Of a stretch of 64,000 nucleotides of DNA, positions 1 through 64,000 are shown piece by piece. The stretch is from Spirochaetia bacterium (GTDB lineage: Bacteria; Spirochaetota; Spirochaetia; UBA9216), in assembly GCA_963677925.2 (NCBI GenBank), contig CAXXYH010000003.1, forward strand, positions 1,536,001-1,600,000, read 5' to 3'. How positions within the stretch are numbered: position 1 is the first letter of the stretch; every line of letters starts with the position of its first letter. A program made the translations under genes and the position numbers. The notes beneath the pieces are model-generated. The model was not told where the DNA came from and made no database searches. It saw only the letters and a list, made by a program, of their open reading frames with translations.

Positions 1-1104
1 GTCTGCAGTTATCGGGTACATAATGGTATTGGAACTTGAAAGAATATATCCGCCTCCCGGTGCACCGTCACGCAGGCACTGCTTTGTCTCTTCGATAATT
101 TCATCCCGGGTACCGAAAGGAAGGGTTCTTCCGCAGTCGACATTACCCATGATGAGAATTTTATCACCATACAGCTTTTTGATTTCAGGAAGCTTCATTC
201 CGGCATAGGGTTCGCAGCTCTGGAAGGCATCGATATTCATTCCAAAAAACATGTCTGCAATCGGCATTATGTTTCCGTCGCTGTGCTTCATTACCTTAAC
301 ACCGTGAGCATGACAGTAATCGGCAATCGCATTTACCTGCGGTACCATAAACTCCTCAATATAATAGGGAGGCATTATCGGTCCTGAGTTCATGGCCCAG
401 TCTACTGCAATTAGCACACCGTCAACCCCGCATTCAACAAAACCCTTTGCAGCCTCCAGACCGTATGCGGTGTAAGCATCAATCAGTCTTTTGTTAAGCT
501 CCGGGTTGGTCAGAGCAATGGTCATAAACTCTGTATACCAGCTTCTACCTGAAGGAATTAGGTTCGGTATCTTTGCCATATGGAAAAGATCCTCACCCTT
601 CTCTCTTGAACGGCGGGTGGTATCAAAACAGCTCTCATGGATTTTAGCAGCTGATTTTTCCAGGGCTTCGATATGCTCTTCAATAGCCTTCTCCCCGCCC
701 TGCTTCTCGTAGGAATCTACTTCCATTACTATCTGCTTATCCTGCTCGTAGGTAAACTTACGCCAGTGCCCGGTAGCCTGATCAACCTCGGTCCATCCGG
801 TTTCAGAAATCTCTGTAATCTTCATGACTTCGTCAACAGGCGGATCAAGCTCTGTAGTGAAAAGGTCGTGACCAATCTTCTTTACAACATCTGTATTATC
901 CTGGGCAAACCTTTCAACAAACTCTTCACGACAGCCCCTGGCTACAAGTTCGGCTGCAAGCATATACATTGAACCTTCGCCGGTTATGGCATCACGTCCA
1001 AGAATTTCGCTGGAAGCATGGGGCATGATATGCATTTCACCCATAGGGACCCTGTCAGCTTCCTTATGTTCATAAGCAGTTAATACTCTTTCTTTAGATG
1101 TCAT
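1..1104 (-). CDS. Uroporphyrinogen decarboxylase (UroD/MtaA-CmuA)-like protein, runs off the left edge (absent from ORF track)
   Basis: Manual translation from ATG at 1104 (AGGAG upstream): MTSKERVLTAYEHKEADRVP...KVMKHSDGNIMPI...IIMGNVDC...GGYILSSSNT, typical UroD-family N- and C-terminal motifs. Confidence 0.85.
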   Translation of the reverse strand, partial: MTSKERVLTAYEHKEADRVPMGEMHIMPHASSEILGRDAITGEGSMYMLAAELVARGCREEFVERFAQDNTDVVKKIGHDLFTTELDPPVDEVMKITEISETGWTEVDQATGHWRKFTYEQDKQIVMEVDSYEKQGGEKAIEEHIEALEKSAAKIHESCFDTTRRSREKGEDLFHMAKIPNLIPSGRSWYTEFMTIALTNPELNKRLIDAYTAYGLEAAKGFVECGVDGVLIAVDWAMNSGPIMPPYYIEEFMVPQVNAIADYCHAHGVKVMKHSDGNIMPIADMFFGMNIDAFQSCEPYAGMKLPEIKKLYGDKILIMGNVDCGRTLPFGTRDEIIEETKQCLRDGAPGGGYILSSSNTIMYPITAD

Positions 1105-1112
1105 TTCTTCTC

Positions 1113-2138
1113 CTATGAAAACTTAATCAGAGCTTTCACAATGGTTTTATCTTTGTGAATATCGTCAAAGGCCTTCATGGCATCTTCAACCGGATATACT
1201 CTGCTGACCAGTTTTTTAAGCTTATTGTTAATCTTTCCCTGGTTTATGATCTCTGCAGCTGCACGGAAATGATTATATGGATGAATTCTTACACCCTTAA
1301 GTTCTATTTCACGAAGCACTACCGATACTACATCGACCTTGAAACCCTGGTTTGGTATTCCTATAAGAACTATGGTACCGCCTGATGCACAGGCTTTAGT
1401 CATATTATCCCAGCCCGGCTGAGTTCCTGATACTTCAAAAACCCGCTTAAAACCCTTTCCACCGGAAAGTTCCATAACCCTTTTATCGTAATCAGAATCA
1501 AGCGCATTCAGGCATGTAAAGCCCAGCTCTTCTGCAAAGGCAATACGCTTTTCATCGACATCAGTCAGAATAATCCGCCCTGCTCCGTTAAACTCGGCGG
1601 TTACAGCCAGGATAAGCCCTATTGTTCCGGCTCCGATAATAAAAACATCTTCGCCTGCCTGAAGACCGCTTCTTCTTATGTCATGAACAGCTACTGCAAG
1701 AGGTTCCAGCAGCGCGGTTACCTCAGGATCTGCATCAGCCTTAAGCTTTACGAGTCTTTCGGCACTTATTTTTATATATTCAGAAAAGCATCCGTCCTTA
1801 TGAACTCCGTATATGGAAAGTTCCTTACAGAGGTTCTCATGTCCGCTCATGCAGTATTCACAGTATCCGCATGAAGTTAACGGATGTCCCGATACACGGT
1901 CACCTATCTGGAAACCGCTTACTGTTTTACTTTTAATATCAGCAAGCTCGCCGTAGAACTCGTGACCAAGAACCATCGGCGGTTTTGCTGTAGGATGCTT
2001 CCCTTCAAGGATATGCACATCGGAGCCGCATATACCCACATATTTTACTTTTATAAGAGCTTCACCCTCGTTCAGCTCCGGAACTGCTGCATCTTCAATT
2101 TTCAGCTCATTAAATGCAGTCATTCTTGCAAGTTTCAT
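1113..2138 (-). CDS. Zn-dependent medium-chain dehydrogenase (polyol/threonine dehydrogenase-like)
   Basis: GICGSD, GHEF, CGYCEYC...C structural Zn site, GAGTIG Rossmann motif. Confidence 0.9.
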   Translation of the reverse strand: MKLARMTAFNELKIEDAAVPELNEGEALIKVKYVGICGSDVHILEGKHPTAKPPMVLGHEFYGELADIKSKTVSGFQIGDRVSGHPLTSCGYCEYCMSGHENLCKELSIYGVHKDGCFSEYIKISAERLVKLKADADPEVTALLEPLAVAVHDIRRSGLQAGEDVFIIGAGTIGLILAVTAEFNGAGRIILTDVDEKRIAFAEELGFTCLNALDSDYDKRVMELSGGKGFKRVFEVSGTQPGWDNMTKACASGGTIVLIGIPNQGFKVDVVSVVLREIELKGVRIHPYNHFRAAAEIINQGKINNKLKKLVSRVYPVEDAMKAFDDIHKDKTIVKALIKFS

Positions 2139-2150
2139 TAATTACTCCAT

Positions 2151-3185
2151 CTAAGTTTTACGGAGAACAGGTCCTGTTGTCTTTCGTACTACAAGCTGAA
2201 CATCCAACTCTGTACTCAAAGGAACATCATTTCCTTCAATTAGGTTAACCAGGATTTCAACACCCTTACGTCCCTTATCATGGGTAGCCTGATTTATGGT
2301 AGTCAGCGGAGGATTCATGACTTTGGCCATTGCGATATCATCAAAGCCTACTACAGAAATATCATCAGGTATTTTAAGCCCCTTCTCCTGAATTACATTC
2401 ATTACACCAAAGGCCATAAAGTCTCCGGCTACAAACACAGCAGTCGGCTCAACTTCTTCAAGAAGCTGCTTCATTATCACCGTCCCGCTGTCAATATTAT
2501 TGGCACCAGTTCTTATATATTCTTCTTTCACCTCAAGACCGTTATTATTCATAGCATCTCTGTATCCCTGAAGTCGGTCTGCACTGCTTGAAAGAACCTT
2601 AGGACCGTTTATAAAACAAATCTTCTCATGTCCAAGAGAGATCAGATGCTCTACTGCAATCATGGCACCCTTGTAATTGTTTACACAGACATGGGGTACA
2701 TTTGTATTACCCGGCATCCTGGAAGTGAGAACAGTTGGTATTCCTGTTTCTTTAATATTATCAAGAATATCCATGTGATTCAGACCTGGACTGATAACAA
2801 GAAGGCCGTCAATCCGGTTCTGGTAGATTACATCCAGATAGTTATCATTGTGACAGTATAATAGAAGAATATAGTATCCTTTACTGTCAGCCTCTTTAAA
2901 AATACCGCGTATAATCTCTTCATAGAAAGGATTCATAAAAACATAATCAATGTCATGCGGAATAAAAACACCGATAGTGTCGTTCCGATGACTCGACATC
3001 GCCTTCGCTGTAGCGTTCGGTTGATAATTATATTTCTTCACTGTTTCGAGAATTCTCTCCCTTGTTTCAGGTAGAATATCACTCTTGTTATTAAGAGCCC
3101 TTGAGACAGTAGTCTTTGAAACACCAAGCTCTTTAGCTATATCAGCGATTGTATATTGTTTTCTTTTCTTAGGGTTGTGAACCAT
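2151..3185 (-). CDS. LacI-family transcriptional regulator
   Basis: TIADIAKELGVSKTTVSRALN HTH, YQPN, IPDDISVVGFDD, PPLTTI; start placed at ATG 3185 after AAGGA (ORF track starts at 3203). Confidence 0.93.
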   Translation of the reverse strand: MVHNPKKRKQYTIADIAKELGVSKTTVSRALNNKSDILPETRERILETVKKYNYQPNATAKAMSSHRNDTIGVFIPHDIDYVFMNPFYEEIIRGIFKEADSKGYYILLLYCHNDNYLDVIYQNRIDGLLVISPGLNHMDILDNIKETGIPTVLTSRMPGNTNVPHVCVNNYKGAMIAVEHLISLGHEKICFINGPKVLSSSADRLQGYRDAMNNNGLEVKEEYIRTGANNIDSGTVIMKQLLEEVEPTAVFVAGDFMAFGVMNVIQEKGLKIPDDISVVGFDDIAMAKVMNPPLTTINQATHDKGRKGVEILVNLIEGNDVPLSTELDVQLVVRKTTGPVLRKT

Positions 3186-3234
3186 TTCTGCTTCCTTTCT
3201 CAAATTCCGATGATCAGATTAACATTTCAAAGAA

Positions 3235-3263
3235 ACCCTAACTCCGACCGGTTAATCTGTCAA
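3235..3263 (-). promoter_or_regulatory. Possible internal sigma70 promoter for the LacI gene, with an operator-like site in the spacer
   Basis: TTGACA (3263-3258), N17, TAGGGT (3240-3235); spacer contains TTAACCGGTCGG, resembling the 7.2 kb operator core AACCGGTT. Confidence 0.4.
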
Positions 3264-4297
3264 TCATTTCTTTCAGGGATAATTAAGGTCTTGTAGCCCT
3301 CCTTCCTGATAACCGCATCAAAGGCTTCACACCATTGTCCAATTGGATATTTCTTACCAATCAGCGGCTTCAGATCAACCTTTCCATTTTTCATGAGCTC
3401 CAGAGCCGTCTCCCATGAGGTCGGTTCGGAAGCATAGCTGTTTGTTATATTGATCTCTTTCATAAGAGCAAGATCCATATCAAATCCGGGAACTGTTCCA
3501 TATAGTCCCAGCTGGCCGAATAAGCCGGTCTTCTTAAGAACTTTCAGGCAGGTGTCTGCTGATGCAGCAGCTCCGGCACATTCAAAAGCTGCGTCAAATC
3601 CATATCCCGAGGTTATCTGAATAGCCCGTTCTGCAGGATTTTCCTCATCAACAACAATCACTTCTAAGGCGCCGCACTGCTTTGCAAGCTTAAGCCGTTC
3701 GCGGTCAAAGGAAGTGCCGCCTACTGTAACAGAGGCTCCGCAGGCTATTGCTACCTGCATTGCAAGCTGACCTATAATGCCGGGTCCGGAAATATAAACC
3801 ATATCGCCGGCCTTTATATTGCTACGCTCAATTACACCGCGTACAACACAGGCTAAAGGCTCTGTAAGCGCGGCTTCATCCAGTGAAACATTCTCCGGGA
3901 TTTTATAAGCGAGCCCGGCCGGAACGACGATATACTCAGTAAAAGCTCCGTTAACTCCCGAACCAATCGAAAGTCTTCTGTTGCACAGCATTCTAAGTCC
4001 TGCTCTGCAGTATCTGCATTTCCCGCATGTAACAACGGCAGTGACAGAAACCACCCGGTCTCCCTTTCGGAAACCGGATACCTCTTCGCCAATCTCCTCT
4101 ATAATACCGCTGTATTCATGCCCCATGACAACTGGAGGATTACTTGGATACTCATTCTGCATAATATGAATATCCGATCCGCAGATACCCGTCGCATGAA
4201 CCCGGATTTTTATATCATCAGCTCCGGCAGAAGGCTCGGGAACATCAATTAATTCCAGAGTAGTGCTCTCTGCCGACTTTTTAATTAAAGCTCTCAT
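3260..4297 (-). CDS. Zn-dependent medium-chain dehydrogenase (second paralog)
   Basis: GICGSD, GHEYSG, CGKCRYC...C, EPLAC, GPGIIG. Confidence 0.9.
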   Translation of the reverse strand: MRALIKKSAESTTLELIDVPEPSAGADDIKIRVHATGICGSDIHIMQNEYPSNPPVVMGHEYSGIIEEIGEEVSGFRKGDRVVSVTAVVTCGKCRYCRAGLRMLCNRRLSIGSGVNGAFTEYIVVPAGLAYKIPENVSLDEAALTEPLACVVRGVIERSNIKAGDMVYISGPGIIGQLAMQVAIACGASVTVGGTSFDRERLKLAKQCGALEVIVVDEENPAERAIQITSGYGFDAAFECAGAAASADTCLKVLKKTGLFGQLGLYGTVPGFDMDLALMKEINITNSYASEPTSWETALELMKNGKVDLKPLIGKKYPIGQWCEAFDAVIRKEGYKTLIIPERND

Positions 4298-4319
4298 AAC
4301 TCAGACCTTATCCCGTACC

Positions 4320-5615
4320 TCAGCCTGCAAGCAGGTTGGGGACAAACATTACTATCTGCGGAACATAAATAAACAGAAACAGCATACCAATCAGTACTAT
4401 TAGAAATGGAACGGCATCTTTTATATACGCCCCAAGTTTCACATCCGCGATAGACGTTGTAACGAACATCATAGTACCGAAGGGCGGAGTAAAGCCCGCT
4501 ATAGTAAGGTTGATACACATGATAATTCCGAAGTGAATAAGGTTAATACCTGCAGCGCTTACAGCGGGAACCAGAAGCGGTGCAAGGAGAACCATCGCCG
4601 CACCGCCCTCAAAGAAGCATCCGATTGCTATAAGCATAATAGTTATTACAAACAGCAGCATATTGGGATTGGTTATGTTCTGTATAAGCGCCTCAGAAAT
4701 TGTGATTGGAATCCTTTCCCATGTAAGGTAACTTCCGAACATATTAGCGGCAGCGATAATAAAAAGAACCCCGGCAGTAGCCTCAAGTGATTCCATCAGA
4801 ATCGGCCATACATGTTTTATTTTCAAATCCTTATAAACAAAAACACCTATCAGCACGGCATAAACTACAGATATGGCTCCGGCCTCGGTTGGAGTAAACA
4901 TCCCCATCCTGAGTCCCATTAGAATTCCGAAAGGAAGAAAAAGCGCCCATATTGATTCCTTAAACTGCCTGAATATCTCCTTACCGGAGGCCTTCTTGTC
5001 TCTTGAGGGTTTATAACCCCTTTTCTTTGATACAAAGGATACGGTGATCATCAATGCTATACAGAGCAGGGCTCCGGGTACATATCCGGCAAAGAACATC
5101 TTGGCAATCGAAACATCGGCGGCTACAGCATAAAGAATCAGGATGATACCGGGTGGAATTATCGGGGTTATACAGGAAGAAGCAGCAGTTACAACAGTTG
5201 AGAACGGCCGGCTGTAACCAAGTTTTTCCATTTCAGGAACAAGAATCTTGGTCTCCATGGCAGCATCGGCATTAGCAGAACCTGATAGTCCGCCCATCAG
5301 TGTACTGAGTAGAACATTAACCTGCCCCAGGCCGCCTCTCTGGTGACCTACCAGTACTTCGGCAAAACCCATAAGTCTCTTTGTAATACCGGCATAGTTG
5401 AAAACAACTCCGGCACATGCAAAGAAGGGAATTGCAAGATACGGGAATGATTCCATAGAAGCAATAATTCTCTGAACCGATATTGCTATCGGCATAGTGG
5501 TGTTTATAAAAAGGTAGTAAACCAGCGATGATGCAATCATTGCAAAAGCAACCGGTATACGCAGAAAAAATAATAAAAAAAGTATAACAATCGGCAGATA
5601 GGGCAGAAAATCCAT
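4320..5615 (-). CDS. dctM: TRAP transporter large permease
   Basis: LAIPFF, GGLSGSANADAA, PIIPPG, FTPTEAG, TPPFG motifs; highly hydrophobic. Confidence 0.92.
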   Translation of the reverse strand: MDFLPYLPIVILFLLFFLRIPVAFAMIASSLVYYLFINTTMPIAISVQRIIASMESFPYLAIPFFACAGVVFNYAGITKRLMGFAEVLVGHQRGGLGQVNVLLSTLMGGLSGSANADAAMETKILVPEMEKLGYSRPFSTVVTAASSCITPIIPPGIILILYAVAADVSIAKMFFAGYVPGALLCIALMITVSFVSKKRGYKPSRDKKASGKEIFRQFKESIWALFLPFGILMGLRMGMFTPTEAGAISVVYAVLIGVFVYKDLKIKHVWPILMESLEATAGVLFIIAAANMFGSYLTWERIPITISEALIQNITNPNMLLFVITIMLIAIGCFFEGGAAMVLLAPLLVPAVSAAGINLIHFGIIMCINLTIAGFTPPFGTMMFVTTSIADVKLGAYIKDAVPFLIVLIGMLFLFIYVPQIVMFVPNLLAG

Positions 5616-5616
5616 A

Positions 5617-6117
5617 TTATTCTACTTCCTCGGAAATCAGTTTTTCGCCAAAATCAATAACCTCTTTTCCTGAAACGGTTTTAATCAGAAAAACAAGTGA
5701 ATGATAAGACATAATCAGAAATGAAATTGTTGCAGATATATCAATAAACGTATAAGGAATGCGCAACGCTGCAGTCGGTCTTATCCAGGCCCCTATTGAG
5801 AGCTTAAGACTCAGCCATGCAAGAAGCACATTCAGCAGAGTCAAAACGGTAAAGTTAAATATCCGGACTATCTTATGAGCGTTCTCCGGAAGCCTGTCAA
5901 CGACAACATCAATTGTAATAAGAGCGTGATTCCTGTAAAGAACTGCAACACCGAAAAATACGCAGTATGTAAAACCGATGAATGCTATCTCCTCGGTATA
6001 ATTAAATGAATGACCCAGAAAGTATCTGGAAAAGACATTGATAATTACCATAAGAAGCATTACAGAAAAGGCTATTGCGCCAATAAGTTTTTCAAAGTTT
6101 TTAAACAGCCAGGGCAT
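5617..6117 (-). CDS. dctQ: TRAP transporter small permease
   Basis: Four TM segments, NVFSRY...TEEIA; lies between dctP and dctM. Confidence 0.88.
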   Translation of the reverse strand: MPWLFKNFEKLIGAIAFSVMLLMVIINVFSRYFLGHSFNYTEEIAFIGFTYCVFFGVAVLYRNHALITIDVVVDRLPENAHKIVRIFNFTVLTLLNVLLAWLSLKLSIGAWIRPTAALRIPYTFIDISATISFLIMSYHSLVFLIKTVSGKEVIDFGEKLISEEVE

Positions 6118-6139
6118 TATATTATTTCCTTGTTTAAAC

Positions 6140-6162
6140 CCGGGAAGCAGAACGCTTCCCGG
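6140..6162 (-). other. Intergenic stem-loop between dctP and dctQ (likely mRNA stabiliser or partial terminator)
   Basis: CCGGGAAGC-AGAAC-GCTTCCCGG, perfect 9-bp stem. Confidence 0.6.
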
Positions 6163-6174
6163 AAAATTAGTCTA

Positions 6175-7164
6175 CTATTCGATTACGGCTCTTATGTCAG
6201 CATAGAGGTTGGGAGTCCATTCAGGAAAGTTTGCACTTACACCCTTGGCAGCTTCGAGAAAGCCTGACTTATCAACGTCGTTGAACTGTACACCCTCAGC
6301 TTCGAGTTTTGCTTCAAACTCTTTCTCAAGAGCTCTAACCAGCTCAATTCTCTTTGCAGGATATTCACTTCCAATCTTATCAATTGCAGCTTTTCCGTCA
6401 GCAGAGAGTGACTGGTAAACCTGCTCAGACATTACAATTGCAGTAGGTGCAATGAGGTGTTCGGTTCTGCTGACGAATTTTCTCGGCTCATAAAGCTTTG
6501 CAGAATACAGCAGTGAGACAGGAGACTCAGCTCCGTCGGCAACACCCTGTGAAAGTGCAGTATACACTTCTGACCATGCCGTGTTTGTCGGATTTCCGCC
6601 GAGAGTAAGTGCAACCTGGTTCCACATCTTTGTTGCAGCACATCTGATTTTCATATCTTTTGTATCTTCTCTTTTATAAACAGGCCTGTCTGAAATAAGG
6701 TTTCTTGTTCCGAAGTATACCAGAGTTACAATTCTAAGCCCTTTTGCATGAAGCTCAGCTTCCATCTTCTGGCCGATTTCTGATTTCCATACAGTTGCAA
6801 TATCTTCAGGTTTATTCATAAGATAGGGATGCATGAAGATTGAGTAATCAGCTACGTAGTCTGAAAGGTGGCTGGGGTCACAATCCTGAAGGATAGGAGC
6901 GCCCTGTGAAATAGCTTCAATCATGTCGGTTGTTTTACCGAGCGATTCAGTTGGATAAATTTCAACGTTAAGTGTACCGTTTGAAGTTTCTGCTATATCG
7001 TTGCAGAACTCAGACCAGTATCCATAGTTTGGATCCATTGCAGACAGTACAGAGTTAAACTTGAGTGTTACGACCTCATTTTTTCCGCCTTCCTGATCAC
7101 CTGATGCAAATACACCGGCAACAAGAACAACAGTTAGAATCAACAGAAAAATAATTTTTTTCAT
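6175..7164 (-). CDS. dctP: TRAP transporter substrate-binding protein
   Basis: Signal peptide ending VFASGDQE; GTRN, MKIR, WSEVYTALSQGVADGAE motifs. Confidence 0.92.
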   Translation of the reverse strand: MKKIIFLLILTVVLVAGVFASGDQEGGKNEVVTLKFNSVLSAMDPNYGYWSEFCNDIAETSNGTLNVEIYPTESLGKTTDMIEAISQGAPILQDCDPSHLSDYVADYSIFMHPYLMNKPEDIATVWKSEIGQKMEAELHAKGLRIVTLVYFGTRNLISDRPVYKREDTKDMKIRCAATKMWNQVALTLGGNPTNTAWSEVYTALSQGVADGAESPVSLLYSAKLYEPRKFVSRTEHLIAPTAIVMSEQVYQSLSADGKAAIDKIGSEYPAKRIELVRALEKEFEAKLEAEGVQFNDVDKSGFLEAAKGVSANFPEWTPNLYADIRAVIE

Positions 7165-7196
7165 TCTCTCCTCCTAATTTTGTTTTCTGTTTATTT

Positions 7197-7244
7197 TTCC
7201 ACGGAACCGGTTCCGGTATCGGTTACGGAACCGGTTCCGTGGAA
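7197..7244. promoter_or_regulatory. Triple tandem LacI-type operator
   Basis: Three 12-bp units CGGAACCGGTTC / CGGTATCGGTTA / CGGAACCGGTTC (7202-7237); outer units are palindromic (GGAACCGGTTCC); lies just downstream of a predicted -10 for dctP. Confidence 0.75.
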
Positions 7245-7247
7245 GTT

Positions 7248-7276
7248 ACATTAAAGCATAAAATATCAGCTGTCAA
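7248..7276 (-). promoter_or_regulatory. sigma70 promoter of the TRAP operon
   Basis: TTGACA (7276-7271), 17-bp spacer, TAATGT (7253-7248). Confidence 0.65.
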
Positions 7277-7450
7277 CTTTTTTCTAAGGTAATTTGTATT
7301 ATTTTTTAACGATTTTATAAAATATGGCTGTAAAAAGCTGCATCCTTATATAGATTCGCACTTTTTTTTTATTTGTTTGATTTTGTCATGTATTAATATT
7401 AATATTTGAATATATAACAAAAAGGACCAGTAAACTACACGGAGGAAACT

Positions 7451-7954
7451 ATGCGCAACCATGGAAAACTTTTAAAAATGTTAACGATGTTTGTGGTTCT
7501 TTTACTTACAGCCACAGCAACATTCGCCTCTAACGGCGACACCATAAACATCGGAGGAACTGTCCCTTTAATTCTTAACCTGACAGTCACCCCTGACGCT
7601 GCCGCGGACAATCTTCCGCTTACCACAACCGGTGCAGATACAGCAACAACCGAAGCCCTTGCCTCAGTTACCATTTCTACAAACAATACTGCGGGATGGG
7701 AACTGTGGATATTCTCGGTCAACGGCGGTTCAATCGACAATGATGACACTGACAGTATTAACTACACCCTGACTTATGCCGGAACAGGCGGTGTGGCAAC
7801 CACAGCTCCATCAACAGCCGGAGTCCTTTTCGGACAGGCCGCAGCCGCAACAACAGACACCGCTCAGGCTCTGAACATCACCTATACCCAGTCCGCCAGT
7901 CATCCTGCCGGTTACTACTCTGATCAGCTCACTATTGTACTGAGGGCTAAATAG
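7451..7954 (+). CDS. Chaperone-usher major pilin (non-classical type)
   Basis: GGAGG RBS, signal peptide, donor-strand-like DTINIGGTV, C-terminal PAGYYSDQLTIVL as in Csu/spore-coat-U/CfaB-like pilins; first gene before chaperone and usher. Confidence 0.8.
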   Translation: MRNHGKLLKMLTMFVVLLLTATATFASNGDTINIGGTVPLILNLTVTPDAAADNLPLTTTGADTATTEALASVTISTNNTAGWELWIFSVNGGSIDNDDTDSINYTLTYAGTGGVATTAPSTAGVLFGQAAAATTDTAQALNITYTQSASHPAGYYSDQLTIVLRAK

Positions 7955-7958
7955 ACTA

Positions 7959-8702
7959 ATGCAGCTGAAAAAGATCATCCTGCCTCTTCTGCTAATAGCT
8001 GTCGCTTTTCAGCTGCAGGCCTTTAATTTTGAGCCAATCTCTCAGGACTTCACACCTTACGGACGCGGAGCAAACCGCGTTTTCAGGGTTGTCAATACCG
8101 GTAATGATAAAATTGCAGTATCCGTAAGTATTCATCCCAGATCGATTGAATATGACGGAACAGAAGTCCAGGGTGAAGAAACTGACAAGTTCATCATCTA
8201 CCCGCGCCAGATGATACTAGAAGCCGGAGAATCAAGAAGTATAAGGGTTAAATGGACCGGTGAACAGGAACTTTCCGAAGAACAGACTTTCAGAATCATA
8301 GCCGAGCAGGTTCCGGTAGCGTTCACAGAATCAACCCCTGTTGACGGAGGCAGAATCGAGCTTACTTACCGCTACGAGGGCAATGTTTATATTGTTCCCG
8401 ATACTGCAGTCGATGATATAGTTGTTGACTCTGTAAAACGCGTAACAAGGGACGAAAGAACTCTTCTGGCTGTCGAACTGACAAATCTGGGAACAAGACA
8501 TTCACTTCTAAGGGAGGCTGAGCTGACACTCAAACGGGATGAAAATGATCCATCGCCCCTGAAGCTGACAGACGAAAAAATGCAGGGACTGACCGGGGAA
8601 AACATGCTCGCAGGGATACAGAGGGTTTTTTATATCCCTGTACCCGATGGACTATGGGACGGACCTCTTTACGGAACAATAAAATATAAACCTACATACT
8701 AA
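7959..8702 (+). CDS. Periplasmic pilus chaperone (PapD/CsuC-like)
   Basis: Signal peptide; FRVVNTG, IIYPRQMILEAGESRSIRVKW, FRIIAEQVP, LTNLGTRH motifs. Confidence 0.85.
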   Translation: MQLKKIILPLLLIAVAFQLQAFNFEPISQDFTPYGRGANRVFRVVNTGNDKIAVSVSIHPRSIEYDGTEVQGEETDKFIIYPRQMILEAGESRSIRVKWTGEQELSEEQTFRIIAEQVPVAFTESTPVDGGRIELTYRYEGNVYIVPDTAVDDIVVDSVKRVTRDERTLLAVELTNLGTRHSLLREAELTLKRDENDPSPLKLTDEKMQGLTGENMLAGIQRVFYIPVPDGLWDGPLYGTIKYKPTY

Positions 8703-8716
8703 AGACAGCGGAATTT

Positions 8717-11101
8717 ATGAAAAAAGGGAATAAATCCGGAAAAGCATTAATTTTCCCTCTTTACCTTGTATTCATCATACTTTTCCCCTGTCCTTTTCTC
8801 GGTGCGCAGGATGCAGACACTGTACCTGTACCGCTCTTTATTGACGATATATATGCCGGCGAGATTTCAGCCGCTATACTGCCCGATGAATCTGTTCAGC
8901 TCAGGCCTTCTGAACTGATAGCATATCTTAGAGATCTGCTTTCAGATGAAACCATACAAACCGCAGAAATGATCTTTCCGGCGGAAGGCTGGCTCAACCT
9001 CACCGATATGGGAGGACTTGGCGTAAGAATAGTTTTCAAATTTGAAGATCTAACCCTTCATGTTTACATACCAGCACATCTTCGCCGTGAGAATGTCATA
9101 TCTCTTACGGGAAAAGAAGAAACTCCCGCAGGTAAAGAAATAACAAAACAGGATTTCAGCGCCTTTTTCAATCTCGGGCTATGGAGCCGTATTATCTATG
9201 AAACCATAACATTCGACTACTCTGTAACTCCCGAGCTTGGAATGAATATTTATGACTGGATAGCTGAAGCCCGGGGAGGAGTAAGGAGCGGCTCGGAACC
9301 TTTTTTTCTTGATTATGCCAGGGTTATTCATGACTTCAGAGCCTTATCCTACACTCTGGAGATCGGCGATGTTTCCTGGCCTGTAACAGGGTTAACAGGC
9401 ATTTCAAATATAACCGGGGCCTCATTCCGGCGGAATATCCGTATGGATCCTGATTATGACGACAGCCTGCCCTACACTAAAGAGATCTTTCTTCGTGAAC
9501 CTTCAAGGGTTGAGATATACCTTAACGATATAAAAATAAAGGAAGCTGATTATCAGAGCGGAACCTACATCTTCAATGATTTCCAGCTGTCCCGCGGTAT
9601 TAACAGGATATCCATAAAATGGCAGGACAGTGAAGGTCCGCATACAGAGGAAATGATCATTCCATATGAAAACAGTCTTCTGAAAGCCGGAGAACTTGAT
9701 ATGGGTATCTCGGCAGGAATTCCTGACCGGAACATCGTTCTTCCGGTGGTTTCTTCCTATCAGTATGCCGGACTGACCGACAGCCTGACCATGGGACTGA
9801 CGGAGGGATATAATTCGGACAACTCAGAAATCAGTATTGCAGCGGACTTTCTGTATTCTAGTAACTTCGGTACATTCAGGCTGTACCCGGAATGGGGTAT
9901 GATCTTCGGCGGAGGAATGAAAACTGCAGTGGAGCTTGGATACCAGTATCTGAATACCGGAAATGATTACTACTGGAATTTCGGAACAACAACAGGTTAC
10001 CGTTCCGACGCCATTCTGTATGCGCCTGAGACAGTTTCCTCGTTCTACTCTGATAATTATACAACACTACTGTTCCCGGGAGGCTTCAGCCTTACTCCGA
10101 GGTTTTTCTGGGAATACCGGATTGAAGAAGAAAAAAATATATTTAAACTCAGAGGCTCTTTCAAGAAAAGTATACGAGGCGGAAGTTCAATTTCTGCGAC
10201 TGTAGGGGTAGAATGGGATGACGGTCCGGCGTTTTCCGGTACCGTAAGCTTTTCTTCATCATTTCCTGAAGTTAACCAGAACCTCTACCTTCTGGAGAAT
10301 CTTGAAACACAGAAACTATCAGCCTACTGGAATAAATACGCATCGGATGCAGCAAGCGACTATACGCTGAATGTTTCAGCTGAGATACCTATCGAACTTG
10401 ATGAAAGACTTTCTCTGGGAGCCAGAGCCGGATATATACACAGTCTGTTCAACGGTTATGTATCGCATGATTTTGATACTATCATCGCGGCCGAAGAGAC
10501 CAGCAACTCAACTTCAATCTCTGCAGAGAGCGGAATAGTTTACACAGGCGGATACCTTGCTCTCACCGCACCGGTTCGGGATTCATTCATTATCATTGCA
10601 CCATCGGAGCAGTTCAGAGACAATATCCTTGATGTAAACCCCGGCACATCATCAAATATCACCGTAAGTACTTCACCCGGTGTTCTCTCCGGAGTTAATT
10701 CCTATTCCGTCAATAAGATAAATATTGAGGCCCAGGAGCTGATCCCCGGAATGGATGACAGAAATATGATGTATCATTTCACTCCTTCTTATAAATCGGC
10801 TGCAGTCATCTACCCTGAGATAGTCATAAGAGTTTACACAGGAGGCTATATCACAGATGAGGAAGGTACAGTGCTGGGGATGAAGCCAGGGCTTTTAACA
10901 GCAGAAACGTCAGAAGGAGAGCCTGTGACTGTTGAATTCTTTACCGACAAGAAGGGCTATTTCGAGGCTTATAATCTTGAACCCGGAAGGTATATACTTA
11001 AACTGGCCGGATTTGAGAATACACAAACAATTGAGATTAAAGAATCTGAAACCGGATACTATGATTCCGGAACTATTGTAATTAAGGGCAAGGGCAGATG
11101 A
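8717..11101 (+). CDS. Fimbrial outer-membrane usher
   Basis: Signal peptide; FSAFFNL, LEIGDV, plug-like PSRVEIYLND...FQLSRGINRISI, SLLKAGELDMGISAG, YAGLTDSLT; C-terminal FFTDKKGYFEAYNLEPGRY; 794 aa fits usher size. Confidence 0.82.
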   Translation: MKKGNKSGKALIFPLYLVFIILFPCPFLGAQDADTVPVPLFIDDIYAGEISAAILPDESVQLRPSELIAYLRDLLSDETIQTAEMIFPAEGWLNLTDMGGLGVRIVFKFEDLTLHVYIPAHLRRENVISLTGKEETPAGKEITKQDFSAFFNLGLWSRIIYETITFDYSVTPELGMNIYDWIAEARGGVRSGSEPFFLDYARVIHDFRALSYTLEIGDVSWPVTGLTGISNITGASFRRNIRMDPDYDDSLPYTKEIFLREPSRVEIYLNDIKIKEADYQSGTYIFNDFQLSRGINRISIKWQDSEGPHTEEMIIPYENSLLKAGELDMGISAGIPDRNIVLPVVSSYQYAGLTDSLTMGLTEGYNSDNSEISIAADFLYSSNFGTFRLYPEWGMIFGGGMKTAVELGYQYLNTGNDYYWNFGTTTGYRSDAILYAPETVSSFYSDNYTTLLFPGGFSLTPRFFWEYRIEEEKNIFKLRGSFKKSIRGGSSISATVGVEWDDGPAFSGTVSFSSSFPEVNQNLYLLENLETQKLSAYWNKYASDAASDYTLNVSAEIPIELDERLSLGARAGYIHSLFNGYVSHDFDTIIAAEETSNSTSISAESGIVYTGGYLALTAPVRDSFIIIAPSEQFRDNILDVNPGTSSNITVSTSPGVLSGVNSYSVNKINIEAQELIPGMDDRNMMYHFTPSYKSAAVIYPEIVIRVYTGGYITDEEGTVLGMKPGLLTAETSEGEPVTVEFFTDKKGYFEAYNLEPGRYILKLAGFENTQTIEIKESETGYYDSGTIVIKGKGR

Positions 11102-12048
11102 TAAAAAGAAGAAGCCTTTCAGTTTTTATTTTTCTGATAACCATAACGGCAGGGACCCCGGCCGCTGATATATTCGGGTTCAATGCACCTCCGGGAGGTG
11201 TATATTTAAACTGTTCATTTGAGCAGAATTCCGAAGTTAAGGTGGATATCACCGTTGAGCATGAGGGCGTCGGCATCAGCTCCTGGTTTATTGCTGCTGA
11301 TGAAGGAGCATCATCATCCTATGAACCAAGGCAGCTGGTTTCAGGGGGCAATACCCTTAATTATCAGATCTATAAGTCTGCGTCTCCATCCACAGAAATA
11401 ATCAAAGCGCCTCCCGAGGTACTGGCACTTTCGAATGTTGTCACTTCGGCCGATTTCTCCTCCGCGGCGGCAACTACTGAAACTCAGACATTCAGCATCT
11501 ATTTTTATGCATCTTCGGGGCAGTTTATTCCGGCCGGAACATATACTGATACAATAACCCTCTATCTTTACGAGGGCGACTATTCCAACGCCGGAACGCA
11601 TGTGCCGGTCGACAGCGTCAGCATTACCGTGAACGGGCGAATGGCCAGACTGATTGATATCTACAGTATACGTGAACCAGGAATCAGGTTCATGGATCTT
11701 ACAATAAGCCAGAGCAATAAGCTTATTGCAACAGTAAACGAACGAAGCAACTCGGCTACCGGATATACGGTTTCGGTTACAAGCTATAACCTTGAAAATG
11801 ATTCAGGCGGAGCGACCGCTCCCTTTTTCCTTCACAGCAGCGGAACCGGAAGCCTGGGATACAGCCTGACCTACGACGGAACACTGGTAGGCGGATGGTC
11901 ATCCGGCTCCGCTTTCATTACCGATTCAAATGCAACAACCCTTCCTGAATGGCTGTCAAAAGAACTTAGAATAAGCTACTCAGGAAGCCCTGTCCTGCCG
12001 GCAGGTGATTACGAAGATATTCTGACACTGACAATCAGTGCAAAATAA
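11098..12048 (+). CDS. Two-domain tip pilin/adhesin (CsuE-like architecture)
   Basis: ATGA overlap with usher stop; two domains ending PAGTYTDTITL and PAGDYEDILTLTISAK; second domain aligns by eye with the major pilin. Confidence 0.78.
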   Translation: MIKRRSLSVFIFLITITAGTPAADIFGFNAPPGGVYLNCSFEQNSEVKVDITVEHEGVGISSWFIAADEGASSSYEPRQLVSGGNTLNYQIYKSASPSTEIIKAPPEVLALSNVVTSADFSSAAATTETQTFSIYFYASSGQFIPAGTYTDTITLYLYEGDYSNAGTHVPVDSVSITVNGRMARLIDIYSIREPGIRFMDLTISQSNKLIATVNERSNSATGYTVSVTSYNLENDSGGATAPFFLHSSGTGSLGYSLTYDGTLVGGWSSGSAFITDSNATTLPEWLSKELRISYSGSPVLPAGDYEDILTLTISAK

Positions 12049-12071
12049 AATCTGTTGCAAAGCAGGAAATA

Positions 12072-13055
12072 TTAGCTGGTTTTTATTCTTTCATAAAAAC
12101 CTTTGCCATAAGTTCTGGCTTCATCAAGTATTTGTGAATTGTATTCGAAAGTTTCTTCTCTTGTTTTTCCCTGGACAATATGATTCCCAAGAATGAAACT
12201 GCCGTAAGGAGCATAGGTATCAAGAGCCTTCCTTACTTCTGCCCGTCTCTGCTCTTCAGTTGCATTAACGGAAGCCGCTTCACTGTGAGTATCAAATCCT
12301 CCAATAAAACTGTATCTATCACCGTATTTTTTTATTAAAGAGACTATGTCATTCTGGGGCTGACAGGAACTCCAGGCAACAGCACCCTCTTCAAGAAAAT
12401 CTTCTATATGAATCTCAGCCTTTCCACAACAGTGATTAATAGGTTTTGCACCAATGGCTTTAATAGCGTCATTTACTCTTTTATGTTCAGGTTTTATAAA
12501 TTCCCTATACATATCCGGTGATAAAAATGGTGCCGATTTATATGCAACATCATCATATATAACAATAAAATCAGGCTTGTAGTGCTCGGCTACTATGTTA
12601 ATGAATTTTATTCGATATTCAGTATGGGCATTCAGCAGCTCATGACAGGCTTCCGGATTATCCATCATGCTAAAAATCATTGATTCATAACCCATAAGAT
12701 CTAGAAGACGCTCAAAAGTACCGTTACCCATAGCGTATTCAACAATCTGTTCTTCTCTATTCAGATTTGCCAGTTCCTTTTCTGCCTTTTCTGCCCAGTT
12801 AATAGCATCAAGATCAGGGAAAGTTACCTGCTCCCTCCATTTAGTAATATCTGTCAAAACATAATCGGAACTAGGAGTAGCACCTTCAGGCAGATGCTCC
12901 CACATTACTCCGAAGCCATCTGGTCCTCCTCCGGCAGGACCTTTCTCAAAGGAATCCATCAACCCAACATTGTAGCGAACAGGTTTAGAATAGATGGGTA
13001 CATCTTCCGGAATTCCATGGGACAGGGCTTTTAAGTAATTTTCTTTTTGTGTCAT
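12072..13055 (-). CDS. UroD/MtaA-CmuA family protein (methyltransferase-like)
   Basis: MTQKENYL, DGFGVMW, DITKWRE, YDDVAY, NHCCGK, GGFD; start at ATG 13055 after GGAGG. Confidence 0.85.
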   Translation of the reverse strand: MTQKENYLKALSHGIPEDVPIYSKPVRYNVGLMDSFEKGPAGGGPDGFGVMWEHLPEGATPSSDYVLTDITKWREQVTFPDLDAINWAEKAEKELANLNREEQIVEYAMGNGTFERLLDLMGYESMIFSMMDNPEACHELLNAHTEYRIKFINIVAEHYKPDFIVIYDDVAYKSAPFLSPDMYREFIKPEHKRVNDAIKAIGAKPINHCCGKAEIHIEDFLEEGAVAWSSCQPQNDIVSLIKKYGDRYSFIGGFDTHSEAASVNATEEQRRAEVRKALDTYAPYGSFILGNHIVQGKTREETFEYNSQILDEARTYGKGFYERIKTS

Positions 13056-13152
13056 TTTATCCTCCGTTATAATTGGGCAAGCATACAAAAAGTATATTGG
13101 ACATGCATCTATACATATCCAATATATTTTGAGGGTTCGTTTATAAGGATTA

Positions 13153-14469
13153 TCAGACTATACCCAGTAAACCTAAAGTAGCCCATACAACTGTTATTAA
13201 TGCAATTACCCATGTAGCTACAATCATCTGATTCGGCAGAGCCTGGCGGACTTTTTCATTTCCACAAGCAGCAATAGTTAAGGCACCACCAGTACTAAAT
13301 GGTGAAAGCGCGGTTGTCAATCCGCCGAAAAAGATACAGGTATAAAGCATGCCAGGATCGTATCCCAAAGTAGAAGCAATACCAGGAACCAGCGGATACA
13401 TCAGCGGCATAACCGTAGAAATGGAACTTGAGAAAAAGCTCAGGAATGCAGAGAAGAACACTATAGATCCCGGAACAAGAAACCTTGGGATGGAACTTGA
13501 AAGGGCAACTGTTATTGCTTCTACAAGACCAGCTTCTGCTGTAACTTTTATCAGCATGTATACCCCAACAATCATGATAATGGTATTTATTGGGACCCTC
13601 TTAAGAACAGCTCGCTCAGGAGCCAGTTTCATAAGGGCACAAATAACTGAACCGAAAATCATAACAACCTGAGGCTGAAACAACTGATACATCACTGCAA
13701 TGACAGGATTTCTTGGCATCCAGGCATACAGAACGCTGGGAATAACCATGCAGAAGAAAGCGATAATAACAACAATAAAAGTTTTCTTCTGAACCGGGGT
13801 AAAGGCCGGGGGATTTGCGACTTCAATTTTTTTATTTTTATAGCTCTTAAATACAAAGTAAAAGATAATTATCAGTACACCGGCAATTATTGCGGTATTG
13901 GCCCACACACGATATGCAAGTCCCATTGTTTCCATGTTTATCTGAGCTGCGTCCATACCGGAATCAACATAATTGTCTTTCATCAGATTAAGGCCTACAA
14001 TTCCGCCGAATCCGTTAAATGGGTTTGAACAACCCATAATATTACCAAAACCTATGGCTATAACTGTTAATACCGGATGAACTCCTGCGGCAATTGCGAT
14101 AACAAAAACAAATGGTCCGATAATTACACCTGTTGAAGCACCTGCACCCAATCCTCCTACTATAGCAGCTGTAATTGCTATGGCGAATGGAATAATTTTT
14201 GCATTTCCACCAAGGGCATGGAGCAGTTTTTGACCGAGAACATCCATAGTCCCGTTTTCCATTCCATAAGAGAAAAATATCCCTATTGCAATAAGATAAA
14301 AAACGATAGTTGTGGGCCAGAACCTCATTATACTCATTGCACTAAGATCAAGAATAAGTGTCCCGATAATAAATGCAAAAGCCATAGCAAAAATGCCGGT
14401 ATTAAGATTCAACTTCCAGCCCAGTAAAATTGCTGCGACAATAGCAACTATACAAATAGCAAGATTCAT
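13153..14469 (-). CDS. SLC13/ion-transporter-superfamily permease (MatC-like carboxylate carrier)
   Basis: About 12 TM segments, N-terminal LNLNTGIFA, C-terminal SPFSTGGAL. Confidence 0.75.
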   Translation of the reverse strand: MNLAICIVAIVAAILLGWKLNLNTGIFAMAFAFIIGTLILDLSAMSIMRFWPTTIVFYLIAIGIFFSYGMENGTMDVLGQKLLHALGGNAKIIPFAIAITAAIVGGLGAGASTGVIIGPFVFVIAIAAGVHPVLTVIAIGFGNIMGCSNPFNGFGGIVGLNLMKDNYVDSGMDAAQINMETMGLAYRVWANTAIIAGVLIIIFYFVFKSYKNKKIEVANPPAFTPVQKKTFIVVIIAFFCMVIPSVLYAWMPRNPVIAVMYQLFQPQVVMIFGSVICALMKLAPERAVLKRVPINTIIMIVGVYMLIKVTAEAGLVEAITVALSSSIPRFLVPGSIVFFSAFLSFFSSSISTVMPLMYPLVPGIASTLGYDPGMLYTCIFFGGLTTALSPFSTGGALTIAACGNEKVRQALPNQMIVATWVIALITVVWATLGLLGIV

Positions 14470-14810
14470 TCTGAAACATCTCCTTTTTTGGTAGTTTTAA
14501 AAAAAACTATTTTTTTTCTTCTTCTAAGATGTAATCAGACTAACATTGGTTTTTTTTATACAACAAACAGTTTTTTCTGCTGAAGCAAAACATTGTGATA
14601 AGTGCACAATTTTAAAAATTTAATTTATATGATTAATACAAACAATAGTGATTTTCTTATAAATTATTACTAAATTTTTATAAATAGAAAATAAATATTG
14701 TAGTTATTTTTTTTAATTATGTTTTTATTGTTAAGATATTTGAGTAATTAATTTAATATTTAAAAGCAGCAAAAATGCTCAAGGCGTTTTATAGTCTGTA
14801 AAATTTTCTA

Positions 14811-14841
14811 AAAAAAAGCTGCCTGAATAAAACAGGCAGCT
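14811..14841 (-). terminator. Rho-independent terminator (second of a pair)
   Basis: AGCTGCCTG/CAGGCAGCT stem followed by a T run on the minus strand. Confidence 0.7.
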
Positions 14842-14863
14842 GAATTTTAATTGAATTACTTGT

Positions 14864-14902
14864 AAAAAAAGCCGACCGGATTCAGTTAATCCAGTCGGCT
14901 TT
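14864..14902 (-). terminator. Rho-independent terminator of the betaine transporter operon
   Basis: GCCGACTGGATT/AATCCGGTCGGC stem + T7 on the minus strand, ~25 bp after the permease stop. Confidence 0.8.
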
Positions 14903-14925
14903 ACTATCAATATTTTAAAAACATG

Positions 14926-15777
14926 TTATTCGTCTTTCTTCTTTCCGGCAAATGAATGTGTAATCCTGTCAATTACGATGGCAAGAAAAACTATCGACAG
15001 GCCGGCTTCAAAACCGCGGCCTACTTCGATCCTGTTGATAGCAAGCAGAACTTCCATTCCAAGTCCCTTTGCGCCGATCATTGAACCGATAACAACCATG
15101 GCAAGAGCCATCATTGTAGTCTGGTTGATACCGACCATTATCTGAGGCTTGGCAAGCGGAAGCTGTACATCAAACAGAACCTGTCGGCTTGTAGCGCCGA
15201 AAGCCTTCGAAGCCTCAACAGCCTCTTTATCTACAGTTCTTATTCCGACATTTGTCAGCCTGATTACAGGAGGAGCGGCATAAATAATGGTCGCAAAGGT
15301 AGCAGGCACTTTCCCCATACCGAAAAACATAAGCGCAGGTATCAGATATACAAAACTCGGCATAGTCTGCATACCGTCAAGCAGTGGTTTAAGAATAGTC
15401 TCTGCCCTGTCGTTTCTGGCCATCAGTATTCCTGTCGGGATTCCAATAAGCAGAGACAGTACAACCGATGCCATCACAAGACTCAGAGTCTTCATGGCAA
15501 GCTCCCAGTAACCGAAAATGCCTATCAGCATCATTAGAACCATAAATCCTAGTCCGCTTTTCAGCCTTCCCATCAGTTTCCAGCCTGCAAAACCCACAAG
15601 CAGGATAATGACGAACCAGGGAATATATAGAAAAACTGTCTCAAATGCCATTACAACATGAAGCATTATGGATCCTATAACATCAAAAAATCCATCAAGA
15701 TGCTTTAAAAGCCATGACATTGCCGCGTCTATCCAGTCTGCAAGTGAAATAAAAGGTATATCAGGAAATTCAATCAT
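14926..15777 (-). CDS. proW: Glycine betaine/proline ABC transporter permease
   Basis: LDGMQTMPSFVYLIP, RLTNVGIR, EASKAFGA, GINQTTMMAL; start at ATG 15777 overlapping the proV end. Confidence 0.92.
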   Translation of the reverse strand: MIEFPDIPFISLADWIDAAMSWLLKHLDGFFDVIGSIMLHVVMAFETVFLYIPWFVIILLVGFAGWKLMGRLKSGLGFMVLMMLIGIFGYWELAMKTLSLVMASVVLSLLIGIPTGILMARNDRAETILKPLLDGMQTMPSFVYLIPALMFFGMGKVPATFATIIYAAPPVIRLTNVGIRTVDKEAVEASKAFGATSRQVLFDVQLPLAKPQIMVGINQTTMMALAMVVIGSMIGAKGLGMEVLLAINRIEVGRGFEAGLSIVFLAIVIDRITHSFAGKKKDE

Positions 15778-16999
15778 GTTCACCCTCCGCCGGACTGATG
15801 CTTTCAAAAATACTGTCTGTAGTCACCAGGCCCTTAAGTTTATTATCCTCATCAACAACAGGTATAGGGTATTTGTTCTCGGTGACTATTGAAAAAAGAT
15901 CTTCAAGAATGGTGTCTTCAGTTACTGAAGGAACCTGCTGTAGTGTTGCATAAAAAAGCTTCTCAACACCGGCATCTTTGTCACTGAGCTTCAGAAGTTT
16001 ATCTTCATGAGCTACGCCCATCAGCTTTTTACCCTTGTCTACGACAAAAGCAGCCTTTCTGTTATTGTCTCGAAGAATTTTGAGAGCAGTCTTCGGTCCT
16101 TCCCACCCATACAGAAGTACCTGCGGGTCGGTCATAATACTTCCTGCAGTAAGAACCTTGGCAGGTGATGCATCCTTGACGAATTCCCTGACATAGTCAT
16201 TAGCAGGGTGTGTAACGATATTCTCTGGAATATCCTCCTGAACCACCTCACCGTTACGCATTATTGCTATGCGGTCTCCAAGCTTCAAAGCCTCATGAAG
16301 GTCATGCGTAACAAAAACGATGGTCTTCTTAAGTTTGTCCTGAAGCTCAACCAGTTCATCCTGCATCTGCCTTCTGATAAGCGGATCAAGTCCGCTGAAA
16401 GGCTCATCCATCAAAAGAATTTCGGGATCATTTGCAAGCGCACGGGCAAGTCCTACTCTCTGCTGCATTCCGCCGCTGAGTGAGCCGGGATAATAATCTT
16501 CCCAGCCCTTGAGGCCTACGGTCTCAAGCGTCCGCATAGCCTTGGCATATCGCTCGCCCTTGGGGACTCCTCTGACCTTCAGTCCGTATGCTGCATTATC
16601 AAGCACGGTCAAATGAGGCAGAAGACCATAATGCTGGAAAACCATTCCGAAAGTCTTTCTTCTAAACTCAAGCAGATTTTCACTGCTCATCTTGGTAATA
16701 TCACTGCCATTAATTACGATTGAACCTGAAGTTGGATTAACAAGACGAATAAGATTTCTGATAAGTGTTGATTTGCCGCTTCCAGAGAGCCCCATAAGAA
16801 TATAAAACTCTCCCTTTCTAATATTCAGGTTGATATTCCGCATGCCAATAATGCATCCGGTTTTCTTCTGAACTTCCTCTTTACTAAGATCTCTGTATTT
16901 CTTTCCGAGAACCCTCTTGGGATCACGTCCGAAAACCTTCCAGATATCTTTTATAACAATCTGGGGCGCTTCATGCGCCCCGTCAATATTTTCAGACAT
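15770..16999 (-). CDS. proV: Glycine betaine/proline ABC transporter ATPase with CBS domains
   Basis: GLSGSGKST, LSGGMQQRVGLARAL, LLMDEPFS, C-terminal CBS pair. Confidence 0.93.
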   Translation of the reverse strand: MSENIDGAHEAPQIVIKDIWKVFGRDPKRVLGKKYRDLSKEEVQKKTGCIIGMRNINLNIRKGEFYILMGLSGSGKSTLIRNLIRLVNPTSGSIVINGSDITKMSSENLLEFRRKTFGMVFQHYGLLPHLTVLDNAAYGLKVRGVPKGERYAKAMRTLETVGLKGWEDYYPGSLSGGMQQRVGLARALANDPEILLMDEPFSGLDPLIRRQMQDELVELQDKLKKTIVFVTHDLHEALKLGDRIAIMRNGEVVQEDIPENIVTHPANDYVREFVKDASPAKVLTAGSIMTDPQVLLYGWEGPKTALKILRDNNRKAAFVVDKGKKLMGVAHEDKLLKLSDKDAGVEKLFYATLQQVPSVTEDTILEDLFSIVTENKYPIPVVDEDNKLKGLVTTDSIFESISPAEGEHD

Positions 17000-17002
17000 C
17001 GA

Positions 17003-17953
17003 TTATTCTCCGAGAGCAGCCTTCACCTTGTCTGCTACATCAGCTGAAACCCACTTGGTCCAAACATCTTCCTTGTTTTTAAGGAACCATTCTGCAGCCT
17101 GAGTTGAATCCCAGTCATTTTCATCCATTTTTGCAAGGAACTCATTGTTGTCAGCTACGGTAGTTGAATACTTTTTCAGCATTTCAACAACATCCGGAGC
17201 TTTTTCAGTCATACTTTTGTTCACGAGAATGTTGACATCGGCAGCTTCATATTCAGACCCGGGAAGTCTAACCATATCAAACTTGCCGAGAAGCGCAGTT
17301 GGAGCCCAGTAGTAACCGCAAACTGCTTCACCTTTCTGGTAGGCTCCTGCGATAACACCGATAAGAGCGGCATTTGAACCTGCTACACCAAGATTGAAAG
17401 TGTCTTCAAGATTATTGTCATTGAAGATTTTCTCTGAAATTTCCATCTGTGACCAGCCGGCAACACCTCCGTACACAATGCCTTTCTTTGGATCTTCAGG
17501 ATCCTTGAAAAGATCAGCATATTTCGGCAGATCAGCTACAGACTTAAGTCCAGGTGCAAGAGCGTCGGAACCTTCAACCACGTATCTGGGAACCCACCAG
17601 CCCTGAGGACCGTCAGGCATATTCTTTCCGAGGTCGATTATATCACCAGCTTCAATATACTTGTCGTATGCTTCCTTCCAGTTTGAGTGCCAGGATTCCA
17701 TGTCAACATCAACATCACCCTGAGCCAGACCGTTTGCAATAGGCAGAGTGTCGCCGGGAATAAACTCGGCCTTGTATCCTTCCATACCGTTTTCAATAAT
17801 GAAGGCTACAATCCGGTTATGAACCTGAACACTATCCCAGGATACATCACCGAATACGATTGTTGTTGCATCAGCATCCTGCTGCCCCCCTGCTGTTACG
17901 GCCATTGGAAGGGCAACGCAAAGCATGATTAGTAAAAACACTAATTTTCTCAT
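17003..17953 (-). CDS. proX: Glycine betaine ABC transporter substrate-binding protein
   Basis: Signal peptide (AGGQQD), SWDS, ESW, GWWVPRY, YYWAP aromatic-cage residues. Confidence 0.88.
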   Translation of the reverse strand: MRKLVFLLIMLCVALPMAVTAGGQQDADATTIVFGDVSWDSVQVHNRIVAFIIENGMEGYKAEFIPGDTLPIANGLAQGDVDVDMESWHSNWKEAYDKYIEAGDIIDLGKNMPDGPQGWWVPRYVVEGSDALAPGLKSVADLPKYADLFKDPEDPKKGIVYGGVAGWSQMEISEKIFNDNNLEDTFNLGVAGSNAALIGVIAGAYQKGEAVCGYYWAPTALLGKFDMVRLPGSEYEAADVNILVNKSMTEKAPDVVEMLKKYSTTVADNNEFLAKMDENDWDSTQAAEWFLKNKEDVWTKWVSADVADKVKAALGE

Positions 17954-18230
17954 AAATACTCCTTTATTTTTTTATTAGTATTCTAATTATTTACAAATGT
18001 ATAAAACCGGTATTTTACCCGATGTTAACAGCTATAAATATTTAATTTTTTTCAGTGTAGTTATTTAATATAGTTAATAAGTAAAGCAATGATGTAACAA
18101 TACTATACAATTTATAACTTTTACTTTCAACACTAAATAATAGTTTTATTACTATTTCAGCCTTCACTTGAAGAAATGCAGATTGAGCATTAAAATTAAA
18201 TAAGAAGCTTTTAAATAGAAGAGGAGCACC

Positions 18231-19133
18231 ATGAAGATACTTAATTTTGGTTCACTGAACCTTGATCAGGTTTTCTCAGTTGATCACATCGTTAAACCCG
18301 GCGAAACAACAGCAAGTACTGAATATAAACAGTTTACAGGCGGCAAAGGTCTGAACCAGTCAATTGCCCTTGCAAAAGCCGGAACAGAAGACCTCTGGCA
18401 CGCCGGAGCCACGGGGAAAGACGGAATGGAGCTTGTTCACAGCCTCAATGAAATGCATATCTCCACCGAATATATAAAAATATCAGAGACACCTGCCGGC
18501 AGGGCTATTATTCAGGTAGACAAGACAGGTCAGAACTCTATAGTACTGCTTGGAGGAGCAAACAGAAGTATTGAGCCTTCGTTTGTTGATTCCGTCCTGG
18601 CTAATTTCTCCCAGGGCGATGTAATTGTACTGCAGAATGAAATAAGCAGTCTCGATTATATAATTGAAAAGGCAGCCAATCTGGGAATGAGAATAGTCCT
18701 GAACCCTTCACCGATTGATGACAACCTTAAAAAATGCCGTTTTGATCTTGTTTCGCTATTTCTTATCAATGAAACCGAGGGGTATGAACTTACCGGCGAA
18801 AAAGAGTCCGGAAAAATACTGGAAAAAATGAGCAGCAGGTATCCGGATTCTGCAACTGTTCTGACACTCGGAGGCGACGGAGTGTGCTTTAAAAAGGGCG
18901 ATGAAGAAATAAGACTTAATGCCTTTGATGTTAAAGCTGTTGATACAACAGCCGCCGGGGACACTTTCACAGGATTCTTTGTGGCCGGGTACTTCAGGGG
19001 AACCCCCGTAAAGGAAGTTCTTGAAACTGCATCTTTGGCAGCAGCTATTTCCGTTTCCAGAAACGGGGCCTGCGGTTCTATTCCTTCCGTTGCTGAGGTC
19101 GAAAGCATGAAGGGTAAAATTAAAACCAGGTAA
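18231..19133 (+). CDS. rbsK: Ribokinase (PfkB family)
   Basis: GSLNLD, GGKGLNQ, LQNEI, NETE, VDTTAAGDTF. Confidence 0.88.
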   Translation: MKILNFGSLNLDQVFSVDHIVKPGETTASTEYKQFTGGKGLNQSIALAKAGTEDLWHAGATGKDGMELVHSLNEMHISTEYIKISETPAGRAIIQVDKTGQNSIVLLGGANRSIEPSFVDSVLANFSQGDVIVLQNEISSLDYIIEKAANLGMRIVLNPSPIDDNLKKCRFDLVSLFLINETEGYELTGEKESGKILEKMSSRYPDSATVLTLGGDGVCFKKGDEEIRLNAFDVKAVDTTAAGDTFTGFFVAGYFRGTPVKEVLETASLAAAISVSRNGACGSIPSVAEVESMKGKIKTR

Positions 19134-19153
19134 TTGAATCAACCTGATAATAG

Positions 19154-19189
19154 AAAAGGCCTGAAGATTTTAACCCTCAGGCCTTTTTT
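19154..19189. terminator. Bidirectional terminator between convergent rbsK and aminopeptidase
   Basis: AAAAGGCCTGA...TCAGGCCTTTTTT. Confidence 0.8.
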
Positions 19190-19209
19190 CAGCATCATTT
19201 GAAAAGCTG

Positions 19210-20439
19210 TTATATCAAAAACTTTCCGTCTTTTATAAGCCCGGTTCTTTTTCCGTCTCTGCCTACCGCAGTTACATCAACATCAGAACCGCCGATCATC
19301 ATATCTTCGTGAACCCCGGCTACATTCATTCCCATATCGAGCAGTTCATCCTTTGAGAAATTGCCTGGATTTTTCAAAGCCTTGGGAAATCCGGCGCCAA
19401 GTGCTATATGGCAGGCAGCATTCTCGTCATAAAGTCCATTATAAAAAACTATTCCCGGTTCAGCAAAGGGTGAGCATGGATCAACAAGAGCCAGTTCGCC
19501 AAGATACTTTGCACGTTCATCACGTTTAAAAAGATTTTCAAGAGATTCCTTACCCTTATCTGCTCCGAAATCAACAACCTGCCCGTCCTTAAACTCGAAC
19601 CAGGCGTTGACAGGTATATCACCCAGGTTCTGATGCATCACAAGCGGCCTGGTTAATGCGACCCTGCCGTCTACCCTTCTGCAATCAGGAACTGTGAAAA
19701 TTTCATCTGTCGGAATATTCGCAAGCCAGGATTCACCGGTACTAGATTTACCGATTCCGCCCAGCCATTTAACATCAGGATTAATACCAATCCTAAGTTC
19801 AGTACCAGGCCCTTTAAATTCTATATAGTCAGGAGAAAGCTGTTCAAGGTATTCTATTCGCTTAAGATCAACAGCGGCCTTATTTTTCCACCATTGAACA
19901 GGATCATCTTCATCAAGTCGCATGATCTTGATTATATGCTTCCAGTATTCAGCAACAGCGTCTTCCGGAGAAAGATCTGGAAAAGCCTTTATTGAGATGT
20001 CAACTGAGGGCATAAAGGTCAGAACCCATGGAAATGCACCCGCGAGACTCATCTCACGTTTGTAGGCAATAGCATCCTGACGGTCTCTGAAATATTCTGC
20101 CGAGACATCTCCGGAAAGGCCTGCATACGCATCGGTTTCACAATAACTTAGATAATGCACCGATTTCCACCCGGGGCCACAGGTTTCACGCATCCTTTTA
20201 TCGAAATATTCAGGATAATCCAGCTTCCTGTTCCCTGTTCGAATAGCTGCAGCATGTACAAAGTCATCAATATAAACAAGATCTACAAAGGAGGCTCCGG
20301 CTTCATAGGCTCTTTGAACAAGAACCTTGGCAGCGTCCCGGCAGTCATGGTTCAGCTGAAGAAAAAGCTTGTCGCCTTTTTTAAAGCTCACTCCGAAGAG
20401 CATTAAATCTGCTATCTTTTTGTAATATTCAGTATTCAT
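19210..20439 (-). CDS. M29 family aminopeptidase (AmpS/PepS-like)
   Basis: ANIPTDEIFT, LGELALV, YDENAACHIALG, HEDMMIG. Confidence 0.9.
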   Translation of the reverse strand: MNTEYYKKIADLMLFGVSFKKGDKLFLQLNHDCRDAAKVLVQRAYEAGASFVDLVYIDDFVHAAAIRTGNRKLDYPEYFDKRMRETCGPGWKSVHYLSYCETDAYAGLSGDVSAEYFRDRQDAIAYKREMSLAGAFPWVLTFMPSVDISIKAFPDLSPEDAVAEYWKHIIKIMRLDEDDPVQWWKNKAAVDLKRIEYLEQLSPDYIEFKGPGTELRIGINPDVKWLGGIGKSSTGESWLANIPTDEIFTVPDCRRVDGRVALTRPLVMHQNLGDIPVNAWFEFKDGQVVDFGADKGKESLENLFKRDERAKYLGELALVDPCSPFAEPGIVFYNGLYDENAACHIALGAGFPKALKNPGNFSKDELLDMGMNVAGVHEDMMIGGSDVDVTAVGRDGKRTGLIKDGKFLI

Positions 20440-20441
20440 TT

Positions 20442-20879
20442 TTATTTCACTTCCGCCGTTATACCTATCACTTCTTCAAGGATTTCGACAGCATCTTTTA
20501 TATATTTTGGACAGGTCTTTTTAATAACCTCTTTTTCCATTACTTCCATGGCATCCCTTCTGACAGAGAGATCATAACCAATCAGATCAGTACATTTAAG
20601 TGATGAATTTCTTTCAAGAAATTTATCCTTGAAGCGCTGCCACATTTCTTCTGCAGTGTCTTCATGGCCTACATTCTCCTTGTAATGAAAAATGACACAT
20701 CCGGCGCCGCTTACTGCCCCGCATTTTGAATGAGGAAGCCCCGGGAATTCACCGCATGAATGAATATACCTGTCTTCTTTAGGGCTGAGAATCTCATCCT
20801 TCTCAAAGGCACTGAAAACAGCCTTATCACAGTCGATACCTTTATTAAATGTTTCAATTGCTAATTCAGTTCTGTCCAT
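20442..20879 (-). CDS. C_GCAxxG_C_C family putative redox protein
   Basis: Spaced cysteines DCDKAV, CGAVSG, LKCTDL, TCPKYI. Confidence 0.75.
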   Translation of the reverse strand: MDRTELAIETFNKGIDCDKAVFSAFEKDEILSPKEDRYIHSCGEFPGLPHSKCGAVSGAGCVIFHYKENVGHEDTAEEMWQRFKDKFLERNSSLKCTDLIGYDLSVRRDAMEVMEKEVIKKTCPKYIKDAVEILEEVIGITAEVK

Positions 20880-20957
20880 GGCTTCTCCAAATAGATGTAA
20901 ATTTAACGAAATTATAACCCGGCTCTTATCATTTGTGAAGAAAAACTATTGCAGTAA

Positions 20958-22340
20958 TCAAAGCATAAATTCTATTGTAAAAACAGCGCCGCCGTCATTA
21001 CGGTATTCAAGGTTGCCGCCCAGCTGTTCTGCAAGCATCCTGATAAGCATTAGTCCGAATCCGGTAGAATCCCCGGATTCTCCATCCGGAAGGCCCCGGC
21101 CGTTATCCCTTACGACAAGGCATGCAGTTTCATCTTTACTGCGGCTTACTGAAATTTCTATTATTTTCTCCCCTGACATATTCTTAAAGGCATATTTCAT
21201 GCAGTTTGTAACAAGTTCATTTATTATGATTCCAAGATGAAAAAGTTTACCGGGAGAAAGCTGAAAATCATCTATATGAGTCCGGATATCAACATCCCGG
21301 CTCTGATAAAAGACTTCAGTAATATCACCAATAAGATTGCTAAGATACACCGCAGACGAGGTCTCACGGAATTCTTCCGACTCAAAGAGACTTTCGTATA
21401 AAACCCGCAGGCTGCCTACTCTGCCTGCGGCATCCATAAGGGCAGTTTTCTCACCTTCATTAGCAGCTTCATCGCCCTGAAGCCTTAAAAGGCTTTCCAC
21501 CCAGGCCATATTATTTTTAATGCGGTGATGAACCTCACGAAGAATGAGGTCCTTTTCTTTTAACAGCGTCTCAATTTTGACCTCAGCCGCCTTACGGTCG
21601 GTTATATCTTCGATCTTTGCCATAATTCCGGTTATATTTCCATCGATTCTGATAGGGTTCAGACTGTATTCAAGGTAATGCTCACTTCCCCATTTACTTT
21701 GGTAGAGCATTGAATTTGACACAGGATCTTTAGTCTCTATCGTACGCCTGAGATCGCCGGAAAAGCCAGAGCTGACAAGCAGGGGAAAAGTAAGCAGATT
21801 AATTTTTTTAGTTTCTTCAATTGAAGGAGATCCGAGAAGTTCAAGCATTTTTTTATTGATTTCAATAATCTTTCCGTCAAGATTCGAGTAGACTATACCG
21901 GAAACAGAATGATCAAAAAGACTTCTGTACATCTGCTCGCTTTCTGCGAGCGCCTTCTCGGTTCTCCTGCTCTCGGTAATATCCTGAAGAACACCTACAA
22001 CCCTGTTTTGTTCCGGATCGAAATCGGCTACCGAGTGGATTACGGCAATACGGCCGTCATTCGGTCTCTTAATACTGAACTCAATATCATAGGTATCCGA
22101 GGCTCCGCTGACCAGATTTCTCATTTCGTCCTGAAGACTCTTCCTGTCTTCGGGAACAGAGATACTGCGAATCATTTCAAGTGAGAAATCCTCACCGGAA
22201 ATTCCGTATATATTCTGAGCTTCCTTTGATGCTGTAAATCTGGCGGAGGCCACATGGTAGACCCATGAGCCAACCCTGGCAAGCCGTTGTACCTTCTCAA
22301 AATAATCCGATGATCTCTCAAAGCGGTGATCATTATCCAT
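20958..22340 (-). CDS. PAS-PAS HisKA_2-type sensor histidine kinase
   Basis: Two PAS/PAC segments, EVHHRIKNN, NELVTNCMKYAF, DNGRG, GFGL; start likely MDNDH (ORF track 22358). Confidence 0.88.
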   Translation of the reverse strand: MDNDHRFERSSDYFEKVQRLARVGSWVYHVASARFTASKEAQNIYGISGEDFSLEMIRSISVPEDRKSLQDEMRNLVSGASDTYDIEFSIKRPNDGRIAVIHSVADFDPEQNRVVGVLQDITESRRTEKALAESEQMYRSLFDHSVSGIVYSNLDGKIIEINKKMLELLGSPSIEETKKINLLTFPLLVSSGFSGDLRRTIETKDPVSNSMLYQSKWGSEHYLEYSLNPIRIDGNITGIMAKIEDITDRKAAEVKIETLLKEKDLILREVHHRIKNNMAWVESLLRLQGDEAANEGEKTALMDAAGRVGSLRVLYESLFESEEFRETSSAVYLSNLIGDITEVFYQSRDVDIRTHIDDFQLSPGKLFHLGIIINELVTNCMKYAFKNMSGEKIIEISVSRSKDETACLVVRDNGRGLPDGESGDSTGFGLMLIRMLAEQLGGNLEYRNDGGAVFTIEFML

Positions 22341-22396
22341 CAGGGTTCCCTGTATCAATTATAATCCACATGGAATCTAAAAACAATAAGAGCCTC

Positions 22397-25300
22397 TTAA
22401 TAGTAATAATTCAGATACCGGACGATATTATACAGGAAGGGTATTCCATAATAATATCCGGGAACCTTATCATAAGCCCAATAGACAAATCTGTTCTGCC
22501 TTACAACTGTGTAATAATTCGAATAATCCGGATCATCAGCATAGAAATACGTTCCGTTTGTGCCTGACGAGTTGGAATTATACAAAGACCAGCGATGTGC
22601 AATACTGTAGGGATATCCTGTAGTTGAAGTAAACATAAGAGCGTCATAATCCTCAGTGTAAAGATAGCTGTCATACAGAGGTTTATAATACATATACCGG
22701 TGCCATATATAATCATATGCGGAAGAATAAGGCTTTATGTTGGCATACTGGGTATCACCCTTGGAGTACGCGTAGTCAAGATCAGTAGGAGCGACCCCGG
22801 AACCTATTGAGTTAAGGCCCAGACTTGTCCAGTTGTTTACAAGAGTCTGAAAGAAACGCCAGCCGTAGTAGTGCATTCCCATTACTCCGTGACCGCTGTA
22901 GGCAACATTTTTTGCCCTTGTTGTACTTGCATAGAGATTGGCAGCTGACGGAGTTATTATTATCGGGTCGCCGTAGATTACAGTTTCATCTACACCGTCA
23001 TCCTTAAAGGTAGCTGGAACCTCATCTTCGGGAATCATTGTCACAGTAAACTCAGTCCATGTGTACGAACCGTTCATAAAGACGTAGCTCGGGTTTGCTG
23101 ACACCCAGTCGGTTGTTATCCTGCTCTTAAGCAGGCTTGCAAGATCTGTATCATCAGGATCATCATCGTCGTATATAATAGTCATATCCGAGCTGTACCC
23201 CAGTGAGTAACTGCTGTAATTTGTGTAGCCTATTTCAGGGTTGTAAACACGGATAAACAGATAATACGGAACTCCCTCGGTATAATAGTCGCTGTAGCTG
23301 GCAGTACTTACTGTACTCCCCTTTGTATATTTTGTTCCGGTCGGACTTGTTGCATAGTAAACATAATATGTATTGCTGCTTGATGTATCATTTCCATACT
23401 CTTCATAGTGAGTTCTGATATAACCGTTTTTAGTGTAGCCCTTGTAGGAATTATTCATCACCGGTGTTCCGTAGAAGATTGCATCACTTACCTCGGTATA
23501 GTGTGCAGCCTCCTGGGTGACGGAATTTCTTGAGTAAACCCCGGCATAATCAGAGAACTGAACAATAACCTTCTTTGAACCGTAACCGCTGTATCCGCTG
23601 GCAGTACTCAGGCTCCAGGACATGCTGGAGGAGGCTGAATACCATCCTGACCAGGAGGAACCGCCGTCATTGCTGATACGCATATAGTTTGCGCCTGAGT
23701 ATGAACTGTTCAGCGTAGCCGAGGTACTGGATGCCACTGTGCTTCCGCTGTTTATACTGAATGAAGAAACCGTCGGCTCGGCGGTATCAAGGACTATGGA
23801 ATCATAGCGGCTGATAGACACATTGCCTGCGTAATCAATAAGTTCGCAGTAGACATACTTTGTACCGTCTGTAAGCGTTACATTACCGTTCGTAAAATTC
23901 CAGCTGCTCAGTGTTGAATTGTAGACATAGGTAAGGGTGCTTCCTCCGGAGTTCCAGAACCGCATGTATCTGATATCATTTCCGGTGTAGGTTTGAGAAT
24001 TGGAACCGCTGCCTGTAATGGCTATATCAACATACTGACTTACTGTATACGAAGTACTGTTGACGGCATTTGTGGACCTATTGCTCAATAAAATTGAACT
24101 TAGGGTCGGAGCAGTCGTATCTATTTCAAGAGCCCATGTCGCAGAGTTAGACCAGTTTCCTGCAGTATCGCTTTCCTGAACATAAAAGGTATACACACCT
24201 TCGGAGTTGGATGTGTTTATTGCTATTGATGTAGTATAGGTCCAGCTTGATTCATCAAAGCTCCACCGGTAGCTGCCGTTTCCGCCTCCGCCGGATGACC
24301 AGCGAAAATACGGGGTTGTATCATTTGAAAGGTGGTAGCCGTTGCTTGTTACGCTGTATCCGGTGCTGTAGGTGTACATTACAGGTGCGCCCGGAGCTGT
24401 TGCATCTATCTGAACCGTACTTGAGGCCACCTTGCCAACCCATGAGGTGTCGCTGATGTTGTATTCTTCAACTTCGATCGTATACACATCATCATCCAGA
24501 GGGCTTCCTCCATCATAGGTTGAAAAGTCGATCATCAGAGTCGTTACATCATCAGCCAGTGTTGTCCAGCCGGTCACTTCCGCGCTGGAACTGTCAAGAA
24601 GCCTGTACCGGTAACGTTCCGTTGCAGGATTTCCAAGTCCGGTTGACCAGTTCCATGTAACCTGCCTGGCGGTACCGTAGCTGTTTCGCAGATACTCTCC
24701 CTCCCGGTTGAGTGCGGGTTCAGAGGTAAAGTCGGTGTCTATCCAGATTGCCCGGCTGCCCGATGCCGACCAGTTTCCTGCGGCATCTCTTTCCTGTACA
24801 TACATTGTATATTCATATTCGTCGCTCAGAGCTGACGATGGATAGCCGGGATAATTCGTACCGGAGGGCTCAAAGCTGAGCGATGTTGTTTCCGTCCAGT
24901 CCACAATTACTGACGAGCTGCCGTAATATGCACCGCCGTCGCTTTCCCAGTACCTGCCGACTCTCTCAAGGCGGTATCGGAATGTACCGTTTCCATTGCC
25001 GGTTCCGTACCATGACCATGTGGGAGCAACATTAGGAGTATGCGAGATCCCTGATATTACTGGGGAGGAAGGAGGAGTTGTATCCCATTCAAAGCTGACA
25101 TATCCATCAGCGCTGTTGCCTGCCATATCGGTTACAGTCAGTTTCATTTCATACTGTCCGTCTTCGGATCCATCATCAGCAGCGGATACTGTCGGTATCA
25201 GCTGATCTGCGTTTGTTATTTCAAGTTTATCCGGAGAATCGGGGTCATCCTTATTCTCAACCCATAGGTAGGAAGCTATTCCGCTTCCTGCGGAACCCGG

Positions 25301-28288
25301 ATCATCAGGGTCGTCAGCGGTTTTCTGATCATAGGCCCGGCCGTCACCGGTATCGTTGTCATTATAGTATTTGATTGTAAAGGATGAATTCTTTGGTGAG
25401 ATATCCTGCAGTTTTTCAATTACAGGAGGAAGGGTATCGATCCAGAACTCAACCATCACGCTGCCGCTTCTGTTTGCCCTGTTTCCGGCATTGTCCCATG
25501 CTGTAACATAGAAATACACAGGACCGTCATTATCACCAAGGTTGGCAGGAGTCGGTGCTGAAATATAGGGAATATCCGAACGCATATAGTTTTTATTCTC
25601 GTAGCTTGCAGTATTATCCCAATCTACTTCGTCATCATCCCAGTGCGGATACCATCCGCCGACGCCATAGGCTACACCGGGATCCGTATTCGGATCGAGG
25701 GTCTGATAGTAAGGAATAGTGGTGTAAAAATCAGCTCCGTCTGCAGCAGCCCACACTATGTAGGGTATAGCTGATGAGGTATATGCCATTACAGCTGATG
25801 CTGATGTATTGAGCACAGTGTCATCCTGATTATAGGCTGTCAGGGTTCCGACATCGGCCGGATCAACTGTATCCCATACAAAATCAACTATGTTATAGCT
25901 TGAGTTTCCGGCATTATCGGTTGCGGTTACCTTTATCTCGTAGCTGCCGTCTTCACTTCCGTCCGAGGCTCCGGCCTTGATATAGGGCTGCTCAACGCTG
26001 CTGTCCCCGGTAGTTCCGGCACTGTCTGAATAAAAGGTCAGCGTCCCCGGACCGCTGAGCTGTTCCCATAGGTATGAAGCAATTCCGCTAGGAACCTGGT
26101 AGGCTTCAGAATCTACCGGGTGGGTATCTGTGATAGTTACTGTCTGCCGGATTATCGAGTTTGTTTCAAGGTAATCTGTATCTGAAAAAGATACAGAGGG
26201 CTCAGTGTAGTCAAGGATGACAACAGCGTAAACATCATTGGCACCTTCGTCCTGAAGTCCCGACAGATTACCAACATAATCCTTAACTTCAGCATAAACG
26301 TAGTACTGCCCTTCACCTGATGACAGAGCTACCTCGGGTTTAAGAGAGGACCAGGCCTCCCATGAGCCGGAATCGGAGGAAGGCATATTCAGAGCACTGG
26401 CGGCTTCCACCGACAGCCACATGTACTGAAGCCCGGACTGCAAGTCCTCGGCATCTATTACAACATTAACGGTTTCTCCGGAGTTGTTTGAGTACCCAGT
26501 ACCGTTATCGATCTGCAGACCGTTCAAAACAGGTGCAGTTGTATCAAGGCTGACTTTAAGTCTGCCCGGGGTTTCCGATTCATTATTGGCATAATCGACG
26601 AAGCGGTAGTAAATGTAGTGATCGCCGTCATTCGCCTGCAGTTCCCATCCTGCGGAAGCATATGCGGTATTGTAGCTCATGTAGTCTATACCGCCGCCCG
26701 TAGTTCCTCCCTCGGAGTACAGTTTCCAGGCGGCATCGCCTTCAAAAGTCGGGAAACCGGCGCCTATATTGTCGCCCCAGATCTTCACCGCACGGACACC
26801 GTTATAATCATCCTCGGCCTTAATCTCAAGATCAAAGGTAGCGGATGCTGTAGCATTGACCGAAGGTGAATCAAGATTCAGCACTATCACGCCCTCAGGC
26901 GCGGTATTATCCTCAAAGGCTCCGTTTGCAAAGCTGTAGGTGTAATCTGAACCTATTGCATTTCCTGCCACATCGGAAACAGTTCCGCTTATAAAGACAT
27001 TGTATTCAGTGCTCTGCTCCAGAGTATAGGATTCACCGCCCAGTTCGAATTCGGTAAACTCAATTCCGGACTTGTCGTCAATGTATTCATAAACCGAGGT
27101 TGAGATCTTCTGGATGCCCTTGGTAACATAGACAGTAGTGCTGTCTATTGTTGTTGTATCCATCTCTTCAGAGAAAACTACTTTAACATAGGCCTTTGTT
27201 CTGTTTCCGGTTGAATCAGGAACAGGGTTTGAAAGATCAAAGTCCACCTGAGGAGGTGTGAAATCATAAACAATGGAACTGGAAGTTTCCCCGGACTCAT
27301 TAAGAGCCGTGTCACGAACCTGCAGATAGAGGGTTTCAGTTTCATTTGTATTCACAGAAAGAGAGTAATCACTGATGCTCGTACTGCCGCCGTCCAGTGT
27401 CAGCCAGTCGCTCCAGCTGCCGCCTTCGGTTCTAATCCGGTAGTCGCCCATGCCGCTTCCTGTCTCTTCATCAACCCCCAGAATATCTATCGATATTTCA
27501 CTGTTGCGGGTTCCGGCTTTTCCGCCTTCAAGCGAGAACTGTGCAATTTCGGGCATGGTTGTATCAAGACCAATTGAATCGGAACCGTAGCCTGAAGATT
27601 CAAGCCCGGAACCGTCTTTCAGTTTCACATATACGGTCTTCTGGCCGTCGCCTTCTGGAAAGGTTATATCAAATGATGAGCTCCAGGTGATCCATCCTGA
27701 ATCAGAGAAGTTTCCGTTTGTTGAAATATTCATCTGGGCTATTCCGAAGTTATCAGTCGCATCAACCTCAACCGTAGCCGTAAGCTGGTTTGTCCAGGAA
27801 TCTCCGTTATTTATTGTGACTCCGGAAATAGCAGGCCTTACTGTGTCGCCCTCTATTCCCGTGGTAAAAGACCAAGTATAGACCTCGGATATAAGATTAC
27901 CGTCCAAATCCTTGATTCCGTTAATAGTGACTTCGTATTCTGTGCCGACTTCCAGTTCCGAATTTGGAATGAATGTAATGGTATCATTCTCAACTTTACG
28001 TGAACCGCTTATTGCGTTGCCGCCTGCATCTGTTACATAAAAACTTGCAGAAACTACTGTGCTGGAATCAATATACTTCGAGAAGGTCACAGATATCGTA
28101 CTCAGGTTAATAGGGACATCCTCAGTATCACGTTCCGGGTAGATTGAAACAACTTCCGGAGGGGAAATGGCCTTGTCCACATCCTCTTCAATATAGGCAA
28201 GCAGGGGATTTTTACAGCTGATAAAAACTGCGGATGCAGCAAGCAGCAGTACAGAAACAACTATCTTTATCATTGTAATTCTTTTCAC
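22397..28288 (-). CDS. Giant (~1960 aa) Ig-like repeat lipoprotein, probable surface adhesin/S-layer-like protein
   Basis: Lipobox LLLAASAVFISC; Big_5/SbsA-like N-terminal domain; many repeats ending D-x-AGN...DTT-x-P; Tyr/Ser-rich C-terminus; GTG start at 28288 after GAGGAG. Confidence 0.82.
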   Translation of the reverse strand: MKRITMIKIVVSVLLLAASAVFISCKNPLLAYIEEDVDKAISPPEVVSIYPERDTEDVPINLSTISVTFSKYIDSSTVVSASFYVTDAGGNAISGSRKVENDTITFIPNSELEVGTEYEVTINGIKDLDGNLISEVYTWSFTTGIEGDTVRPAISGVTINNGDSWTNQLTATVEVDATDNFGIAQMNISTNGNFSDSGWITWSSSFDITFPEGDGQKTVYVKLKDGSGLESSGYGSDSIGLDTTMPEIAQFSLEGGKAGTRNSEISIDILGVDEETGSGMGDYRIRTEGGSWSDWLTLDGGSTSISDYSLSVNTNETETLYLQVRDTALNESGETSSSIVYDFTPPQVDFDLSNPVPDSTGNRTKAYVKVVFSEEMDTTTIDSTTVYVTKGIQKISTSVYEYIDDKSGIEFTEFELGGESYTLEQSTEYNVFISGTVSDVAGNAIGSDYTYSFANGAFEDNTAPEGVIVLNLDSPSVNATASATFDLEIKAEDDYNGVRAVKIWGDNIGAGFPTFEGDAAWKLYSEGGTTGGGIDYMSYNTAYASAGWELQANDGDHYIYYRFVDYANNESETPGRLKVSLDTTAPVLNGLQIDNGTGYSNNSGETVNVVIDAEDLQSGLQYMWLSVEAASALNMPSSDSGSWEAWSSLKPEVALSSGEGQYYVYAEVKDYVGNLSGLQDEGANDVYAVVILDYTEPSVSFSDTDYLETNSIIRQTVTITDTHPVDSEAYQVPSGIASYLWEQLSGPGTLTFYSDSAGTTGDSSVEQPYIKAGASDGSEDGSYEIKVTATDNAGNSSYNIVDFVWDTVDPADVGTLTAYNQDDTVLNTSASAVMAYTSSAIPYIVWAAADGADFYTTIPYYQTLDPNTDPGVAYGVGGWYPHWDDDEVDWDNTASYENKNYMRSDIPYISAPTPANLGDNDGPVYFYVTAWDNAGNRANRSGSVMVEFWIDTLPPVIEKLQDISPKNSSFTIKYYNDNDTGDGRAYDQKTADDPDDPGSAGSGIASYLWVENKDDPDSPDKLEITNADQLIPTVSAADDGSEDGQYEMKLTVTDMAGNSADGYVSFEWDTTPPSSPVISGISHTPNVAPTWSWYGTGNGNGTFRYRLERVGRYWESDGGAYYGSSSVIVDWTETTSLSFEPSGTNYPGYPSSALSDEYEYTMYVQERDAAGNWSASGSRAIWIDTDFTSEPALNREGEYLRNSYGTARQVTWNWSTGLGNPATERYRYRLLDSSSAEVTGWTTLADDVTTLMIDFSTYDGGSPLDDDVYTIEVEEYNISDTSWVGKVASSTVQIDATAPGAPVMYTYSTGYSVTSNGYHLSNDTTPYFRWSSGGGGNGSYRWSFDESSWTYTTSIAINTSNSEGVYTFYVQESDTAGNWSNSATWALEIDTTAPTLSSILLSNRSTNAVNSTSYTVSQYVDIAITGSGSNSQTYTGNDIRYMRFWNSGGSTLTYVYNSTLSSWNFTNGNVTLTDGTKYVYCELIDYAGNVSISRYDSIVLDTAEPTVSSFSINSGSTVASSTSATLNSSYSGANYMRISNDGGSSWSGWYSASSSMSWSLSTASGYSGYGSKKVIVQFSDYAGVYSRNSVTQEAAHYTEVSDAIFYGTPVMNNSYKGYTKNGYIRTHYEEYGNDTSSSNTYYVYYATSPTGTKYTKGSTVSTASYSDYYTEGVPYYLFIRVYNPEIGYTNYSSYSLGYSSDMTIIYDDDDPDDTDLASLLKSRITTDWVSANPSYVFMNGSYTWTEFTVTMIPEDEVPATFKDDGVDETVIYGDPIIITPSAANLYASTTRAKNVAYSGHGVMGMHYYGWRFFQTLVNNWTSLGLNSIGSGVAPTDLDYAYSKGDTQYANIKPYSSAYDYIWHRYMYYKPLYDSYLYTEDYDALMFTSTTGYPYSIAHRWSLYNSNSSGTNGTYFYADDPDYSNYYTVVRQNRFVYWAYDKVPGYYYGIPFLYNIVRYLNYYY

Positions 28289-28292
28289 CTGC

Positions 28293-30392
28293 CTACTCCT
28301 CTTCTTCATCCCAGAATGTCCGCCCCTTATCCAGCGCCGCCGAAGCCCTGACTATCGAGCTGTTTGTATTTCCGATATAGGTATAATTCTCTGCAAGTGC
28401 GGCGTTAACCGAAGTAAGTTCGGCAAAGTCCGCCTGGGCTTCATCAAACTGCTCCAGTTCAAACTTGGTCCTTGCAAGTCCGGCCAGAACAAGAGAGCTT
28501 TCCGGTTTCAGGTTCTTTGCCTGCTCGTACATCGAAAGAGCCTTGTCATAGTCGCCTTTCAGAAAGTAAATATTCCCCAGGTTGAAGGGAGGATTGTATG
28601 CATTCCGGTCAAGCCGGATGGCAGCCTGAAGCTGCTCTTCCGCCTTATCAAAGAGTCCGTATTTTCCATACAGAACCCCCAGGCTGTTGCGAACAGCAGC
28701 AGAATCACGGCGGCTTATACGGTCCTTGTAATATTCGACCTTGCTTCTGATTTCCTGGGAGACAAAGGCATCCAGGCTCTGGTTATAGTTTTCAATGATG
28801 TTTTCTGCAGAAGGATAGATAAGGCCGATGCTGCTGCCTGTAAATCCAACCGGTTCAAACTCCTGCCATGCAACATGAATAGGAAAAAAGCCGGCGGAAT
28901 TCTTCTTTACTGCGTCGCGCCACTGCTTTGCTGCGGTATCGTAGGCCTTCAGAAAGCCCTGCTGAATAAGAGTTATTTCAAGCGGAACCCAGGCTTTGCC
29001 ATCCATGTATATGAAGTTGTCTGTATTGGCAAATTCCTTTTGAGCATCCTCCTCGGTCAGGTCAAGCGAGAAGGCCATGAAGATATGGCCCGGAATCGTA
29101 ATAAATGCCGTCTCAATTCCAACCGATTCCAGCAATGCCGCCATAAGAATGGACAGGTCATCACAGTCTCCGGCTCTGTAGGTGAGTGACTGGGAAGGGA
29201 ACTGCAGATAATCCAGAAACAGGGAATCCTGCGAGGCTTCAATATACGAAGACTGTGGATCAATTACATAGTTCATGCCGTAAATACGGAGGGCTTCAAA
29301 AACACCTATGGCGATGCGGAAGTTCAGGTTCAGCGGATTTTCACCAAGATCACGAATAAGCCCTGCTGTATTCTTAGAAAAGATAAGCACAGTAGGGTCT
29401 CTGGGAGTAACAAATGAGGCAGCCTTACGATCATCATCCCAGGTCATACTGTTGCGGTCAAGAATTCTTATAGTGTGAGGCTTCACATACGTAAAACGCT
29501 CCCCCAGATAGGTGTATTCAACCCTTATTTCAGCAGAAACCTTCGAGCTTTCAGTAAGATTGAGGATACGGTTTGTAAAAAGCGCATGAAGATCGACTTC
29601 AACAGCTTCATTTCTGGCAAGGGAATCTATACTTCTGCAGAGCATGGGCTGCTCCATGTACTCGCCTACATCGAGGTAAACATCAACATTGGTGATGGAA
29701 CTGGTTTCATTATTCTGCAGAACCATGGTTCCAAGTGAGTTGTTCTCATAATAGCTGTAAAAAACAGGAAAGACAGGGTCTGTTCTGAGTTCTGAAACAC
29801 CCAGCTTCTGACGTCCCGATTCAGGATTAAACCTTATTACACCGCCCAGCCAGGCGCTGACTCCCTGATAAAGATCAGTAAACTCATTAGCAGCCGAGTC
29901 CCAGCCGAGGTGATAGCGGTAGACACCGCCGAAGGTTGTAGCAAAGGTAGGAGAAACATCCCATACTATAGAAGCTTTGCCTCCGAAGTAGGGGTTGAAT
30001 GCGGAATTTCCGTCCTGGTAATAGGCATATGTGCCGCCGACATCCGGACCGGCCTGAAGACTGATAACGTCTGCAATCCTCAGGTCCATCCCGATACCGG
30101 TACCAACCGACCCGAGGGTCAGTATCTGAGCCTGACTCGGTTCCAGCGCAATGCTTGAGTTCCCTTCCAGGTACATGAATGAAACATTCGGAAAGATATA
30201 CTGGCCGGTAATACCAACTGAGCCTCCGATAAGATAGGCGGCATCATCGACAAAAAGGGAACTGCGTTCCCCTACCGGTATCTCAACTGACGGCTTGATG
30301 TGCAGGGAAAAGTCTTCAACCGACTGAGCGGATACAGTCAAAACGGCGGCAGCAAACAGAGTTATTATGCAAACGGTTTTTCTTTTCAACAT
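28293..30392 (-). CDS. Exported protein: putative small beta-barrel + transglutaminase-like domain + TPR repeats
   Basis: Signal peptide; ~8 amphipathic beta-strands in the first ~190 aa; GDCDDLSILMAALLESVG...PGHIF...WVPLE; C-terminal TPRs (NSLGVLY, FNLGNIYFLKGDYDKA); ATG 30392 after AGGAG. Confidence 0.78.
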   Translation of the reverse strand: MLKRKTVCIITLFAAAVLTVSAQSVEDFSLHIKPSVEIPVGERSSLFVDDAAYLIGGSVGITGQYIFPNVSFMYLEGNSSIALEPSQAQILTLGSVGTGIGMDLRIADVISLQAGPDVGGTYAYYQDGNSAFNPYFGGKASIVWDVSPTFATTFGGVYRYHLGWDSAANEFTDLYQGVSAWLGGVIRFNPESGRQKLGVSELRTDPVFPVFYSYYENNSLGTMVLQNNETSSITNVDVYLDVGEYMEQPMLCRSIDSLARNEAVEVDLHALFTNRILNLTESSKVSAEIRVEYTYLGERFTYVKPHTIRILDRNSMTWDDDRKAASFVTPRDPTVLIFSKNTAGLIRDLGENPLNLNFRIAIGVFEALRIYGMNYVIDPQSSYIEASQDSLFLDYLQFPSQSLTYRAGDCDDLSILMAALLESVGIETAFITIPGHIFMAFSLDLTEEDAQKEFANTDNFIYMDGKAWVPLEITLIQQGFLKAYDTAAKQWRDAVKKNSAGFFPIHVAWQEFEPVGFTGSSIGLIYPSAENIIENYNQSLDAFVSQEIRSKVEYYKDRISRRDSAAVRNSLGVLYGKYGLFDKAEEQLQAAIRLDRNAYNPPFNLGNIYFLKGDYDKALSMYEQAKNLKPESSLVLAGLARTKFELEQFDEAQADFAELTSVNAALAENYTYIGNTNSSIVRASAALDKGRTFWDEEEE

Positions 30393-30569
30393 TTCAGTTC
30401 TCCTGATAAAGCTGTACACGTTTACATAATTTACATTCAGTTTACATTATAAATATATTACAATTTTACTAGTTTATAAACAAAAAGATCAAATTACTGG
30501 TATTAATTTCAATACCAGAGCCTCAATTTCCGGCAGATTCATTTTATCGGCCGTTGGCCGAATTTACCC

Positions 30570-30598
30570 TTGCCAATACGCTTCTTTCCCCGTATTAT
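30570..30598 (+). promoter_or_regulatory. sigma70 promoter of the etf operon
   Basis: TTGCCA-N17-TATTAT. Confidence 0.7.
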
Positions 30599-30610
30599 GT
30601 TAGCTGTAAA

Positions 30611-30631
30611 TTTTGAACATTAAGTTTAAAA
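30611..30631. promoter_or_regulatory. Putative repressor operator downstream of the etf promoter
   Basis: Imperfect palindrome TTTTGAAC-ATTAA-GTTTAAAA just after the predicted start site. Confidence 0.5.
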
Positions 30632-30656
30632 ACTTCGTAGATACCAGGAGGTAAAA

Positions 30657-31538
30657 ATGGGTTTAAACCTCGTCGTTCTTGTAAAGCAAGTTCCTGACAC
30701 ACAGAACATTACCGGCGATGCGATGAAAGAGGACGGAACAGTCAACAGACAGGCTCTTCCGGCTATTTTCAACCCCGAAGATCTTCACGCCCTTGAAGCT
30801 GCCCTTTGCGTAAAGGACCAGTATCCGGATGCAAAAGTGAATGTTATCACAATGGGCCCGCCGCCTGCAGTGCAGGTACTTAAGGAATCACTCTTCAGGG
30901 GTGCCGATTTTACAGCATTAATTACTGACAGAAAATTCGCGGGAGCAGATACTCTGGCAACCTCATACGCATTGAAATGTGCTATCGAGAAGCTTGGAAA
31001 GTATGACATTGTTTTCTGCGGAAGACAGGCTATTGACGGAGACACAGCCCAGGTTGGTCCCCAGACCGCTGAAAAACTTGGAATCAATCAGATTACATGT
31101 GTTTCAGAGATCGATGAAGTAAATACTTCAAAGAATGAGATTACAGCTACCAGATCAATCGAAGGCGGTTATGAGGTGGTTAAGGCAAAACTGCCTATTC
31201 TTCTTACCTTCACAGATGAGGGTTATGTTCCAAGACCGCCGTCCGCAATCAAAATGCTTGCCTATAAGAATGCATCTGTTGATGTATCTGCAGAAGCTTT
31301 TGATGAAAGCTATCTCGATGGTGAAAAAGCCGGTTCTGCTGCAAACATAATGGAACAGTGGGACATTGAATCAATCAAAGCTGATGTTGACTGGTGCGGT
31401 CTTTCAGGTTCACCGACAAAGGTAAAAAAGATTCAGTCCGTTATCCTCACAGCTGGTGAGATAAGGATGGTTGATAATACAGCCGGCGGTATTGCCGAAA
31501 TGGTCCATGAACTTATTGCCGACCATACCATAGGATAA
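30657..31538 (+). CDS. etfB: Electron transfer flavoprotein beta subunit
   Basis: VKQVPDT, DRKFAGADTLATS, CGRQAIDGDTAQVGPQ, GSPTKV. Confidence 0.93.
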   Translation: MGLNLVVLVKQVPDTQNITGDAMKEDGTVNRQALPAIFNPEDLHALEAALCVKDQYPDAKVNVITMGPPPAVQVLKESLFRGADFTALITDRKFAGADTLATSYALKCAIEKLGKYDIVFCGRQAIDGDTAQVGPQTAEKLGINQITCVSEIDEVNTSKNEITATRSIEGGYEVVKAKLPILLTFTDEGYVPRPPSAIKMLAYKNASVDVSAEAFDESYLDGEKAGSAANIMEQWDIESIKADVDWCGLSGSPTKVKKIQSVILTAGEIRMVDNTAGGIAEMVHELIADHTIG

Positions 31539-31548
31539 GGAGAGACAA

Positions 31549-32562
31549 TTGAGTACCAAAAACACTGTAATGGTCTTTATTCAGCAGGATGACGGCAAGG
31601 TTGCCGATGTCAGCATCGAGCTGGTATGCAAGGCAAAAGAACTGGCTGAACAGCTTGGAGCCAAGGTTTCAGCCGTACTTGCAGGACACAATGTTGAAGC
31701 TGAGGCCAAAAGAGTTATTACATACGGCGTTGATGAACTTTTTCTTCTTGATGATGAACGCCTTAAAAACTATACACCAATCCCCTACACAAAGGTTATC
31801 AAGGGTATAATCGAGAAATACGAACCGCAGATTGTTCTTTACGGGGCAACCACCACCGGACGAGATCTCGGCCCAAGAATTGCATCAAACCTCAAGGTAG
31901 GTCTTACAGCCGACTGTACCGATCTTCAGATTGGCGATCACAAGATCAAGGATGAATATTTCGACAACATCCTTTATCAGATTCGCCCTGCATTCGGCGG
32001 AAACATAATAGCAACCATCGTATCACCGCAGAATATGCCTCAAATGGCAACTGTTCGTGAAGGTGTTATGAAGATGACCGAGCCCAATCCTTCCTACAAG
32101 GGTAAAATAACCGTTGAGAAGGTTGAACTCGAAGATTCCGACATAATGAGCGAAATCGTTAAGCGTGTTATCCAGGAAAAGAGAGTTAATCTCAAGGGCG
32201 CCCAGATCATCGTTGCCGGCGGAATCGGCGTTGAGACAAAGGAGAACTTCAAGCTTATTGAAGAACTTGCTCATGTTCTAGGCGGTGAGGTCGGAGCATC
32301 CAGAGCTGCAGTTGATGCGGGATTGATAAGCAAGGAACACCAGGTTGGTCAGACAGGAACAACTGTAAGACCCAGACTTTACATAGCCTGCGGTATTTCC
32401 GGCTCAATCCAGCACAGGGCGGGAATGGCTGAATCTTCAAAGATTATCGCTATCAACACCGATCCTGACGCACCGATACTTCAGATTGCGCATTACGGAA
32501 TTGTAGGCGATCTCAAAGAGGTAATTCCTCAGTTCATTAAAGCATACAAGGCTAAGGCATAG
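31549..32562 (+). CDS. etfA: Electron transfer flavoprotein alpha subunit
   Basis: GLTADCT, RPAFGGN, GASRAAVD, QVGQTG, GISGSIQH. Confidence 0.93.
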   Translation: MSTKNTVMVFIQQDDGKVADVSIELVCKAKELAEQLGAKVSAVLAGHNVEAEAKRVITYGVDELFLLDDERLKNYTPIPYTKVIKGIIEKYEPQIVLYGATTTGRDLGPRIASNLKVGLTADCTDLQIGDHKIKDEYFDNILYQIRPAFGGNIIATIVSPQNMPQMATVREGVMKMTEPNPSYKGKITVEKVELEDSDIMSEIVKRVIQEKRVNLKGAQIIVAGGIGVETKENFKLIEELAHVLGGEVGASRAAVDAGLISKEHQVGQTGTTVRPRLYIACGISGSIQHRAGMAESSKIIAINTDPDAPILQIAHYGIVGDLKEVIPQFIKAYKAKA

Positions 32563-32570
32563 GGGGCACA

Positions 32571-34283
32571 ATGGAAAACTTTTTTACGGATAACGAAGAT
32601 ATACAGTTTCACATGCAGCACCTTGGTCTTGATGAAATTATCAAGCTTAAGGAAGATGATTTCGCAGAAAAAGACAAGTTTGCCCATGCTCCTTCAGACA
32701 TTGAAGATGCAATGGATTCCTACAGCAGGATTCTCGGCCTCATCGGAGAAATTGCAGGAGAGCACATGGCTCCTGTTGCCGCCGAGGTAGATGAAGAAGG
32801 CGTTAAACTTGTGGACGGCGAAGTCGTATATGCAAAGGGAACACAGATGGCCCTTGATATGCTTGCACAGGCCGATCTCATGGGACTTGCAAATCCCCGG
32901 AAATACGGGGGACTCAACTGCCCTGTTACGGTAATGTCCATTGCCGGAGAGATGATGAGCCGTGCAGACGGATCATTTCTGAACTTCGGACTTCAGCAGG
33001 ACATCAGCGAAACACTCAACAAATTCGGTTCAGAAGAACAGAAACAGAGAATAATACCGATTCTTGCAAGCGGAAAGGAAGGGTCCTCGATGATCCTGAC
33101 CGAACCCGATGCAGGTTCAGACCTTCAGGCAGTAACACTCAAGGCCCACCTTGGTGACGACGGTAAGTGGTACCTCAACGGTGTTAAGAGATTTATCACA
33201 AACGGTAACGGTAAAATAGGTCTTGTCCTTGCCCGTTCCGAAGAGGGATCAAAGGGTGCAGGCGGACTTTCATTCTTCCTCTACGAACGTGATGAACACA
33301 TGGTCATCAGACGTGTTGAAAACAAACTCGGAATCCACGGTTCACCCACCTGTGAACTTCAGTTCAACAACGCTCCGGCTGAACTGGTAGGACAGAGAAG
33401 ACGAGGTCTTACAAAGTACACAATGTGGCTGATGAACAGTGCCCGTCTGATGGTTTCTTCACAGGCAACAGGTATTGCAGAAGCAGCATACAGGGAAGCA
33501 TATAAATATGCACAGGAAAGAATTCAGTTCGGCAAGCCGATCATCGAGTTCCCGCCTGTTTTTGAAATGCTTACCGAGATGAAGATCCTCATCGAAGCAT
33601 CAAGAATCCTGCTTTATGAAACATCCAAGTTTGTTGATATGAAGGAATGTCTTGAAGAGTTCACCGAGAAGCATCCTGAACAGGCTGCCGACAAGAAGGG
33701 CGATCTTAAGAAATACACCAGACTCGCAAACCTGTTTACACCGATGACAAAACTTCACAATACAGAAGCTGCAAACAAGGTGACATACGACGGAATCCAG
33801 ATTCACGGCGGTACAGGCTTCATGAAGGAATTCAATGCCGAAAGACATTACCGTGACGCAAGAATTACCAATATCTATGAAGGAACCAGCCAGCTTCAGG
33901 TTGTTGCAGCAATCGGAGGCGTAACATCCGGTACAGCATCAGGCTACCTTGATGAACTGGAAGAAGAAGATTACGGACACTGTCCTGAACTCCTGAAGAA
34001 GGTAAAAAAGGCAAAGCTTAACTTTGAAAAGGCAGTTATTGCAATCAAGGAACTTGAAGACCAGGATATAGTGACCTACCACTCACGAAGAATGGTTGAG
34101 ATGGCTACCGATGTGGCACTCGGCTTCCTTATGATGAGAAACGCAAAGTTCTCAGAGCGGAAGATGCTCATTGCAGAGACTTTCATCGAAAAAATGCTGA
34201 CCAGAGTCGAAATGAACATGAACTTCGTTTCCTGCAAGGAATGCAGCCTGATGAAGAACTACAAGGAAATCATCGCTCATTAA
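32571..34283 (+). CDS. Acyl-CoA dehydrogenase (long form)
   Basis: LTEPDAGSDL, NGVKRFIT, KLGIHGSPT, QIHGG, IYEGTSQ. Confidence 0.92.
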   Translation: MENFFTDNEDIQFHMQHLGLDEIIKLKEDDFAEKDKFAHAPSDIEDAMDSYSRILGLIGEIAGEHMAPVAAEVDEEGVKLVDGEVVYAKGTQMALDMLAQADLMGLANPRKYGGLNCPVTVMSIAGEMMSRADGSFLNFGLQQDISETLNKFGSEEQKQRIIPILASGKEGSSMILTEPDAGSDLQAVTLKAHLGDDGKWYLNGVKRFITNGNGKIGLVLARSEEGSKGAGGLSFFLYERDEHMVIRRVENKLGIHGSPTCELQFNNAPAELVGQRRRGLTKYTMWLMNSARLMVSSQATGIAEAAYREAYKYAQERIQFGKPIIEFPPVFEMLTEMKILIEASRILLYETSKFVDMKECLEEFTEKHPEQAADKKGDLKKYTRLANLFTPMTKLHNTEAANKVTYDGIQIHGGTGFMKEFNAERHYRDARITNIYEGTSQLQVVAAIGGVTSGTASGYLDELEEEDYGHCPELLKKVKKAKLNFEKAVIAIKELEDQDIVTYHSRRMVEMATDVALGFLMMRNAKFSERKMLIAETFIEKMLTRVEMNMNFVSCKECSLMKNYKEIIAH

Positions 34284-34309
34284 GCGGTTTCTGTTTAAGT
34301 TAAAATACC

Positions 34310-34345
34310 AGACTGGCCGGTACACTCCGGTCGGTCTTTTTTTTT
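34310..34345 (+). terminator. Rho-independent terminator
   Basis: AGACTGGCCGG/CCGGTCGGTCT stem + T run. Confidence 0.8.
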
Positions 34346-34356
34346 GCAAAAAAGAG

Positions 34357-35697
34357 CTAACCAGCAGGGAAAACTATCCTGGTAACGAAAAATCCATCAT
34401 CATAAAACTGTTCAATCGTTCCGTTAATCTGGCCCGTCAGTTTATGAATCAGTTTCAGACCCAGGGAATCTCCTTTCTGAAAATCAAACGATTCCGGAAG
34501 CCCCGGACCGTTATCCCCTACTTCAAGAACAATACCTTCATTTTTTCTGTAAAGAGATACTCTAATCCGGTTTTCCCTGTTCGCTGAGAATGCATATTTC
34601 ATACTGTTCGTAATAAGTTCATTCACAATAAGCCCCAGATTGATACCGAGATCAACGCCCAGCTCAATATCGGCCAAATTATAGTCGGCTTTTAAATTCT
34701 CAAAGGAATTGCCCTCCGGCTTAAAAGTCTGCATAACATGATCTGTCAGTTCTTTGATATATTCTGCGGAATGGATGATATTAGTGCTCTCAGTCTTGTA
34801 AAGCTTCTCATGTATTATGGATATGCTGACAATACGGTTGATCAGATCAGTAAAGACTGTCTTCTGTTCCGGATCCAGGCAGTGCAGGGCCTCAAGATTC
34901 AGAATGCCGATTATCATCTGCAGGTTGTTTTTGACCCTGTGATGCGTTTCCTTCAGCAGCATGTCCCTGGCTTCAAGAGCTTCTTTTAAATCGGTAATAT
35001 CGATATTCATTCCGAGAATTCCAAGAATATGCTCACCATCCTTGATAGGAGCAACTATGTTTCTGAAAAACCGCTTTTTACCGCGGATATGATAATTTAT
35101 CTCACCTTCATATGTCTCGCCATTAAGTGCAGCTGTGGTTGTTTCCATCCACAGCTCAACTATCCCTTCATGATCGGTTACTTCTGTCGGAAGCCTGCCG
35201 TGGACATCGCCCCAAAGAGCCCGGCTTATCGAATTCTGCATGTATGTACGATTATTAACGTCGTTGATCCAGAAGTCAAAGGGAAGACTTTCAAGCGTTG
35301 TCTTGAGCATAATCTCGCTTTTACGAAGACTCTCCTCCATTTCCTTGCGGAAAGATTTATTTTTAACAAGAAGCCAGTAAATATGACGGTTGTTATCTGT
35401 GGTACAGTGAATGCTGATCTCAGCCACTCTGGGAGTTCCCGCTTTCTGATTCAATTCACCATCAATTACCCTGGTGCTTCTGCATCTGGAGGCATCCTTG
35501 ATAAATTTCCTTATTTCATCAGAACTTTTATCATCAAAAAGCAGATTCAGATCAGCGCCTATCACTTCTTTTTCACTTAGCCCGGAAAGCCCGTATACAG
35601 CATGATTTACAGACAGGATCTGAGCTTGTCGGTCAAGGAGGATAAAGCCGTTGTCACAGCCGGATAGAAAATCTTTGTACATCGACTCAGGAAGCAT
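34357..35697 (-). CDS. PAS-PAS HisKA_2-type sensor histidine kinase
   Basis: ETHHRVKNNLQ, NELITNSMKYAF, DNGPG, SLGL. Confidence 0.88.
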   Translation of the reverse strand: MLPESMYKDFLSGCDNGFILLDRQAQILSVNHAVYGLSGLSEKEVIGADLNLLFDDKSSDEIRKFIKDASRCRSTRVIDGELNQKAGTPRVAEISIHCTTDNNRHIYWLLVKNKSFRKEMEESLRKSEIMLKTTLESLPFDFWINDVNNRTYMQNSISRALWGDVHGRLPTEVTDHEGIVELWMETTTAALNGETYEGEINYHIRGKKRFFRNIVAPIKDGEHILGILGMNIDITDLKEALEARDMLLKETHHRVKNNLQMIIGILNLEALHCLDPEQKTVFTDLINRIVSISIIHEKLYKTESTNIIHSAEYIKELTDHVMQTFKPEGNSFENLKADYNLADIELGVDLGINLGLIVNELITNSMKYAFSANRENRIRVSLYRKNEGIVLEVGDNGPGLPESFDFQKGDSLGLKLIHKLTGQINGTIEQFYDDGFFVTRIVFPAG

Positions 35698-35754
35698 GAA
35701 TATAATTATAGTTTATATCAAACTGAAATCAAACTTTACAGAATTTTTATGACA

Positions 35755-36447
35755 TTAGAGTTCATCATTTGCAGAGACAGCAATTGAACTTGAAATCTCC
35801 AGATTTCCGTTTCGTATTCTCAGCTGATCAATAAACTCCTGTTCCTCGTCTGTTTCCTTCAGGTCAATTTCATACTGCAGTCTCAGCATACTGCCGAGAT
35901 TCGTTGTTTTTACAGAAAGCAGTTTGTATTCACGGGTATATCTGTCAAAAAGATCAGTGAATACATTGTTATACGCAAGATCTTCAGGTATGGATATTCT
36001 GAGAGAGCGTCTGGAACTGCTTCGAAACAGCTCTCCGAACGGAATTGATTCAAGCAGAAGCATTACAGAGGCAACAGCAGCCGTAAAAATCAGAGCACGC
36101 AGCAACGTTCCCAGTCCGCAGGTCAGACCGATAGCCATCGCAATAAAAACCGCCAGGATATCACGGCCCGATCCCGGTACCGAACGGAACCTTACCAGGG
36201 AAAAAGCCCCGGCAACCGCGACTCCCGCTCCGATCGAACCGTTAACCATCATTATTACCACAGCTACTACTGCCGGAAGTACCGCAAGAGTTACGGCAAA
36301 CGATTTTGATACCGAATTCTTCAGCTGGTAGATCAGTGAGAAAATTAAACCGAGTATAATTGCCGCACTTATTTTAACTGCATATGCTCCAAGAGACAGG
36401 GTTTCAACCGTCCCGTTATCTGTAAGTATTTGTGTAATTGTGTTCAT
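35755..36447 (-). CDS. DUF4956 membrane protein
   Basis: GVAVAGAFSLVRFRS motif; adjacent to a VTC-domain gene. Confidence 0.85.
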   Translation of the reverse strand: MNTITQILTDNGTVETLSLGAYAVKISAAIILGLIFSLIYQLKNSVSKSFAVTLAVLPAVVAVVIMMVNGSIGAGVAVAGAFSLVRFRSVPGSGRDILAVFIAMAIGLTCGLGTLLRALIFTAAVASVMLLLESIPFGELFRSSSRRSLRISIPEDLAYNNVFTDLFDRYTREYKLLSVKTTNLGSMLRLQYEIDLKETDEEQEFIDQLRIRNGNLEISSSIAVSANDEL

Positions 36448-36450
36448 ATT

Positions 36451-37170
36451 CTATCCTGCCATCCGTCTTTCAGGTGCGGACACAAGCCTGGAATAGGCCT
36501 GCCCGTACTTTGAAAACGATGTTTTATATATTCTGTTTTCTGCAAGAGCACCTGAAAGCCACAACGGCATTGCCGCTCCGCATTTTATTTCCATAAGAGA
36601 ATCATCCCCGCTTAAAATTCTTGTCCCGAAAAGGGATTCAGATTCAAGATGGATGTCAGAAGTCCTCCAGAAGATATCATCATCAAAGGTAATTCTGATG
36701 CTGTTATCCGGAACTCCCTGCCAGGCCTCACGCCTGTATCCTATATACATAGCCGGGATCAGGTTTTCATAAAAATCAATAAAATACCGGAGTTCCCGCT
36801 CAACCTGACCGCTGATATCGCTGCAGCTGTTTTTTTTCAGAACAAAGGCATCAGCTTCACAGGGCGTCATCACTGTCCGTCTCTTATAAACGGTGCCCAG
36901 ATATTTTTTCTTCAGCTCAACAAAGACTTTCCCGTCCGCTGATACCGGGCCGTAAGAGCGGATTCTCAGCTTTTCCTTGTATGACGGCTGTTCCATGCTG
37001 CTTCTGATAAGGCGGTAATCAGGCGTATCCAAATAAATATTGCAGATTCTGTATCTGTGAAACCTGTCAGGCTTTATATATTCCTGTATCTGATCCAGAA
37101 ACCTTCTTTTCTGCTCTGCATCAATAAGATATTTTTTTTCGTTCCGTTCAAAGGAATCCATCCTGCTCAT
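36451..37170 (-). CDS. VTC-domain (polyphosphate polymerase-like, CYTH fold) protein
   Basis: RNEKKY, IYLDT, KEKLRIRSY, FVELKKK, RITFD, MEIK, SFSKY. Confidence 0.88.
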   Translation of the reverse strand: MSRMDSFERNEKKYLIDAEQKRRFLDQIQEYIKPDRFHRYRICNIYLDTPDYRLIRSSMEQPSYKEKLRIRSYGPVSADGKVFVELKKKYLGTVYKRRTVMTPCEADAFVLKKNSCSDISGQVERELRYFIDFYENLIPAMYIGYRREAWQGVPDNSIRITFDDDIFWRTSDIHLESESLFGTRILSGDDSLMEIKCGAAMPLWLSGALAENRIYKTSFSKYGQAYSRLVSAPERRMAG

Positions 37171-37195
37171 ACTGCGCCCCCTGTCTCCGAATCAA

Positions 37196-38326
37196 TTACC
37201 AGCGTCGACCCCCGTGAGCTCCTCCGCGGCCAAAACTCTGTACAGTAATTTCTGTAACAGCCGAACCGTTTACCTTCACATCACCTCCGGTCATTTCTGC
37301 TGTGCCGTCGGCATCAAAGGCTGAGCGGGCTGTAACATCAATATCCCCGCCACGTATATACAAATCACCGTTGGAATCAAAGGCATCGGTATCACCTGCC
37401 GCCATTGAAACAGAAATATCGCCTCCGTTTACTTCAATCATTACGGTTCCGTTTGATTTTCGCGCTGCATTTATACCGTCATCGGTTGCATAGATATCAA
37501 TATCACCGCCGTTTATCTGAATGTGAGTGGCTTCAAGGCCTTCCTGACTTGTTTTAATATCAAGAGTTCCGCCGTCTACCTGAACCAGACTTGTTCCCCG
37601 GACAGCATCATCCCCTGCCGAGATATCAAGACTGCCGCCCTGGATATAGATGTATCCGGTTGATTTATCCGAATCTTCAGCATGAAGAGCATCCTTTCCG
37701 GATTCAAGAACAATATTCCCGTCATAGATTCGGATTGAGTCGTTGGCTTCCAGAGCATCCTCATTCGCTTTTACATACAGTGATGAACCGGTAATTTTCA
37801 GATCATCCTTTGTACTTATTCCGTTGCCTGCGGCCGATATTACCTCAAGACTGCCGGTACCGTTAATGACAAGATCGGCCCTGGAAAAAACCGCAGCATC
37901 AAGATTCGTTGAGCCGTCGGCCTTATATCTGCCTGTTACTTCAATTGAATTATCATCTGATGCTGCGGTCAAAAAGACTTTATCTGCCGATTTAACATAT
38001 ATTGCAGGGGCGCTGCTGTTTTTGACATTGAATCCGTCAAGGACAAGCTGAACCTTGGCATCATCCCCGGCATCAACAACGACAGTGCTGTCAGCATATG
38101 TTCCGCTCAGGATGTACACGCCCTCATCCGCTATTATAGCCTGGCTTCTGCTGCTGAGCCCTATAATGGCTGCATCACTCAGATCTGCAGACTGCTGCAG
38201 ATCACGCGATGTAAAAAGATCTGAACCGCTTAGAACTCCTGCTGAAACAGACCCTGCCGCAAAGCAGCTGCCTAGACTCATTGTCATAAGAGCAAGTGCC
38301 CCGCTTATTTTCATAAACTTATTCAT
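37196..38326 (-). CDS. Cthe_2159 (DUF4353) beta-helix carbohydrate-binding domain protein
   Basis: GVYILSG, VQLVLDG, APAIYVKSADK, TDDGINAA, GDTDAFDSNG; usual partner of VTC/DUF4956. Confidence 0.85.
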   Translation of the reverse strand: MNKFMKISGALALMTMSLGSCFAAGSVSAGVLSGSDLFTSRDLQQSADLSDAAIIGLSSRSQAIIADEGVYILSGTYADSTVVVDAGDDAKVQLVLDGFNVKNSSAPAIYVKSADKVFLTAASDDNSIEVTGRYKADGSTNLDAAVFSRADLVINGTGSLEVISAAGNGISTKDDLKITGSSLYVKANEDALEANDSIRIYDGNIVLESGKDALHAEDSDKSTGYIYIQGGSLDISAGDDAVRGTSLVQVDGGTLDIKTSQEGLEATHIQINGGDIDIYATDDGINAARKSNGTVMIEVNGGDISVSMAAGDTDAFDSNGDLYIRGGDIDVTARSAFDADGTAEMTGGDVKVNGSAVTEITVQSFGRGGAHGGRRW

Positions 38327-38403
38327 AAACTACCTTCCGCTCAAATAATTGTTAAAAGAGCATTAGATTTTTAACAATCAGCTCTTTTTAAGCTAAGGTA
38401 GTC

Positions 38404-38426
38404 TGTAAATGTAAACAAATTGTGAA
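38404..38426 (-). promoter_or_regulatory. Possible OmpR/PhoP-type direct repeats upstream of the VTC operon
   Basis: Minus strand TTCACA-atttg-TTTACA-TTTACA (11-bp period for the first two). Confidence 0.4.
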
Positions 38427-38468
38427 CGGGATGTGTTTCTTTGTGCCTATCCTGAATGACCTGCAGCT

Positions 38469-39257
38469 TTAGAAACTGATTTTCCAGCCTACAGTAAGCC
38501 CTTCAGAAGGGCTATAAGCCAGGCGGCCGCTGCCCTCCTCTGTCTCAAGTTCTCCGTTATAATGAAGAAATGGAACAAGCCATCCGGCAAGTGAGCCGAT
38601 ACCTGCGCCGACAAGAACATCAGTGGGAAAATGCGCTCCGGAGGTTATACGAAGGACTGCCACTGTTCCTGAAAGCAGGTATGAGGCGGATATGAGCGGA
38701 ATACTAAGTGAAGACGGGGCTTTTTCAAGCAGCAGTGTGGTTGTCAGAAAAGCGGAACTCATGAATGCAAAGGTTGTATGACCGGAGGGAAAGCTGTTGT
38801 AGTAATCATCAGCATCCGGATCGAGTGAGATATCGCCGAAGTAGGTATAGGGACGGTATCTTGATATGAAAGTCTTTAAAATTTCCTTGGTACCGTTTGC
38901 CAAAAGGAAGGCTTCACTGTACATCACACCATAGGTGAGAAGATTGTCCAACTCAAAATCAAGATGAAGGAATATTGAAGCCGGAACGAGTAACGAAGCA
39001 TAAGCTCCATAGGTTGATATATCATCCATTGTACCGTTTATTTCAAACATCAGAGAATGATCAAGACTGTTGATTGCAGTAATATCGATTTGATCGGAAA
39101 TTACGGGATCAGAAAAGTAGCTTACTCCGTTAAGAGCCAGAGCTGCTGCACCTATACTTAAATCGGTCGCGAGATCGAGGCTGAACCGGCTTTCCTGTCC
39201 GAAGGCCTGAACTGCAGAGATAAGCACTGCAAGGATTAATAATGTTACTTTTTTCAA
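38469..39257 (-). CDS. PAP2 family phosphatase
   Basis: K-x6-RP, SFPSGH, R-x5-HFPTDV. Confidence 0.88.
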   Translation of the reverse strand: MKKVTLLILAVLISAVQAFGQESRFSLDLATDLSIGAAALALNGVSYFSDPVISDQIDITAINSLDHSLMFEINGTMDDISTYGAYASLLVPASIFLHLDFELDNLLTYGVMYSEAFLLANGTKEILKTFISRYRPYTYFGDISLDPDADDYYNSFPSGHTTFAFMSSAFLTTTLLLEKAPSSLSIPLISASYLLSGTVAVLRITSGAHFPTDVLVGAGIGSLAGWLVPFLHYNGELETEEGSGRLAYSPSEGLTVGWKISF

Positions 39258-39338
39258 TTTCTACTCTCCAATGTAAAATCAATACTGTATCTAATATACA
39301 CCATTGACCCGTAAGTTCAGTTGGAATATTATAGCCGG

Positions 39339-40715
39339 ATGATAAAAAAGAATGAACCCTCGGTAAAGTTTTCAGAAAATCTGAAGAAGATCCTGCTTTT
39401 AGGGACCCCCCTCCTCGCAGGACGGCTTACGCACTACTCACACCAGGTTGCAGATTCCATCATGATGGGACACTTCAGACAGGGCGGTCTTGAACTTGGG
39501 GCACTTGCAGTAGCCGGAATGTACATCTGGGTGCTCAACACCTTTTTGTGGCCGCTGGGACAGGGAATACAGGCTATTGTTTCCAGGCGTGCAGGACGGT
39601 CTGATGAGCGTTCAAATCCTGAAACCTTCGGAACAGTACTTGATCACGGTATAATTACCTCACTGTTTTTCTCTGTAATTGCCTTTCTGCTGTCTTTTCT
39701 GGCCGGGCCGCTTTTCAGACTGATACTCCATGATGAGCAGATAATCAGCCTTGCTCTTGAATATATAGGGATTCTGAAGTGGTCTTTCTTCCCATTCAGT
39801 ATTTCACAGATAATCATGCGCTTTTTCAGTACGGTTCATAAACCGCGGTATTCCATGACTGCCAGCATTATCTCAAACAGTGTAAACATACTTTTAAATT
39901 ATATATTCATATACGGCAAGCTCGGATTACCGCAGATGGGAATCAGGGGGGCAGCACTTGGAAGCCTGCTGTCATACGTAATAGGACTGATATACGTTCT
40001 TTCTGTAGCACTCAGAAAAAACCACATGCAGACATACAGGTTCTTCCATACCCGAAAGATTGACTTTGAAATAATCAGAACCATCATCCGTGTCGCCTCA
40101 CCCCAGGCAATCCAGAACATACTTGCTATGCTGATAATGCTTTTCTATGAGGCAATGGTCGAGAATATCGGGACTGTATACCTGGCTGCTACCCATATAG
40201 TCTTTTCATTCTTCAGAATCAATAAGACAATTGTAGGCGGTTATGCTCAAGGGACGGCTATTCTTATAGGAAATGCCCTTGGAGGAGAAAACCACAGAGC
40301 CTCCGGACAGGCAATGAAGGCCGGCTACACCATCGGAACGGCAATCGGAATTATTATATTTTCTTTAGTCTTTTTCTTTCCATCAAGGATTGCAGGAATA
40401 TTCTCCGCCCCCGGTGAAACATTTGAAATTGCCGCAACGGCACTGCGTTTCTTTGCGCCCTTCTACTTCTTTGAAATACTCGGCTTCTCATTTGAAATGG
40501 TTTTCTGCGGAAACGGCTGGGGAAAATTTGTACTCTTTTCCGAATTTACTACAAATGTAGTATTCATTCTGGGTTTTACATTTCTGGTAACCAGAATTCT
40601 GGGGATGGGTGCGGTTTCTGCATGGTGGGGATTCGGACTTTATCAGATTTTCCACTCATTAATACTGCATACAGGGTTTAAGAGCGGACGATGGAAACGG
40701 GCACAGGTGGACTGA
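39339..40715 (+). CDS. MATE family efflux transporter
   Basis: DSIMMGH, NILLNYIFIYGKLGLPQMGIRGAA; ~12 TM; start ATG 39339 preferred over TTG 39321. Confidence 0.88.
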   Translation: MIKKNEPSVKFSENLKKILLLGTPLLAGRLTHYSHQVADSIMMGHFRQGGLELGALAVAGMYIWVLNTFLWPLGQGIQAIVSRRAGRSDERSNPETFGTVLDHGIITSLFFSVIAFLLSFLAGPLFRLILHDEQIISLALEYIGILKWSFFPFSISQIIMRFFSTVHKPRYSMTASIISNSVNILLNYIFIYGKLGLPQMGIRGAALGSLLSYVIGLIYVLSVALRKNHMQTYRFFHTRKIDFEIIRTIIRVASPQAIQNILAMLIMLFYEAMVENIGTVYLAATHIVFSFFRINKTIVGGYAQGTAILIGNALGGENHRASGQAMKAGYTIGTAIGIIIFSLVFFFPSRIAGIFSAPGETFEIAATALRFFAPFYFFEILGFSFEMVFCGNGWGKFVLFSEFTTNVVFILGFTFLVTRILGMGAVSAWWGFGLYQIFHSLILHTGFKSGRWKRAQVD

Positions 40716-40764
40716 CAGGAATATTAAAAGTGTTTCCTGCAAAATAATTAATTATTTTCCGGAA

Positions 40765-40780
40765 ATTAACATGTGTTAAT
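40765..40780. promoter_or_regulatory. Palindrome upstream of the acyltransferase; candidate site for the neighbouring Crp/Fnr regulator
   Basis: ATTAAC-ATGT-GTTAAT. Confidence 0.55.
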
Positions 40781-40813
40781 GAGTATTTTCTGCAGCAGAG
40801 TTAGTTTCATGGA

Positions 40814-41950
40814 ATGAATAAGATTAACACTTTAATAAAACCTGAGAGGGATTACTATCTTGACTGGATCCGATCCGGAATTGTCCTCCTTCTTGTTCCC
40901 TATCACTGCGCCGTTACTTTTTCACATATTGGAAAGGGCTATATTTACACGGCAACAGCGGATCCTTCACTTTTTTTCAGCATAGGTTCAGATTTTCTGA
41001 ACCTGTGGTTCATGCGCACCCTGTTTCTTGTTTCGGGAATGGCAGCTTTCAAGGCTCTCCGCTTCAGATCAGTACGGCAATTTCTGCTTCAAAGAGTTAA
41101 CAAGCTGCTGCTTCCGGTAATATTTATGCTTATTGTAGTAAATCCGGCTGCAGGATACCTTCTTGCAGTAAACCACTTCGGATTCCAGGGCGGATTCTTG
41201 GATTTCTACCCTGATTTTTTTCTGAATCCGAAACAGTATCTTTTCTGGGGACATATGTGGTACTGCGTGTATCTATTTATTTTTTCAATAGCAACCATAC
41301 CCCTGTTTACTTTTTTAAACAGGAATTCACGCCTTGCCCGGATTAATAATTTTCTGCAGAAAAAAGCCATCATATTCCTTCCACTGGCAGCTGCAGGCTT
41401 GATTGAATTGCTTCTCAGACCGCTTTATCCGGGCTACCAGTCATTTATCGGAGACTGGGCAAATGTTGCGGTATATCTGTTTTTCTACTGTTTCGGATAT
41501 ATTATAGCCGGGAATGAACCTGTAATGGAAAAGTTTACAGGCTATTCGCGGGTACTTCTTATAAGCGGAACAGCGGCAGGCATCCTGTTTATCTGGCTGA
41601 AAAGATTTTTTCCGAATCCCGAAGAACTGGCTTATTTTGAGCAGATCAAGTCCTTTACATGGGGAGTGTCGGCATATTTACTCTGTATGGGAATTACAGG
41701 GGCATCCAGGAGACTGTTCAATAAGTCCGGCAAAATGCTTGCATTCCTGTCCAACTCATCCTTTTCGGTTTACATGTTCCATTATCTGGCTGTTTCTATT
41801 TTTAATACAATTCTTTTAAAAACGGGTTTGAACAATATATCAGTCTGGGCTCTATCAACAGTCTGTACTTACGCTGTCCTGTTTCTTCTTTTTGAATTTA
41901 TACTGAAACGTATAAAACCCATGAGATTTATCTGCAGCATCAAAAAATAA
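40814..41950 (+). CDS. Acyltransferase_3 (OpgC/MdoC-like) membrane acyltransferase
   Basis: RDYYLDWIR...YH, FLVSG, GHMWY, SFSVYMFH. Confidence 0.85.
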   Translation: MNKINTLIKPERDYYLDWIRSGIVLLLVPYHCAVTFSHIGKGYIYTATADPSLFFSIGSDFLNLWFMRTLFLVSGMAAFKALRFRSVRQFLLQRVNKLLLPVIFMLIVVNPAAGYLLAVNHFGFQGGFLDFYPDFFLNPKQYLFWGHMWYCVYLFIFSIATIPLFTFLNRNSRLARINNFLQKKAIIFLPLAAAGLIELLLRPLYPGYQSFIGDWANVAVYLFFYCFGYIIAGNEPVMEKFTGYSRVLLISGTAAGILFIWLKRFFPNPEELAYFEQIKSFTWGVSAYLLCMGITGASRRLFNKSGKMLAFLSNSSFSVYMFHYLAVSIFNTILLKTGLNNISVWALSTVCTYAVLFLLFEFILKRIKPMRFICSIKK

Positions 41951-41973
41951 GAATATGATGTATAATTCTTTCC

Positions 41974-42555
41974 ATGGACATCAGGAAAGAATGGAAAGAT
42001 GCTATATACACAGAGCTGCAGGAGTTCGGGATATCTGATACTGAATGGAAGAAATTTGAATCCTGCCTTCAGGGTATAAGACTAAAAAACAAGGACTACC
42101 TTGAAAGGCAGGGTGAAAGACCTGAACATATATCTATAATAATTAAAGGGATTTTCAGAGCCTTTTATCTTACTGAATCAGGTGATGAAAAAACCATAGT
42201 ATTCAGAGGCCCAGGAAAGCTCTTATCAACTTACAGTTCTTTCATTGATGAGAAATCATCAAAGTTCTCAATTCAGGCACTTGAGGACAGCATTGTATTA
42301 TGTATTTCAATAGAGGATTTCAGAAAACTGATTGACGGAAACAGTTTCTGGCAGAATTTTGCAGGTGAATACTATACAAGACTTTTTATTGAAAAAGAGA
42401 AGAGAGAGCACTCGCTGCTATCAGAAGATGCCAGAACAAGATACGAGAATTTTCTCAAGGATTACCCTGAACTCATAAACAGAATAAATCATTATTATAT
42501 TGCATCCTATCTAGGAATATCCAATGTATCCCTCAGCAGGATAAGAAATTCCTGA
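41974..42555 (+). CDS. Crp/Fnr family cNMP-binding regulator
   Basis: cNMP fold (KGIFRAFY, IQALED) and C-terminal IASYLGISNVSLSRIR HTH. Confidence 0.88.
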   Translation: MDIRKEWKDAIYTELQEFGISDTEWKKFESCLQGIRLKNKDYLERQGERPEHISIIIKGIFRAFYLTESGDEKTIVFRGPGKLLSTYSSFIDEKSSKFSIQALEDSIVLCISIEDFRKLIDGNSFWQNFAGEYYTRLFIEKEKREHSLLSEDARTRYENFLKDYPELINRINHYYIASYLGISNVSLSRIRNS

Positions 42556-42587
42556 AAGACTGAAGATAAAATTAAAGAAATTAATAA

Positions 42588-43523
42588 TCAGCCGAGGATT
42601 CTAAGCGCAGCAGCCTCATCGGTTATAAGCACTGTAAGAAGCCCTGCCTCAAGCGCAGCCTTGACAGCTTCGGCTTTCCCCGCGCTGCAGGCAATTCCAA
42701 CTCGCTCGGGGATATTCCTGAAACGGTTAAAATCTATGCCGATAATACGCTGGTTGAACGATATATCCAGAAGTTCTCCCCTGCTGTTGTAACTGTAGCC
42801 GCAGAGATGGCCGACAGCTCCGGCCTCCAGCATCTCGCTGGCTTCGGCCCGCGAAATAAATCCCGCACGGACAAGAGCACTCTTATCAATGTCATTTGAA
42901 CTTAAACCGACAAAAGCTATGTCGAGTTTTTCAGTATGATCAAGTGATGCCTTTATTCCGGGTTCAGTGAGCAGCATCTGCTTAAGTTCCGGCTTCTGAA
43001 CAATTACAGGGCATTGAAGCGGAAAGTATCTTGCATTGAGCTTTTTGGACATTTCACGGGCAAGGTCAGAACCGTCATACTGAGGGTTCTCCGAACCGAA
43101 ACCGCCCATAAGCTGTACAACGCTGGTGTCCACAACATTGAGCTGCTTCATCTGGTGAACCATCTGGTACAGGGTTGTCCCCCAGGCTATGCCTACCCTT
43201 GTTCCATCCTTTATAACAGATTCGGCGTAAGCGGCGGCTTCAGCCCCGGCAAGGTTCAGAACTGCACTCTGATCCGGTGCAGAGGGTACAATAATAACTG
43301 TCGCAAGATTATAGCGGGCTTTAAGACGCTCCCCGAGCTCGGTAGAGAACGGGGATGCATCATGTATTTTGATTTCAACAATGCCTTCGTCACGGCACTG
43401 CTTTAATATACTTGAAACGGTAGGCCTTGAAAGACTGTATTCGCGGGCAATTTCCTGCTGGGAAAGTTCATCAATGTAATATTTCCTGGCTATTTCAACC
43501 AGGAAATCACGGCTGCGCTGCAT
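42588..43523 (-). CDS. SorC/DeoR(LsrR)-family sugar-binding transcriptional regulator
   Basis: YYIDELSQQEIA...SRPTVS, GIAWGTT, LITDE. Confidence 0.9.
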   Translation of the reverse strand: MQRSRDFLVEIARKYYIDELSQQEIAREYSLSRPTVSSILKQCRDEGIVEIKIHDASPFSTELGERLKARYNLATVIIVPSAPDQSAVLNLAGAEAAAYAESVIKDGTRVGIAWGTTLYQMVHQMKQLNVVDTSVVQLMGGFGSENPQYDGSDLAREMSKKLNARYFPLQCPVIVQKPELKQMLLTEPGIKASLDHTEKLDIAFVGLSSNDIDKSALVRAGFISRAEASEMLEAGAVGHLCGYSYNSRGELLDISFNQRIIGIDFNRFRNIPERVGIACSAGKAEAVKAALEAGLLTVLITDEAAALRILG

Positions 43524-43545
43524 GCAGGAATATTAACCTGAAAAC

Positions 43546-44955
43546 CTATTTTTTGGAAGCAGGAAGGTGAATACACCTGCCCAGACAGTCCGCACAGGCT
43601 TCCATAAACGCTTCTGAAATTGTCGGGTGACCGTGGATAATTTCTGACACTTCATGAACGGTAATTTCCATTGCCATAAGCGCTGCAGCTTCATTGATAA
43701 TCTCTGATGCGCTGTGCCCGACTATATGAACACCGAGAATTTCACCGTACTTTTTATCAGCAATAACCTTAACAAAGCCTTCAGCAGCACCCGCAGCCAG
43801 CGCCCTACCGTTAACTGCAAGCGGAAATTTACCGACTGCAATATCATATTCTTTTGCAGCCTCTTCCTCCGTCAGACCGACACCTGCAACTTCCGGTACT
43901 GAGTAGACAACGCCGGGAACAAATCGCAGATCCGCAGATGCGGGAGCTTCTTCAGTCTTTATGCCTGCATAAGCTGCGGCATTGACTGCTGCAACCTCAC
44001 CCATTTTAAAAGCGGCGTGGGCAAGCATTCGCTTTCCATTAAGATCGCCGGCGGCATAAATGCCTGAAACAGATGTTTCCATCTTTTCATTTGCGGTTAT
44101 CTTCCCGCGTTCACTCGCAACACCGGAAGCACCGGCACAGCTGGTGTCCGCCTGGCGGCCGATAGAAAGCAGAGCCTTATCAGCCTCTACAGCTTCGCCC
44201 TTGTCAACCGACAGCTTGATTCCGCCGGAGACCTTCTCTATCTTCTCAAGCTTGACGCCTGTTTTTATCTCAACACCCTTTTTCTTAAGCGATCTTGCAA
44301 TCAGATCAGCCGATTCCTTATCCATAAAAGGAAGAATCCTGGGTTCCATCTCTATTACTGTGATTTTACTGCCGAATGCTGCAAATACCATTGCAAGCTC
44401 GATTCCTATAACGCCGCCGCCTATTACAGCAAGCCGTTTGGGAACCTCCTGTATATCGAGGATCTCATCACTGGTCATTACATTGGGATCATCAATACCC
44501 TGAACAGGGATTCTGGAAGCCTTAGAACCTCCGGCAAGAATAACGGCACCGGCGGTAAAGGTTTTCTTTCCGTCAATCACGACCTCGCTTGCCGATTTTG
44601 CCTCACCTGAACCGTAGAATACTTCAACACCGTTTGATTTGAGCAGTGTACCTACTCCGCCGGTTAGTTTTTTTACAACCTGGTTCTTTGCAGACACAGC
44701 ATCCTTCATATCAACTTTGAAAGAGGTACTTTCAAGCTTAATACCTCTGGATGCAGCCTCGGCCAGTTCATAGATAAACTCGGCACTCTTAAGAAAATTC
44801 TTGGTCGGTATACAGCCCCGGTTAAGACATGTTCCGCCAAGTACATCTTTCTCAACAAGAGCAGTTTTCGCTCCAAGCTGAGCAGCCTTGATGGCAGCAA
44901 CATAGCCCGCGGGACCTCCGCCTATCACAATTACATCAAAATCTTTTCCAGCCAA
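43546..44955 (-). CDS. lpdA: Dihydrolipoamide dehydrogenase (E3)
   Basis: GGGPAGY, GGTCLNRGCIPTK, HPTISE. Confidence 0.95.
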   Translation of the reverse strand: MAGKDFDVIVIGGGPAGYVAAIKAAQLGAKTALVEKDVLGGTCLNRGCIPTKNFLKSAEFIYELAEAASRGIKLESTSFKVDMKDAVSAKNQVVKKLTGGVGTLLKSNGVEVFYGSGEAKSASEVVIDGKKTFTAGAVILAGGSKASRIPVQGIDDPNVMTSDEILDIQEVPKRLAVIGGGVIGIELAMVFAAFGSKITVIEMEPRILPFMDKESADLIARSLKKKGVEIKTGVKLEKIEKVSGGIKLSVDKGEAVEADKALLSIGRQADTSCAGASGVASERGKITANEKMETSVSGIYAAGDLNGKRMLAHAAFKMGEVAAVNAAAYAGIKTEEAPASADLRFVPGVVYSVPEVAGVGLTEEEAAKEYDIAVGKFPLAVNGRALAAGAAEGFVKVIADKKYGEILGVHIVGHSASEIINEAAALMAMEITVHEVSEIIHGHPTISEAFMEACADCLGRCIHLPASKK

Positions 44956-44977
44956 ATCGACCTCCTATGAAAGCATG

Positions 44978-46309
44978 CTACGCCAGAATTGTAAGCGGAG
45001 ACTCAAGCAGATCACGTATTGTTTTAAGGAAGACCGCTGCTTCAGCGCCGTCCACAACCCGGTGATCAAATGTCAGGCTCAGTCCCATTATTTTTCGGTT
45101 AACGACTTCTCCGTCAATCATTTTAAGCTGATCTTCAATGGCACATACTCCGAGAATTCCGGCTTCAGGCTGATTGATTATCGGAGTGAAGGATGTTACC
45201 CCGTACATTCCAATATTTGAAACAGAAAATGTTCCGCCCTGCATTTCTTCAGGCTTAAGCTTTCCGTTTCTGCCCTTTTCCGCCATCTCGGCAGCTTTGG
45301 CTGAAAGACCTGATATTGTATAACAGTCCGCATCGGGAATTACCGGAACAACCAGGCCCCGTTCTGTTGCCACAGCCATTCCAAGATTTATATTTCCAAG
45401 ATACAGCAGTCCGTCACCTTCAAGACGGCTGTTCACTCTCGGATTAGCCCGAAGGGCTCTTGCTGTCGCTAACAGAATAAAGTCATTAATTGTAATAGAA
45501 CTGCCAAGACTTTCATTTAGCTTCTTTCTGGTATCAAGAAGTTCCGTAACATCCGCCCTGGTATTTTCAGTAACAACCGGAACTTCGGTATGACTCTGAA
45601 GCATTCGCTTTCCGGTTATCTTCTGTATATTAGTAAATTTAACGAATTCATCCTTCTGCTGTCCAGCTGAAACCGCAAAATTCTGAGATTTAAGTCCCGA
45701 ACCGAGGATATCGGCTTTAAAAACTTTTCCGCCGTGACCTGATCCTGCAACTCCTCCAAGTGAAATCTGCTGGTCGGCCGCGATTCTGGCGGCAAGCGGG
45801 GTCGCTGAAACAGAATCCGCTGACAGAACATCGGCTTCCCGGACTTCGCCGTGCTTTCCTGAAGGTGAAACTGAAGCCAGATCAACCTTCTTCTCACCTG
45901 CGGCTCTACGTGCTGCAGGAGTGGCCTTTACACGTCCGGACTCACTCACAGAGGCTGAAACCGCAGTGGCTGCCGGCACTTCGGCGGCGGAAGCGGTGCT
46001 ACCTGCTGCTGCAGCATCGGCAGCAGGAGCCTCCGCAGCTGCCGGAGCTTCCTCTTCGGGGACAGCTTCGCCCGGTTCGCCGATCCAGGCAATTGTCCTG
46101 ACTACCGGGACAGTACTTCCGGCCGGATATAGTATCTTGAGAATCTGACCTTCATAATCCGATTCAAGTTCCATCGTGGATTTATCTGTTTCAATTTCGG
46201 CAACAACATCCCCCTTGGAGACCTTATCACCTTCCTTGATGAACCATTCAATAATTACGCCTTCTTCCATTGCCATGCCCGTTTTGGGCATTATGATTTT
46301 ATCAGCCAT
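44978..46309 (-). CDS. Dihydrolipoamide acyltransferase (E2)
   Basis: Lipoyl domain ETDKS, Ala-rich linker, two subunit-binding repeats (ATPAARR, ATPLAAR), DHRVVDG. Confidence 0.92.
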   Translation of the reverse strand: MADKIIMPKTGMAMEEGVIIEWFIKEGDKVSKGDVVAEIETDKSTMELESDYEGQILKILYPAGSTVPVVRTIAWIGEPGEAVPEEEAPAAAEAPAADAAAAGSTASAAEVPAATAVSASVSESGRVKATPAARRAAGEKKVDLASVSPSGKHGEVREADVLSADSVSATPLAARIAADQQISLGGVAGSGHGGKVFKADILGSGLKSQNFAVSAGQQKDEFVKFTNIQKITGKRMLQSHTEVPVVTENTRADVTELLDTRKKLNESLGSSITINDFILLATARALRANPRVNSRLEGDGLLYLGNINLGMAVATERGLVVPVIPDADCYTISGLSAKAAEMAEKGRNGKLKPEEMQGGTFSVSNIGMYGVTSFTPIINQPEAGILGVCAIEDQLKMIDGEVVNRKIMGLSLTFDHRVVDGAEAAVFLKTIRDLLESPLTILA

Positions 46310-46317
46310 GGTTCCTC

Positions 46318-47301
46318 CTAAAGCAGGCTTTTAACAGCAGCCGCTATTTTTTCTTCAGTGGGTACTACCTGTGCCTCAAGTTCAGGGTTGTATGGAATAG
46401 GTACATCAAGTCCCCCGAGTCTTCTGATGGGTGCATCAAGATAGAAGAATGCTTCACTGTCGGCAATTGTAGCCGCAAGTTCACCGCCGAAACCGCCTGT
46501 CTGGCATGCTTCATGAACTATAAGAACCTTTCCGGTTTTCTTTGCCGAGTTGATAATTGTCTCCTTATCAAGAGGAACAAGGCTTCTGATATCTACAACT
46601 TCCACATCTATGCCCTCTTTAGCAAGATCTTCAGCAACCTTTATGCTTCTGGGAGCCATGCGGCCGTAGGTAATTATGGAAACATCCTTTCCCTCTCTTT
46701 TTACATCAGCCTTTCCCAGAGGAATTGTGTATTCTTCCTCAACTTCGGGAACCGGACCCTTTGCTCTGTAAAGCAGCTTCTGTTCTATAAAAACAACCGG
46801 ATTGTTGTCGCGTATTGCAGTTTTAAGAAGGCCCTTTGCATCGTAGGGAGTTGAAGGAATGACAACCTTAAGCCCCGGAACATGGGCTACCCAGGCTTCA
46901 AGACTCTGGCTGTGCTGTTCGGCAGCGCCTGTTCCTGAACCGCCGGGGGTTCTGAGTACCATGGGAACACTGGCCTGACCGCCGAACTGAAAACGGTTCT
47001 TGGCTGCCTGGTTCGCAAGCTGCTCCATTGATAGAGTGATAAAATCGCTGAACATGATTTCAGCTATGGTCCGCAGCCCCGTCATAGACGCGCCTGCGGC
47101 ACAGCCTGCAATTACAAGCTCTGAAATGGGAGTATCTTTTACTCTTTCAGGACCGAATTCTTCAAACATTCCTCTTGAAACACCGAAGGCTCCGCCGTAT
47201 AAACCTATATCCTCTCCTATGAAGATAAGATTCTTTTCACGGCGCATTTCCTCGCTCATAGCTTCATTTATTGCCTGTGCATATGTAATTTCTCTCATCA
47301 T
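46318..47301 (-). CDS. 2-oxoacid/acetoin dehydrogenase E1 beta
   Basis: GEDIG, DTPISE, EIMFSDF, QHSQSLE, DAKGLL. Confidence 0.92.
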
Positions 47302-47309
47302 ATTCTCCT

Positions 47310-48268
47310 TTAATCGGCATACACGTCGTCGAAGATGTTTTCGATCTTCGGTTCAGGGCTGTTCTCGGCAAACTCAACGGCCTTCACAACATCGTCTGCA
47401 GCCTGTTTTGCAATAGCATCAATCTCAGCCTGAGTCATTATCTTGTTTTCAAGAAGATAAGCGGTATGCCTCTTAATGGGACATTTTTCCTTCCATTCGG
47501 CAACCTCGTCCTTGGTTCTGTAAAGCTGGGCATCACTCTTGGAATGGCCTAGCCAGCGGTAGGTATTTAGAACCATAAGCATTGGTCCGTTTTCAAGAAC
47601 GTATTTCTTTGCTTTGATTGTCTCTTCGTAGATCTTCAGAACATCGTTTCCATCGAGTGAAATACCCTTCATTCCGTAGCTGGTAGCCCTTATGGAAATA
47701 TCGTCGATATTCATTGACTGCTTTGTACTGGTGGACATGCCGTAAAAGTTGTTTGTGCATACAAAAAGTACAGGAAGCTTCCATACTGAAGCAAGGTTCA
47801 GAGACTCATGAAAAGCGCCTTCATTTGAGGCTCCGTCTCCGAAAAAACATACTGTAATATTATTTTCCTTGTTGTACTGCTGTTTTAGAGCAGCACCGGT
47901 TGCCAGAGGAAGACCTCCGCCTACAACGCCGTTTGCACCGAGGCTTCCGACAGAAAAGTCAGCAATATGCATACTTCCGCCCTTGCCCTTGCAGTAGCCG
48001 GTTTCCTTTCCGCGGAATTCCGCCATCATCGGCCGAGATCCATGCCCTTTCCTATTGCCTGGTTATGGCTTCGGTGCGTCTGGAGGATGTAGTCTTCTTT
48101 TTCAAGCGGATGACATACTCCTATCGCAGCAGCCTCCTCTCCAATACTGAAATGAGCGGTTCCATGAACCTTTCCTTCTACGAAAAGTCTGGCCGCAGTT
48201 TCTTCAAATTCTCTGGTCTGCATCATCTTGAGCAGAAGCTCTTTGTGTATTTGTTTTGACAGCTTCAT
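47310..48268 (-). pseudogene. 2-oxoacid/acetoin dehydrogenase E1 alpha, split by a 1-nt frameshift at ~48027
   Basis: N-part (REFEE...GTAHFSIGEEA...THRSH...MDLGR*) and C-part (MMAEF...GKGGSMH...GDGASNEG...GHSKSD) join into one E1-alpha if one base is added at CGA|TGATG. Confidence 0.8.
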
Positions 48269-48323
48269 TTTTCCCCCCGTCAAATTTCTTTATTATCAGG
48301 ATGATTCGAATATAATCCATTAA

Positions 48324-48367
48324 TTTACTTTTGTAAAGTTTTATTTCTATATTTTTACATTTGTAAA
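48324..48367. promoter_or_regulatory. Paired palindromic operators upstream of the dehydrogenase operon (candidate SorC-family sites)
   Basis: TTTACTTTTGTAAA (48324-48337) and TTTACATTTGTAAA (48354-48367), 30 bp apart. Confidence 0.65.
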
Positions 48368-48533
48368 CTTTTTCCACCTGCATCTTAACATATATCTTCT
48401 TTATTAAAATAAAATAGCATTATTTTAGGCATATAATAAATCTATTTGAATGTACATTGATAAAGCTGATGGCTTTTTAAGTGGCGGTTTTTTATGATAA
48501 TATAAAAGACCGTTTTTTATCAGGAGGCATATT

Positions 48534-48701
48534 ATGAACATAAGAAAGTTTTTTTCACTTCTGATCACCATAATTGTATTGTCATCACTGACTTCATGTG
48601 TGATCCTGGAAAATGGCAGAATGCTGCCTCCGGGACAGGAAAAAAAGATAACCGGAGATAAGGATGCCAGTAAACTTGCTCCAGGAAAAGAAAAAAAATA
48701 G
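48534..48701 (+). CDS. Small 55 aa lipoprotein with PPGQ-x-KK motif (below ORF-track cutoff)
   Basis: AGGAGG RBS; MNIRKFFSLLITIIVLSSLTSC-VILENGRMLPPGQEKKITGDKDASKLAPGKEKK*. Confidence 0.8.
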   Translation: MNIRKFFSLLITIIVLSSLTSCVILENGRMLPPGQEKKITGDKDASKLAPGKEKK

Positions 48702-48715
48702 CGAAGGATCGGCAA

Positions 48716-49570
48716 TTGATTTTCACAATAGATAATGACTCATGTACATTATGCGGTCTCTGTTCCGCTGATTGTCCTCAGCAGGTAATAAACATAGACA
48801 GGGAATCGGGGGCAGCTGATATTAATAATACCCTCTGTATGCAGTGCAGCCACTGCGGTACAATCTGCCCGGTCGGGGCGGTGAAGGTTGACGGTGAGCC
48901 TTTTGAGGCATATGCAGAATCCCGCATCACCGATGATGAGTTGATCTCTGCTGCAGAGAATCTCATATTGGGAAAACGCTCGATACGAAGCTACCGTCAG
49001 GAGAAATTACTGCCGGAAGACCTGCAGGCTGTGATAAAAGCCGGGTATATGAGTCCCACAGCAAGCAATACCTGCCAGGTTTCTGCTTTAGTACTCAGCG
49101 GAGCGTATCTCGCTGCGGTACAGAAGGCAATGATCGATCTTATGTACCGGGTCGTTAAAACTGCAAACAATCCTGCAGGACGGCTCATTCTTAAACTGAT
49201 TGGTTTAAAACGGTATGCCGTAAAAAGTAAACTGAACAGTTATTATTCAAGACTCAGCTCTGCTGTTAAGGGAGAGTCAGACCCCTTATTTTTCAGCGCT
49301 CCATGTGCGGTAATACTCACCTTCCCCAAAGGTTCGGAACGCTTCGGCAGAACCGACTGCGCACTTGCAGGGCAGAATATGATGCTCACAGCCCAGGCAA
49401 GAGGGATAGGTTCATGCATGATTGGTTTTGCTGAGGTTGTACTGAAAAATAAAAAAATAAGAAGGCTGACCGGCATCCCTGACGACCGAAGTGTGGGCCT
49501 GGTCTTCACTCTGGGATATACCGACCGGAAATATCACCGCTACCCGAAACGGGAAAAGTGGAATTTGTAA
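48716..49570 (+). CDS. Nitroreductase with N-terminal 2x[4Fe-4S] ferredoxin domain
   Basis: Two CxxCxxCxxxCP motifs, KRSIRSY, SPTASN, LTAQARGIGSCMIG. Confidence 0.88.
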   Translation: MIFTIDNDSCTLCGLCSADCPQQVINIDRESGAADINNTLCMQCSHCGTICPVGAVKVDGEPFEAYAESRITDDELISAAENLILGKRSIRSYRQEKLLPEDLQAVIKAGYMSPTASNTCQVSALVLSGAYLAAVQKAMIDLMYRVVKTANNPAGRLILKLIGLKRYAVKSKLNSYYSRLSSAVKGESDPLFFSAPCAVILTFPKGSERFGRTDCALAGQNMMLTAQARGIGSCMIGFAEVVLKNKKIRRLTGIPDDRSVGLVFTLGYTDRKYHRYPKREKWNL

Positions 49571-49749
49571 ATCGAACTAAATTTCCGCTGCTGACTGAAA
49601 AACAAGCTAACCATACATCAACTCATAATGCTGGAATAAAATTTGGAATTTATTCTGCTGTTATACATGTACTACCCTATTGCTTTCTACTCTAGTTCAT
49701 TCTATATTTTTATAACTTCATAACTTTTTATTATATTAGGAGACATACA

Positions 49750-51270
49750 ATGGGATTAGGAACATTCGAAGAATATAAAGAGAGACTTTTTAAAATGAAA
49801 CCGAATATCTATATTAATGGAGAAAAGGTTGGACGTGATGGAGATTTCATGAGGGGCGGACTGTATGTAATCAAGCAGACATACGACTGCGCTCATGACC
49901 CCAAGTATGAAGATGTATGTACTGCAAACTCACATCTTACCGGCGAAAAGATAAACAGGTTCACGCACATTCACCAGTCAGTAGACGACCTGCTGAACAA
50001 ACAGCTGATGACCAAACTCCTCTGTCACAGAGTTGGCGGATGCATTCAGAGGTGTATGGGAACCGATGCTCTTAATGCCCTTTCAGTAGTTACATACGAC
50101 TGTGACCAGGCAAACAGAACTAAATACTATGAAAGACTCAACAAGTATCTTGCCTACTGCCAGGAAAAGGATCTTACCTGCAACTGCGCACAGACTGATG
50201 TTAAGGGGGTCAGAGGATTACGGCCGCATGAGCAGCCGGATCCCGATCAGTACCTAAGAATCGTTGAAGTACGCGATGACGGTATTGTTGTAAGAGGAGC
50301 AAAGGTCTGTAACTCTATCGCCCCATACACTGATGAAATAATCGCCCTTCCTACCAGATTCATGGGCTCAAAGGATGCCGCATACGCAGTAGCCTTTGCA
50401 CTTCCGGCAGACTGGGACGGTATCAAGATCATGGGACTTCCCGGACTTCAGGCCAAAAGAAGCAAGCTTAATGCTCCTGTTGCCGAAGTCGGCGATGTAG
50501 AATCCCTGACAATCTTTGATGACGTATTTGTTCCGAATGACAGGATTTTCCTCAACGGACTGGAGAATCCGGATAATGTTCAGTATGCAGGCTATCTTGC
50601 ACTGATGTTCGCCCACTTTCACAGACACTCATACACCGGCTGTAAAACTGCTGTATCTGAAGTTCTGGCATCACAGGCAACACTCGTTGCAGATGTGAAC
50701 GGAATTCTCAAGAAAGACCATGTTCAGGAGAAGATATCCCACATAATCGGAACTGCAGAGCTTGTATTTGCAGCAGGACAGGCAAGCGCGTACCGGGCGG
50801 TAAAATTCCCCAACGGTTCATGGGTTCCAGACGAGATTCTGACAAATGCAGGAAGAAGACTTGCAGGAAGCGAGATCTACAATGAATACTCAATCCTTGC
50901 CGACCTTGCCGGAGGAATCAGCGCATCACTCCCGACAGAAGAATCATATTATGCTCCGGAGACCGCCGAACTTGTGGCAAAATACACAAAACGAAACCCT
51001 GAATACTCAGCCGAGGATGCTCACAGAACCTTCAGGATGATGGAGAACAAGCTCTGTTCACCATTCAGCGGTGCGGAAATGGTTGCAGGCGTACACGGCG
51101 GCGGCTCTCCGCTGATGGAAACAATCACAATGATGTCCAGATACGATCTGAAGCCGCTGCTTGATATAGGAAAATACCTTGCCGGCATTAACGATGATAT
51201 CCCGAGATACGAGCGTCCAACTATGACCCCAAGGGTTATGCTTGATAGATTCAGGAAAACCCAGAAATAA
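49750..51270 (+). CDS. 4-hydroxybutyryl-CoA dehydratase (AbfD)/HpaB-family protein
   Basis: GCIQRCMG, QTDVKG, GIVVRGAK, FDDVFVP, HRHSYTGCK (Fe-S ligands), HGGGSP. Confidence 0.82.
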   Translation: MGLGTFEEYKERLFKMKPNIYINGEKVGRDGDFMRGGLYVIKQTYDCAHDPKYEDVCTANSHLTGEKINRFTHIHQSVDDLLNKQLMTKLLCHRVGGCIQRCMGTDALNALSVVTYDCDQANRTKYYERLNKYLAYCQEKDLTCNCAQTDVKGVRGLRPHEQPDPDQYLRIVEVRDDGIVVRGAKVCNSIAPYTDEIIALPTRFMGSKDAAYAVAFALPADWDGIKIMGLPGLQAKRSKLNAPVAEVGDVESLTIFDDVFVPNDRIFLNGLENPDNVQYAGYLALMFAHFHRHSYTGCKTAVSEVLASQATLVADVNGILKKDHVQEKISHIIGTAELVFAAGQASAYRAVKFPNGSWVPDEILTNAGRRLAGSEIYNEYSILADLAGGISASLPTEESYYAPETAELVAKYTKRNPEYSAEDAHRTFRMMENKLCSPFSGAEMVAGVHGGGSPLMETITMMSRYDLKPLLDIGKYLAGINDDIPRYERPTMTPRVMLDRFRKTQK

Positions 51271-51286
51271 TTTTTTCCGTATTTTT

Positions 51287-51318
51287 GTTGTCCGCCGGTT
51301 GCTCTTCCGGCGGACAAC
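51287..51318 (+). terminator. Stem-loop after the AbfD-like gene
   Basis: GTTGTCCGCCGG/CCGGCGGACAAC 12-bp perfect stem; weak U tail. Confidence 0.55.
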
Positions 51319-51404
51319 TCTTATAGTAACTGGAGCTTCTTGCAAAACTCGGTTAGTTTTGAAATTGCCTCAACCGGATAATATATTACAGGATGGTCGA
51401 ATAA

Positions 51405-52280
51405 GTGAAAATTTCACAGATTCAGTGTTTCATGGAAGCTGCTGAATGCCTCAGCTTTACGGAAGCTGCAAATAAACTTGAATTATCTCAGCCTGCCCTA
51501 AGCAAACAGGTAGCCGCTTTGGAAGAAGAACTGGAAATACAGCTTTTTCTGCGTATAAAAAAACGTGTATACCTTACTGAACCCGGAAAAATGTTTCTTG
51601 AAGGCCTTAAAAGGCTATCCGGAGATTTTAATATAATGCTTTCAGAAGTAAAAAGAGCGAGTGAGGGTGCGCAGCGGACAATCAGAATAGGCTACCTCGA
51701 AGATCGAAGCATCAGCCCTAAATGTACAAAGGCCATATCTGTCTTAACCGAGAAATATCCTGATATTAAAATAACGGTTGATCAGTTTAAGCTGATTGAA
51801 CTTCTTGAAAAACTTGATGAGAATCAGATCGATATCGGGTTCACCCTTGAGTTTGAATTGGGAAAACACCCGGCTCTCCGTCATGACGTTATTGCCACAA
51901 ACCACAATTATCTTGCAATCCCTGCGGACCATCCAAAAGTAAACCAGAAAGGACTGACCCTGGCCGACTTTTCAGATGAGACTTATGTAATCCTTGATCC
52001 TGAAGTCAGCAGTGACGTTGTTTCAAAACTGCAGGAATCCTGTGCGGAGGCTGGATTTACACCCAAACTTAAATATGCACCAACCCTTAGAACCCTTGCG
52101 CTCTGGGCCGAAGCCGGACTGGGAATTGCAGCCGTAGATAAGGGATGTTTCCTCTATCATAATCCTAATTTCAAATTCATCGATGTTCCTGAAATTCACA
52201 ATATGAATTCAATTGTAGTCTGGAATGAAAACCACCTGAGTAATGTAGGAAAAGTTTTTCTGGATATGGTGCTTCAGTAA
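51405..52280 (+). CDS. LysR-family transcriptional regulator
   Basis: SFTEAANKLELSQPALSKQVAALEEEL, LTEPG. Confidence 0.92.
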   Translation: MKISQIQCFMEAAECLSFTEAANKLELSQPALSKQVAALEEELEIQLFLRIKKRVYLTEPGKMFLEGLKRLSGDFNIMLSEVKRASEGAQRTIRIGYLEDRSISPKCTKAISVLTEKYPDIKITVDQFKLIELLEKLDENQIDIGFTLEFELGKHPALRHDVIATNHNYLAIPADHPKVNQKGLTLADFSDETYVILDPEVSSDVVSKLQESCAEAGFTPKLKYAPTLRTLALWAEAGLGIAAVDKGCFLYHNPNFKFIDVPEIHNMNSIVVWNENHLSNVGKVFLDMVLQ

Positions 52281-52397
52281 ACAATTCAAGCTTACTGTGT
52301 AAATTTCTAAAAACCTTTTTTTTAGAAATTTTAATTGCAATTGGAAATGGAAACATCTATTCTTAAATAATTAAGATATAAATTAAGAGATTACCAG

Positions 52398-53600
52398 ATG
52401 CCTGATTCTACACGACACGCAAGAGTAAAAATTCATGGCCGGACATCCCCTGTTACGGTTCCTGTAAGCAGCAATAAACCTCAGATTAAAAATGAGATGA
52501 AAAACAAATGGCAGAATCTGATCAATGTTATGGCTGAATGTCTTGATGTTCCTTCAGGTCTGATAATGGAAATAAAAACCTCAAGGATTTCTGTATTTCT
52601 CTCCAGCCTTTCTGAAGGTAATCCATACAAAGAGGGAGAGTCGGAAAAACTTCTCATGGGGCTGTACTGTGAAACAGTTATAGGGACAGGAGAAAGCCTT
52701 AGTATCCCTGATGCTACAAAGCTTGAAGGGTGGAAGGATAATCCCGACATCAAACTCGGGATGATTTCATACCTTGGTTTTCCGATAAAGTGGCCGGACG
52801 GTGAATTTTTCGGAACACTCTGTATTCTGGATTCCAGGGAAAATTCGTATTCAGATAAGCATATTCATCTGATGGAGATTCTTAAATCAATCATTGAGGA
52901 AGACCTTAAGAATCTTACAGATAATCAAGTTGAGGTCTTGAATTATCTGCAGAAGCTTGAACAGACAAATATGAAACTAAAAGATATGGTTAAAGAACGG
53001 GAAATCCTTTTAAGCGAAGTGCATCATCGCGTCAAAAATAATATGCAGATAATTACAAGCCTCATAGAACTGCAGGACAGCGAAAAACTTGGCGGAGAAA
53101 GGCGCCTTCAGACTTTGTCAATAAAGAATAGAATTCAGGCTATGAGTATTGTTCATGAGATACTTTATAAATCTGAAGATCTCAAGGACATAAAATTAGA
53201 AGAGTATATACATAAGCTGGTTGATAATCTGATAGCAGGACTTGCAGCCCCGGATCTTAAACTGAATGTGAAATATGATATCGATGAAGAGTTTAATATA
53301 AGGTTTGAAAATGCAATTCCTATAGGCCTTATAACAAATGAAATTATCACAAATTCTATTAAATACGCTTTTAAATCAGCAGCGGATGCTGAAATAAAAA
53401 TACTTATCAGGAATATCGACGAGAACGGTTATTCGTTTATTATTTCCGATAATGGCTGCGGAATTGAAGATGCAGGTGAAAATAACCCGACAAAGGGTAT
53501 GGGCAGGGTTCTTATTCCGCTTCTTGTTCAGCAGATGAACGGTTCTCTTGAAATATCCAGTAATAATGGAACTGAATATTCGATGCTCTTCAGAAAGTAA
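52398..53600 (+). CDS. GAF-domain HisKA_2-type histidine kinase
   Basis: GLYCETVI, SYLGFPIKWPDGEFFGTLCILD, EVHHRVKNNMQ, DNGCG. Confidence 0.88.
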   Translation: MPDSTRHARVKIHGRTSPVTVPVSSNKPQIKNEMKNKWQNLINVMAECLDVPSGLIMEIKTSRISVFLSSLSEGNPYKEGESEKLLMGLYCETVIGTGESLSIPDATKLEGWKDNPDIKLGMISYLGFPIKWPDGEFFGTLCILDSRENSYSDKHIHLMEILKSIIEEDLKNLTDNQVEVLNYLQKLEQTNMKLKDMVKEREILLSEVHHRVKNNMQIITSLIELQDSEKLGGERRLQTLSIKNRIQAMSIVHEILYKSEDLKDIKLEEYIHKLVDNLIAGLAAPDLKLNVKYDIDEEFNIRFENAIPIGLITNEIITNSIKYAFKSAADAEIKILIRNIDENGYSFIISDNGCGIEDAGENNPTKGMGRVLIPLLVQQMNGSLEISSNNGTEYSMLFRK

Positions 53601-53725
53601 TACCACAGGGTTCCATCAAAATAAGCTTTCCGCATTAAAGTTGCTTAACCGTTGTTCATTTTTTTCTTTACGGACGGTAAAAAACTGCTGTATATTATAT
53701 TTACTATATAGATTAGGGGTTTGAT

Positions 53726-54562
53726 ATGAAAAATGTTACAATAATAACAGGCGGAGCCGGAGGAATGGGGCTGGCTACTGCAAAAATCATCGGACATGAA
53801 AATAACCTCATTCTTGTTGATGTCAATGAAGACAGACTTAAGCTCGCAGTAGACACATTGGCTAAACTAAATATTGAAAGTGAATTTTTTGTGGGCGACA
53901 TCACAAATCCTGACTCGGTTAAAGAACTGTTTAAATACACAGCCGGTAAAGGCAAACTGACTTCAATGATACATACAGCAGGTGTAAGTCCACAAATGGG
54001 TAAAGCTGATTTCATAATGAAAGTTAACGCGTTAGGAACAGTTTACCTTACCGAGGCCTTTTTTGAACATGCAGAAGATGGGGCAAGCCTTGTCAATGTG
54101 GCTTCAATGGCCGGGCATTTACTACCTTCTTTTATGATTCCGGAGAAAGCTTTTGAATACGCATTATCGGATAAGCAGAAATTCTTTAACCGTGTAATGC
54201 GCCGTATTAATCTGATTCCTAAAAAAGGAAGATCGGGGCTTTCATATTCTATCAGCAAACGTTTTGTAATCTGGTATTCAAATAAAATGGCCAAGCAGTT
54301 CGGCAGTAGAAATCTGAGGATCCTTTCAGTATCTCCGGGTACTTTTAATACTGAAATGGGAAAATTGGAGGAGAAATCGGGATCCGATAAAATTGCCGAA
54401 AAATCTGCACTTGGCCGCGTTGGGAAGGTTGAAGAAATTGCAGGGATTCTGGCCTGTGCAGCAGGACGAGAGGCAAGTTACATGACAGGGATTGATATAC
54501 TCTGTGACGGCGGTACTGTAGCAAGTGTTTCTCTAAAAGATTTGGCTAATATGAATCCATAG
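53726..54562 (+). CDS. Short-chain dehydrogenase/reductase
   Basis: TGGAGGMG, HTAG, YSISK, SVSPG, CDGG. Confidence 0.9.
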   Translation: MKNVTIITGGAGGMGLATAKIIGHENNLILVDVNEDRLKLAVDTLAKLNIESEFFVGDITNPDSVKELFKYTAGKGKLTSMIHTAGVSPQMGKADFIMKVNALGTVYLTEAFFEHAEDGASLVNVASMAGHLLPSFMIPEKAFEYALSDKQKFFNRVMRRINLIPKKGRSGLSYSISKRFVIWYSNKMAKQFGSRNLRILSVSPGTFNTEMGKLEEKSGSDKIAEKSALGRVGKVEEIAGILACAAGREASYMTGIDILCDGGTVASVSLKDLANMNP

Positions 54563-54644
54563 TCTTGCGTCTGCCCAAATACTACATCATCCACCAGGCA
54601 AACATCATTGTCCGAGCTGGGGAAGAGGAAGGTATACTTTAAAA

Positions 54645-55020
54645 GTGCTGCCCTGTCCTGATAAAATTTTTCAAGAACATGCATTTGAACTTCTTCAGTC
54701 ATCCCCGATCCTTCATCAGTAATTCTGTATCTCCGCAGTATTCCACAGTTTCAAGCTGAACTATCAACTCGATATTTTTTTTATTGATCTGAGGGAAGGT
54801 ACCTGCGCTTTTCATCATCTGAAACATCTTCGTCCAGTAAAATCGAAAAGAACCCGTTTATGGATGTAATCTGAGTCTTAAATTCATGTGAGAAATGATT
54901 TATAAAATCATTTCTCAGAGTCTGAACACTATTGAGCTCTGATACCATCTTATTGAAATTATGATACAATTCAGCCATCGGACCAGATTTCCGGACATCA
55001 CGATGAACATTAAAATCACC
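54645..55020 (-). pseudogene. Sensor histidine kinase relic (paralog of 62041-63081)
   Basis: Fragments NFNKMVSELNSVQTLRNDFINHFSHEFKT, QINKKNIEL, RITDEGSGMTEEVQMHVLEKFYQD match the intact kinase; long stretches missing. Confidence 0.85.
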
Positions 55021-55264
55021 CTCTCTGTTTATGTCAGCTTTATAACCGAGATCTCGGAGTGTAGTGATTTCTTGTTAAGATCTGACCTTTATGAGAGAGC
55101 TGTTTGAAAAGAAGTTCAAACTCATTCTTCGATAATTCTGCTGCTTGCAGCGATGCTTTGACCATGCATAATGTCCAGAGCTTCCTGCCCGTTAACGGCA
55201 TCTATTACATAATTATTTGTTAGCAATTTACAGCTTATCAGAATCTGTAAATTTTCATCATCTT
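55020..55264 (-). pseudogene. OmpR-type response regulator relic (paralog of 63078-63761)
   Basis: Fragments DDENLQILISCKL...NGQEALDIM, ELSKNEFELLFKQLSHKGQILTRN, RDLGYKADI. Confidence 0.82.
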
Positions 55265-55445
55265 AGAACCTGAACCAATCAGAATCATGGCTTTTTTTCT
55301 TTCAATTCCACAGGGAATGACGACTGAGACGCCCGCTTTAGTCTCCGAAAGTTCCATTCTAAGACCTTCTGTGGCTATTTTGACCGAAGTCTTTGATTCA
55401 CCGTTTTCTATTGGTTTCGATAGTAATTTAGAAACAAAAGATTAC
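55256..55445 (-). pseudogene. SDR oxidoreductase relic (paralog of the gene at the right edge)
   Basis: Minus frame GESKTSVKIATEGLRMELSETKAGVSVVIPCGIERKKAMILIGSGSKMM; cf. KAKVLVGSDAKMM at 63960-64000. Confidence 0.7.
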
Positions 55446-55504
55446 ATGAAAGAGACCTTTTTGATTTTTTAAGGAATTTAAGATAATTTCTTTAAATTTG
55501 TATT

Positions 55505-57298
55505 TTAGTTTGAAAGCAGCGGAACTGAGAAACTCACCCTCAAACCATCTGAACCGTCAACCTTATAGTCACCTTCAATCTGAATCATAAGAGTGCTTAT
55601 AATAAGCATGCCCAGTGAATCATTCTCTTTCGATGCAGATTTGCCGGAGAAGCCCACACCATTATCCCTGTATTCAAATATATATCGATTAGTGTCCTTT
55701 CTACCTCTGATAGAAATGGAAGGATCAGTTATTCCATCAAAAGCATGTTTTATTGAATTGGTAACCAGTTCATTAAAAACCAGACCTATTGGAATCATAA
55801 GGTCCATAGTCAGATTCTGTTCTTCAACCTGAAGATCGTATGTAACTGATAATTCACTTTTATCGTGATAACTGTATATCACTGAATCACACAATTCCCT
55901 TAAATATTCCTTTATATCTATCTGTTCAATTTTATTATCCTTATACAGCTGTTCGTGTACAAGCGACATGGCATATATCCTGTTCTGCAGTTTACCCAGA
56001 ACTTCAAGCAGTTCCTCATTATTTACTACATCAGACTGAAGAGAAAGAAAGGATATAACAAGCGATAAATTATTCTTTACCCTGTGATGAACTTCTCTTA
56101 ATAGAATCTCCTTTTCTTTCAATGACTGGGATATCTGCAGATGCTTATTCTCAAGCTCATAATGCAGTATTTTTCTCCGTCTTACCTGATTTACAAGGAA
56201 AATAATAGTTATTGTCTGGAGCAGAACAATAATGGCTGTAATAAGAACAATTTCTTTATATTTCATCCAGAAAGTCTCTTCTACAAACATAATTTCCGCA
56301 TTTCCGGGAACATTTTTAAGTTCAATTCCCCAACGCTGCAGCTGCCTCCAGTCATACATCTTTTTTGAAGTATCTACTTCTTCGATAACAAGTTCTTTAT
56401 TTCCACCAACTATTTTATCGATTATACGTGCTGTATGTCTTCCATAACTATCAGCACTGGTCATTGTTCCCCCTATCACTCCCATGCCGAATTCATTATC
56501 ATAAAATGAAAACACCGGAGCTGCAGCCCGCTCGGAATACAATGGGAAAAAATCAGATATTGTATATGTATCCCCGTTTTTATCACTGTTTGACGTCAAC
56601 ATCATGATTGCCGAGTTGGGAGGAACCCTGCTGATTCTATTCAGAATTTCATTCATTGGCTCACCTACCCAGTAATCAATAAGCTCTTCATCAAAATATT
56701 TAGTTACATGCTCCTTAAAAATTGCAAGATAAGGGAGATCTGCAATACCGATTCCGCTATGAACATACAGGTGTTCAATGTCAGGCAGCATCCGCTTTAT
56801 ATCTGATATAGTTTCAGTTATTGCAGCTGTAGAGCCGCTTTTAAGGTAGTAATAGGCGTCTTTATTTTCTATTTGTTCAACCTGGGAATCAACAGCGGCA
56901 ACAAGGATTTTGGGAATACCGGGAAAAAGGGCCTCTCCGTAATTAATAAGAAAATTATTGACCGGAGGCAGAAGGCTGACAACAAAATCCAGTTTATAGG
57001 ACTCTGCCAGATTTTCAAGCTCTCTGAGATTCCTTCCGTCCTGGTCATTAACCGAAATATCGATCTGAAGAAAATGAAAATAGATGGAATTTTTAAAGGA
57101 GGAATAAGAATTAACCTCCGAATAAAAGCCCTCATTGAATTCCAGCCCCCAGTCCCCAATCTCGGCAAAGGGGTAGATAACCAGAATCCGTTCAACAGCG
57201 CCAGGCTCTTCAGCTGAAACTGTAAGAGGAGTAAGGATAAGAAGGAGAAGAGCAAAAAAAACAAAGGTGCAGCTTACTTTTGCATAAGGATTTTCCAT
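55505..57298 (-). CDS. Membrane HisKA_2-type histidine kinase with a periplasmic ABC-substrate-binding-like domain
   Basis: Signal/TM, YDWRQLQRWGI, TM, EVHHRVKNNL, NELVTNSIKHAF, DNGVG. Confidence 0.88.
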   Translation of the reverse strand: MENPYAKVSCTFVFFALLLLILTPLTVSAEEPGAVERILVIYPFAEIGDWGLEFNEGFYSEVNSYSSFKNSIYFHFLQIDISVNDQDGRNLRELENLAESYKLDFVVSLLPPVNNFLINYGEALFPGIPKILVAAVDSQVEQIENKDAYYYLKSGSTAAITETISDIKRMLPDIEHLYVHSGIGIADLPYLAIFKEHVTKYFDEELIDYWVGEPMNEILNRISRVPPNSAIMMLTSNSDKNGDTYTISDFFPLYSERAAAPVFSFYDNEFGMGVIGGTMTSADSYGRHTARIIDKIVGGNKELVIEEVDTSKKMYDWRQLQRWGIELKNVPGNAEIMFVEETFWMKYKEIVLITAIIVLLQTITIIFLVNQVRRRKILHYELENKHLQISQSLKEKEILLREVHHRVKNNLSLVISFLSLQSDVVNNEELLEVLGKLQNRIYAMSLVHEQLYKDNKIEQIDIKEYLRELCDSVIYSYHDKSELSVTYDLQVEEQNLTMDLMIPIGLVFNELVTNSIKHAFDGITDPSISIRGRKDTNRYIFEYRDNGVGFSGKSASKENDSLGMLIISTLMIQIEGDYKVDGSDGLRVSFSVPLLSN

Positions 57299-57491
57299 AT
57301 AGTCCTTCCATCTTCAAAAAGTATCTTGAGAACCTGCTTATATTATATTGCAGTTCAATACTTAAAGTCAAAATTTTAAGAGATGCTGAAATCAGGAATA
57401 TTCAGGCTCTTCAGAGCTACTTCCGTTTTCCTATGAATACTGTAAAAATAAAAGAGAGTTAAACTAAAGTTTATACACGAGCGGTCATATT

Positions 57492-57835
57492 TCATGCCAT
57501 AAATCCACCAAGCTCTTCTTTCAGCTGTTCAACTATTTTTTCCAGCCTGTGTGCTTCTGATGTTATCTTCAGCATGGAACCAAGTTTTTCATCATTACCG
57601 GACATGATTTCCTTCATGCCTGAACTGATTTTTACTGCTACATCCTTCACGGATTTACTTGATTTAAGAATTGGGCCGCTTCCGGTCTGAATTTCCTTAT
57701 AACTGTCGCGGATTTCAAGTGTTACCGTATTTATAAGATGAGTTACTTATAGAACCTGCTGAACACTGATATCTGTATTTTTTAGCGCATCTGCAATATC
57801 TTTTATTAATGAAAAAAGTTCTCCCCTTGTCCCTG
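57492..57835 (-). pseudogene. C-terminal relic of a methyl-accepting chemotaxis protein
   Basis: Frame reads SVQQVL*VTHLINTVTLEIRDSYKEIQTGSGPILKSSKSVKDVAVKISSGMKEIMSGNDE...LKEELGGFMA*, heptad tail like spirochete MCPs; internal stop, no start. Confidence 0.6.
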
Positions 57836-57840
57836 TATCC

Positions 57841-58698
57841 CTACTGAATATTCCTGCCATTGAGATAACTCATCCAGTAGAAGAAGGCTACAAATACCCC
57901 GCCGCCAATGATATTTCCAAGCGTTACCGGAATAAGATTGCTTAAAAAGAAACTCTTCCAGCCAAGCACTGACAGAGCTTCAGCAGTCAGACCGTGCGCC
58001 GCAGCAGCACTCATCATTGCTTCACTTCCCTTAGCGATTATTCCAGCCGGAATATAATACATGTTCGCTATGCTGTGCTCAAAGCCCGAGGTTATAAACA
58101 GCCATATCGGAAAAAATATTGCAAAGATTTTTCCGGTTATATCCTTTGCTCCCCAGGCCATCCATACTGCAAGGCAGACCAGCCAGTTGCACATGATGCC
58201 AAGTACAAAAGCCTTCGTAAATGAAAGATTAACCTTGTACAGCGCTATCTTCATCGTGACAACTCCAAGTCCGCCGGCGCTGCTCTCAAACAGTCCGGAG
58301 AGATTCATTAACCAGGCTATAAATACACTGCCTAAAAAGTTTCCGACATACACAAATAACCAGTTCTTAAGCATCTTTGTGACTCTCACCCTCCGCTCAA
58401 GCACCCCTGCAACTATAAGCACGTTCCCGGTAAACAGCTCTCCGCCGGCAATAACTACCAGCATAAGTCCTGTTCCGAAAATCGCTCCGGCCAGCGCTTT
58501 CCCAAGTCCGTATGTATCTGCATTCGCAAATAAGTTGAATGCTGCCACATTGGAACCTTCCGCTGCAAAGGCTATGAAGGCTCCGGCAAGAAATCCCAGC
58601 ATCAGCATTTTCAGAATGCTCAGTTCTGATTTCTTTATTCCGTTATTTACTGTTTCCTCCGCTATCTCAGGCGGTGTCAGAAAGTTTTTATCACCCAA
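57841..58698 (-). CDS. Formate/nitrite transporter (FdhC-like)
   Basis: GGELFTGN, GIMCNWLVC, GFEHSIANM, TLGNIIGG. Confidence 0.92.
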   Translation of the reverse strand: MGDKNFLTPPEIAEETVNNGIKKSELSILKMLMLGFLAGAFIAFAAEGSNVAAFNLFANADTYGLGKALAGAIFGTGLMLVVIAGGELFTGNVLIVAGVLERRVRVTKMLKNWLFVYVGNFLGSVFIAWLMNLSGLFESSAGGLGVVTMKIALYKVNLSFTKAFVLGIMCNWLVCLAVWMAWGAKDITGKIFAIFFPIWLFITSGFEHSIANMYYIPAGIIAKGSEAMMSAAAAHGLTAEALSVLGWKSFFLSNLIPVTLGNIIGGGVFVAFFYWMSYLNGRNIQ

Positions 58699-58710
58699 TT
58701 TATTCCCCCT

Positions 58711-59340
58711 TTATGTTTCCAACTGATTTCTGACCTTATGATAAATTGAGTTAGCCAATACAGTTCCTTTTACTTCAATATCTTTCAGTCGTTTTTCAAA
58801 TTTGTATTTAAGCTCTTCGTCCTTCATTATTTTTGTATTTATAAGAACATTAAGACCAGCCCCCTGCAGTGCTGCCTTGCAGAAAAGGGCTCCGGTACCT
58901 GCATCACTTACTGCCAGGCTGCTGCCTTTTTCCGCATACTGCTCAAGCAGCTTCAGGGCTTCAACAGCGCATTGCGCTATTTCCAGCGGGACCTCTGCAG
59001 CAGCTTTAAGTACAGACTGCAGTCTTTCATCTTTCAGCCTTTTCTCATCATCGCTCTGAGACGGCAGGCGGTAGGCTTCTGAAAGCGGTTCAAAGACCTC
59101 GGCATCCCTTTGCACAAGTTTACAGAACCTTTCTGAAAGAGCCTCCGATTCGGTTAACAGTTTTTGTATATCATCCTCAACAGCTGCATACTTTTTCTTG
59201 CCGACTGTAAGATGTCCAACCATACTCCCCAGTGCCGTCCCAAGCGCTCCGGCATAGGCCGAAGCTCCGTCGCCTCCGGGTACCGCAGCCTTTGAGCCAA
59301 GCTCTTTCAGAAAATCTGTGCAGCTGTTATCAAGTATCAC
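58711..59340 (-). CDS. fchA: Methenyl-THF cyclohydrolase / cyclodeaminase C-domain protein
   Basis: VPGGDGASA, LTVGKKKY, AYRLP, VPLEIA, AVSDAG, LNVLINT; next to folD and fhs. Confidence 0.82.
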   Translation of the reverse strand: MILDNSCTDFLKELGSKAAVPGGDGASAYAGALGTALGSMVGHLTVGKKKYAAVEDDIQKLLTESEALSERFCKLVQRDAEVFEPLSEAYRLPSQSDDEKRLKDERLQSVLKAAAEVPLEIAQCAVEALKLLEQYAEKGSSLAVSDAGTGALFCKAALQGAGLNVLINTKIMKDEELKYKFEKRLKDIEVKGTVLANSIYHKVRNQLET

Positions 59341-60212
59341 AGGCTTACTGCCCCGGCAGATATTTCATTGGATTTCTCACAGGAGACCACTACATGCGAC
59401 AACAGTATTGTCGTTGTTATAAGTCCTACCCCGCCCACGGCCGGAGTGATGAAGCACACTTTCGACGCCGCTTCATCAAAATCCACATCACCGCAGATCC
59501 CCCCATCACCGTCATCGTTTATACCCACATCCACCACTACCGATTCTTCTGTAAAATAACTGCTGTCCATCATCCTTGCACGGCCGGCTGCAGCAACTAC
59601 TATATCGGCTCTTCTGGTAACTGTACTCAGCTCCCAGGTTTTTGAATGGCAGATTGTCACTGTTGCATTTTCATCAAGCATAAGCATCGCAAGAGGTTTT
59701 CCGACAACCGTACTGCGGCCGACAACGGCAACCTCGGCTCCTGCAAGCGGTATTTCATAATGCTTTAACAGCCTTACTACAGCTTCAGGCGTGCAGGGAT
59801 TAAAGCCTTCGTTTCCGCCTCTGAAGACCCTTTCGAGGTTCACCGGATTCATGCAGTCTATATCCTTGCCAGGCAGGATGCTCCGGCATACAAGCTCTTC
59901 ATCTATATGTGAGGGCAGCGGTCGAAACAGCATTATTCCATTTACCAGGCTGTCCCTGTTTGCATGCTGTATATTTTTAATCAGTTCGCCTGTCGTGATG
60001 TCCCTGGATAGAACATCACGGCGGGCAGTTAAGCCAATCAATTCACAATTTTTCAATATACCTTTTTCATACGAAATATCGTCTTCTCTTTCCCCTACCC
60101 TGAGTATCAATATTGAAGGATTGATTCCCCGGTTCTTCAATACACTGATTCTGTTTTTCAGTTCCTCGCGCAAAGAGTCGACTACAGGTTTTCCCTTAAG
60201 TACAGTCCCCAC
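59337..60212 (-). CDS. folD: Methylene-THF dehydrogenase/cyclohydrolase
   Basis: KDIDC, PCTP, VGRSTVVGKP, TVTICHSKT, VVDVGIN, GDVDF, GGVG. Confidence 0.92.
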   Translation of the reverse strand: MGTVLKGKPVVDSLREELKNRISVLKNRGINPSILILRVGEREDDISYEKGILKNCELIGLTARRDVLSRDITTGELIKNIQHANRDSLVNGIMLFRPLPSHIDEELVCRSILPGKDIDCMNPVNLERVFRGGNEGFNPCTPEAVVRLLKHYEIPLAGAEVAVVGRSTVVGKPLAMLMLDENATVTICHSKTWELSTVTRRADIVVAAAGRARMMDSSYFTEESVVVDVGINDDGDGGICGDVDFDEAASKVCFITPAVGGVGLITTTILLSHVVVSCEKSNEISAGAVSL

Positions 60213-60222
60213 TATTTTCTCC

Positions 60223-61893
60223 TCAGGATAGTCCTGTTATTTCTCCGTTTGAATCTATATCCATTCCACAGGCTGCAGGTACCCTCGGCAGCCCGGGCAT
60301 GGTCATTATTTCTCCTGTGATTGCAACTATAAAGCCGGCTCCGGCTGATACTCTTATCTCTCTTACCGTTACCCGAAATCCGCGCGGGGCGCCTAAGAGG
60401 GCGGCATTGTCGGAAAAAGAGTACTGGGTCTTCGCCATGCATATGGGCATCTTATCAAGCCCAAGCTTTTCTATGTCGCTTATCTGTTTCTTTGCTGATG
60501 CTGTAAAATCTACCCCATCTGCATGATAGATGGATTTGGCTATCACGCTTATCTTTTCCTCTATGCTGCTTTCACTATCATAAAGCGTATGGAAATCGGC
60601 TTTTCCGCTTTCACATATTTCAACTACTTTTTTTGCAAGCTCTATGCCGCCCTCTCCGCCTTTTGCAAATACTTCAGACAGCACTACTGAAGCTCCAAGA
60701 GCACCGCATCTTTTTTCGATAAGTTTAAGTTCAGCTTCTGTATCTGCGGGAAAGCGGTTTATGGCAACAACTGCCGGAACTCCGAACAGGGCGAGGTTTT
60801 CAAGGTGCTGCTCAAGGTTCACAATTCCGCTTCCAAGCGCTTCGAGATTCTCTGCTCCAAGTTCGCTCTTTGCTATGCCTCCGTTCATCTTAAGCGCCTT
60901 TACTGTTGCTACAATTACTACGGCATCGGGTTTAAGACCTGCATACCTGCATTTTATATTGAAGAACTTTTCTGCTCCCAGGTCGGCTCCGAATCCGGCT
61001 TCGGTTACAACATAGTCAGCCAGTTTAAGCGCTGTACGCGTTGCTACTACCGAGTTGCATCCGTGGGCTATGTTTGCAAAGGGCCCGCCGTGGATGAAGG
61101 CCGGAGTATTCTCAATCGTCTGCACAAGGTTGGGTTTTATTGCATCTTTTAAAAGCAGCGTCATTGCACCAGTTGCTCCAAGGTCTCCGGCTGTTACTGC
61201 CTTGCCGCTGTTGTCATAGGCTACTACCATTCTTGATATCCTTGTCTTTAGATCATCAAGACCGGTTGCAAGACAGAGAATCGCCATTATCTCGGAAGCC
61301 ACTGTAATATCAAAACCGTCCTGGCGGGTTACTCCGTCTCCCTTTGCTCCAAGTCCGACAATAATGTTTCTAAGCGCCCGGTCGTTCATATCAACTACAC
61401 GGCGCCATACTATACGCTTGGGGTTTATTCCAAACTCATTTCCCTGCTGCAGGTGGTTGTCTACCATGGCTGCAAGCAGATTATGTGCCGCTGATATTGC
61501 ATGAAAGTCTCCGGTAAAATGCAGGTTGATATCTTCCATCGGTACTACCTGCGCGTACCCGCCTCCAGCTGCTCCGCCTTTTACTCCGAACACAGGCCCC
61601 AGACTGGGCTCCCTCAGCGTTGTCATTGTCTTTTTTCCTATCTTGTTAAGCGCCATGGAAAGTCCTACATTCGTGGTGGTTTTTCCCTCGCCGGCAGGGG
61701 TCGGGTTGATTGCAGTTACCAGTATCAGCTTCGCGTCTTTTTTATTTTCAAGTCTTTTCAGCACATCAAGCGATACCTTCGCCTTGTACTTTCCGTACAT
61801 TTCAAGTTCATCGTCTTCGATTCCAAGCTCAGATGCTAGCTCTGACACCGGTTTCATCTTTGCTTCCTGTGCGATCTGTACATCAGTTTTCAT
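60223..61893 (-). CDS. fhs: Formate--tetrahydrofolate ligase
   Basis: [51 protein letters not shown]; ATG 61893 after AGGAGG. Confidence 0.96.
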
Positions 61894-62040
61894 TATGTAA
61901 TTACCTCCTGCAATAATCAGATTCAAGTTAATTATTGTAGAGATTTTAAGGTAAGAGATTTTTCGGGTATATACGCAGAATTATGTATTTTAATATATGT
62001 GTATTTTTATAAAAGCTTTGTTTATCATTATTAAATATTA

Positions 62041-63081
62041 TCAGTTATTCATAAGAAAAACTGTGAAAGAGCTGCCTTTCCCCTGGCTGCTTTCAACCTC
62101 AATTCGTCCCTGACAAAGAATCAGAATCCTGTGCACTATGGATAAACCAAGGCCCAGACCGGGCTGCCGGCTGTTTGCTTTGTCCTGAAAATACTTTTCA
62201 AAAATACGAGTTTTCGCTTCTTCATCCATTCCTATACCCTTATCTGTTATTGAAAAAACAATCTCGCCATTCTTGGAGCTGAGAGATATTGATATATTTC
62301 CGCCAGGGCTGGAATATTTAACTGCATTATCCAGCAGATTTATCCAGATATGTTTCATAAGCTCCGGATTTCCGGAATACTTGACCGGACTCAAATCTAC
62401 AGATAATTCGATTTCTTTTTTATTAATCTGAGGCATAAGCAGAATTACAGATTCACGTACCTGTTCATCCAGCTGAAAATAAGTCTGATTCAGGATAATA
62501 TGCTGAGATTCCAGCTTTGTGATGAGCAGAGCATTGTCGGAAAGACTGGCCAGTCTTTTAGATTCGGAAGTTATTATATCAAGATATTTCCACGCTTCTT
62601 CCTCCGGGAGCTCTTCATCCCTCAGAATAGTGGAAAATCCATTAATTGACGTGATCGGGGTTTTAAACTCATGGGAAAAGTGATTAATAAAATCATCTCT
62701 CAGAGTCTGAACACCCTCAAGTTCCGAAGCCATTTTATTAAAATTCCGGAACAGCTCAGACATGGCCCCGGCATCTGATTCATCCAGCCTGACAGAAAAA
62801 TCTCCATCAGCTACTGTTGTAATACCGTTCATCAGCTGGTTGATGTATTTACTGCTGATCTTTATAAAATTATAAGATACCAGCCACATGAATAGACTCA
62901 TGGGGCCAATCATTCCAAGAGCATCGATAGGATCATATTTCCAGTTGTGTTTAATTATGCCGTTTACGAAAAACTCAACCAGTAGGAAAGTCATCACGGA
63001 TATAATTACAATTATCACAGACTGCAGAATCATCCACCTTCTCAAAGGCTTGTTTTTCATGATTTTTGTTTTCTGCTTCAT
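62041..63081 (-). CDS. HAMP-domain sensor histidine kinase
   Basis: Two TM, HAMP, SHEFKTP, NLLDNAVKY, DKGIG, GLGLGL. Confidence 0.92.
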   Translation of the reverse strand: MKQKTKIMKNKPLRRWMILQSVIIVIISVMTFLLVEFFVNGIIKHNWKYDPIDALGMIGPMSLFMWLVSYNFIKISSKYINQLMNGITTVADGDFSVRLDESDAGAMSELFRNFNKMASELEGVQTLRDDFINHFSHEFKTPITSINGFSTILRDEELPEEEAWKYLDIITSESKRLASLSDNALLITKLESQHIILNQTYFQLDEQVRESVILLMPQINKKEIELSVDLSPVKYSGNPELMKHIWINLLDNAVKYSSPGGNISISLSSKNGEIVFSITDKGIGMDEEAKTRIFEKYFQDKANSRQPGLGLGLSIVHRILILCQGRIEVESSQGKGSSFTVFLMNN

Positions 63082-63761
63082 TTACCAACCTCTTCAGTTA
63101 TCTCAGCCTTATAACCTATCCCGCGGACTGCAACAATTTCAATTTCATTAAACATCTTTAATCTGTTTCTAAGTCTGCTTACATGGGTTTTAACAGTGTC
63201 TTCACCGCTTTCGGTAGTAAAACCCCAGATATCATCAAGCAGCTGATTTTTTGTAAAGATCTGCCCCTTGTATGAAAGCAGCTTGAACAGCAGGTCAAAT
63301 TCCTTCTTTGATAATTCAATCTTCTGCTCATTATTTGAAACAGTGTAGGTTGACGAATCTATTACAAGCTCCCCTTCGATAATTTTATTACTTACAGCTA
63401 TATTTGATCGGCGTAGAAGCGCTTTTATCCGCCAGACAAGTTCCTCGGGATCAACAGGTTTTGTCAGAAAATCATCAGTACCCTTTGAAAAACCCGTCCT
63501 TTTTGCATCAAACGACTGATTGGCTGTCAGAATAATAACAGGGAACTGAAACCCGAGCTTTCTGATATTCTGGAGCAGTGTAAAACCGTCCATTACAGGC
63601 ATTTCAATATCAGCAATCAGAAGATCAATCGAACGCGATCGAATTATTTCAAGCGCCTGCGCACCATCCGGTGAGCTTATCACATTAAAATTGGACCTCA
63701 GTTTTCGACTTATCAGAAGCTGAACATTCTCATCATCTTCAGCAAAAAGGATGGTTGCCAT
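63078..63761 (-). CDS. OmpR-family response regulator
   Basis: AEDD, DIEMP, KP, winged-helix TVKTHVSRLR, VRGIGY. Confidence 0.93.
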   Translation of the reverse strand: MATILFAEDDENVQLLISRKLRSNFNVISSPDGAQALEIIRSRSIDLLIADIEMPVMDGFTLLQNIRKLGFQFPVIILTANQSFDAKRTGFSKGTDDFLTKPVDPEELVWRIKALLRRSNIAVSNKIIEGELVIDSSTYTVSNNEQKIELSKKEFDLLFKLLSYKGQIFTKNQLLDDIWGFTTESGEDTVKTHVSRLRNRLKMFNEIEIVAVRGIGYKAEITEEVGK

Positions 63762-63831
63762 CTTAAAAACTCCGGAGCAAGATTATTATACATAATAGAA
63801 TCTTATCTCCGGAACCACAAGATGACTATTG

Positions 63832-64000
63832 TTATACAGCTACTTTGTTCTTTTTCAATTTCAGGCCATCAACCGAGTTCATTATACCGCCGTGGTTTGC
63901 AGCCATGACTTTACTGATCATAGCGGCAGCCTTCAAGGGAGCTAACCTGTAAAGAATATCCATCATTTTGGCATCGGATCCGACAAGGACCTTGGCCTTG
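63832..64000 (-). CDS. C-terminus of a probable SDR oxidoreductase (begins beyond the right edge)
   Basis: KAKVLVGSDAKMMDILYRLAPLKAAAMISKVM...KVAV*, resembling SDR tails. Confidence 0.6.
   Translation of the reverse strand, partial: KAKVLVGSDAKMMDILYRLAPLKAAAMISKVMAANHGGIMNSVDGLKLKKNKVAV

Follow-up and report, generated by a model that had tools for sequence, protein, structure and literature searches.

Organization of the locus

The window analyzed here is the whole 64,000-nt stretch of forward-strand DNA from the genome of a Spirochaetia bacterium. On its + strand, positions 7451-12048 hold four co-directional ORFs that encode a pilin, a PapD-like chaperone, an usher and a two-domain subunit. 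From 5' to 3' they are spaced by 4 nt, by 14 nt and by an ATGA overlap, and this tight spacing and the gene order are not due to chance. A previous reading of the same DNA, made from its letters alone and called here the sequence-only reading, had described these four packed ORFs, and they are present as it described them. The operon is free-standing. Its neighbors are genes for unrelated transporters, and the flanks are not the same in relatives. The GC content of the operon is 45-46%, compared with 40-42% in windows on both sides.

The divergent intergenic region upstream (7165-7450) contains a perfect 19-nt inverted repeat, with arms at 7197-7215 and 7226-7244, and presumably includes the operon promoter. 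A scan for promoters and terminators returned no more sites than were found in shuffled sequence, and neither Rfam families nor tRNA genes were detected in the window. Five related loci in the host's family, and two spirochete loci that are more distant, have the same four-gene order. Synteny is retained in loci L001, L029, L030, L031 and L032, with usher identity ranging from 97% down to about 24-32%. The same order also occurs in the sigma operons of Ralstonia, Acinetobacter variabilis and Rhizobium.

The pilin and the two-domain subunit

The first gene (7451-7954, + strand) encodes the major pilin subunit, which has 167 aa. Residues 1-27 form a signal peptide, modeled as a helix at 2-27. 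They are followed by a conserved N-terminal extension (about residues 28-41) that carries the motif NGDT-NIGG-VPL, is unstructured in the model and is a candidate donor strand. The remainder is an Ig-like core with the C-terminal end ...YYSDQLTIVLRAK. The AF2 model (pLDDT 90.1) is a beta sandwich, the last strand of which (160-166) lies at the C-terminus. Among its top Foldseek matches there are only chaperone-usher pilins, namely CfaE, CsuA/B, CfaB, CooA and Csu pilus subunits, at modest values (E 6.9e-4, TM 0.44-0.55). The model agrees with the incomplete Ig fold that the earlier reading expected of the pilin. The 27 invariant columns of the family cluster mainly in two places, the N-terminal extension and the C-terminal strand.

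The major pilin has no Pfam or NCBIfam match, and a Pfam domain was found in none of its 65 homologues. When its profile was compared with the PDB by sequence, no meaningful match to a solved structure was obtained. Likewise, SCPU was not detected, even at E 0.1, in the pilin, in the C-domain of the fourth protein or in the ORFs at the major-pilin position of four other spirochete loci (L024, L025, L030 and L032). Separately, for the pilin homologue P0079 in the ESM Atlas, look-alike clusters are labeled Acidobacteriota and Gemmatimonadota, and it also resembles a Csu-type SCPU cluster (TM 0.58); both observations are leads only.

The last gene (11098-12048, + strand) encodes a 316-aa protein of two domains. 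Its N-domain is an SCPU domain (residues 64-155, positions 11287-11562) that scores 54.4 bits against a Pfam cut-off of 22.4, and the SCPU match is confined to this N-terminal half. The C-domain (residues 205-316, positions 11710-12045) is pilin-like. The sequence-only reading had aligned this second domain with the major pilin by eye, and the relationship is real: BLASTP gave 32% identity over 113 columns (E 4e-6), and profile-profile comparison of pilin residues 61-167 with residues 205-316 gave a probability of 96.3% (E 1.8e-9). Compared with the PDB by sequence, the protein had no meaningful match. Its mature N-terminus is without the NGDT-NIGG-VPL motif of the pilin. This two-domain build without a donor motif suggests a position at the tip, and the protein is probably a minor subunit placed there.

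The chaperone and the usher

The second gene (7959-8702, + strand) encodes a 247-aa periplasmic PapD-like chaperone, which matches Pfam PapD_N at 29.5 bits against a cut-off of 23. The best PDB sequence match of the single protein is CsuC (E 0.0025). With a profile, CsuC was matched at E 7.1e-6 across both domains (residues 45-225), followed by EcpB (0.0019) and CfaA (0.017), and no classical chaperone was among the PDB matches at E <=1. In a local comparison of profile scores, limited to a set of 27 sequences, the Leptolyngbya chaperone scored 219 bits and CsuC 32. Four sigma (Csu-type) chaperones scored 29-32 bits, EcpB 21, EcpE 16 and FimC 0. By these similarities, archaic chaperones are nearer relatives of this protein than alternate or classical ones.

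The third gene (8717-11101, + strand) encodes a 794-aa protein that is predicted, from its AF2 model (pLDDT 75.8), to be an outer-membrane usher with an N-terminal domain (about 34-117), a barrel (about 147-610) that is interrupted by a plug-like insert (about 255-315), and C-terminal domains. The latter are two beta-sandwich domains (about 613-788), the last of which resembles CarboxypepD_reg. Foldseek aligned the model with FimD and PapC over its full length (best E 2.8e-30 over 824 columns). The top 17 matches listed (ranks 1-19, with two ranks omitted) were FimD or PapC throughout, and TMt against their translocation domains was 0.54-0.57. Sequence identity to FimD in the structural alignment is 12%. 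By the DSSP strand list, rather than by coordinates, the barrel consists of 6 + 18 strands, six further strands make up the insert at 255-315, and the usher profile also aligns to the plug region of FimD at this insert. The plugged 24-strand usher anticipated for this protein therefore appears in the model.

Domain libraries recognize the usher less readily. It falls below the cut-off of Pfam Usher, whereas all six relatives scanned (two cyanobacterial ushers and one each from Leptolyngbya, Vibrio, Bdellovibrionota and Spirochaetaceae) pass it. Pfam Usher matches at E <0.01 occur in 7 of 13 members of the usher family. The usher has a partial NCBIfam PefC/AfrB match (E 4.3e-6), and some family ushers show weak TcfC E-set matches.

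Cysteine content and redox background

The pilin and the chaperone contain no cysteine, as the sequence-only reading had observed, and the usher and the fourth protein contain one each. In the usher it lies at residue 25, within the hydrophobic leader at the N-terminus. A lipoprotein reading of this cysteine was rejected, since 6 of 13 close homologues lack it and the others do not have it at a fixed place. The cysteine of the fourth protein, residue 39, is Ser in the three closest relatives, and all six aligned relatives lack it. A mature start could be recognized in 61 of 65 pilin homologues; of these, 55 have no cysteine in the mature part, five have one and one has two.

According to the sequence-only reading, the alternate pilins CfaB and CooA also lack disulfides. 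The mature CsuA/B, CsuA and CsuB and the Ralstonia, A. variabilis and Rhizobium pilins have two cysteines each. Pakharukova et al. (2015; PMC4654587) call the paired cysteines, which form the A-B disulfide, invariant for archaic pilin domains. This conserved pair is absent here.

The host genome, which is 99.6% complete, has no detectable DSBA, DsbB, VKOR or Thioredoxin_4, and the terminal oxidases COX1 and cytochrome bd were not found in it either. The host is a strictly anaerobic-looking spirochete, and disulfide-free subunits fit a cell without detectable periplasmic disulfide-forming enzymes. However, the closest cyanobacterial pilin homologue, a 179-aa Leptolyngbya protein, is also cysteine-free, and its host is oxygenic. 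Therefore, the loss of cysteines may characterize the lineage as such instead of reflecting adaptation to anaerobic life.

Host and distribution

The assignment of the host to the spirochetes rather than the proteobacteria, proposed earlier from the letters alone, is borne out by four FlaA matches in the genome (none in 14 controls). All named close homologues come from Spirochaetota, being labeled Spirochaetia, Spirochaetales, Spirochaetota or Spirochaetaceae. Within the host's order, 7 of 11 genomes have the usher, compared with only 6 of 400 other Spirochaetota genomes, and the matches are free of stops in six of the seven usher-bearing genomes of the order. Such chaperone-usher machines are uncommon in the phylum. 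Matches to the usher profile in the 75-genome spirochete family f20 (E about 1e-4) were rejected, since they cover only the C-terminal domain (669-769); the chaperone profile had no matches in this family. A literature search, with subscription journals outside its coverage, found no description of chaperone-usher systems or pili in spirochetes, in agreement with the earlier statement that no characterized pilus of this kind was known in the phylum.

Relationship to known chaperone-usher classes

The layout of subunit, chaperone, usher and two-domain subunit is that of the archaic (sigma) systems. The Csu pili of Acinetobacter baumannii (csuA/B-A-B-C-D-E) have the same parts list. The minimal sigma operons of Ralstonia, A. 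variabilis and Rhizobium plasmids have the same gene order; in these, the subunit has about 155-173 aa, the usher about 780-800 aa and the two-domain SCPU protein about 320-330 aa. Of the solved chaperones, CsuC is most closely related to the spirochete one, CsuA/B is among the best structural matches of the pilin model, and the C-terminal motif G-Y-x-D-x-L/I-T is common to Csu-type and spirochete subunits. In contrast to the Csu-type, the spirochete subunits lack the paired cysteines and end in Lys instead of an aromatic residue, the major pilin is not recognized by Pfam SCPU, the usher groups apart from CsuD and other Csu-type ushers in the tree described below, and the host is a spirochete in which no Dsb enzymes were found.

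For every component, the nearest named relatives outside the phylum belong to putative cyanobacterial systems. This comparison covered the Leptolyngbya sp. BL0902 plasmid and the Cyanobacterium stanieri and Xenococcaceae ushers; Synechocystis CccS and CccP with Slr0019 are a further putative cyanobacterial system. The pilin profile scores 28.9 bits on the cysteine-free Leptolyngbya protein, which ends in Lys like the spirochete pilin, and a CarboxypepD_reg-like C-terminal domain is common to cyanobacterial and spirochete ushers. At the one locus found from a single cyanobacterial usher query, there was no chaperone or pilin ORF of at least 110 aa upstream on the strand of the usher.

Similarity to the other classes is more distant. 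Among alternate pili (CFA/I-CS1 class and ECP), CfaE, CfaB and CooA are top structural matches of the pilin model. However, EcpB and CfaA match the chaperone more weakly than Csu-type chaperones do, the alternate (EcpC-type) ushers form a separate clade, and no CS1-type C-terminal domain was found. What classical pili (type 1 Fim, P, Mrk, Pef and F4) have in common with the system is the general fold of the usher, for which FimD and PapC are the top structural matches. Yet the chaperone shows no similarity to FimC or, at E <=1, to any solved classical chaperone, the usher lies outside the classical clade in the tree, and no component profile showed similarity to a classical part. Sequence comparison gives one order of affinity for all parts: cyanobacterial, Delongbacteria and Vibrio-plasmid relatives come first, then the Csu-type, then the alternate class. 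The mixture of archaic-like and alternate features proposed in the sequence-only reading was accordingly not upheld, the layout being the standard four-gene sigma one and every part ranking archaic before alternate before classical.

The usher phylogeny was a quick maximum-likelihood tree of 29 ushers, for which the program warned of long branches and composition. All 14 spirochete ushers group together (SH-aLRT 91), and with the Leptolyngbya, Delongbacteria and Vibrio ushers they form one group (94) apart from a group of Csu-type plus classical ushers (98*). Classical ushers are a separate starred clade, and the alternate ushers have their own long branch (100). Forcing all sigma-like ushers into one group, a group named after the tree had been seen, cost 14.9 lnL (p-AU 0.040). 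In this tree, the usher is not nested in the Csu-type, classical or alternate groups, a point on which the earlier divergence claim depended. The usher lineage is large, with 4782 representative clusters, and environmental, and it is common to Cyanobacteria, Bdellovibrionota and Delongbacteria. The system is therefore not a class peculiar to spirochetes, which qualifies the divergent class of the earlier reading.

Proposed assembly and alternative explanations

The operon is a real, divergent archaic-type chaperone-usher system with variant features. Very probably it encodes a functional archaic (sigma, Csu/SCPU-like) pilus in a strictly anaerobic-looking spirochete. In the proposed mechanism, all four proteins would be exported by Sec. 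In the periplasm, the PapD-like chaperone would capture every subunit and supply a strand that the incomplete Ig fold lacks. The 167-aa pilins would then polymerize as the chaperone strand is replaced by the N-terminal extension of the next subunit (NGDT-NIGG-VPL-L-L), and the subunits would do without the A-B disulfide of Csu-type pilins. The resulting fiber would likely serve in adhesion or biofilm formation.

The same chaperone-usher mechanics might instead build a surface layer that is not a pilus, for example an amorphous coat, a capsule or a sheath component, with no hair-like fiber. SCPU, the sole Pfam subunit signature of the operon, has spore coat protein U as its namesake, and this protein or capsule-like polyadhesins would be the models for such a layer. 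A layer would also suit the lack of reports of spirochete pili in the literature covered. In Synechocystis, the related proteins CccS and CccP are reported to affect cell-surface construction and are not known to be tied to a defined pilus (PMC4390875). On the other hand, the compared Csu-like pilus operons have the same layout, from the major subunit through chaperone and usher to the two-domain protein, the solved Csu and CupE archaic systems are reported to make thin pili (PMC9452303, PMC10104325), and the two-domain subunit without a donor motif suggests a tip. We consider a non-pilus layer improbable and prefer the archaic pilus.

The host assignment would mislead if the operon were a recent horizontal acquisition or a contaminant of the assembly. 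The unrelated and variable flanks, the higher GC content, the rarity of the system in the other 400 genomes of the phylum and the cyanobacterial, Delongbacteria and Bdellovibrionota affinities of its nearest relatives outside it would all agree with this. It is very unlikely, however, in view of the position of the window inside one of only four contigs of a nearly complete genome, the presence of the usher in most genomes of the order, the grouping of all spirochete ushers and the spirochete origin of every named close homologue. Contamination is excluded, and an ancient transfer between phyla may have taken place. We give equally little credence to the idea that the operon is silent or in decay and has ceased to build a structure. 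The failure of the usher to reach the Pfam cut-off speaks for decay, but the four frames are intact, translational coupling is kept at the ATGA overlap, relatives with about 35-50% identity keep the invariant columns, and all but one of the order's usher-bearing genomes have matches without stops.

Significance

To our knowledge, structural and functional work on chaperone-usher pili comes almost wholly from Proteobacteria. Here, a complete archaic-type system is conserved in one small order of spirochetes, a phylum for which no description of such pili was found. A pilin disulfide that was supposed to be invariant appears dispensable in a host without detectable Dsb or VKOR machinery, and the folding and stability of archaic pilins without it can be studied in this operon as a natural test case. 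The practical impact is modest; some homologues are already automatically annotated as fimbrial chaperone or usher, and a known mechanism is expected.

The thousands of representative clusters indicate a large, uncharacterized environmental branch of ushers. A bolder proposal, which we put forward only tentatively and think rather doubtful, is that the spirochete operon belongs, together with its relatives from Cyanobacteria, Delongbacteria, Bdellovibrionota and Vibrio plasmids, to a separate deep chaperone-usher lineage with pilins that are unknown to Pfam, disulfide-independent and basic-ended; this lineage would be the sister of the Csu-type sigma clade rather than a branch within it. The spirochete fiber would then be the first non-flagellar surface fiber described in the phylum, and it would sit on the outer membrane that overlies the periplasmic flagella.

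Operon Structure and Gene Content

Four plus-strand genes encode a pilin of 167 aa (7451-7954), a chaperone of 247 aa (7959-8702), an usher of 794 aa (8717-11101) and a two-domain fourth protein of 316 aa (11098-12048). The tight, co-directional packing described in the sequence-only reading is borne out by these coordinates, the spacings in gene order being 4 nt, 14 nt and an ATGA overlap. Because the neighbors on both sides, DctP of a TRAP transporter upstream and a URO-D family protein downstream, are encoded on the minus strand, the four genes form a free-standing unit. The intergenic region from which dctP and the pilin gene diverge contains a perfect 19-nt inverted repeat (TTCCACGGAACCGGTTCCG / CGGAACCGGTTCCGTGGAA, 10 nt apart, 7197-7244), which may be an operator or bidirectional element.

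The chaperone matches Pfam PapD_N at 29.5 bits (cut-off 23). As a single sequence, its best solved relative is the archaic CsuC (E 0.0025). A profile of 35 chaperone sequences, searched against solved structures, finds CsuC at 7.1e-6 with both domains covered, followed by EcpB (0.0019), 4ncd (0.002) and CfaA (0.017), and matches no classical chaperone at E<=1. The usher itself has no Pfam Usher match and only a partial NCBIfam PefC/AfrB match (E 4.3e-6); Pfam Usher is found at E<0.01 in 7 of the 13 members of its alignment. The AF2 model built from this alignment (pLDDT 75.8) matches FimD and PapC over its full length in Foldseek (E 2.8e-30, 824 columns), and the 17 best listed matches are all ushers. 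PapC and FimD share the layout of a 24-strand barrel with a plug. This architecture, anticipated for the 794-aa protein, is recovered on parsing the strand list of the model: after an N-terminal domain (34-117), the barrel starts with six strands (147-239) and, past an insert of six strands (255-315), continues with eighteen more (327-610); two sandwich domains (613-788) form the C-terminal part. Residues 206-334 of the usher profile align to the FimD plug region.

The pilin has no sequence match in Pfam, NCBIfam or PDB, and none of its 65 homologues carries a Pfam domain. Its AF2 model (pLDDT 90.1) has a signal helix (2-27) and an unstructured segment (28-41), followed by a beta sandwich; the protein terminates with the last strand of this sandwich (160-166). 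The best Foldseek matches are the CfaE pilin domain (6.9e-4) and CsuA/B (8.6e-4), other top matches being CfaB, CS17, CooA and the Csu pilus. Invariant columns cluster at the mature N-terminus (G29, N33, I34, G35, G36, V38, L40, L42, L44) and in the C-terminal strand (G154, Y155, Y156, D158, L160, V163, L164, R165, A166), where the donor strand and its pairing strand would be expected. In the ESM Atlas, the clusters closest to one pilin homologue, P0079, by language-model features (0.96) are families of 169-186 aa under the labels Acidobacteriota and Gemmatimonadota, a first hint that pilins of this kind, likewise without a Pfam domain, may occur in other environmental diderm phyla too.

The fourth protein matches Pfam SCPU at 54.4 bits as a whole and at 46 bits for residues 1-165 (the N-domain) alone, and its C-domain has no SCPU match in Pfam. 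The resemblance of this second domain to the pilin, earlier noted by eye, is confirmed by BLASTP (32% identity, 113 columns, E 4e-6) and by profile-profile comparison of the two families (96.3% probability, E 1.8e-9). A G-x-Y-x-D-x-(I/L)-T motif closes both domains. The NGDT-NIGG-VPL motif of the pilin is absent from the mature N-terminus of the fourth protein, which would fit a first-in, tip-located subunit.

Proposed Function and Host

The operon very probably encodes a working chaperone-usher pathway. The 167-aa pilin would be exported and polymerized into a thin fiber by donor-strand complementation and exchange, the two-domain protein would cap this fiber, and an adhesive or biofilm role is plausible. 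That the product is coat or capsule-like material instead of a pilus is unlikely. It is more improbable still that the operon is a silent remnant.

A foreign or contaminant origin of the operon has a similarly slight probability. The host assembly (5.04 Mb, 4 contigs, 99.63% complete, with the window in contig 3) has an estimated contamination of 3.64%. FlaA, the sheath protein of spirochete periplasmic flagella, has four matches in the host genome, one of them on the window's own contig, and none in 14 control genomes. A 97%-identical usher is present in a Spirochaetia bacterium MAG, with further relatives in Spirochaetia bacterium and Spirochaeta sp., and all named close-family homologues of the chaperone and usher belong to Spirochaetales, Spirochaetia, Spirochaetota, Spirochaetaceae or Candidatus Thalassospirochaeta. 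The FlaA matches and these homologues uphold the earlier assignment of the host to the spirochetes. The central proposal, a divergent chaperone-usher system in a spirochete, is likewise supported, with caveats. Four features mark the operon as a variant: the phylum is new for such systems, the pilin family has no Pfam entry, the usher scores below threshold, and the disulfide is absent.

Cysteine Content

The pilin, chaperone, usher and fourth protein contain 0, 0, 1 and 1 cysteines, respectively, so the pilin and chaperone are indeed cysteine-free, as first read. The one cysteine of the usher belongs to its N-terminal leader, and 6 of 13 close homologues lack it; Cys39 of the fourth protein is Ser in the 3 closest relatives and absent in all 6 aligned relatives. 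For the archaic pilin domain, Pakharukova et al. (2015, PMC4654587) describe a C16-C62 bridge in CsuA/B and treat the cysteines as invariant. Two mature-part cysteines each are found in CsuA/B, CsuA, CsuB and the Ralstonia, A. variabilis and Rhizobium pilins, and the csu, Ralstonia, A. variabilis and Rhizobium loci encode two-domain proteins with 5 to 8 cysteines. A mature start is recognizable in 61 of 65 spirochete pilin homologues; 55 of these lack cysteine, 5 contain a single one and 1 contains two. The distant spirochete pilins of L024, L025, L030 and L032 have none past the leader.

Pfam-level searches of the one host assembly gave no match to DSBA, DsbB, VKOR or Thioredoxin_4, nor to haem-copper oxidase or cytochrome bd; each of these searches was positive in 3 to 9 of the 14 control genomes. 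These results support an anaerobe without a periplasmic disulfide-forming pathway. Cysteine loss is not confined to anaerobes: the best-matching Leptolyngbya pilin has no cysteine, each Delongbacteria pilin-like protein contains a single one, and the pair is retained in the Vibrio plasmid proteins. The missing disulfide fits a Dsb-less host, yet it may instead be a lineage trait and not an adaptation.

Relation to Known Chaperone-Usher Systems

The four genes stand in the same order, at similar sizes, in proteobacterial sigma (archaic, Csu/SCPU-like) operons on plasmids of Ralstonia, A. variabilis and Rhizobium; three of the genes are annotated in Ralstonia and all four in the other two, and the csu operon was also compared. 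Three spirochete profiles, for the pilin, the chaperone and the fourth protein, were compared with 27 reference components, a database so tiny that bits are quoted. They ranked the cyanobacterium Leptolyngbya first, then the Vibrio plasmid system, Csu-type sigma, Ecp (alternate) and, last, classical Fim. With the chaperone profile, the Leptolyngbya chaperone scored 219 bits, the Vibrio plasmid chaperone 108, four sigma chaperones 29-32, EcpB 21, EcpE 16 and FimC 0.

A quick maximum-likelihood tree, built from 29 ushers over 794 columns, placed all 14 spirochete rows together (SH-aLRT 91), joined to Leptolyngbya and Delongbacteria (80) and then to the Vibrio plasmid usher (94) in a group of 18 rows. 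Csu-type sigma and classical ushers (both 99, starred), joined at 98 (starred), lay apart from this group, as did the alternate ushers (100, starred). The proposal that the usher falls outside the characterized groups agrees with this tree, which carries warnings on long branches and uneven composition. Forcing one clade on all sigma-like ushers cost 14.9 log-likelihood units, and the p-AU of 0.040 is no clean rejection because the group was named after the tree had been seen.

Among 1.84 billion proteins, the usher profile matched 4782 representative clusters at E<=1e-3, of which 1286 also reach E<=1e-30. Organisms were looked up for 20 of the top 150 clusters, and four had names: Spirochaetaceae bacterium, Xenococcaceae cyanobacterium, Cyanobacterium stanieri PCC 7202 and Bdellovibrionota bacterium. 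These four ushers and those of Leptolyngbya and Vibrio pass the Pfam Usher cut-off, and 4 of the 6 have a CarboxypepD_reg-like C-terminal domain below cut-off. Judged from the profile scores, usher tree and cluster counts, the spirochete operon appears to be a divergent offshoot of a large archaic-like lineage that is mostly environmental. Among its members, the best known would be the cyanobacterial clusters of the CccS/CccP/Slr0019 type treated in PMC4390875. Archaic systems are described as occurring "in a wide range of phyla" (PMC9452303) and are listed for Proteobacteria, Cyanobacteria and Deinococcus-Thermus (PMC4654587). A literature search, outside which most subscription journals fall, found no paper on chaperone-usher systems in spirochetes; some homologues are already annotated publicly as fimbrial chaperone or usher. 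An uncultured cyanobacterium MAG (L051) encodes an 899-aa usher homologue with no chaperone or pilin ORF >=110 aa upstream on the same strand, recalling Synechocystis, where the usher is reported to be encoded separately from cccS and cccP.

Distribution in Spirochaetota

Within the host's GTDB order, the usher profile (E<=1e-8) matched 7 of 11 genomes, the host counted, all in one family; the four without a match are 81-96% complete. Across 401 Spirochaetota genomes, again including the host, convincing usher matches were found in the host and in G143, G210, G317, G371, G374 and G377, and the chaperone profile matched the same 7 genomes. From these counts, the system is rare in the phylum, yet it occurs in at least five families. 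The order pilin-chaperone-usher-two-domain subunit is kept in loci of the host's family (L001, L029, L030, L031, L032) and also in those of more distant spirochetes (L024, L025). In three genomes of family f12 the ushers are N-terminally extended and much longer, with 1095, 1146 and 1247 aa in L026 (G371), L027 (G377) and L028 (G374), respectively. L028 also differs in its subunit genes: instead of the two-domain subunit, it has four pilin-like ORFs (each 210-214 aa) as well as an ORF of 498 aa downstream of the usher.

A further 18 weak usher-profile matches, which cover the C-terminal domain alone, were not counted: 16 in family f20 (E 4e-5 to 4e-4) and one each in G032 (f36) and G134 (f19) (E 6e-4 to 9e-4). 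The f20 loci, of genus g91 (e.g., L012-L016), were ruled out as chaperone-usher systems, having no chaperone match. In these 16 genomes of ~4 Mb, the proteins of ~580-625 aa match only the CarboxypepD_reg-like C-terminal domain of the usher (profile 669-769, E ~1e-4).

Other Features of the Window

Directly downstream of the pilus operon and convergent with it, the URO-D family protein (338 aa) adjoins a MatC/CitMHS-type carrier (438 aa) on the minus strand (12072-14469), and glycine-betaine-type ABC transporter genes lie beyond this pair (14926-17953). A second candidate for a giant surface protein, 1970 aa long and carrying Big_5, Big_13 and PKD-like Ig domains, is encoded at 22397-28309 (minus strand); its upstream end overlaps a 708-aa TPR protein (28293-30419, minus strand).

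Follow-up and report, generated by a model that had tools for sequence, protein, structure and literature searches.

A putative outer-membrane-anchored enzyme with a transglutaminase-like core and its neighbouring lipoprotein form a conserved gene pair

Introduction

Proteases of the LapG type recognise a targeting helix that lies ahead of the cleavage site (PMC13090378). DvhG is membrane-anchored, and the acidic residues D316 and E318 of its D-C-E motif form a predicted calcium-binding site that is required for activity (PMC13090378). Here, we describe a pair of genes from a Spirochaetia bacterium that recalls these systems in its logic but is built from different parts. The product of gene 1 is predicted to be a barrel protein of the outer membrane with a transglutaminase-like core, and gene 2 encodes a putative giant lipoprotein. 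The pairing of gene 1 with a lipoprotein gene is conserved well beyond this locus, and it appears to represent a mode of lipoprotein handling in the cell envelope that has not been described before.

Results

The minus strand of the analysed stretch of DNA (64,000 nt; the window) carries two ORFs at 28293..30419 and 22397..28309. The most likely start of gene 1 is the ATG at 30392, which has AGGAGA ahead of it and would give a precursor of 699 amino acids (28293..30392) made up of a signal peptide, an eight-stranded barrel, a beta-sandwich, a transglutaminase-like core and TPRs. Gene 2 (22397..28288) would encode a lipoprotein precursor of 1963 amino acids from a usable GTG at 28288; an in-frame ATG at 28309, overlapping gene 1, is an alternative start, and with either one the protein keeps its signal peptide and Cys25 of the lipobox. 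The GTG lies 4 nt past the stop of gene 1 and 7 nt past GAGGAG (28296..28301, minus strand), the candidate ribosome-binding site of gene 2, which consists of the final two Glu codons of gene 1. The first-pass annotation had described the same arrangement, a two-gene unit with a gap of 4 nt and the ribosome-binding site within the end of the upstream gene.

The AlphaFold2 model of the gene 1 product (mean pLDDT 86.8, pTM 0.72) starts with a signal helix at residues 2-21, followed by a stretch of low confidence (21-24). The signal peptide, residues 1-21 (30330..30392, minus strand), ends in VS before A-Q-S, the probable cleavage site. Residues 28-187 (29832..30311, minus strand) form a barrel in which DSSP assigns exactly eight long strands (28-39, 56-66, 73-86, 90-105, 110-125, 130-145, 150-165 and 170-187), and the hydrophobicity of this region alternates with a period of two (z = 5.4 against shuffles). 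In Foldseek searches the barrel resembled NspA (1p4t; E 2.2e-5, TM 0.77 on the target, rmsd 2.9 Å) and the transmembrane domain of OmpA (1bxw; E 9.2e-5), and the structure matches to the model in BFVD included Opacity/OMP barrels. Profile searches gave less: PF13505 (OMP_b-brl) matched 2 of 22 homologues (best E 2.9e-6) and not gene 1 itself, and the gene 1 profile reached Opa60 in the PDB at E 0.06. Antiparallel, amphipathic strands behind a cleavable-type signal peptide are the hallmark of barrels like OmpA, OmpX and NspA, and we predict with high confidence that the N-terminus of gene 1 is an eight-stranded outer-membrane barrel. A signal peptide and about eight amphipathic strands forming a membrane barrel had already been proposed from the sequence, and the model bears this out.

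A linker of about nine residues joins the barrel to the beta-sandwich, residues 197-312 (29457..29804, minus strand; strands at 197-310 in the model), for which no Pfam family was found. The alpha/beta core follows at residues 313-511 (28860..29456, minus strand). Among 8000 candidates scored, 1760 were homologues of gene 1 with E <= 0.001. Transglut_core (PF01841) was found in 22 of 22 homologues at E <= 0.1 (best E 4.6e-5) and DUF553 in 20 of 22; gene 1 itself scores 22.0-22.9 bits against a curated Transglut_core cutoff of 23, and precomputed Pfam assignments place PF01841 on 4 of the 120 homologues listed. When the whole model was used for fold searches, all matches were to TPRs or barrels, so the transglutaminase fold rests on profile matches just under the Pfam cutoff.

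The core is the most conserved part of gene 1. In 54 full-length proteins, conservation peaks at residues 316-330 and 406-435, and it is 0.58 in the active-site region versus 0.39 in the TPRs. The candidate nucleophile Cys410 (GDCDD; codon 29163..29165, minus strand) is the first residue of helix 410-423, His436 (PGH; 29085..29087, minus strand) the first of strand 436-442, and Glu472 (WVPLE; 28977..28979, minus strand), the candidate third residue of the triad, directly follows strand 466-471; all three codons were checked. Each residue is kept in 150/150 representatives of the family with mutual identities under 50%, and also in 39/39 homologues. In the model they sit on the canonical elements, with Cys at the N-terminus of a helix, His on one strand and Glu ending a second. 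The usual third acid of the transglutaminase-like fold is Asp, and gene 1 has Glu instead. The Cys-His-acid set (GDCDD...GH...PLE), noted earlier as intact-looking, is indeed invariant, and its acid is the Glu of PLE. Acids flank the cysteine (D409-C410-D411-D412) in a manner that resembles the D-C-E of DvhG (PMC13090378), and a calcium site in gene 1 is only putative.

The C-terminal part of gene 1 is a helical region with about four TPR motifs, residues 529-687 (28332..28808, minus strand), as seen from TPR_1, from matches to consensus-TPR structures in the PDB and from the helices of the model. The TPRs, which the first-pass annotation had also recognised, are at about residues 565-687 (TPR_1, E 7.4e-14).

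Gene 2 starts with a signal peptide and lipobox, residues 1-25 (...FIS-C; 28214..28288, minus strand). The lipobox ...AVFIS-C25 is of a relaxed type, Cys25 is kept in 17/17 orthologues, and on this sequence evidence gene 2 is classed as a bacterial lipoprotein. Its body (23165..28156, minus strand) is built of Ig-like domains, two Big_5, three Big_13 and PKD-like according to Pfam, and ends in a Fn3-like domain, seen in Foldseek matches of the first ~100 residues of a 374-residue C-terminal piece that was modelled with a pLDDT of 78.3. The last ~255 amino acids (22400..23164, minus strand) form a Tyr-rich alpha/beta domain; it gave no Pfam or PDB sequence match and no convincing fold match, and it was seen only in six relatives of the same lipoprotein kind. 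This agrees with the earlier description of a giant (~1960 amino acids) lipoprotein with Ig-like repeats. Full-length orthologues of gene 2 directly follow orthologues of gene 1 at thirteen loci (L002-L009, L011, L012, L017-L019).

An adjacent lipoprotein was present at 59 of the 62 assessable related loci with a gene 1 of the barrel type: 54 were found downstream by script, three by eye (L020, L047, L079), and two lie directly upstream (L044, L073). Gaps or overlaps between the genes are mostly within ~25 nt, and stop and start codons often overlap. Could the two be unrelated envelope genes that share an operon by chance? This is hardly credible and already disfavoured, since the adjacency holds down to ~35% gene 1 identity while the flanks change: any flanking gene at all is shared by only 5 of 55 orthologous locus pairs. 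Moreover, a lipoprotein with the tether motif described below is found beside none of 11 relatives without a barrel, and the motif is confined to the adjacent lipoproteins. Partners of one type tend to group together on the tree of gene 1, where the type changes 9 times versus a shuffled mean of 17.5 (0/200 shuffles as low). Several pairs can occur in one genome, with one paralogue of gene 1 per partner (L021/L054, L031/L044/L075 and L069/L077). A dedicated, co-inherited module is the best explanation of these observations.

Directly after the lipidated-type Cys, the partners share a short segment that we call the tether, in gene 2 residues 26-44 (28157..28213, minus strand). It is an acidic amphipathic helix motif with the consensus C-[PEK]-N-P-L-L-D-x-I-E-E-E-V; its helical moment is 0.51 versus 0.36 (p 5e-9) and its net charge -2.2 versus -0.35. 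A position matrix of the tether separates partners from other lipoproteins (p 1.9e-8), and the three top-scoring "other" lipoproteins proved to be partners. The motif is common to partners with unrelated bodies (Ig, RCC1, beta-helix, InlB-repeat and others) and is missing from other lipoprotein-like ORFs of the same loci. The common trait of the partners is this helix, not size or Ig repeats. The expectation that homologues would be linked to large surface lipoproteins was borne out as far as the lipoprotein is concerned; a specificity for giant Ig proteins was not, as the bodies vary. No cleavage-site-like residue is conserved over all tethers.

A short conserved address tag on variable passengers, with a dedicated Cys-His enzyme alongside, is the pattern of known sorting systems; sortases and PorU, the sortase of type IX secretion, fix proteins covalently in the envelope. 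Gene 1 could likewise be a transpeptidase or cross-linker, in which Cys410 forms an acyl-enzyme with the partner and then hands it over to peptidoglycan, a lipid or glycan, or a further protein as acceptor, or forms a Gln-Lys isopeptide, so that the lipoprotein is fixed covalently in the envelope. The fold family does include true transglutaminases. However, the tethers have no conserved Gln or Lys (K occurs in 34/50 and Q in 12/50 partners, and their positions vary), none of the scans showed any likeness to the sortase or PorU families, and the gene neighbourhood suggests no acceptor. We consider this activity unlikely.

Discussion

All the evidence agrees with the general idea of the first-pass annotation, namely a putative enzyme that is anchored in the outer membrane and has the lipoprotein next door as its target. 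In the scheme that we favour, gene 1 would be exported and its N-terminal eight-stranded barrel inserted in the outer membrane. In proteins of OmpA-type topology the C-terminal part is periplasmic, and by analogy we infer that the remainder of gene 1 hangs in the periplasm; the short linker would keep the sandwich and the transglutaminase-fold core directly beneath the membrane, with the TPRs beyond. Gene 2 would be lipidated, and the first ~15 residues after its Cys, as an acidic amphipathic helix, would be the address that gene 1 recognises. With probable help from the TPR groove, the enzyme module (Cys410/His436/Glu472) would dock on the tether and process it. Cleavage is the likeliest kind of processing, by which the Ig-repeat protein would be matured or freed of its lipid anchor. 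Such a scheme would follow the logic of LapG and LapA. We put a probability of roughly 40% on this reading, in which the barrel keeps the enzyme on the inner side of the outer membrane and the enzyme, from there, binds and processes the part of its cognate lipoprotein that is nearest the membrane, the tether.

One copy of gene 1 accompanies one lipoprotein gene, and their stop and start codons frequently overlap, which points to a complex of fixed stoichiometry more than to an enzyme with turnover. Gene 1 may be a dock or chaperone whose TPR groove or enzyme-like cleft takes up the tether of its partner 1:1, so that the lipoprotein is held, oriented or stabilised at the outer membrane but not cut; the Cys/His/Glu site would then be used to bind a ligand, for regulation or for a step with a single turnover. 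The several pairs per genome and the nearly abutting genes are in line with this, and so are the TPRs with their invariant groove-type Asn569, Asn604 and Asn607. Clamp-type TPRs bind acidic peptides, which the acidic tether core I-E-E-[ED]-V recalls, and the structures matched in the fold search with gene 1 include two TPR-peptide complexes, 3kd7 and 4cgv, which we take as a lead only. On the other hand, pure binding modules usually lose catalytic-type residues, whereas Cys, His and Glu are invariant over very divergent sequences and conservation peaks at the active site and not in the TPRs, so that the site resembles a working catalytic site. A mere dock is conceivable but rather doubtful, and processing of the tether is still the preferred reading.

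The bodies of the partners resemble surface proteins (Ig-like, InlB-type repeats, beta-helix, cadherin-like, Fn3), and it is tempting to speculate that gene 1 helps them to flip or translocate to the surface, with the tether as export signal. Bacteroidota have an acidic lipoprotein export signal, and the partners carry a conserved acidic N-terminal tag beside the predicted lipid anchor. In type XI secretion, Slam, an outer-membrane barrel with TPRs, is encoded beside its surface lipoprotein cargo, and TpsB and TpsA are likewise paired; gene 1 also adjoins the gene of its presumed substrate and has a weak match to TPR_Slam (E 0.0038; 18.1 bits, under the cutoff of 35.2). But the eight-stranded, short-loop barrel, as modelled, would lack a lumen for a polypeptide, profile scans of gene 1 found no DUF560, Omp85 or POTRA domain, and the invariant catalytic-type site would be left unexplained. 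A role in surface export is therefore quite improbable to us.

From the sequence, the gene pair is not a Lap system. Peptidase_C93, which we take to be the profile of the BTLCP family, matched neither gene 1 nor 22 homologues in Pfam scans; the motif [T/A/P]AAG occurs nowhere in gene 2; and in a scan of 48 further ORFs of the window, none was LapD-like or belonged to type I secretion. The closest LapG alignment in the PDB sequence search (4u65_E, E 0.48) was not significant. The absence of LapD and type I secretion genes, and a mechanism that would differ from Lap, had both been anticipated in the earlier reading.

Like proteins of the OmpA type, gene 1 has a signal peptide, an N-terminal eight-stranded barrel and then a soluble C-terminal part; the latter consists of the sandwich, the transglutaminase-like core and TPRs and not of the peptidoglycan-binding OmpA_C domain. 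With Slam and TpsB/TpsA it shares a barrel gene that adjoins the cargo, and cargoes that have a common recognition element on varying bodies. In Slam the TPR domain is N-terminal to the DUF560 barrel; in gene 1 the barrel is N-terminal and eight-stranded, the shared element of the partners is the N-terminal tether, and an enzyme-like module is present.

Residues 220-497 of gene 1 align to positions 12-291 of Prometheus ProA (NF058533; E 5.6e-15). An identification as ProA was rejected, as the match reaches 53.9 bits versus a cutoff of 1500 and covers only positions 12-291 of 1903; gene 1 shares one domain with the N-terminal DUF4011 region of ProA and no more. Look-alikes of the module in the atlas carry Transglut_core, DUF4011 or DUF553, and PADLOC found nothing. 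ProA is a cytoplasmic defence protein of the nuclease/helicase type (PMC13700489).

The closest likeness is to LapG/LapA and DvhG/DvhA. Like the gene pair as we picture it, these systems have a periplasm-facing transglutaminase-like enzyme with a Cys-His-acid set and acids beside the Cys, whose gene lies beside that of a giant repeat protein with a helix in its N-terminal, membrane-proximal segment (PMC13090378; PMC4359373). DvhG is, in addition, membrane-anchored, as is proposed for gene 1 (PMC13090378). Compared with LapG, gene 1 has Glu in place of Asp, a predicted barrel as anchor in the outer membrane, the sandwich domain and TPRs. Gene 2 has no AAG site, the other ORFs scanned in the window include neither a LapD/DvhD receptor nor type I secretion genes, and there is no riboswitch. 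Whereas their substrate is an adhesin secreted by type I or type Vb systems, the candidate substrate here is a lipoprotein, and enzyme and partner come one to one, in many paralogous pairs.

Gene layout and regulation

The main new result of this analysis is the conserved pairing of gene 1 (28293-30392, minus strand), whose product is predicted to combine a barrel, a transglutaminase-like core and TPRs, with a partner gene for a lipoprotein, which in the window is gene 2 (22397-28288, minus strand; 1963 aa). The open reading frames run from 28293 to 30419 and from 22397 to 28309 on the minus strand. Judged from the sequence, gene 1 most plausibly starts at the ATG at 30392, which is preceded by AGGAGA and gives a protein of 699 aa. 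A candidate GTG start of gene 2 at 28288 is located 4 nt past the stop codon of gene 1 (TAG) and 7 nt past a GAGGAG that the two final Glu codons of gene 1 make up; alternatively, gene 2 could start at an in-frame ATG at 28309. The GTG start agrees with the gap of 0-14 nt found in orthologous loci. This agrees with the first-pass annotation, which had described a two-gene unit with a 4-nt gap and a ribosome-binding site inside the end of the upstream gene.

The C-terminal tail of gene 1, W-x-E-E(-E), is conserved in the window (28293-28309) and at the junctions of many loci, where it and the start of the partner overlap. The first residues of many partners are M-G-R, the ATG being created by the region of the Trp codon, and the overlaps are 4, 13 or 16 nt. 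The overlap with this start may therefore account for some of the conservation seen in the tail.

A consensus scan, which is weak evidence either way, gave promoter-like sites upstream of gene 1 and no terminator-like site between genes 1 and 2 or between gene 2 and the following kinase gene. A search of the window from 20.5 to 31 kb against Rfam gave nothing at E ≤ 1 and, hence, no riboswitch. The kinase gene (20958-22358) follows gene 2 on the same strand after 38 nt, a position that is not conserved in other loci. It is one of four HisKA_2-type histidine kinase genes in the window (the others at 34357-35697, 52398-53600 and 55505-57298), two of them with PAS domains, and none of the four is adjoined by a receiver gene.

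Conservation of the pair

A scan of one genome per species gave 598 stretches that matched a pattern, and 549 were confirmed; the best 80 of the 549, corresponding to 79 loci, were analysed. A barrel-type N-terminus is present in 68 of these 79 loci, and 62 of the 68 have enough downstream sequence to be assessed. In this sample a script identified 54 loci of the 62 in which a lipoprotein gene on the same strand begins where gene 1 ends. Three of the eight misses (L020, L047, L079) do have a downstream lipoprotein that was rejected by the filter, and in two more (L044, L073) the partner lies immediately upstream. The partner is absent in three of the 62 assessable loci: L032, in which gene 1 is interrupted, L040 and L055. 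The neighbourhood survey thus bears out the suggested linkage of gene 1 homologues to lipoproteins. The 11 barrel-less loci have WD40, repeat or other N-termini with an ordinary signal peptide in front, and none of the 11, again among the best 80 of 549 stretches, has a partner with the tether described below; in two of them downstream ORFs pass the lipobox filter and the motif is missing.

In a tree of 41 rows, from which we excluded loci with a gene 1 ORF outside 660-760 aa or a partner below 350 aa, the clade to which the window belongs comprises 16 rows (SH-aLRT 100), and every complete partner in it is the giant orthologue (1739-1963 aa). Comparison of two flanking genes on each side revealed any shared gene in only 5 of 55 locus pairs. 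Set beside these numbers, the notion that gene 1 and its partner are mere neighbours is highly improbable. In L010 (4271-9797) and L013 (4609-10166) the gene for the giant partner is broken up into two or more ORFs, the N-terminal ones having 658 and 672 aa, respectively, and the C-terminal domain following kilobases further on; these splits could be frameshifts or assembly errors.

Domain structure of gene 1

The AlphaFold2 model of gene 1, built on 39 homologues (mean pLDDT 86.8, pTM 0.72), has a signal helix (residues 2-21), eight long strands (28-187), a linker of about 9 residues, a beta-sandwich (197-312), an alpha/beta core (313-511) and helices that correspond to about four TPRs (529-687). 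The barrel is supported independently by four lines of evidence: the period-2 hydrophobicity of the region (z = 5.4 versus shuffles), a PF13505 match in 2 of 22 homologues, a profile search of the PDB that returned only Opa60 (E 0.06) and NspA (E 1.3), and Foldseek, which matched the model to NspA (E 2.2e-5, TM 0.77 on the target, rmsd 2.9 Å) and also to the transmembrane domain of OmpA. By predicted structure, the barrel is of the OmpA/NspA class, in line with the membrane barrel that had been suspected at the N-terminus. A PDB sequence search with the whole protein found only the TPRs, and profiles of the single domains gave only weak matches.

Pfam Transglut_core matches the core of the window protein with 22.0-22.9 bits, just below the cutoff of 23, and matches 22 of 22 homologues tested; DUF553 matches 20 of the 22. 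By profile, the core thus appears to belong to the transglutaminase-like superfamily. All 39 aligned homologues, and all 150 representatives of 50%-identity clusters that were compared, have Cys410, His436 and Glu472. The model places Cys410 at the N-terminus of a helix, His436 at the start and Glu472 at the end of a strand, a predicted arrangement that is canonical for the transglutaminase-like fold. Fold searches, all of them with the whole model as query, matched only the TPRs and the barrel; the transglutaminase fold and the triad geometry are well supported as predictions. Mean column identity across 54 full-length gene 1 proteins is 0.57-0.58 in the core, with peaks of 0.8 at residues 316-330 and 406-435, 0.39 in the TPRs and 0.29 in the barrel.

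Among 8000 candidates scored, 1760 homologues in the full-length range were found at E ≤ 0.001. The 120 whose names were listed are called only 'tetratricopeptide repeat protein' or 'hypothetical' and come almost all from Spirochaetota assemblies. The enzyme module alone is present in 3892 representative clusters (E ≤ 0.001), and look-alikes were also seen in Fidelibacterota/Fibrobacterota. Variants of the enzyme-TPR module (proteins P0143, P0184, P0145, P0151, P0152, P0194, P0235 and P0269; loci L025-L070, alternative class) are of two kinds. In some the barrel is missing, and WD40 propellers, TPR arrays or Lys/Glu/Pro-rich repeats precede the module; others have the barrel and, in addition, a long linker rich in Pro, Ala and Glu and a beta-rich domain of about 170 aa at the C-terminus. 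The long relatives are not fusions of gene 1 and gene 2, as they contain the linker and the small beta-rich domain and no partner body. One locus, L043, has an apparent papain-like motif near the N-terminus, seen in the sequence only.

Lipoprotein partners share a tether

The signal peptide of gene 2 ends with FIS in front of Cys25, a residue kept in all 17 orthologues compared. Further on, Pfam detects Big_5, Big_13 and PKD-like Ig domains. The last 374 residues were modelled (pLDDT 78.3) as an Fn3-like domain and an alpha/beta domain of about 255 residues. The latter had no match in Pfam, among PDB sequences or, convincingly, among folds, and its relatives were found only within the same lipoprotein family; the C-terminal domain of Nir2 was considered as a fold match and rejected (TM 0.25-0.29).

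In distant pairs the bodies of the partners are unrelated: Big_5/Big_13/Big_12 domains, InlB-type repeats, RCC1 propellers, a right-handed beta-helix, FG-GAP, chitobiase-type domains and an FGE-sulfatase domain were found. Common to the partners is the segment that follows the predicted lipidated Cys (gene 2 residues 26-44, 28157-28213), with the consensus C-[PEK]-N-P-L-L-D-x-I-E-E-E-V-E-x-A. A position matrix trained on 18 close orthologues gave 30 distant partners much higher scores than 64 further lipoprotein-like ORFs of these loci and of the window (Mann-Whitney p 1.9e-8), and the three top-scoring 'others' turned out to be actual partners that had been misclassified by position. The helical hydrophobic moment of the tether is 0.51, compared to 0.36 in controls (p 5e-9), whereas at the beta-strand angle the moments do not differ (p 0.09). 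The tether is also acidic, with a net charge of -2.2 versus -0.35. Since the first folded domain varies among partners, it is unlikely that the helix is conserved for packing within the same molecule.

EEVD peptides are ligands of clamp-type TPR domains. The tether core, I-E-E-[ED]-V-[ED], resembles such acidic peptides, the TPRs of gene 1 (28332-28808) have three invariant Asn of the groove type, and the TPR-peptide complexes 3kd7 and 4cgv are among the fold matches.

A possible role of the pair

In an OmpA-type eight-strand barrel both ends are periplasmic. The short linker would then hold the enzyme module directly beneath the inner leaflet of the outer membrane, the zone in which an outer-membrane lipoprotein has its first ~15 residues. 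Both this arrangement and the link of the barrel to the partner suggest that gene 1 docks on the tether. Following the logic of LapG and DvhG, the Cys-His-Glu site may process the tether, most likely by cleavage; we put the probability of this reading at roughly 0.4. Several points speak against it: there is no BTLCP profile match, the third residue is Glu where Asp is expected, an AAG site occurs nowhere in gene 2 and no cleavage-site-like position is conserved across all tethers. Moreover, the strict one-to-one pairing and the overlapping genes are no less compatible with a stoichiometric complex than with an enzyme that turns over. Gene 1 could accordingly be a dock or chaperone that does not cleave, which we regard as possible though unlikely; the invariant triad would sit less easily with it. 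A sortase-like transfer or cross-link, which would use the same Cys, is less probable again, and a helper in export is the least favoured of these roles.

The pair could be an example of an unrecognised lipoprotein-sorting system of the Spirochaetota, a proposition that is less likely than not and yet has a fair chance of being true. The acidic amphipathic helix tag after the Cys would be read one-to-one by the co-encoded barrel/enzyme/TPR protein and the client processed covalently, by release or sortase-like transfer; proteins of the gene 1 type would thereby decide the fate of surface-type proteins with interchangeable bodies.

Other loci in the window

A four-gene cluster on the plus strand (7451-12048) resembles an archaic chaperone-usher pilus operon, which is unusual in a spirochaete. 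It encodes a 167-aa ORF without Pfam match, a 247-aa chaperone (PapD_N, E 8.4e-7), a usher-sized ORF of 794 aa without Pfam match and a 316-aa SCPU-domain protein (E 2.3e-14). On the minus strand (35755-38326), genes for DUF4956, VTC-domain and Cthe_2159 carbohydrate-binding proteins are in tandem and may be a polyphosphate-related membrane module. The E1_dh ORF at 47310-48029 (region 47310-48715) covers only positions 69-300 of the 300 of the profile, and the 686 bases upstream contain no ORF of at least 120 aa; a mis-called start, a frameshift or a truncation may be the reason.

Comparison with known systems

The gene pair is a real, widespread and undescribed module; a full-text search, with most subscription journals outside its scope, found no paper on the barrel/transglutaminase-like/TPR architecture. 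To our knowledge, the sorting, anchoring and release of the many envelope lipoproteins that spirochaetes have are largely unknown. The module offers a concrete handle on them: a large uncharacterised family, a short tag that predicts the client and a single candidate catalytic Cys. Whichever reading is true, the annotation 'tetratricopeptide repeat protein' hides both the enzyme and the pairing. If gene 1 only docks its client, the two would form a complex of outer-membrane protein and lipoprotein that is of a new kind. If it cuts or transfers the client, the idea behind LapG, proteolytic control of giant surface proteins, would be extended to lipoproteins and to a new phylum, with different parts and no c-di-GMP receptor.

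The only curated family with a significant match to the enzyme module is the N-terminal region of Prometheus ProA (E 5.6e-15; 53.9 bits versus a cutoff of 1500). PADLOC gave no match, and a role in defence was rejected: the domain is common to both, the function is not.

LapG and DvhG recognise a targeting helix ahead of the scissile site, and the acids flanking their Cys are needed for calcium (PMC13090378; PMC4359373); DvhG is described there as membrane-anchored (PMC13090378). The equivalent stretch of gene 1 reads D-C-D-D. The observation of the first-pass annotation is confirmed, and its interpretation as an enzyme that processes, anchors or releases an adhesin is supported in part, by the architecture and the pairing. 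Membership in the Lap family did not hold: none of 22 homologues matches the LapG family profile. As that annotation had stated, LapD-like or type I secretion genes are absent among the 48 other window ORFs scanned, which encode ordinary metabolic, transport and signalling proteins. The module is like the Lap and Dvh protease-adhesin systems in outline, but failed the tests of family membership, and with Slam and two-partner secretion it has the gene logic in common, whereas the parts are different.
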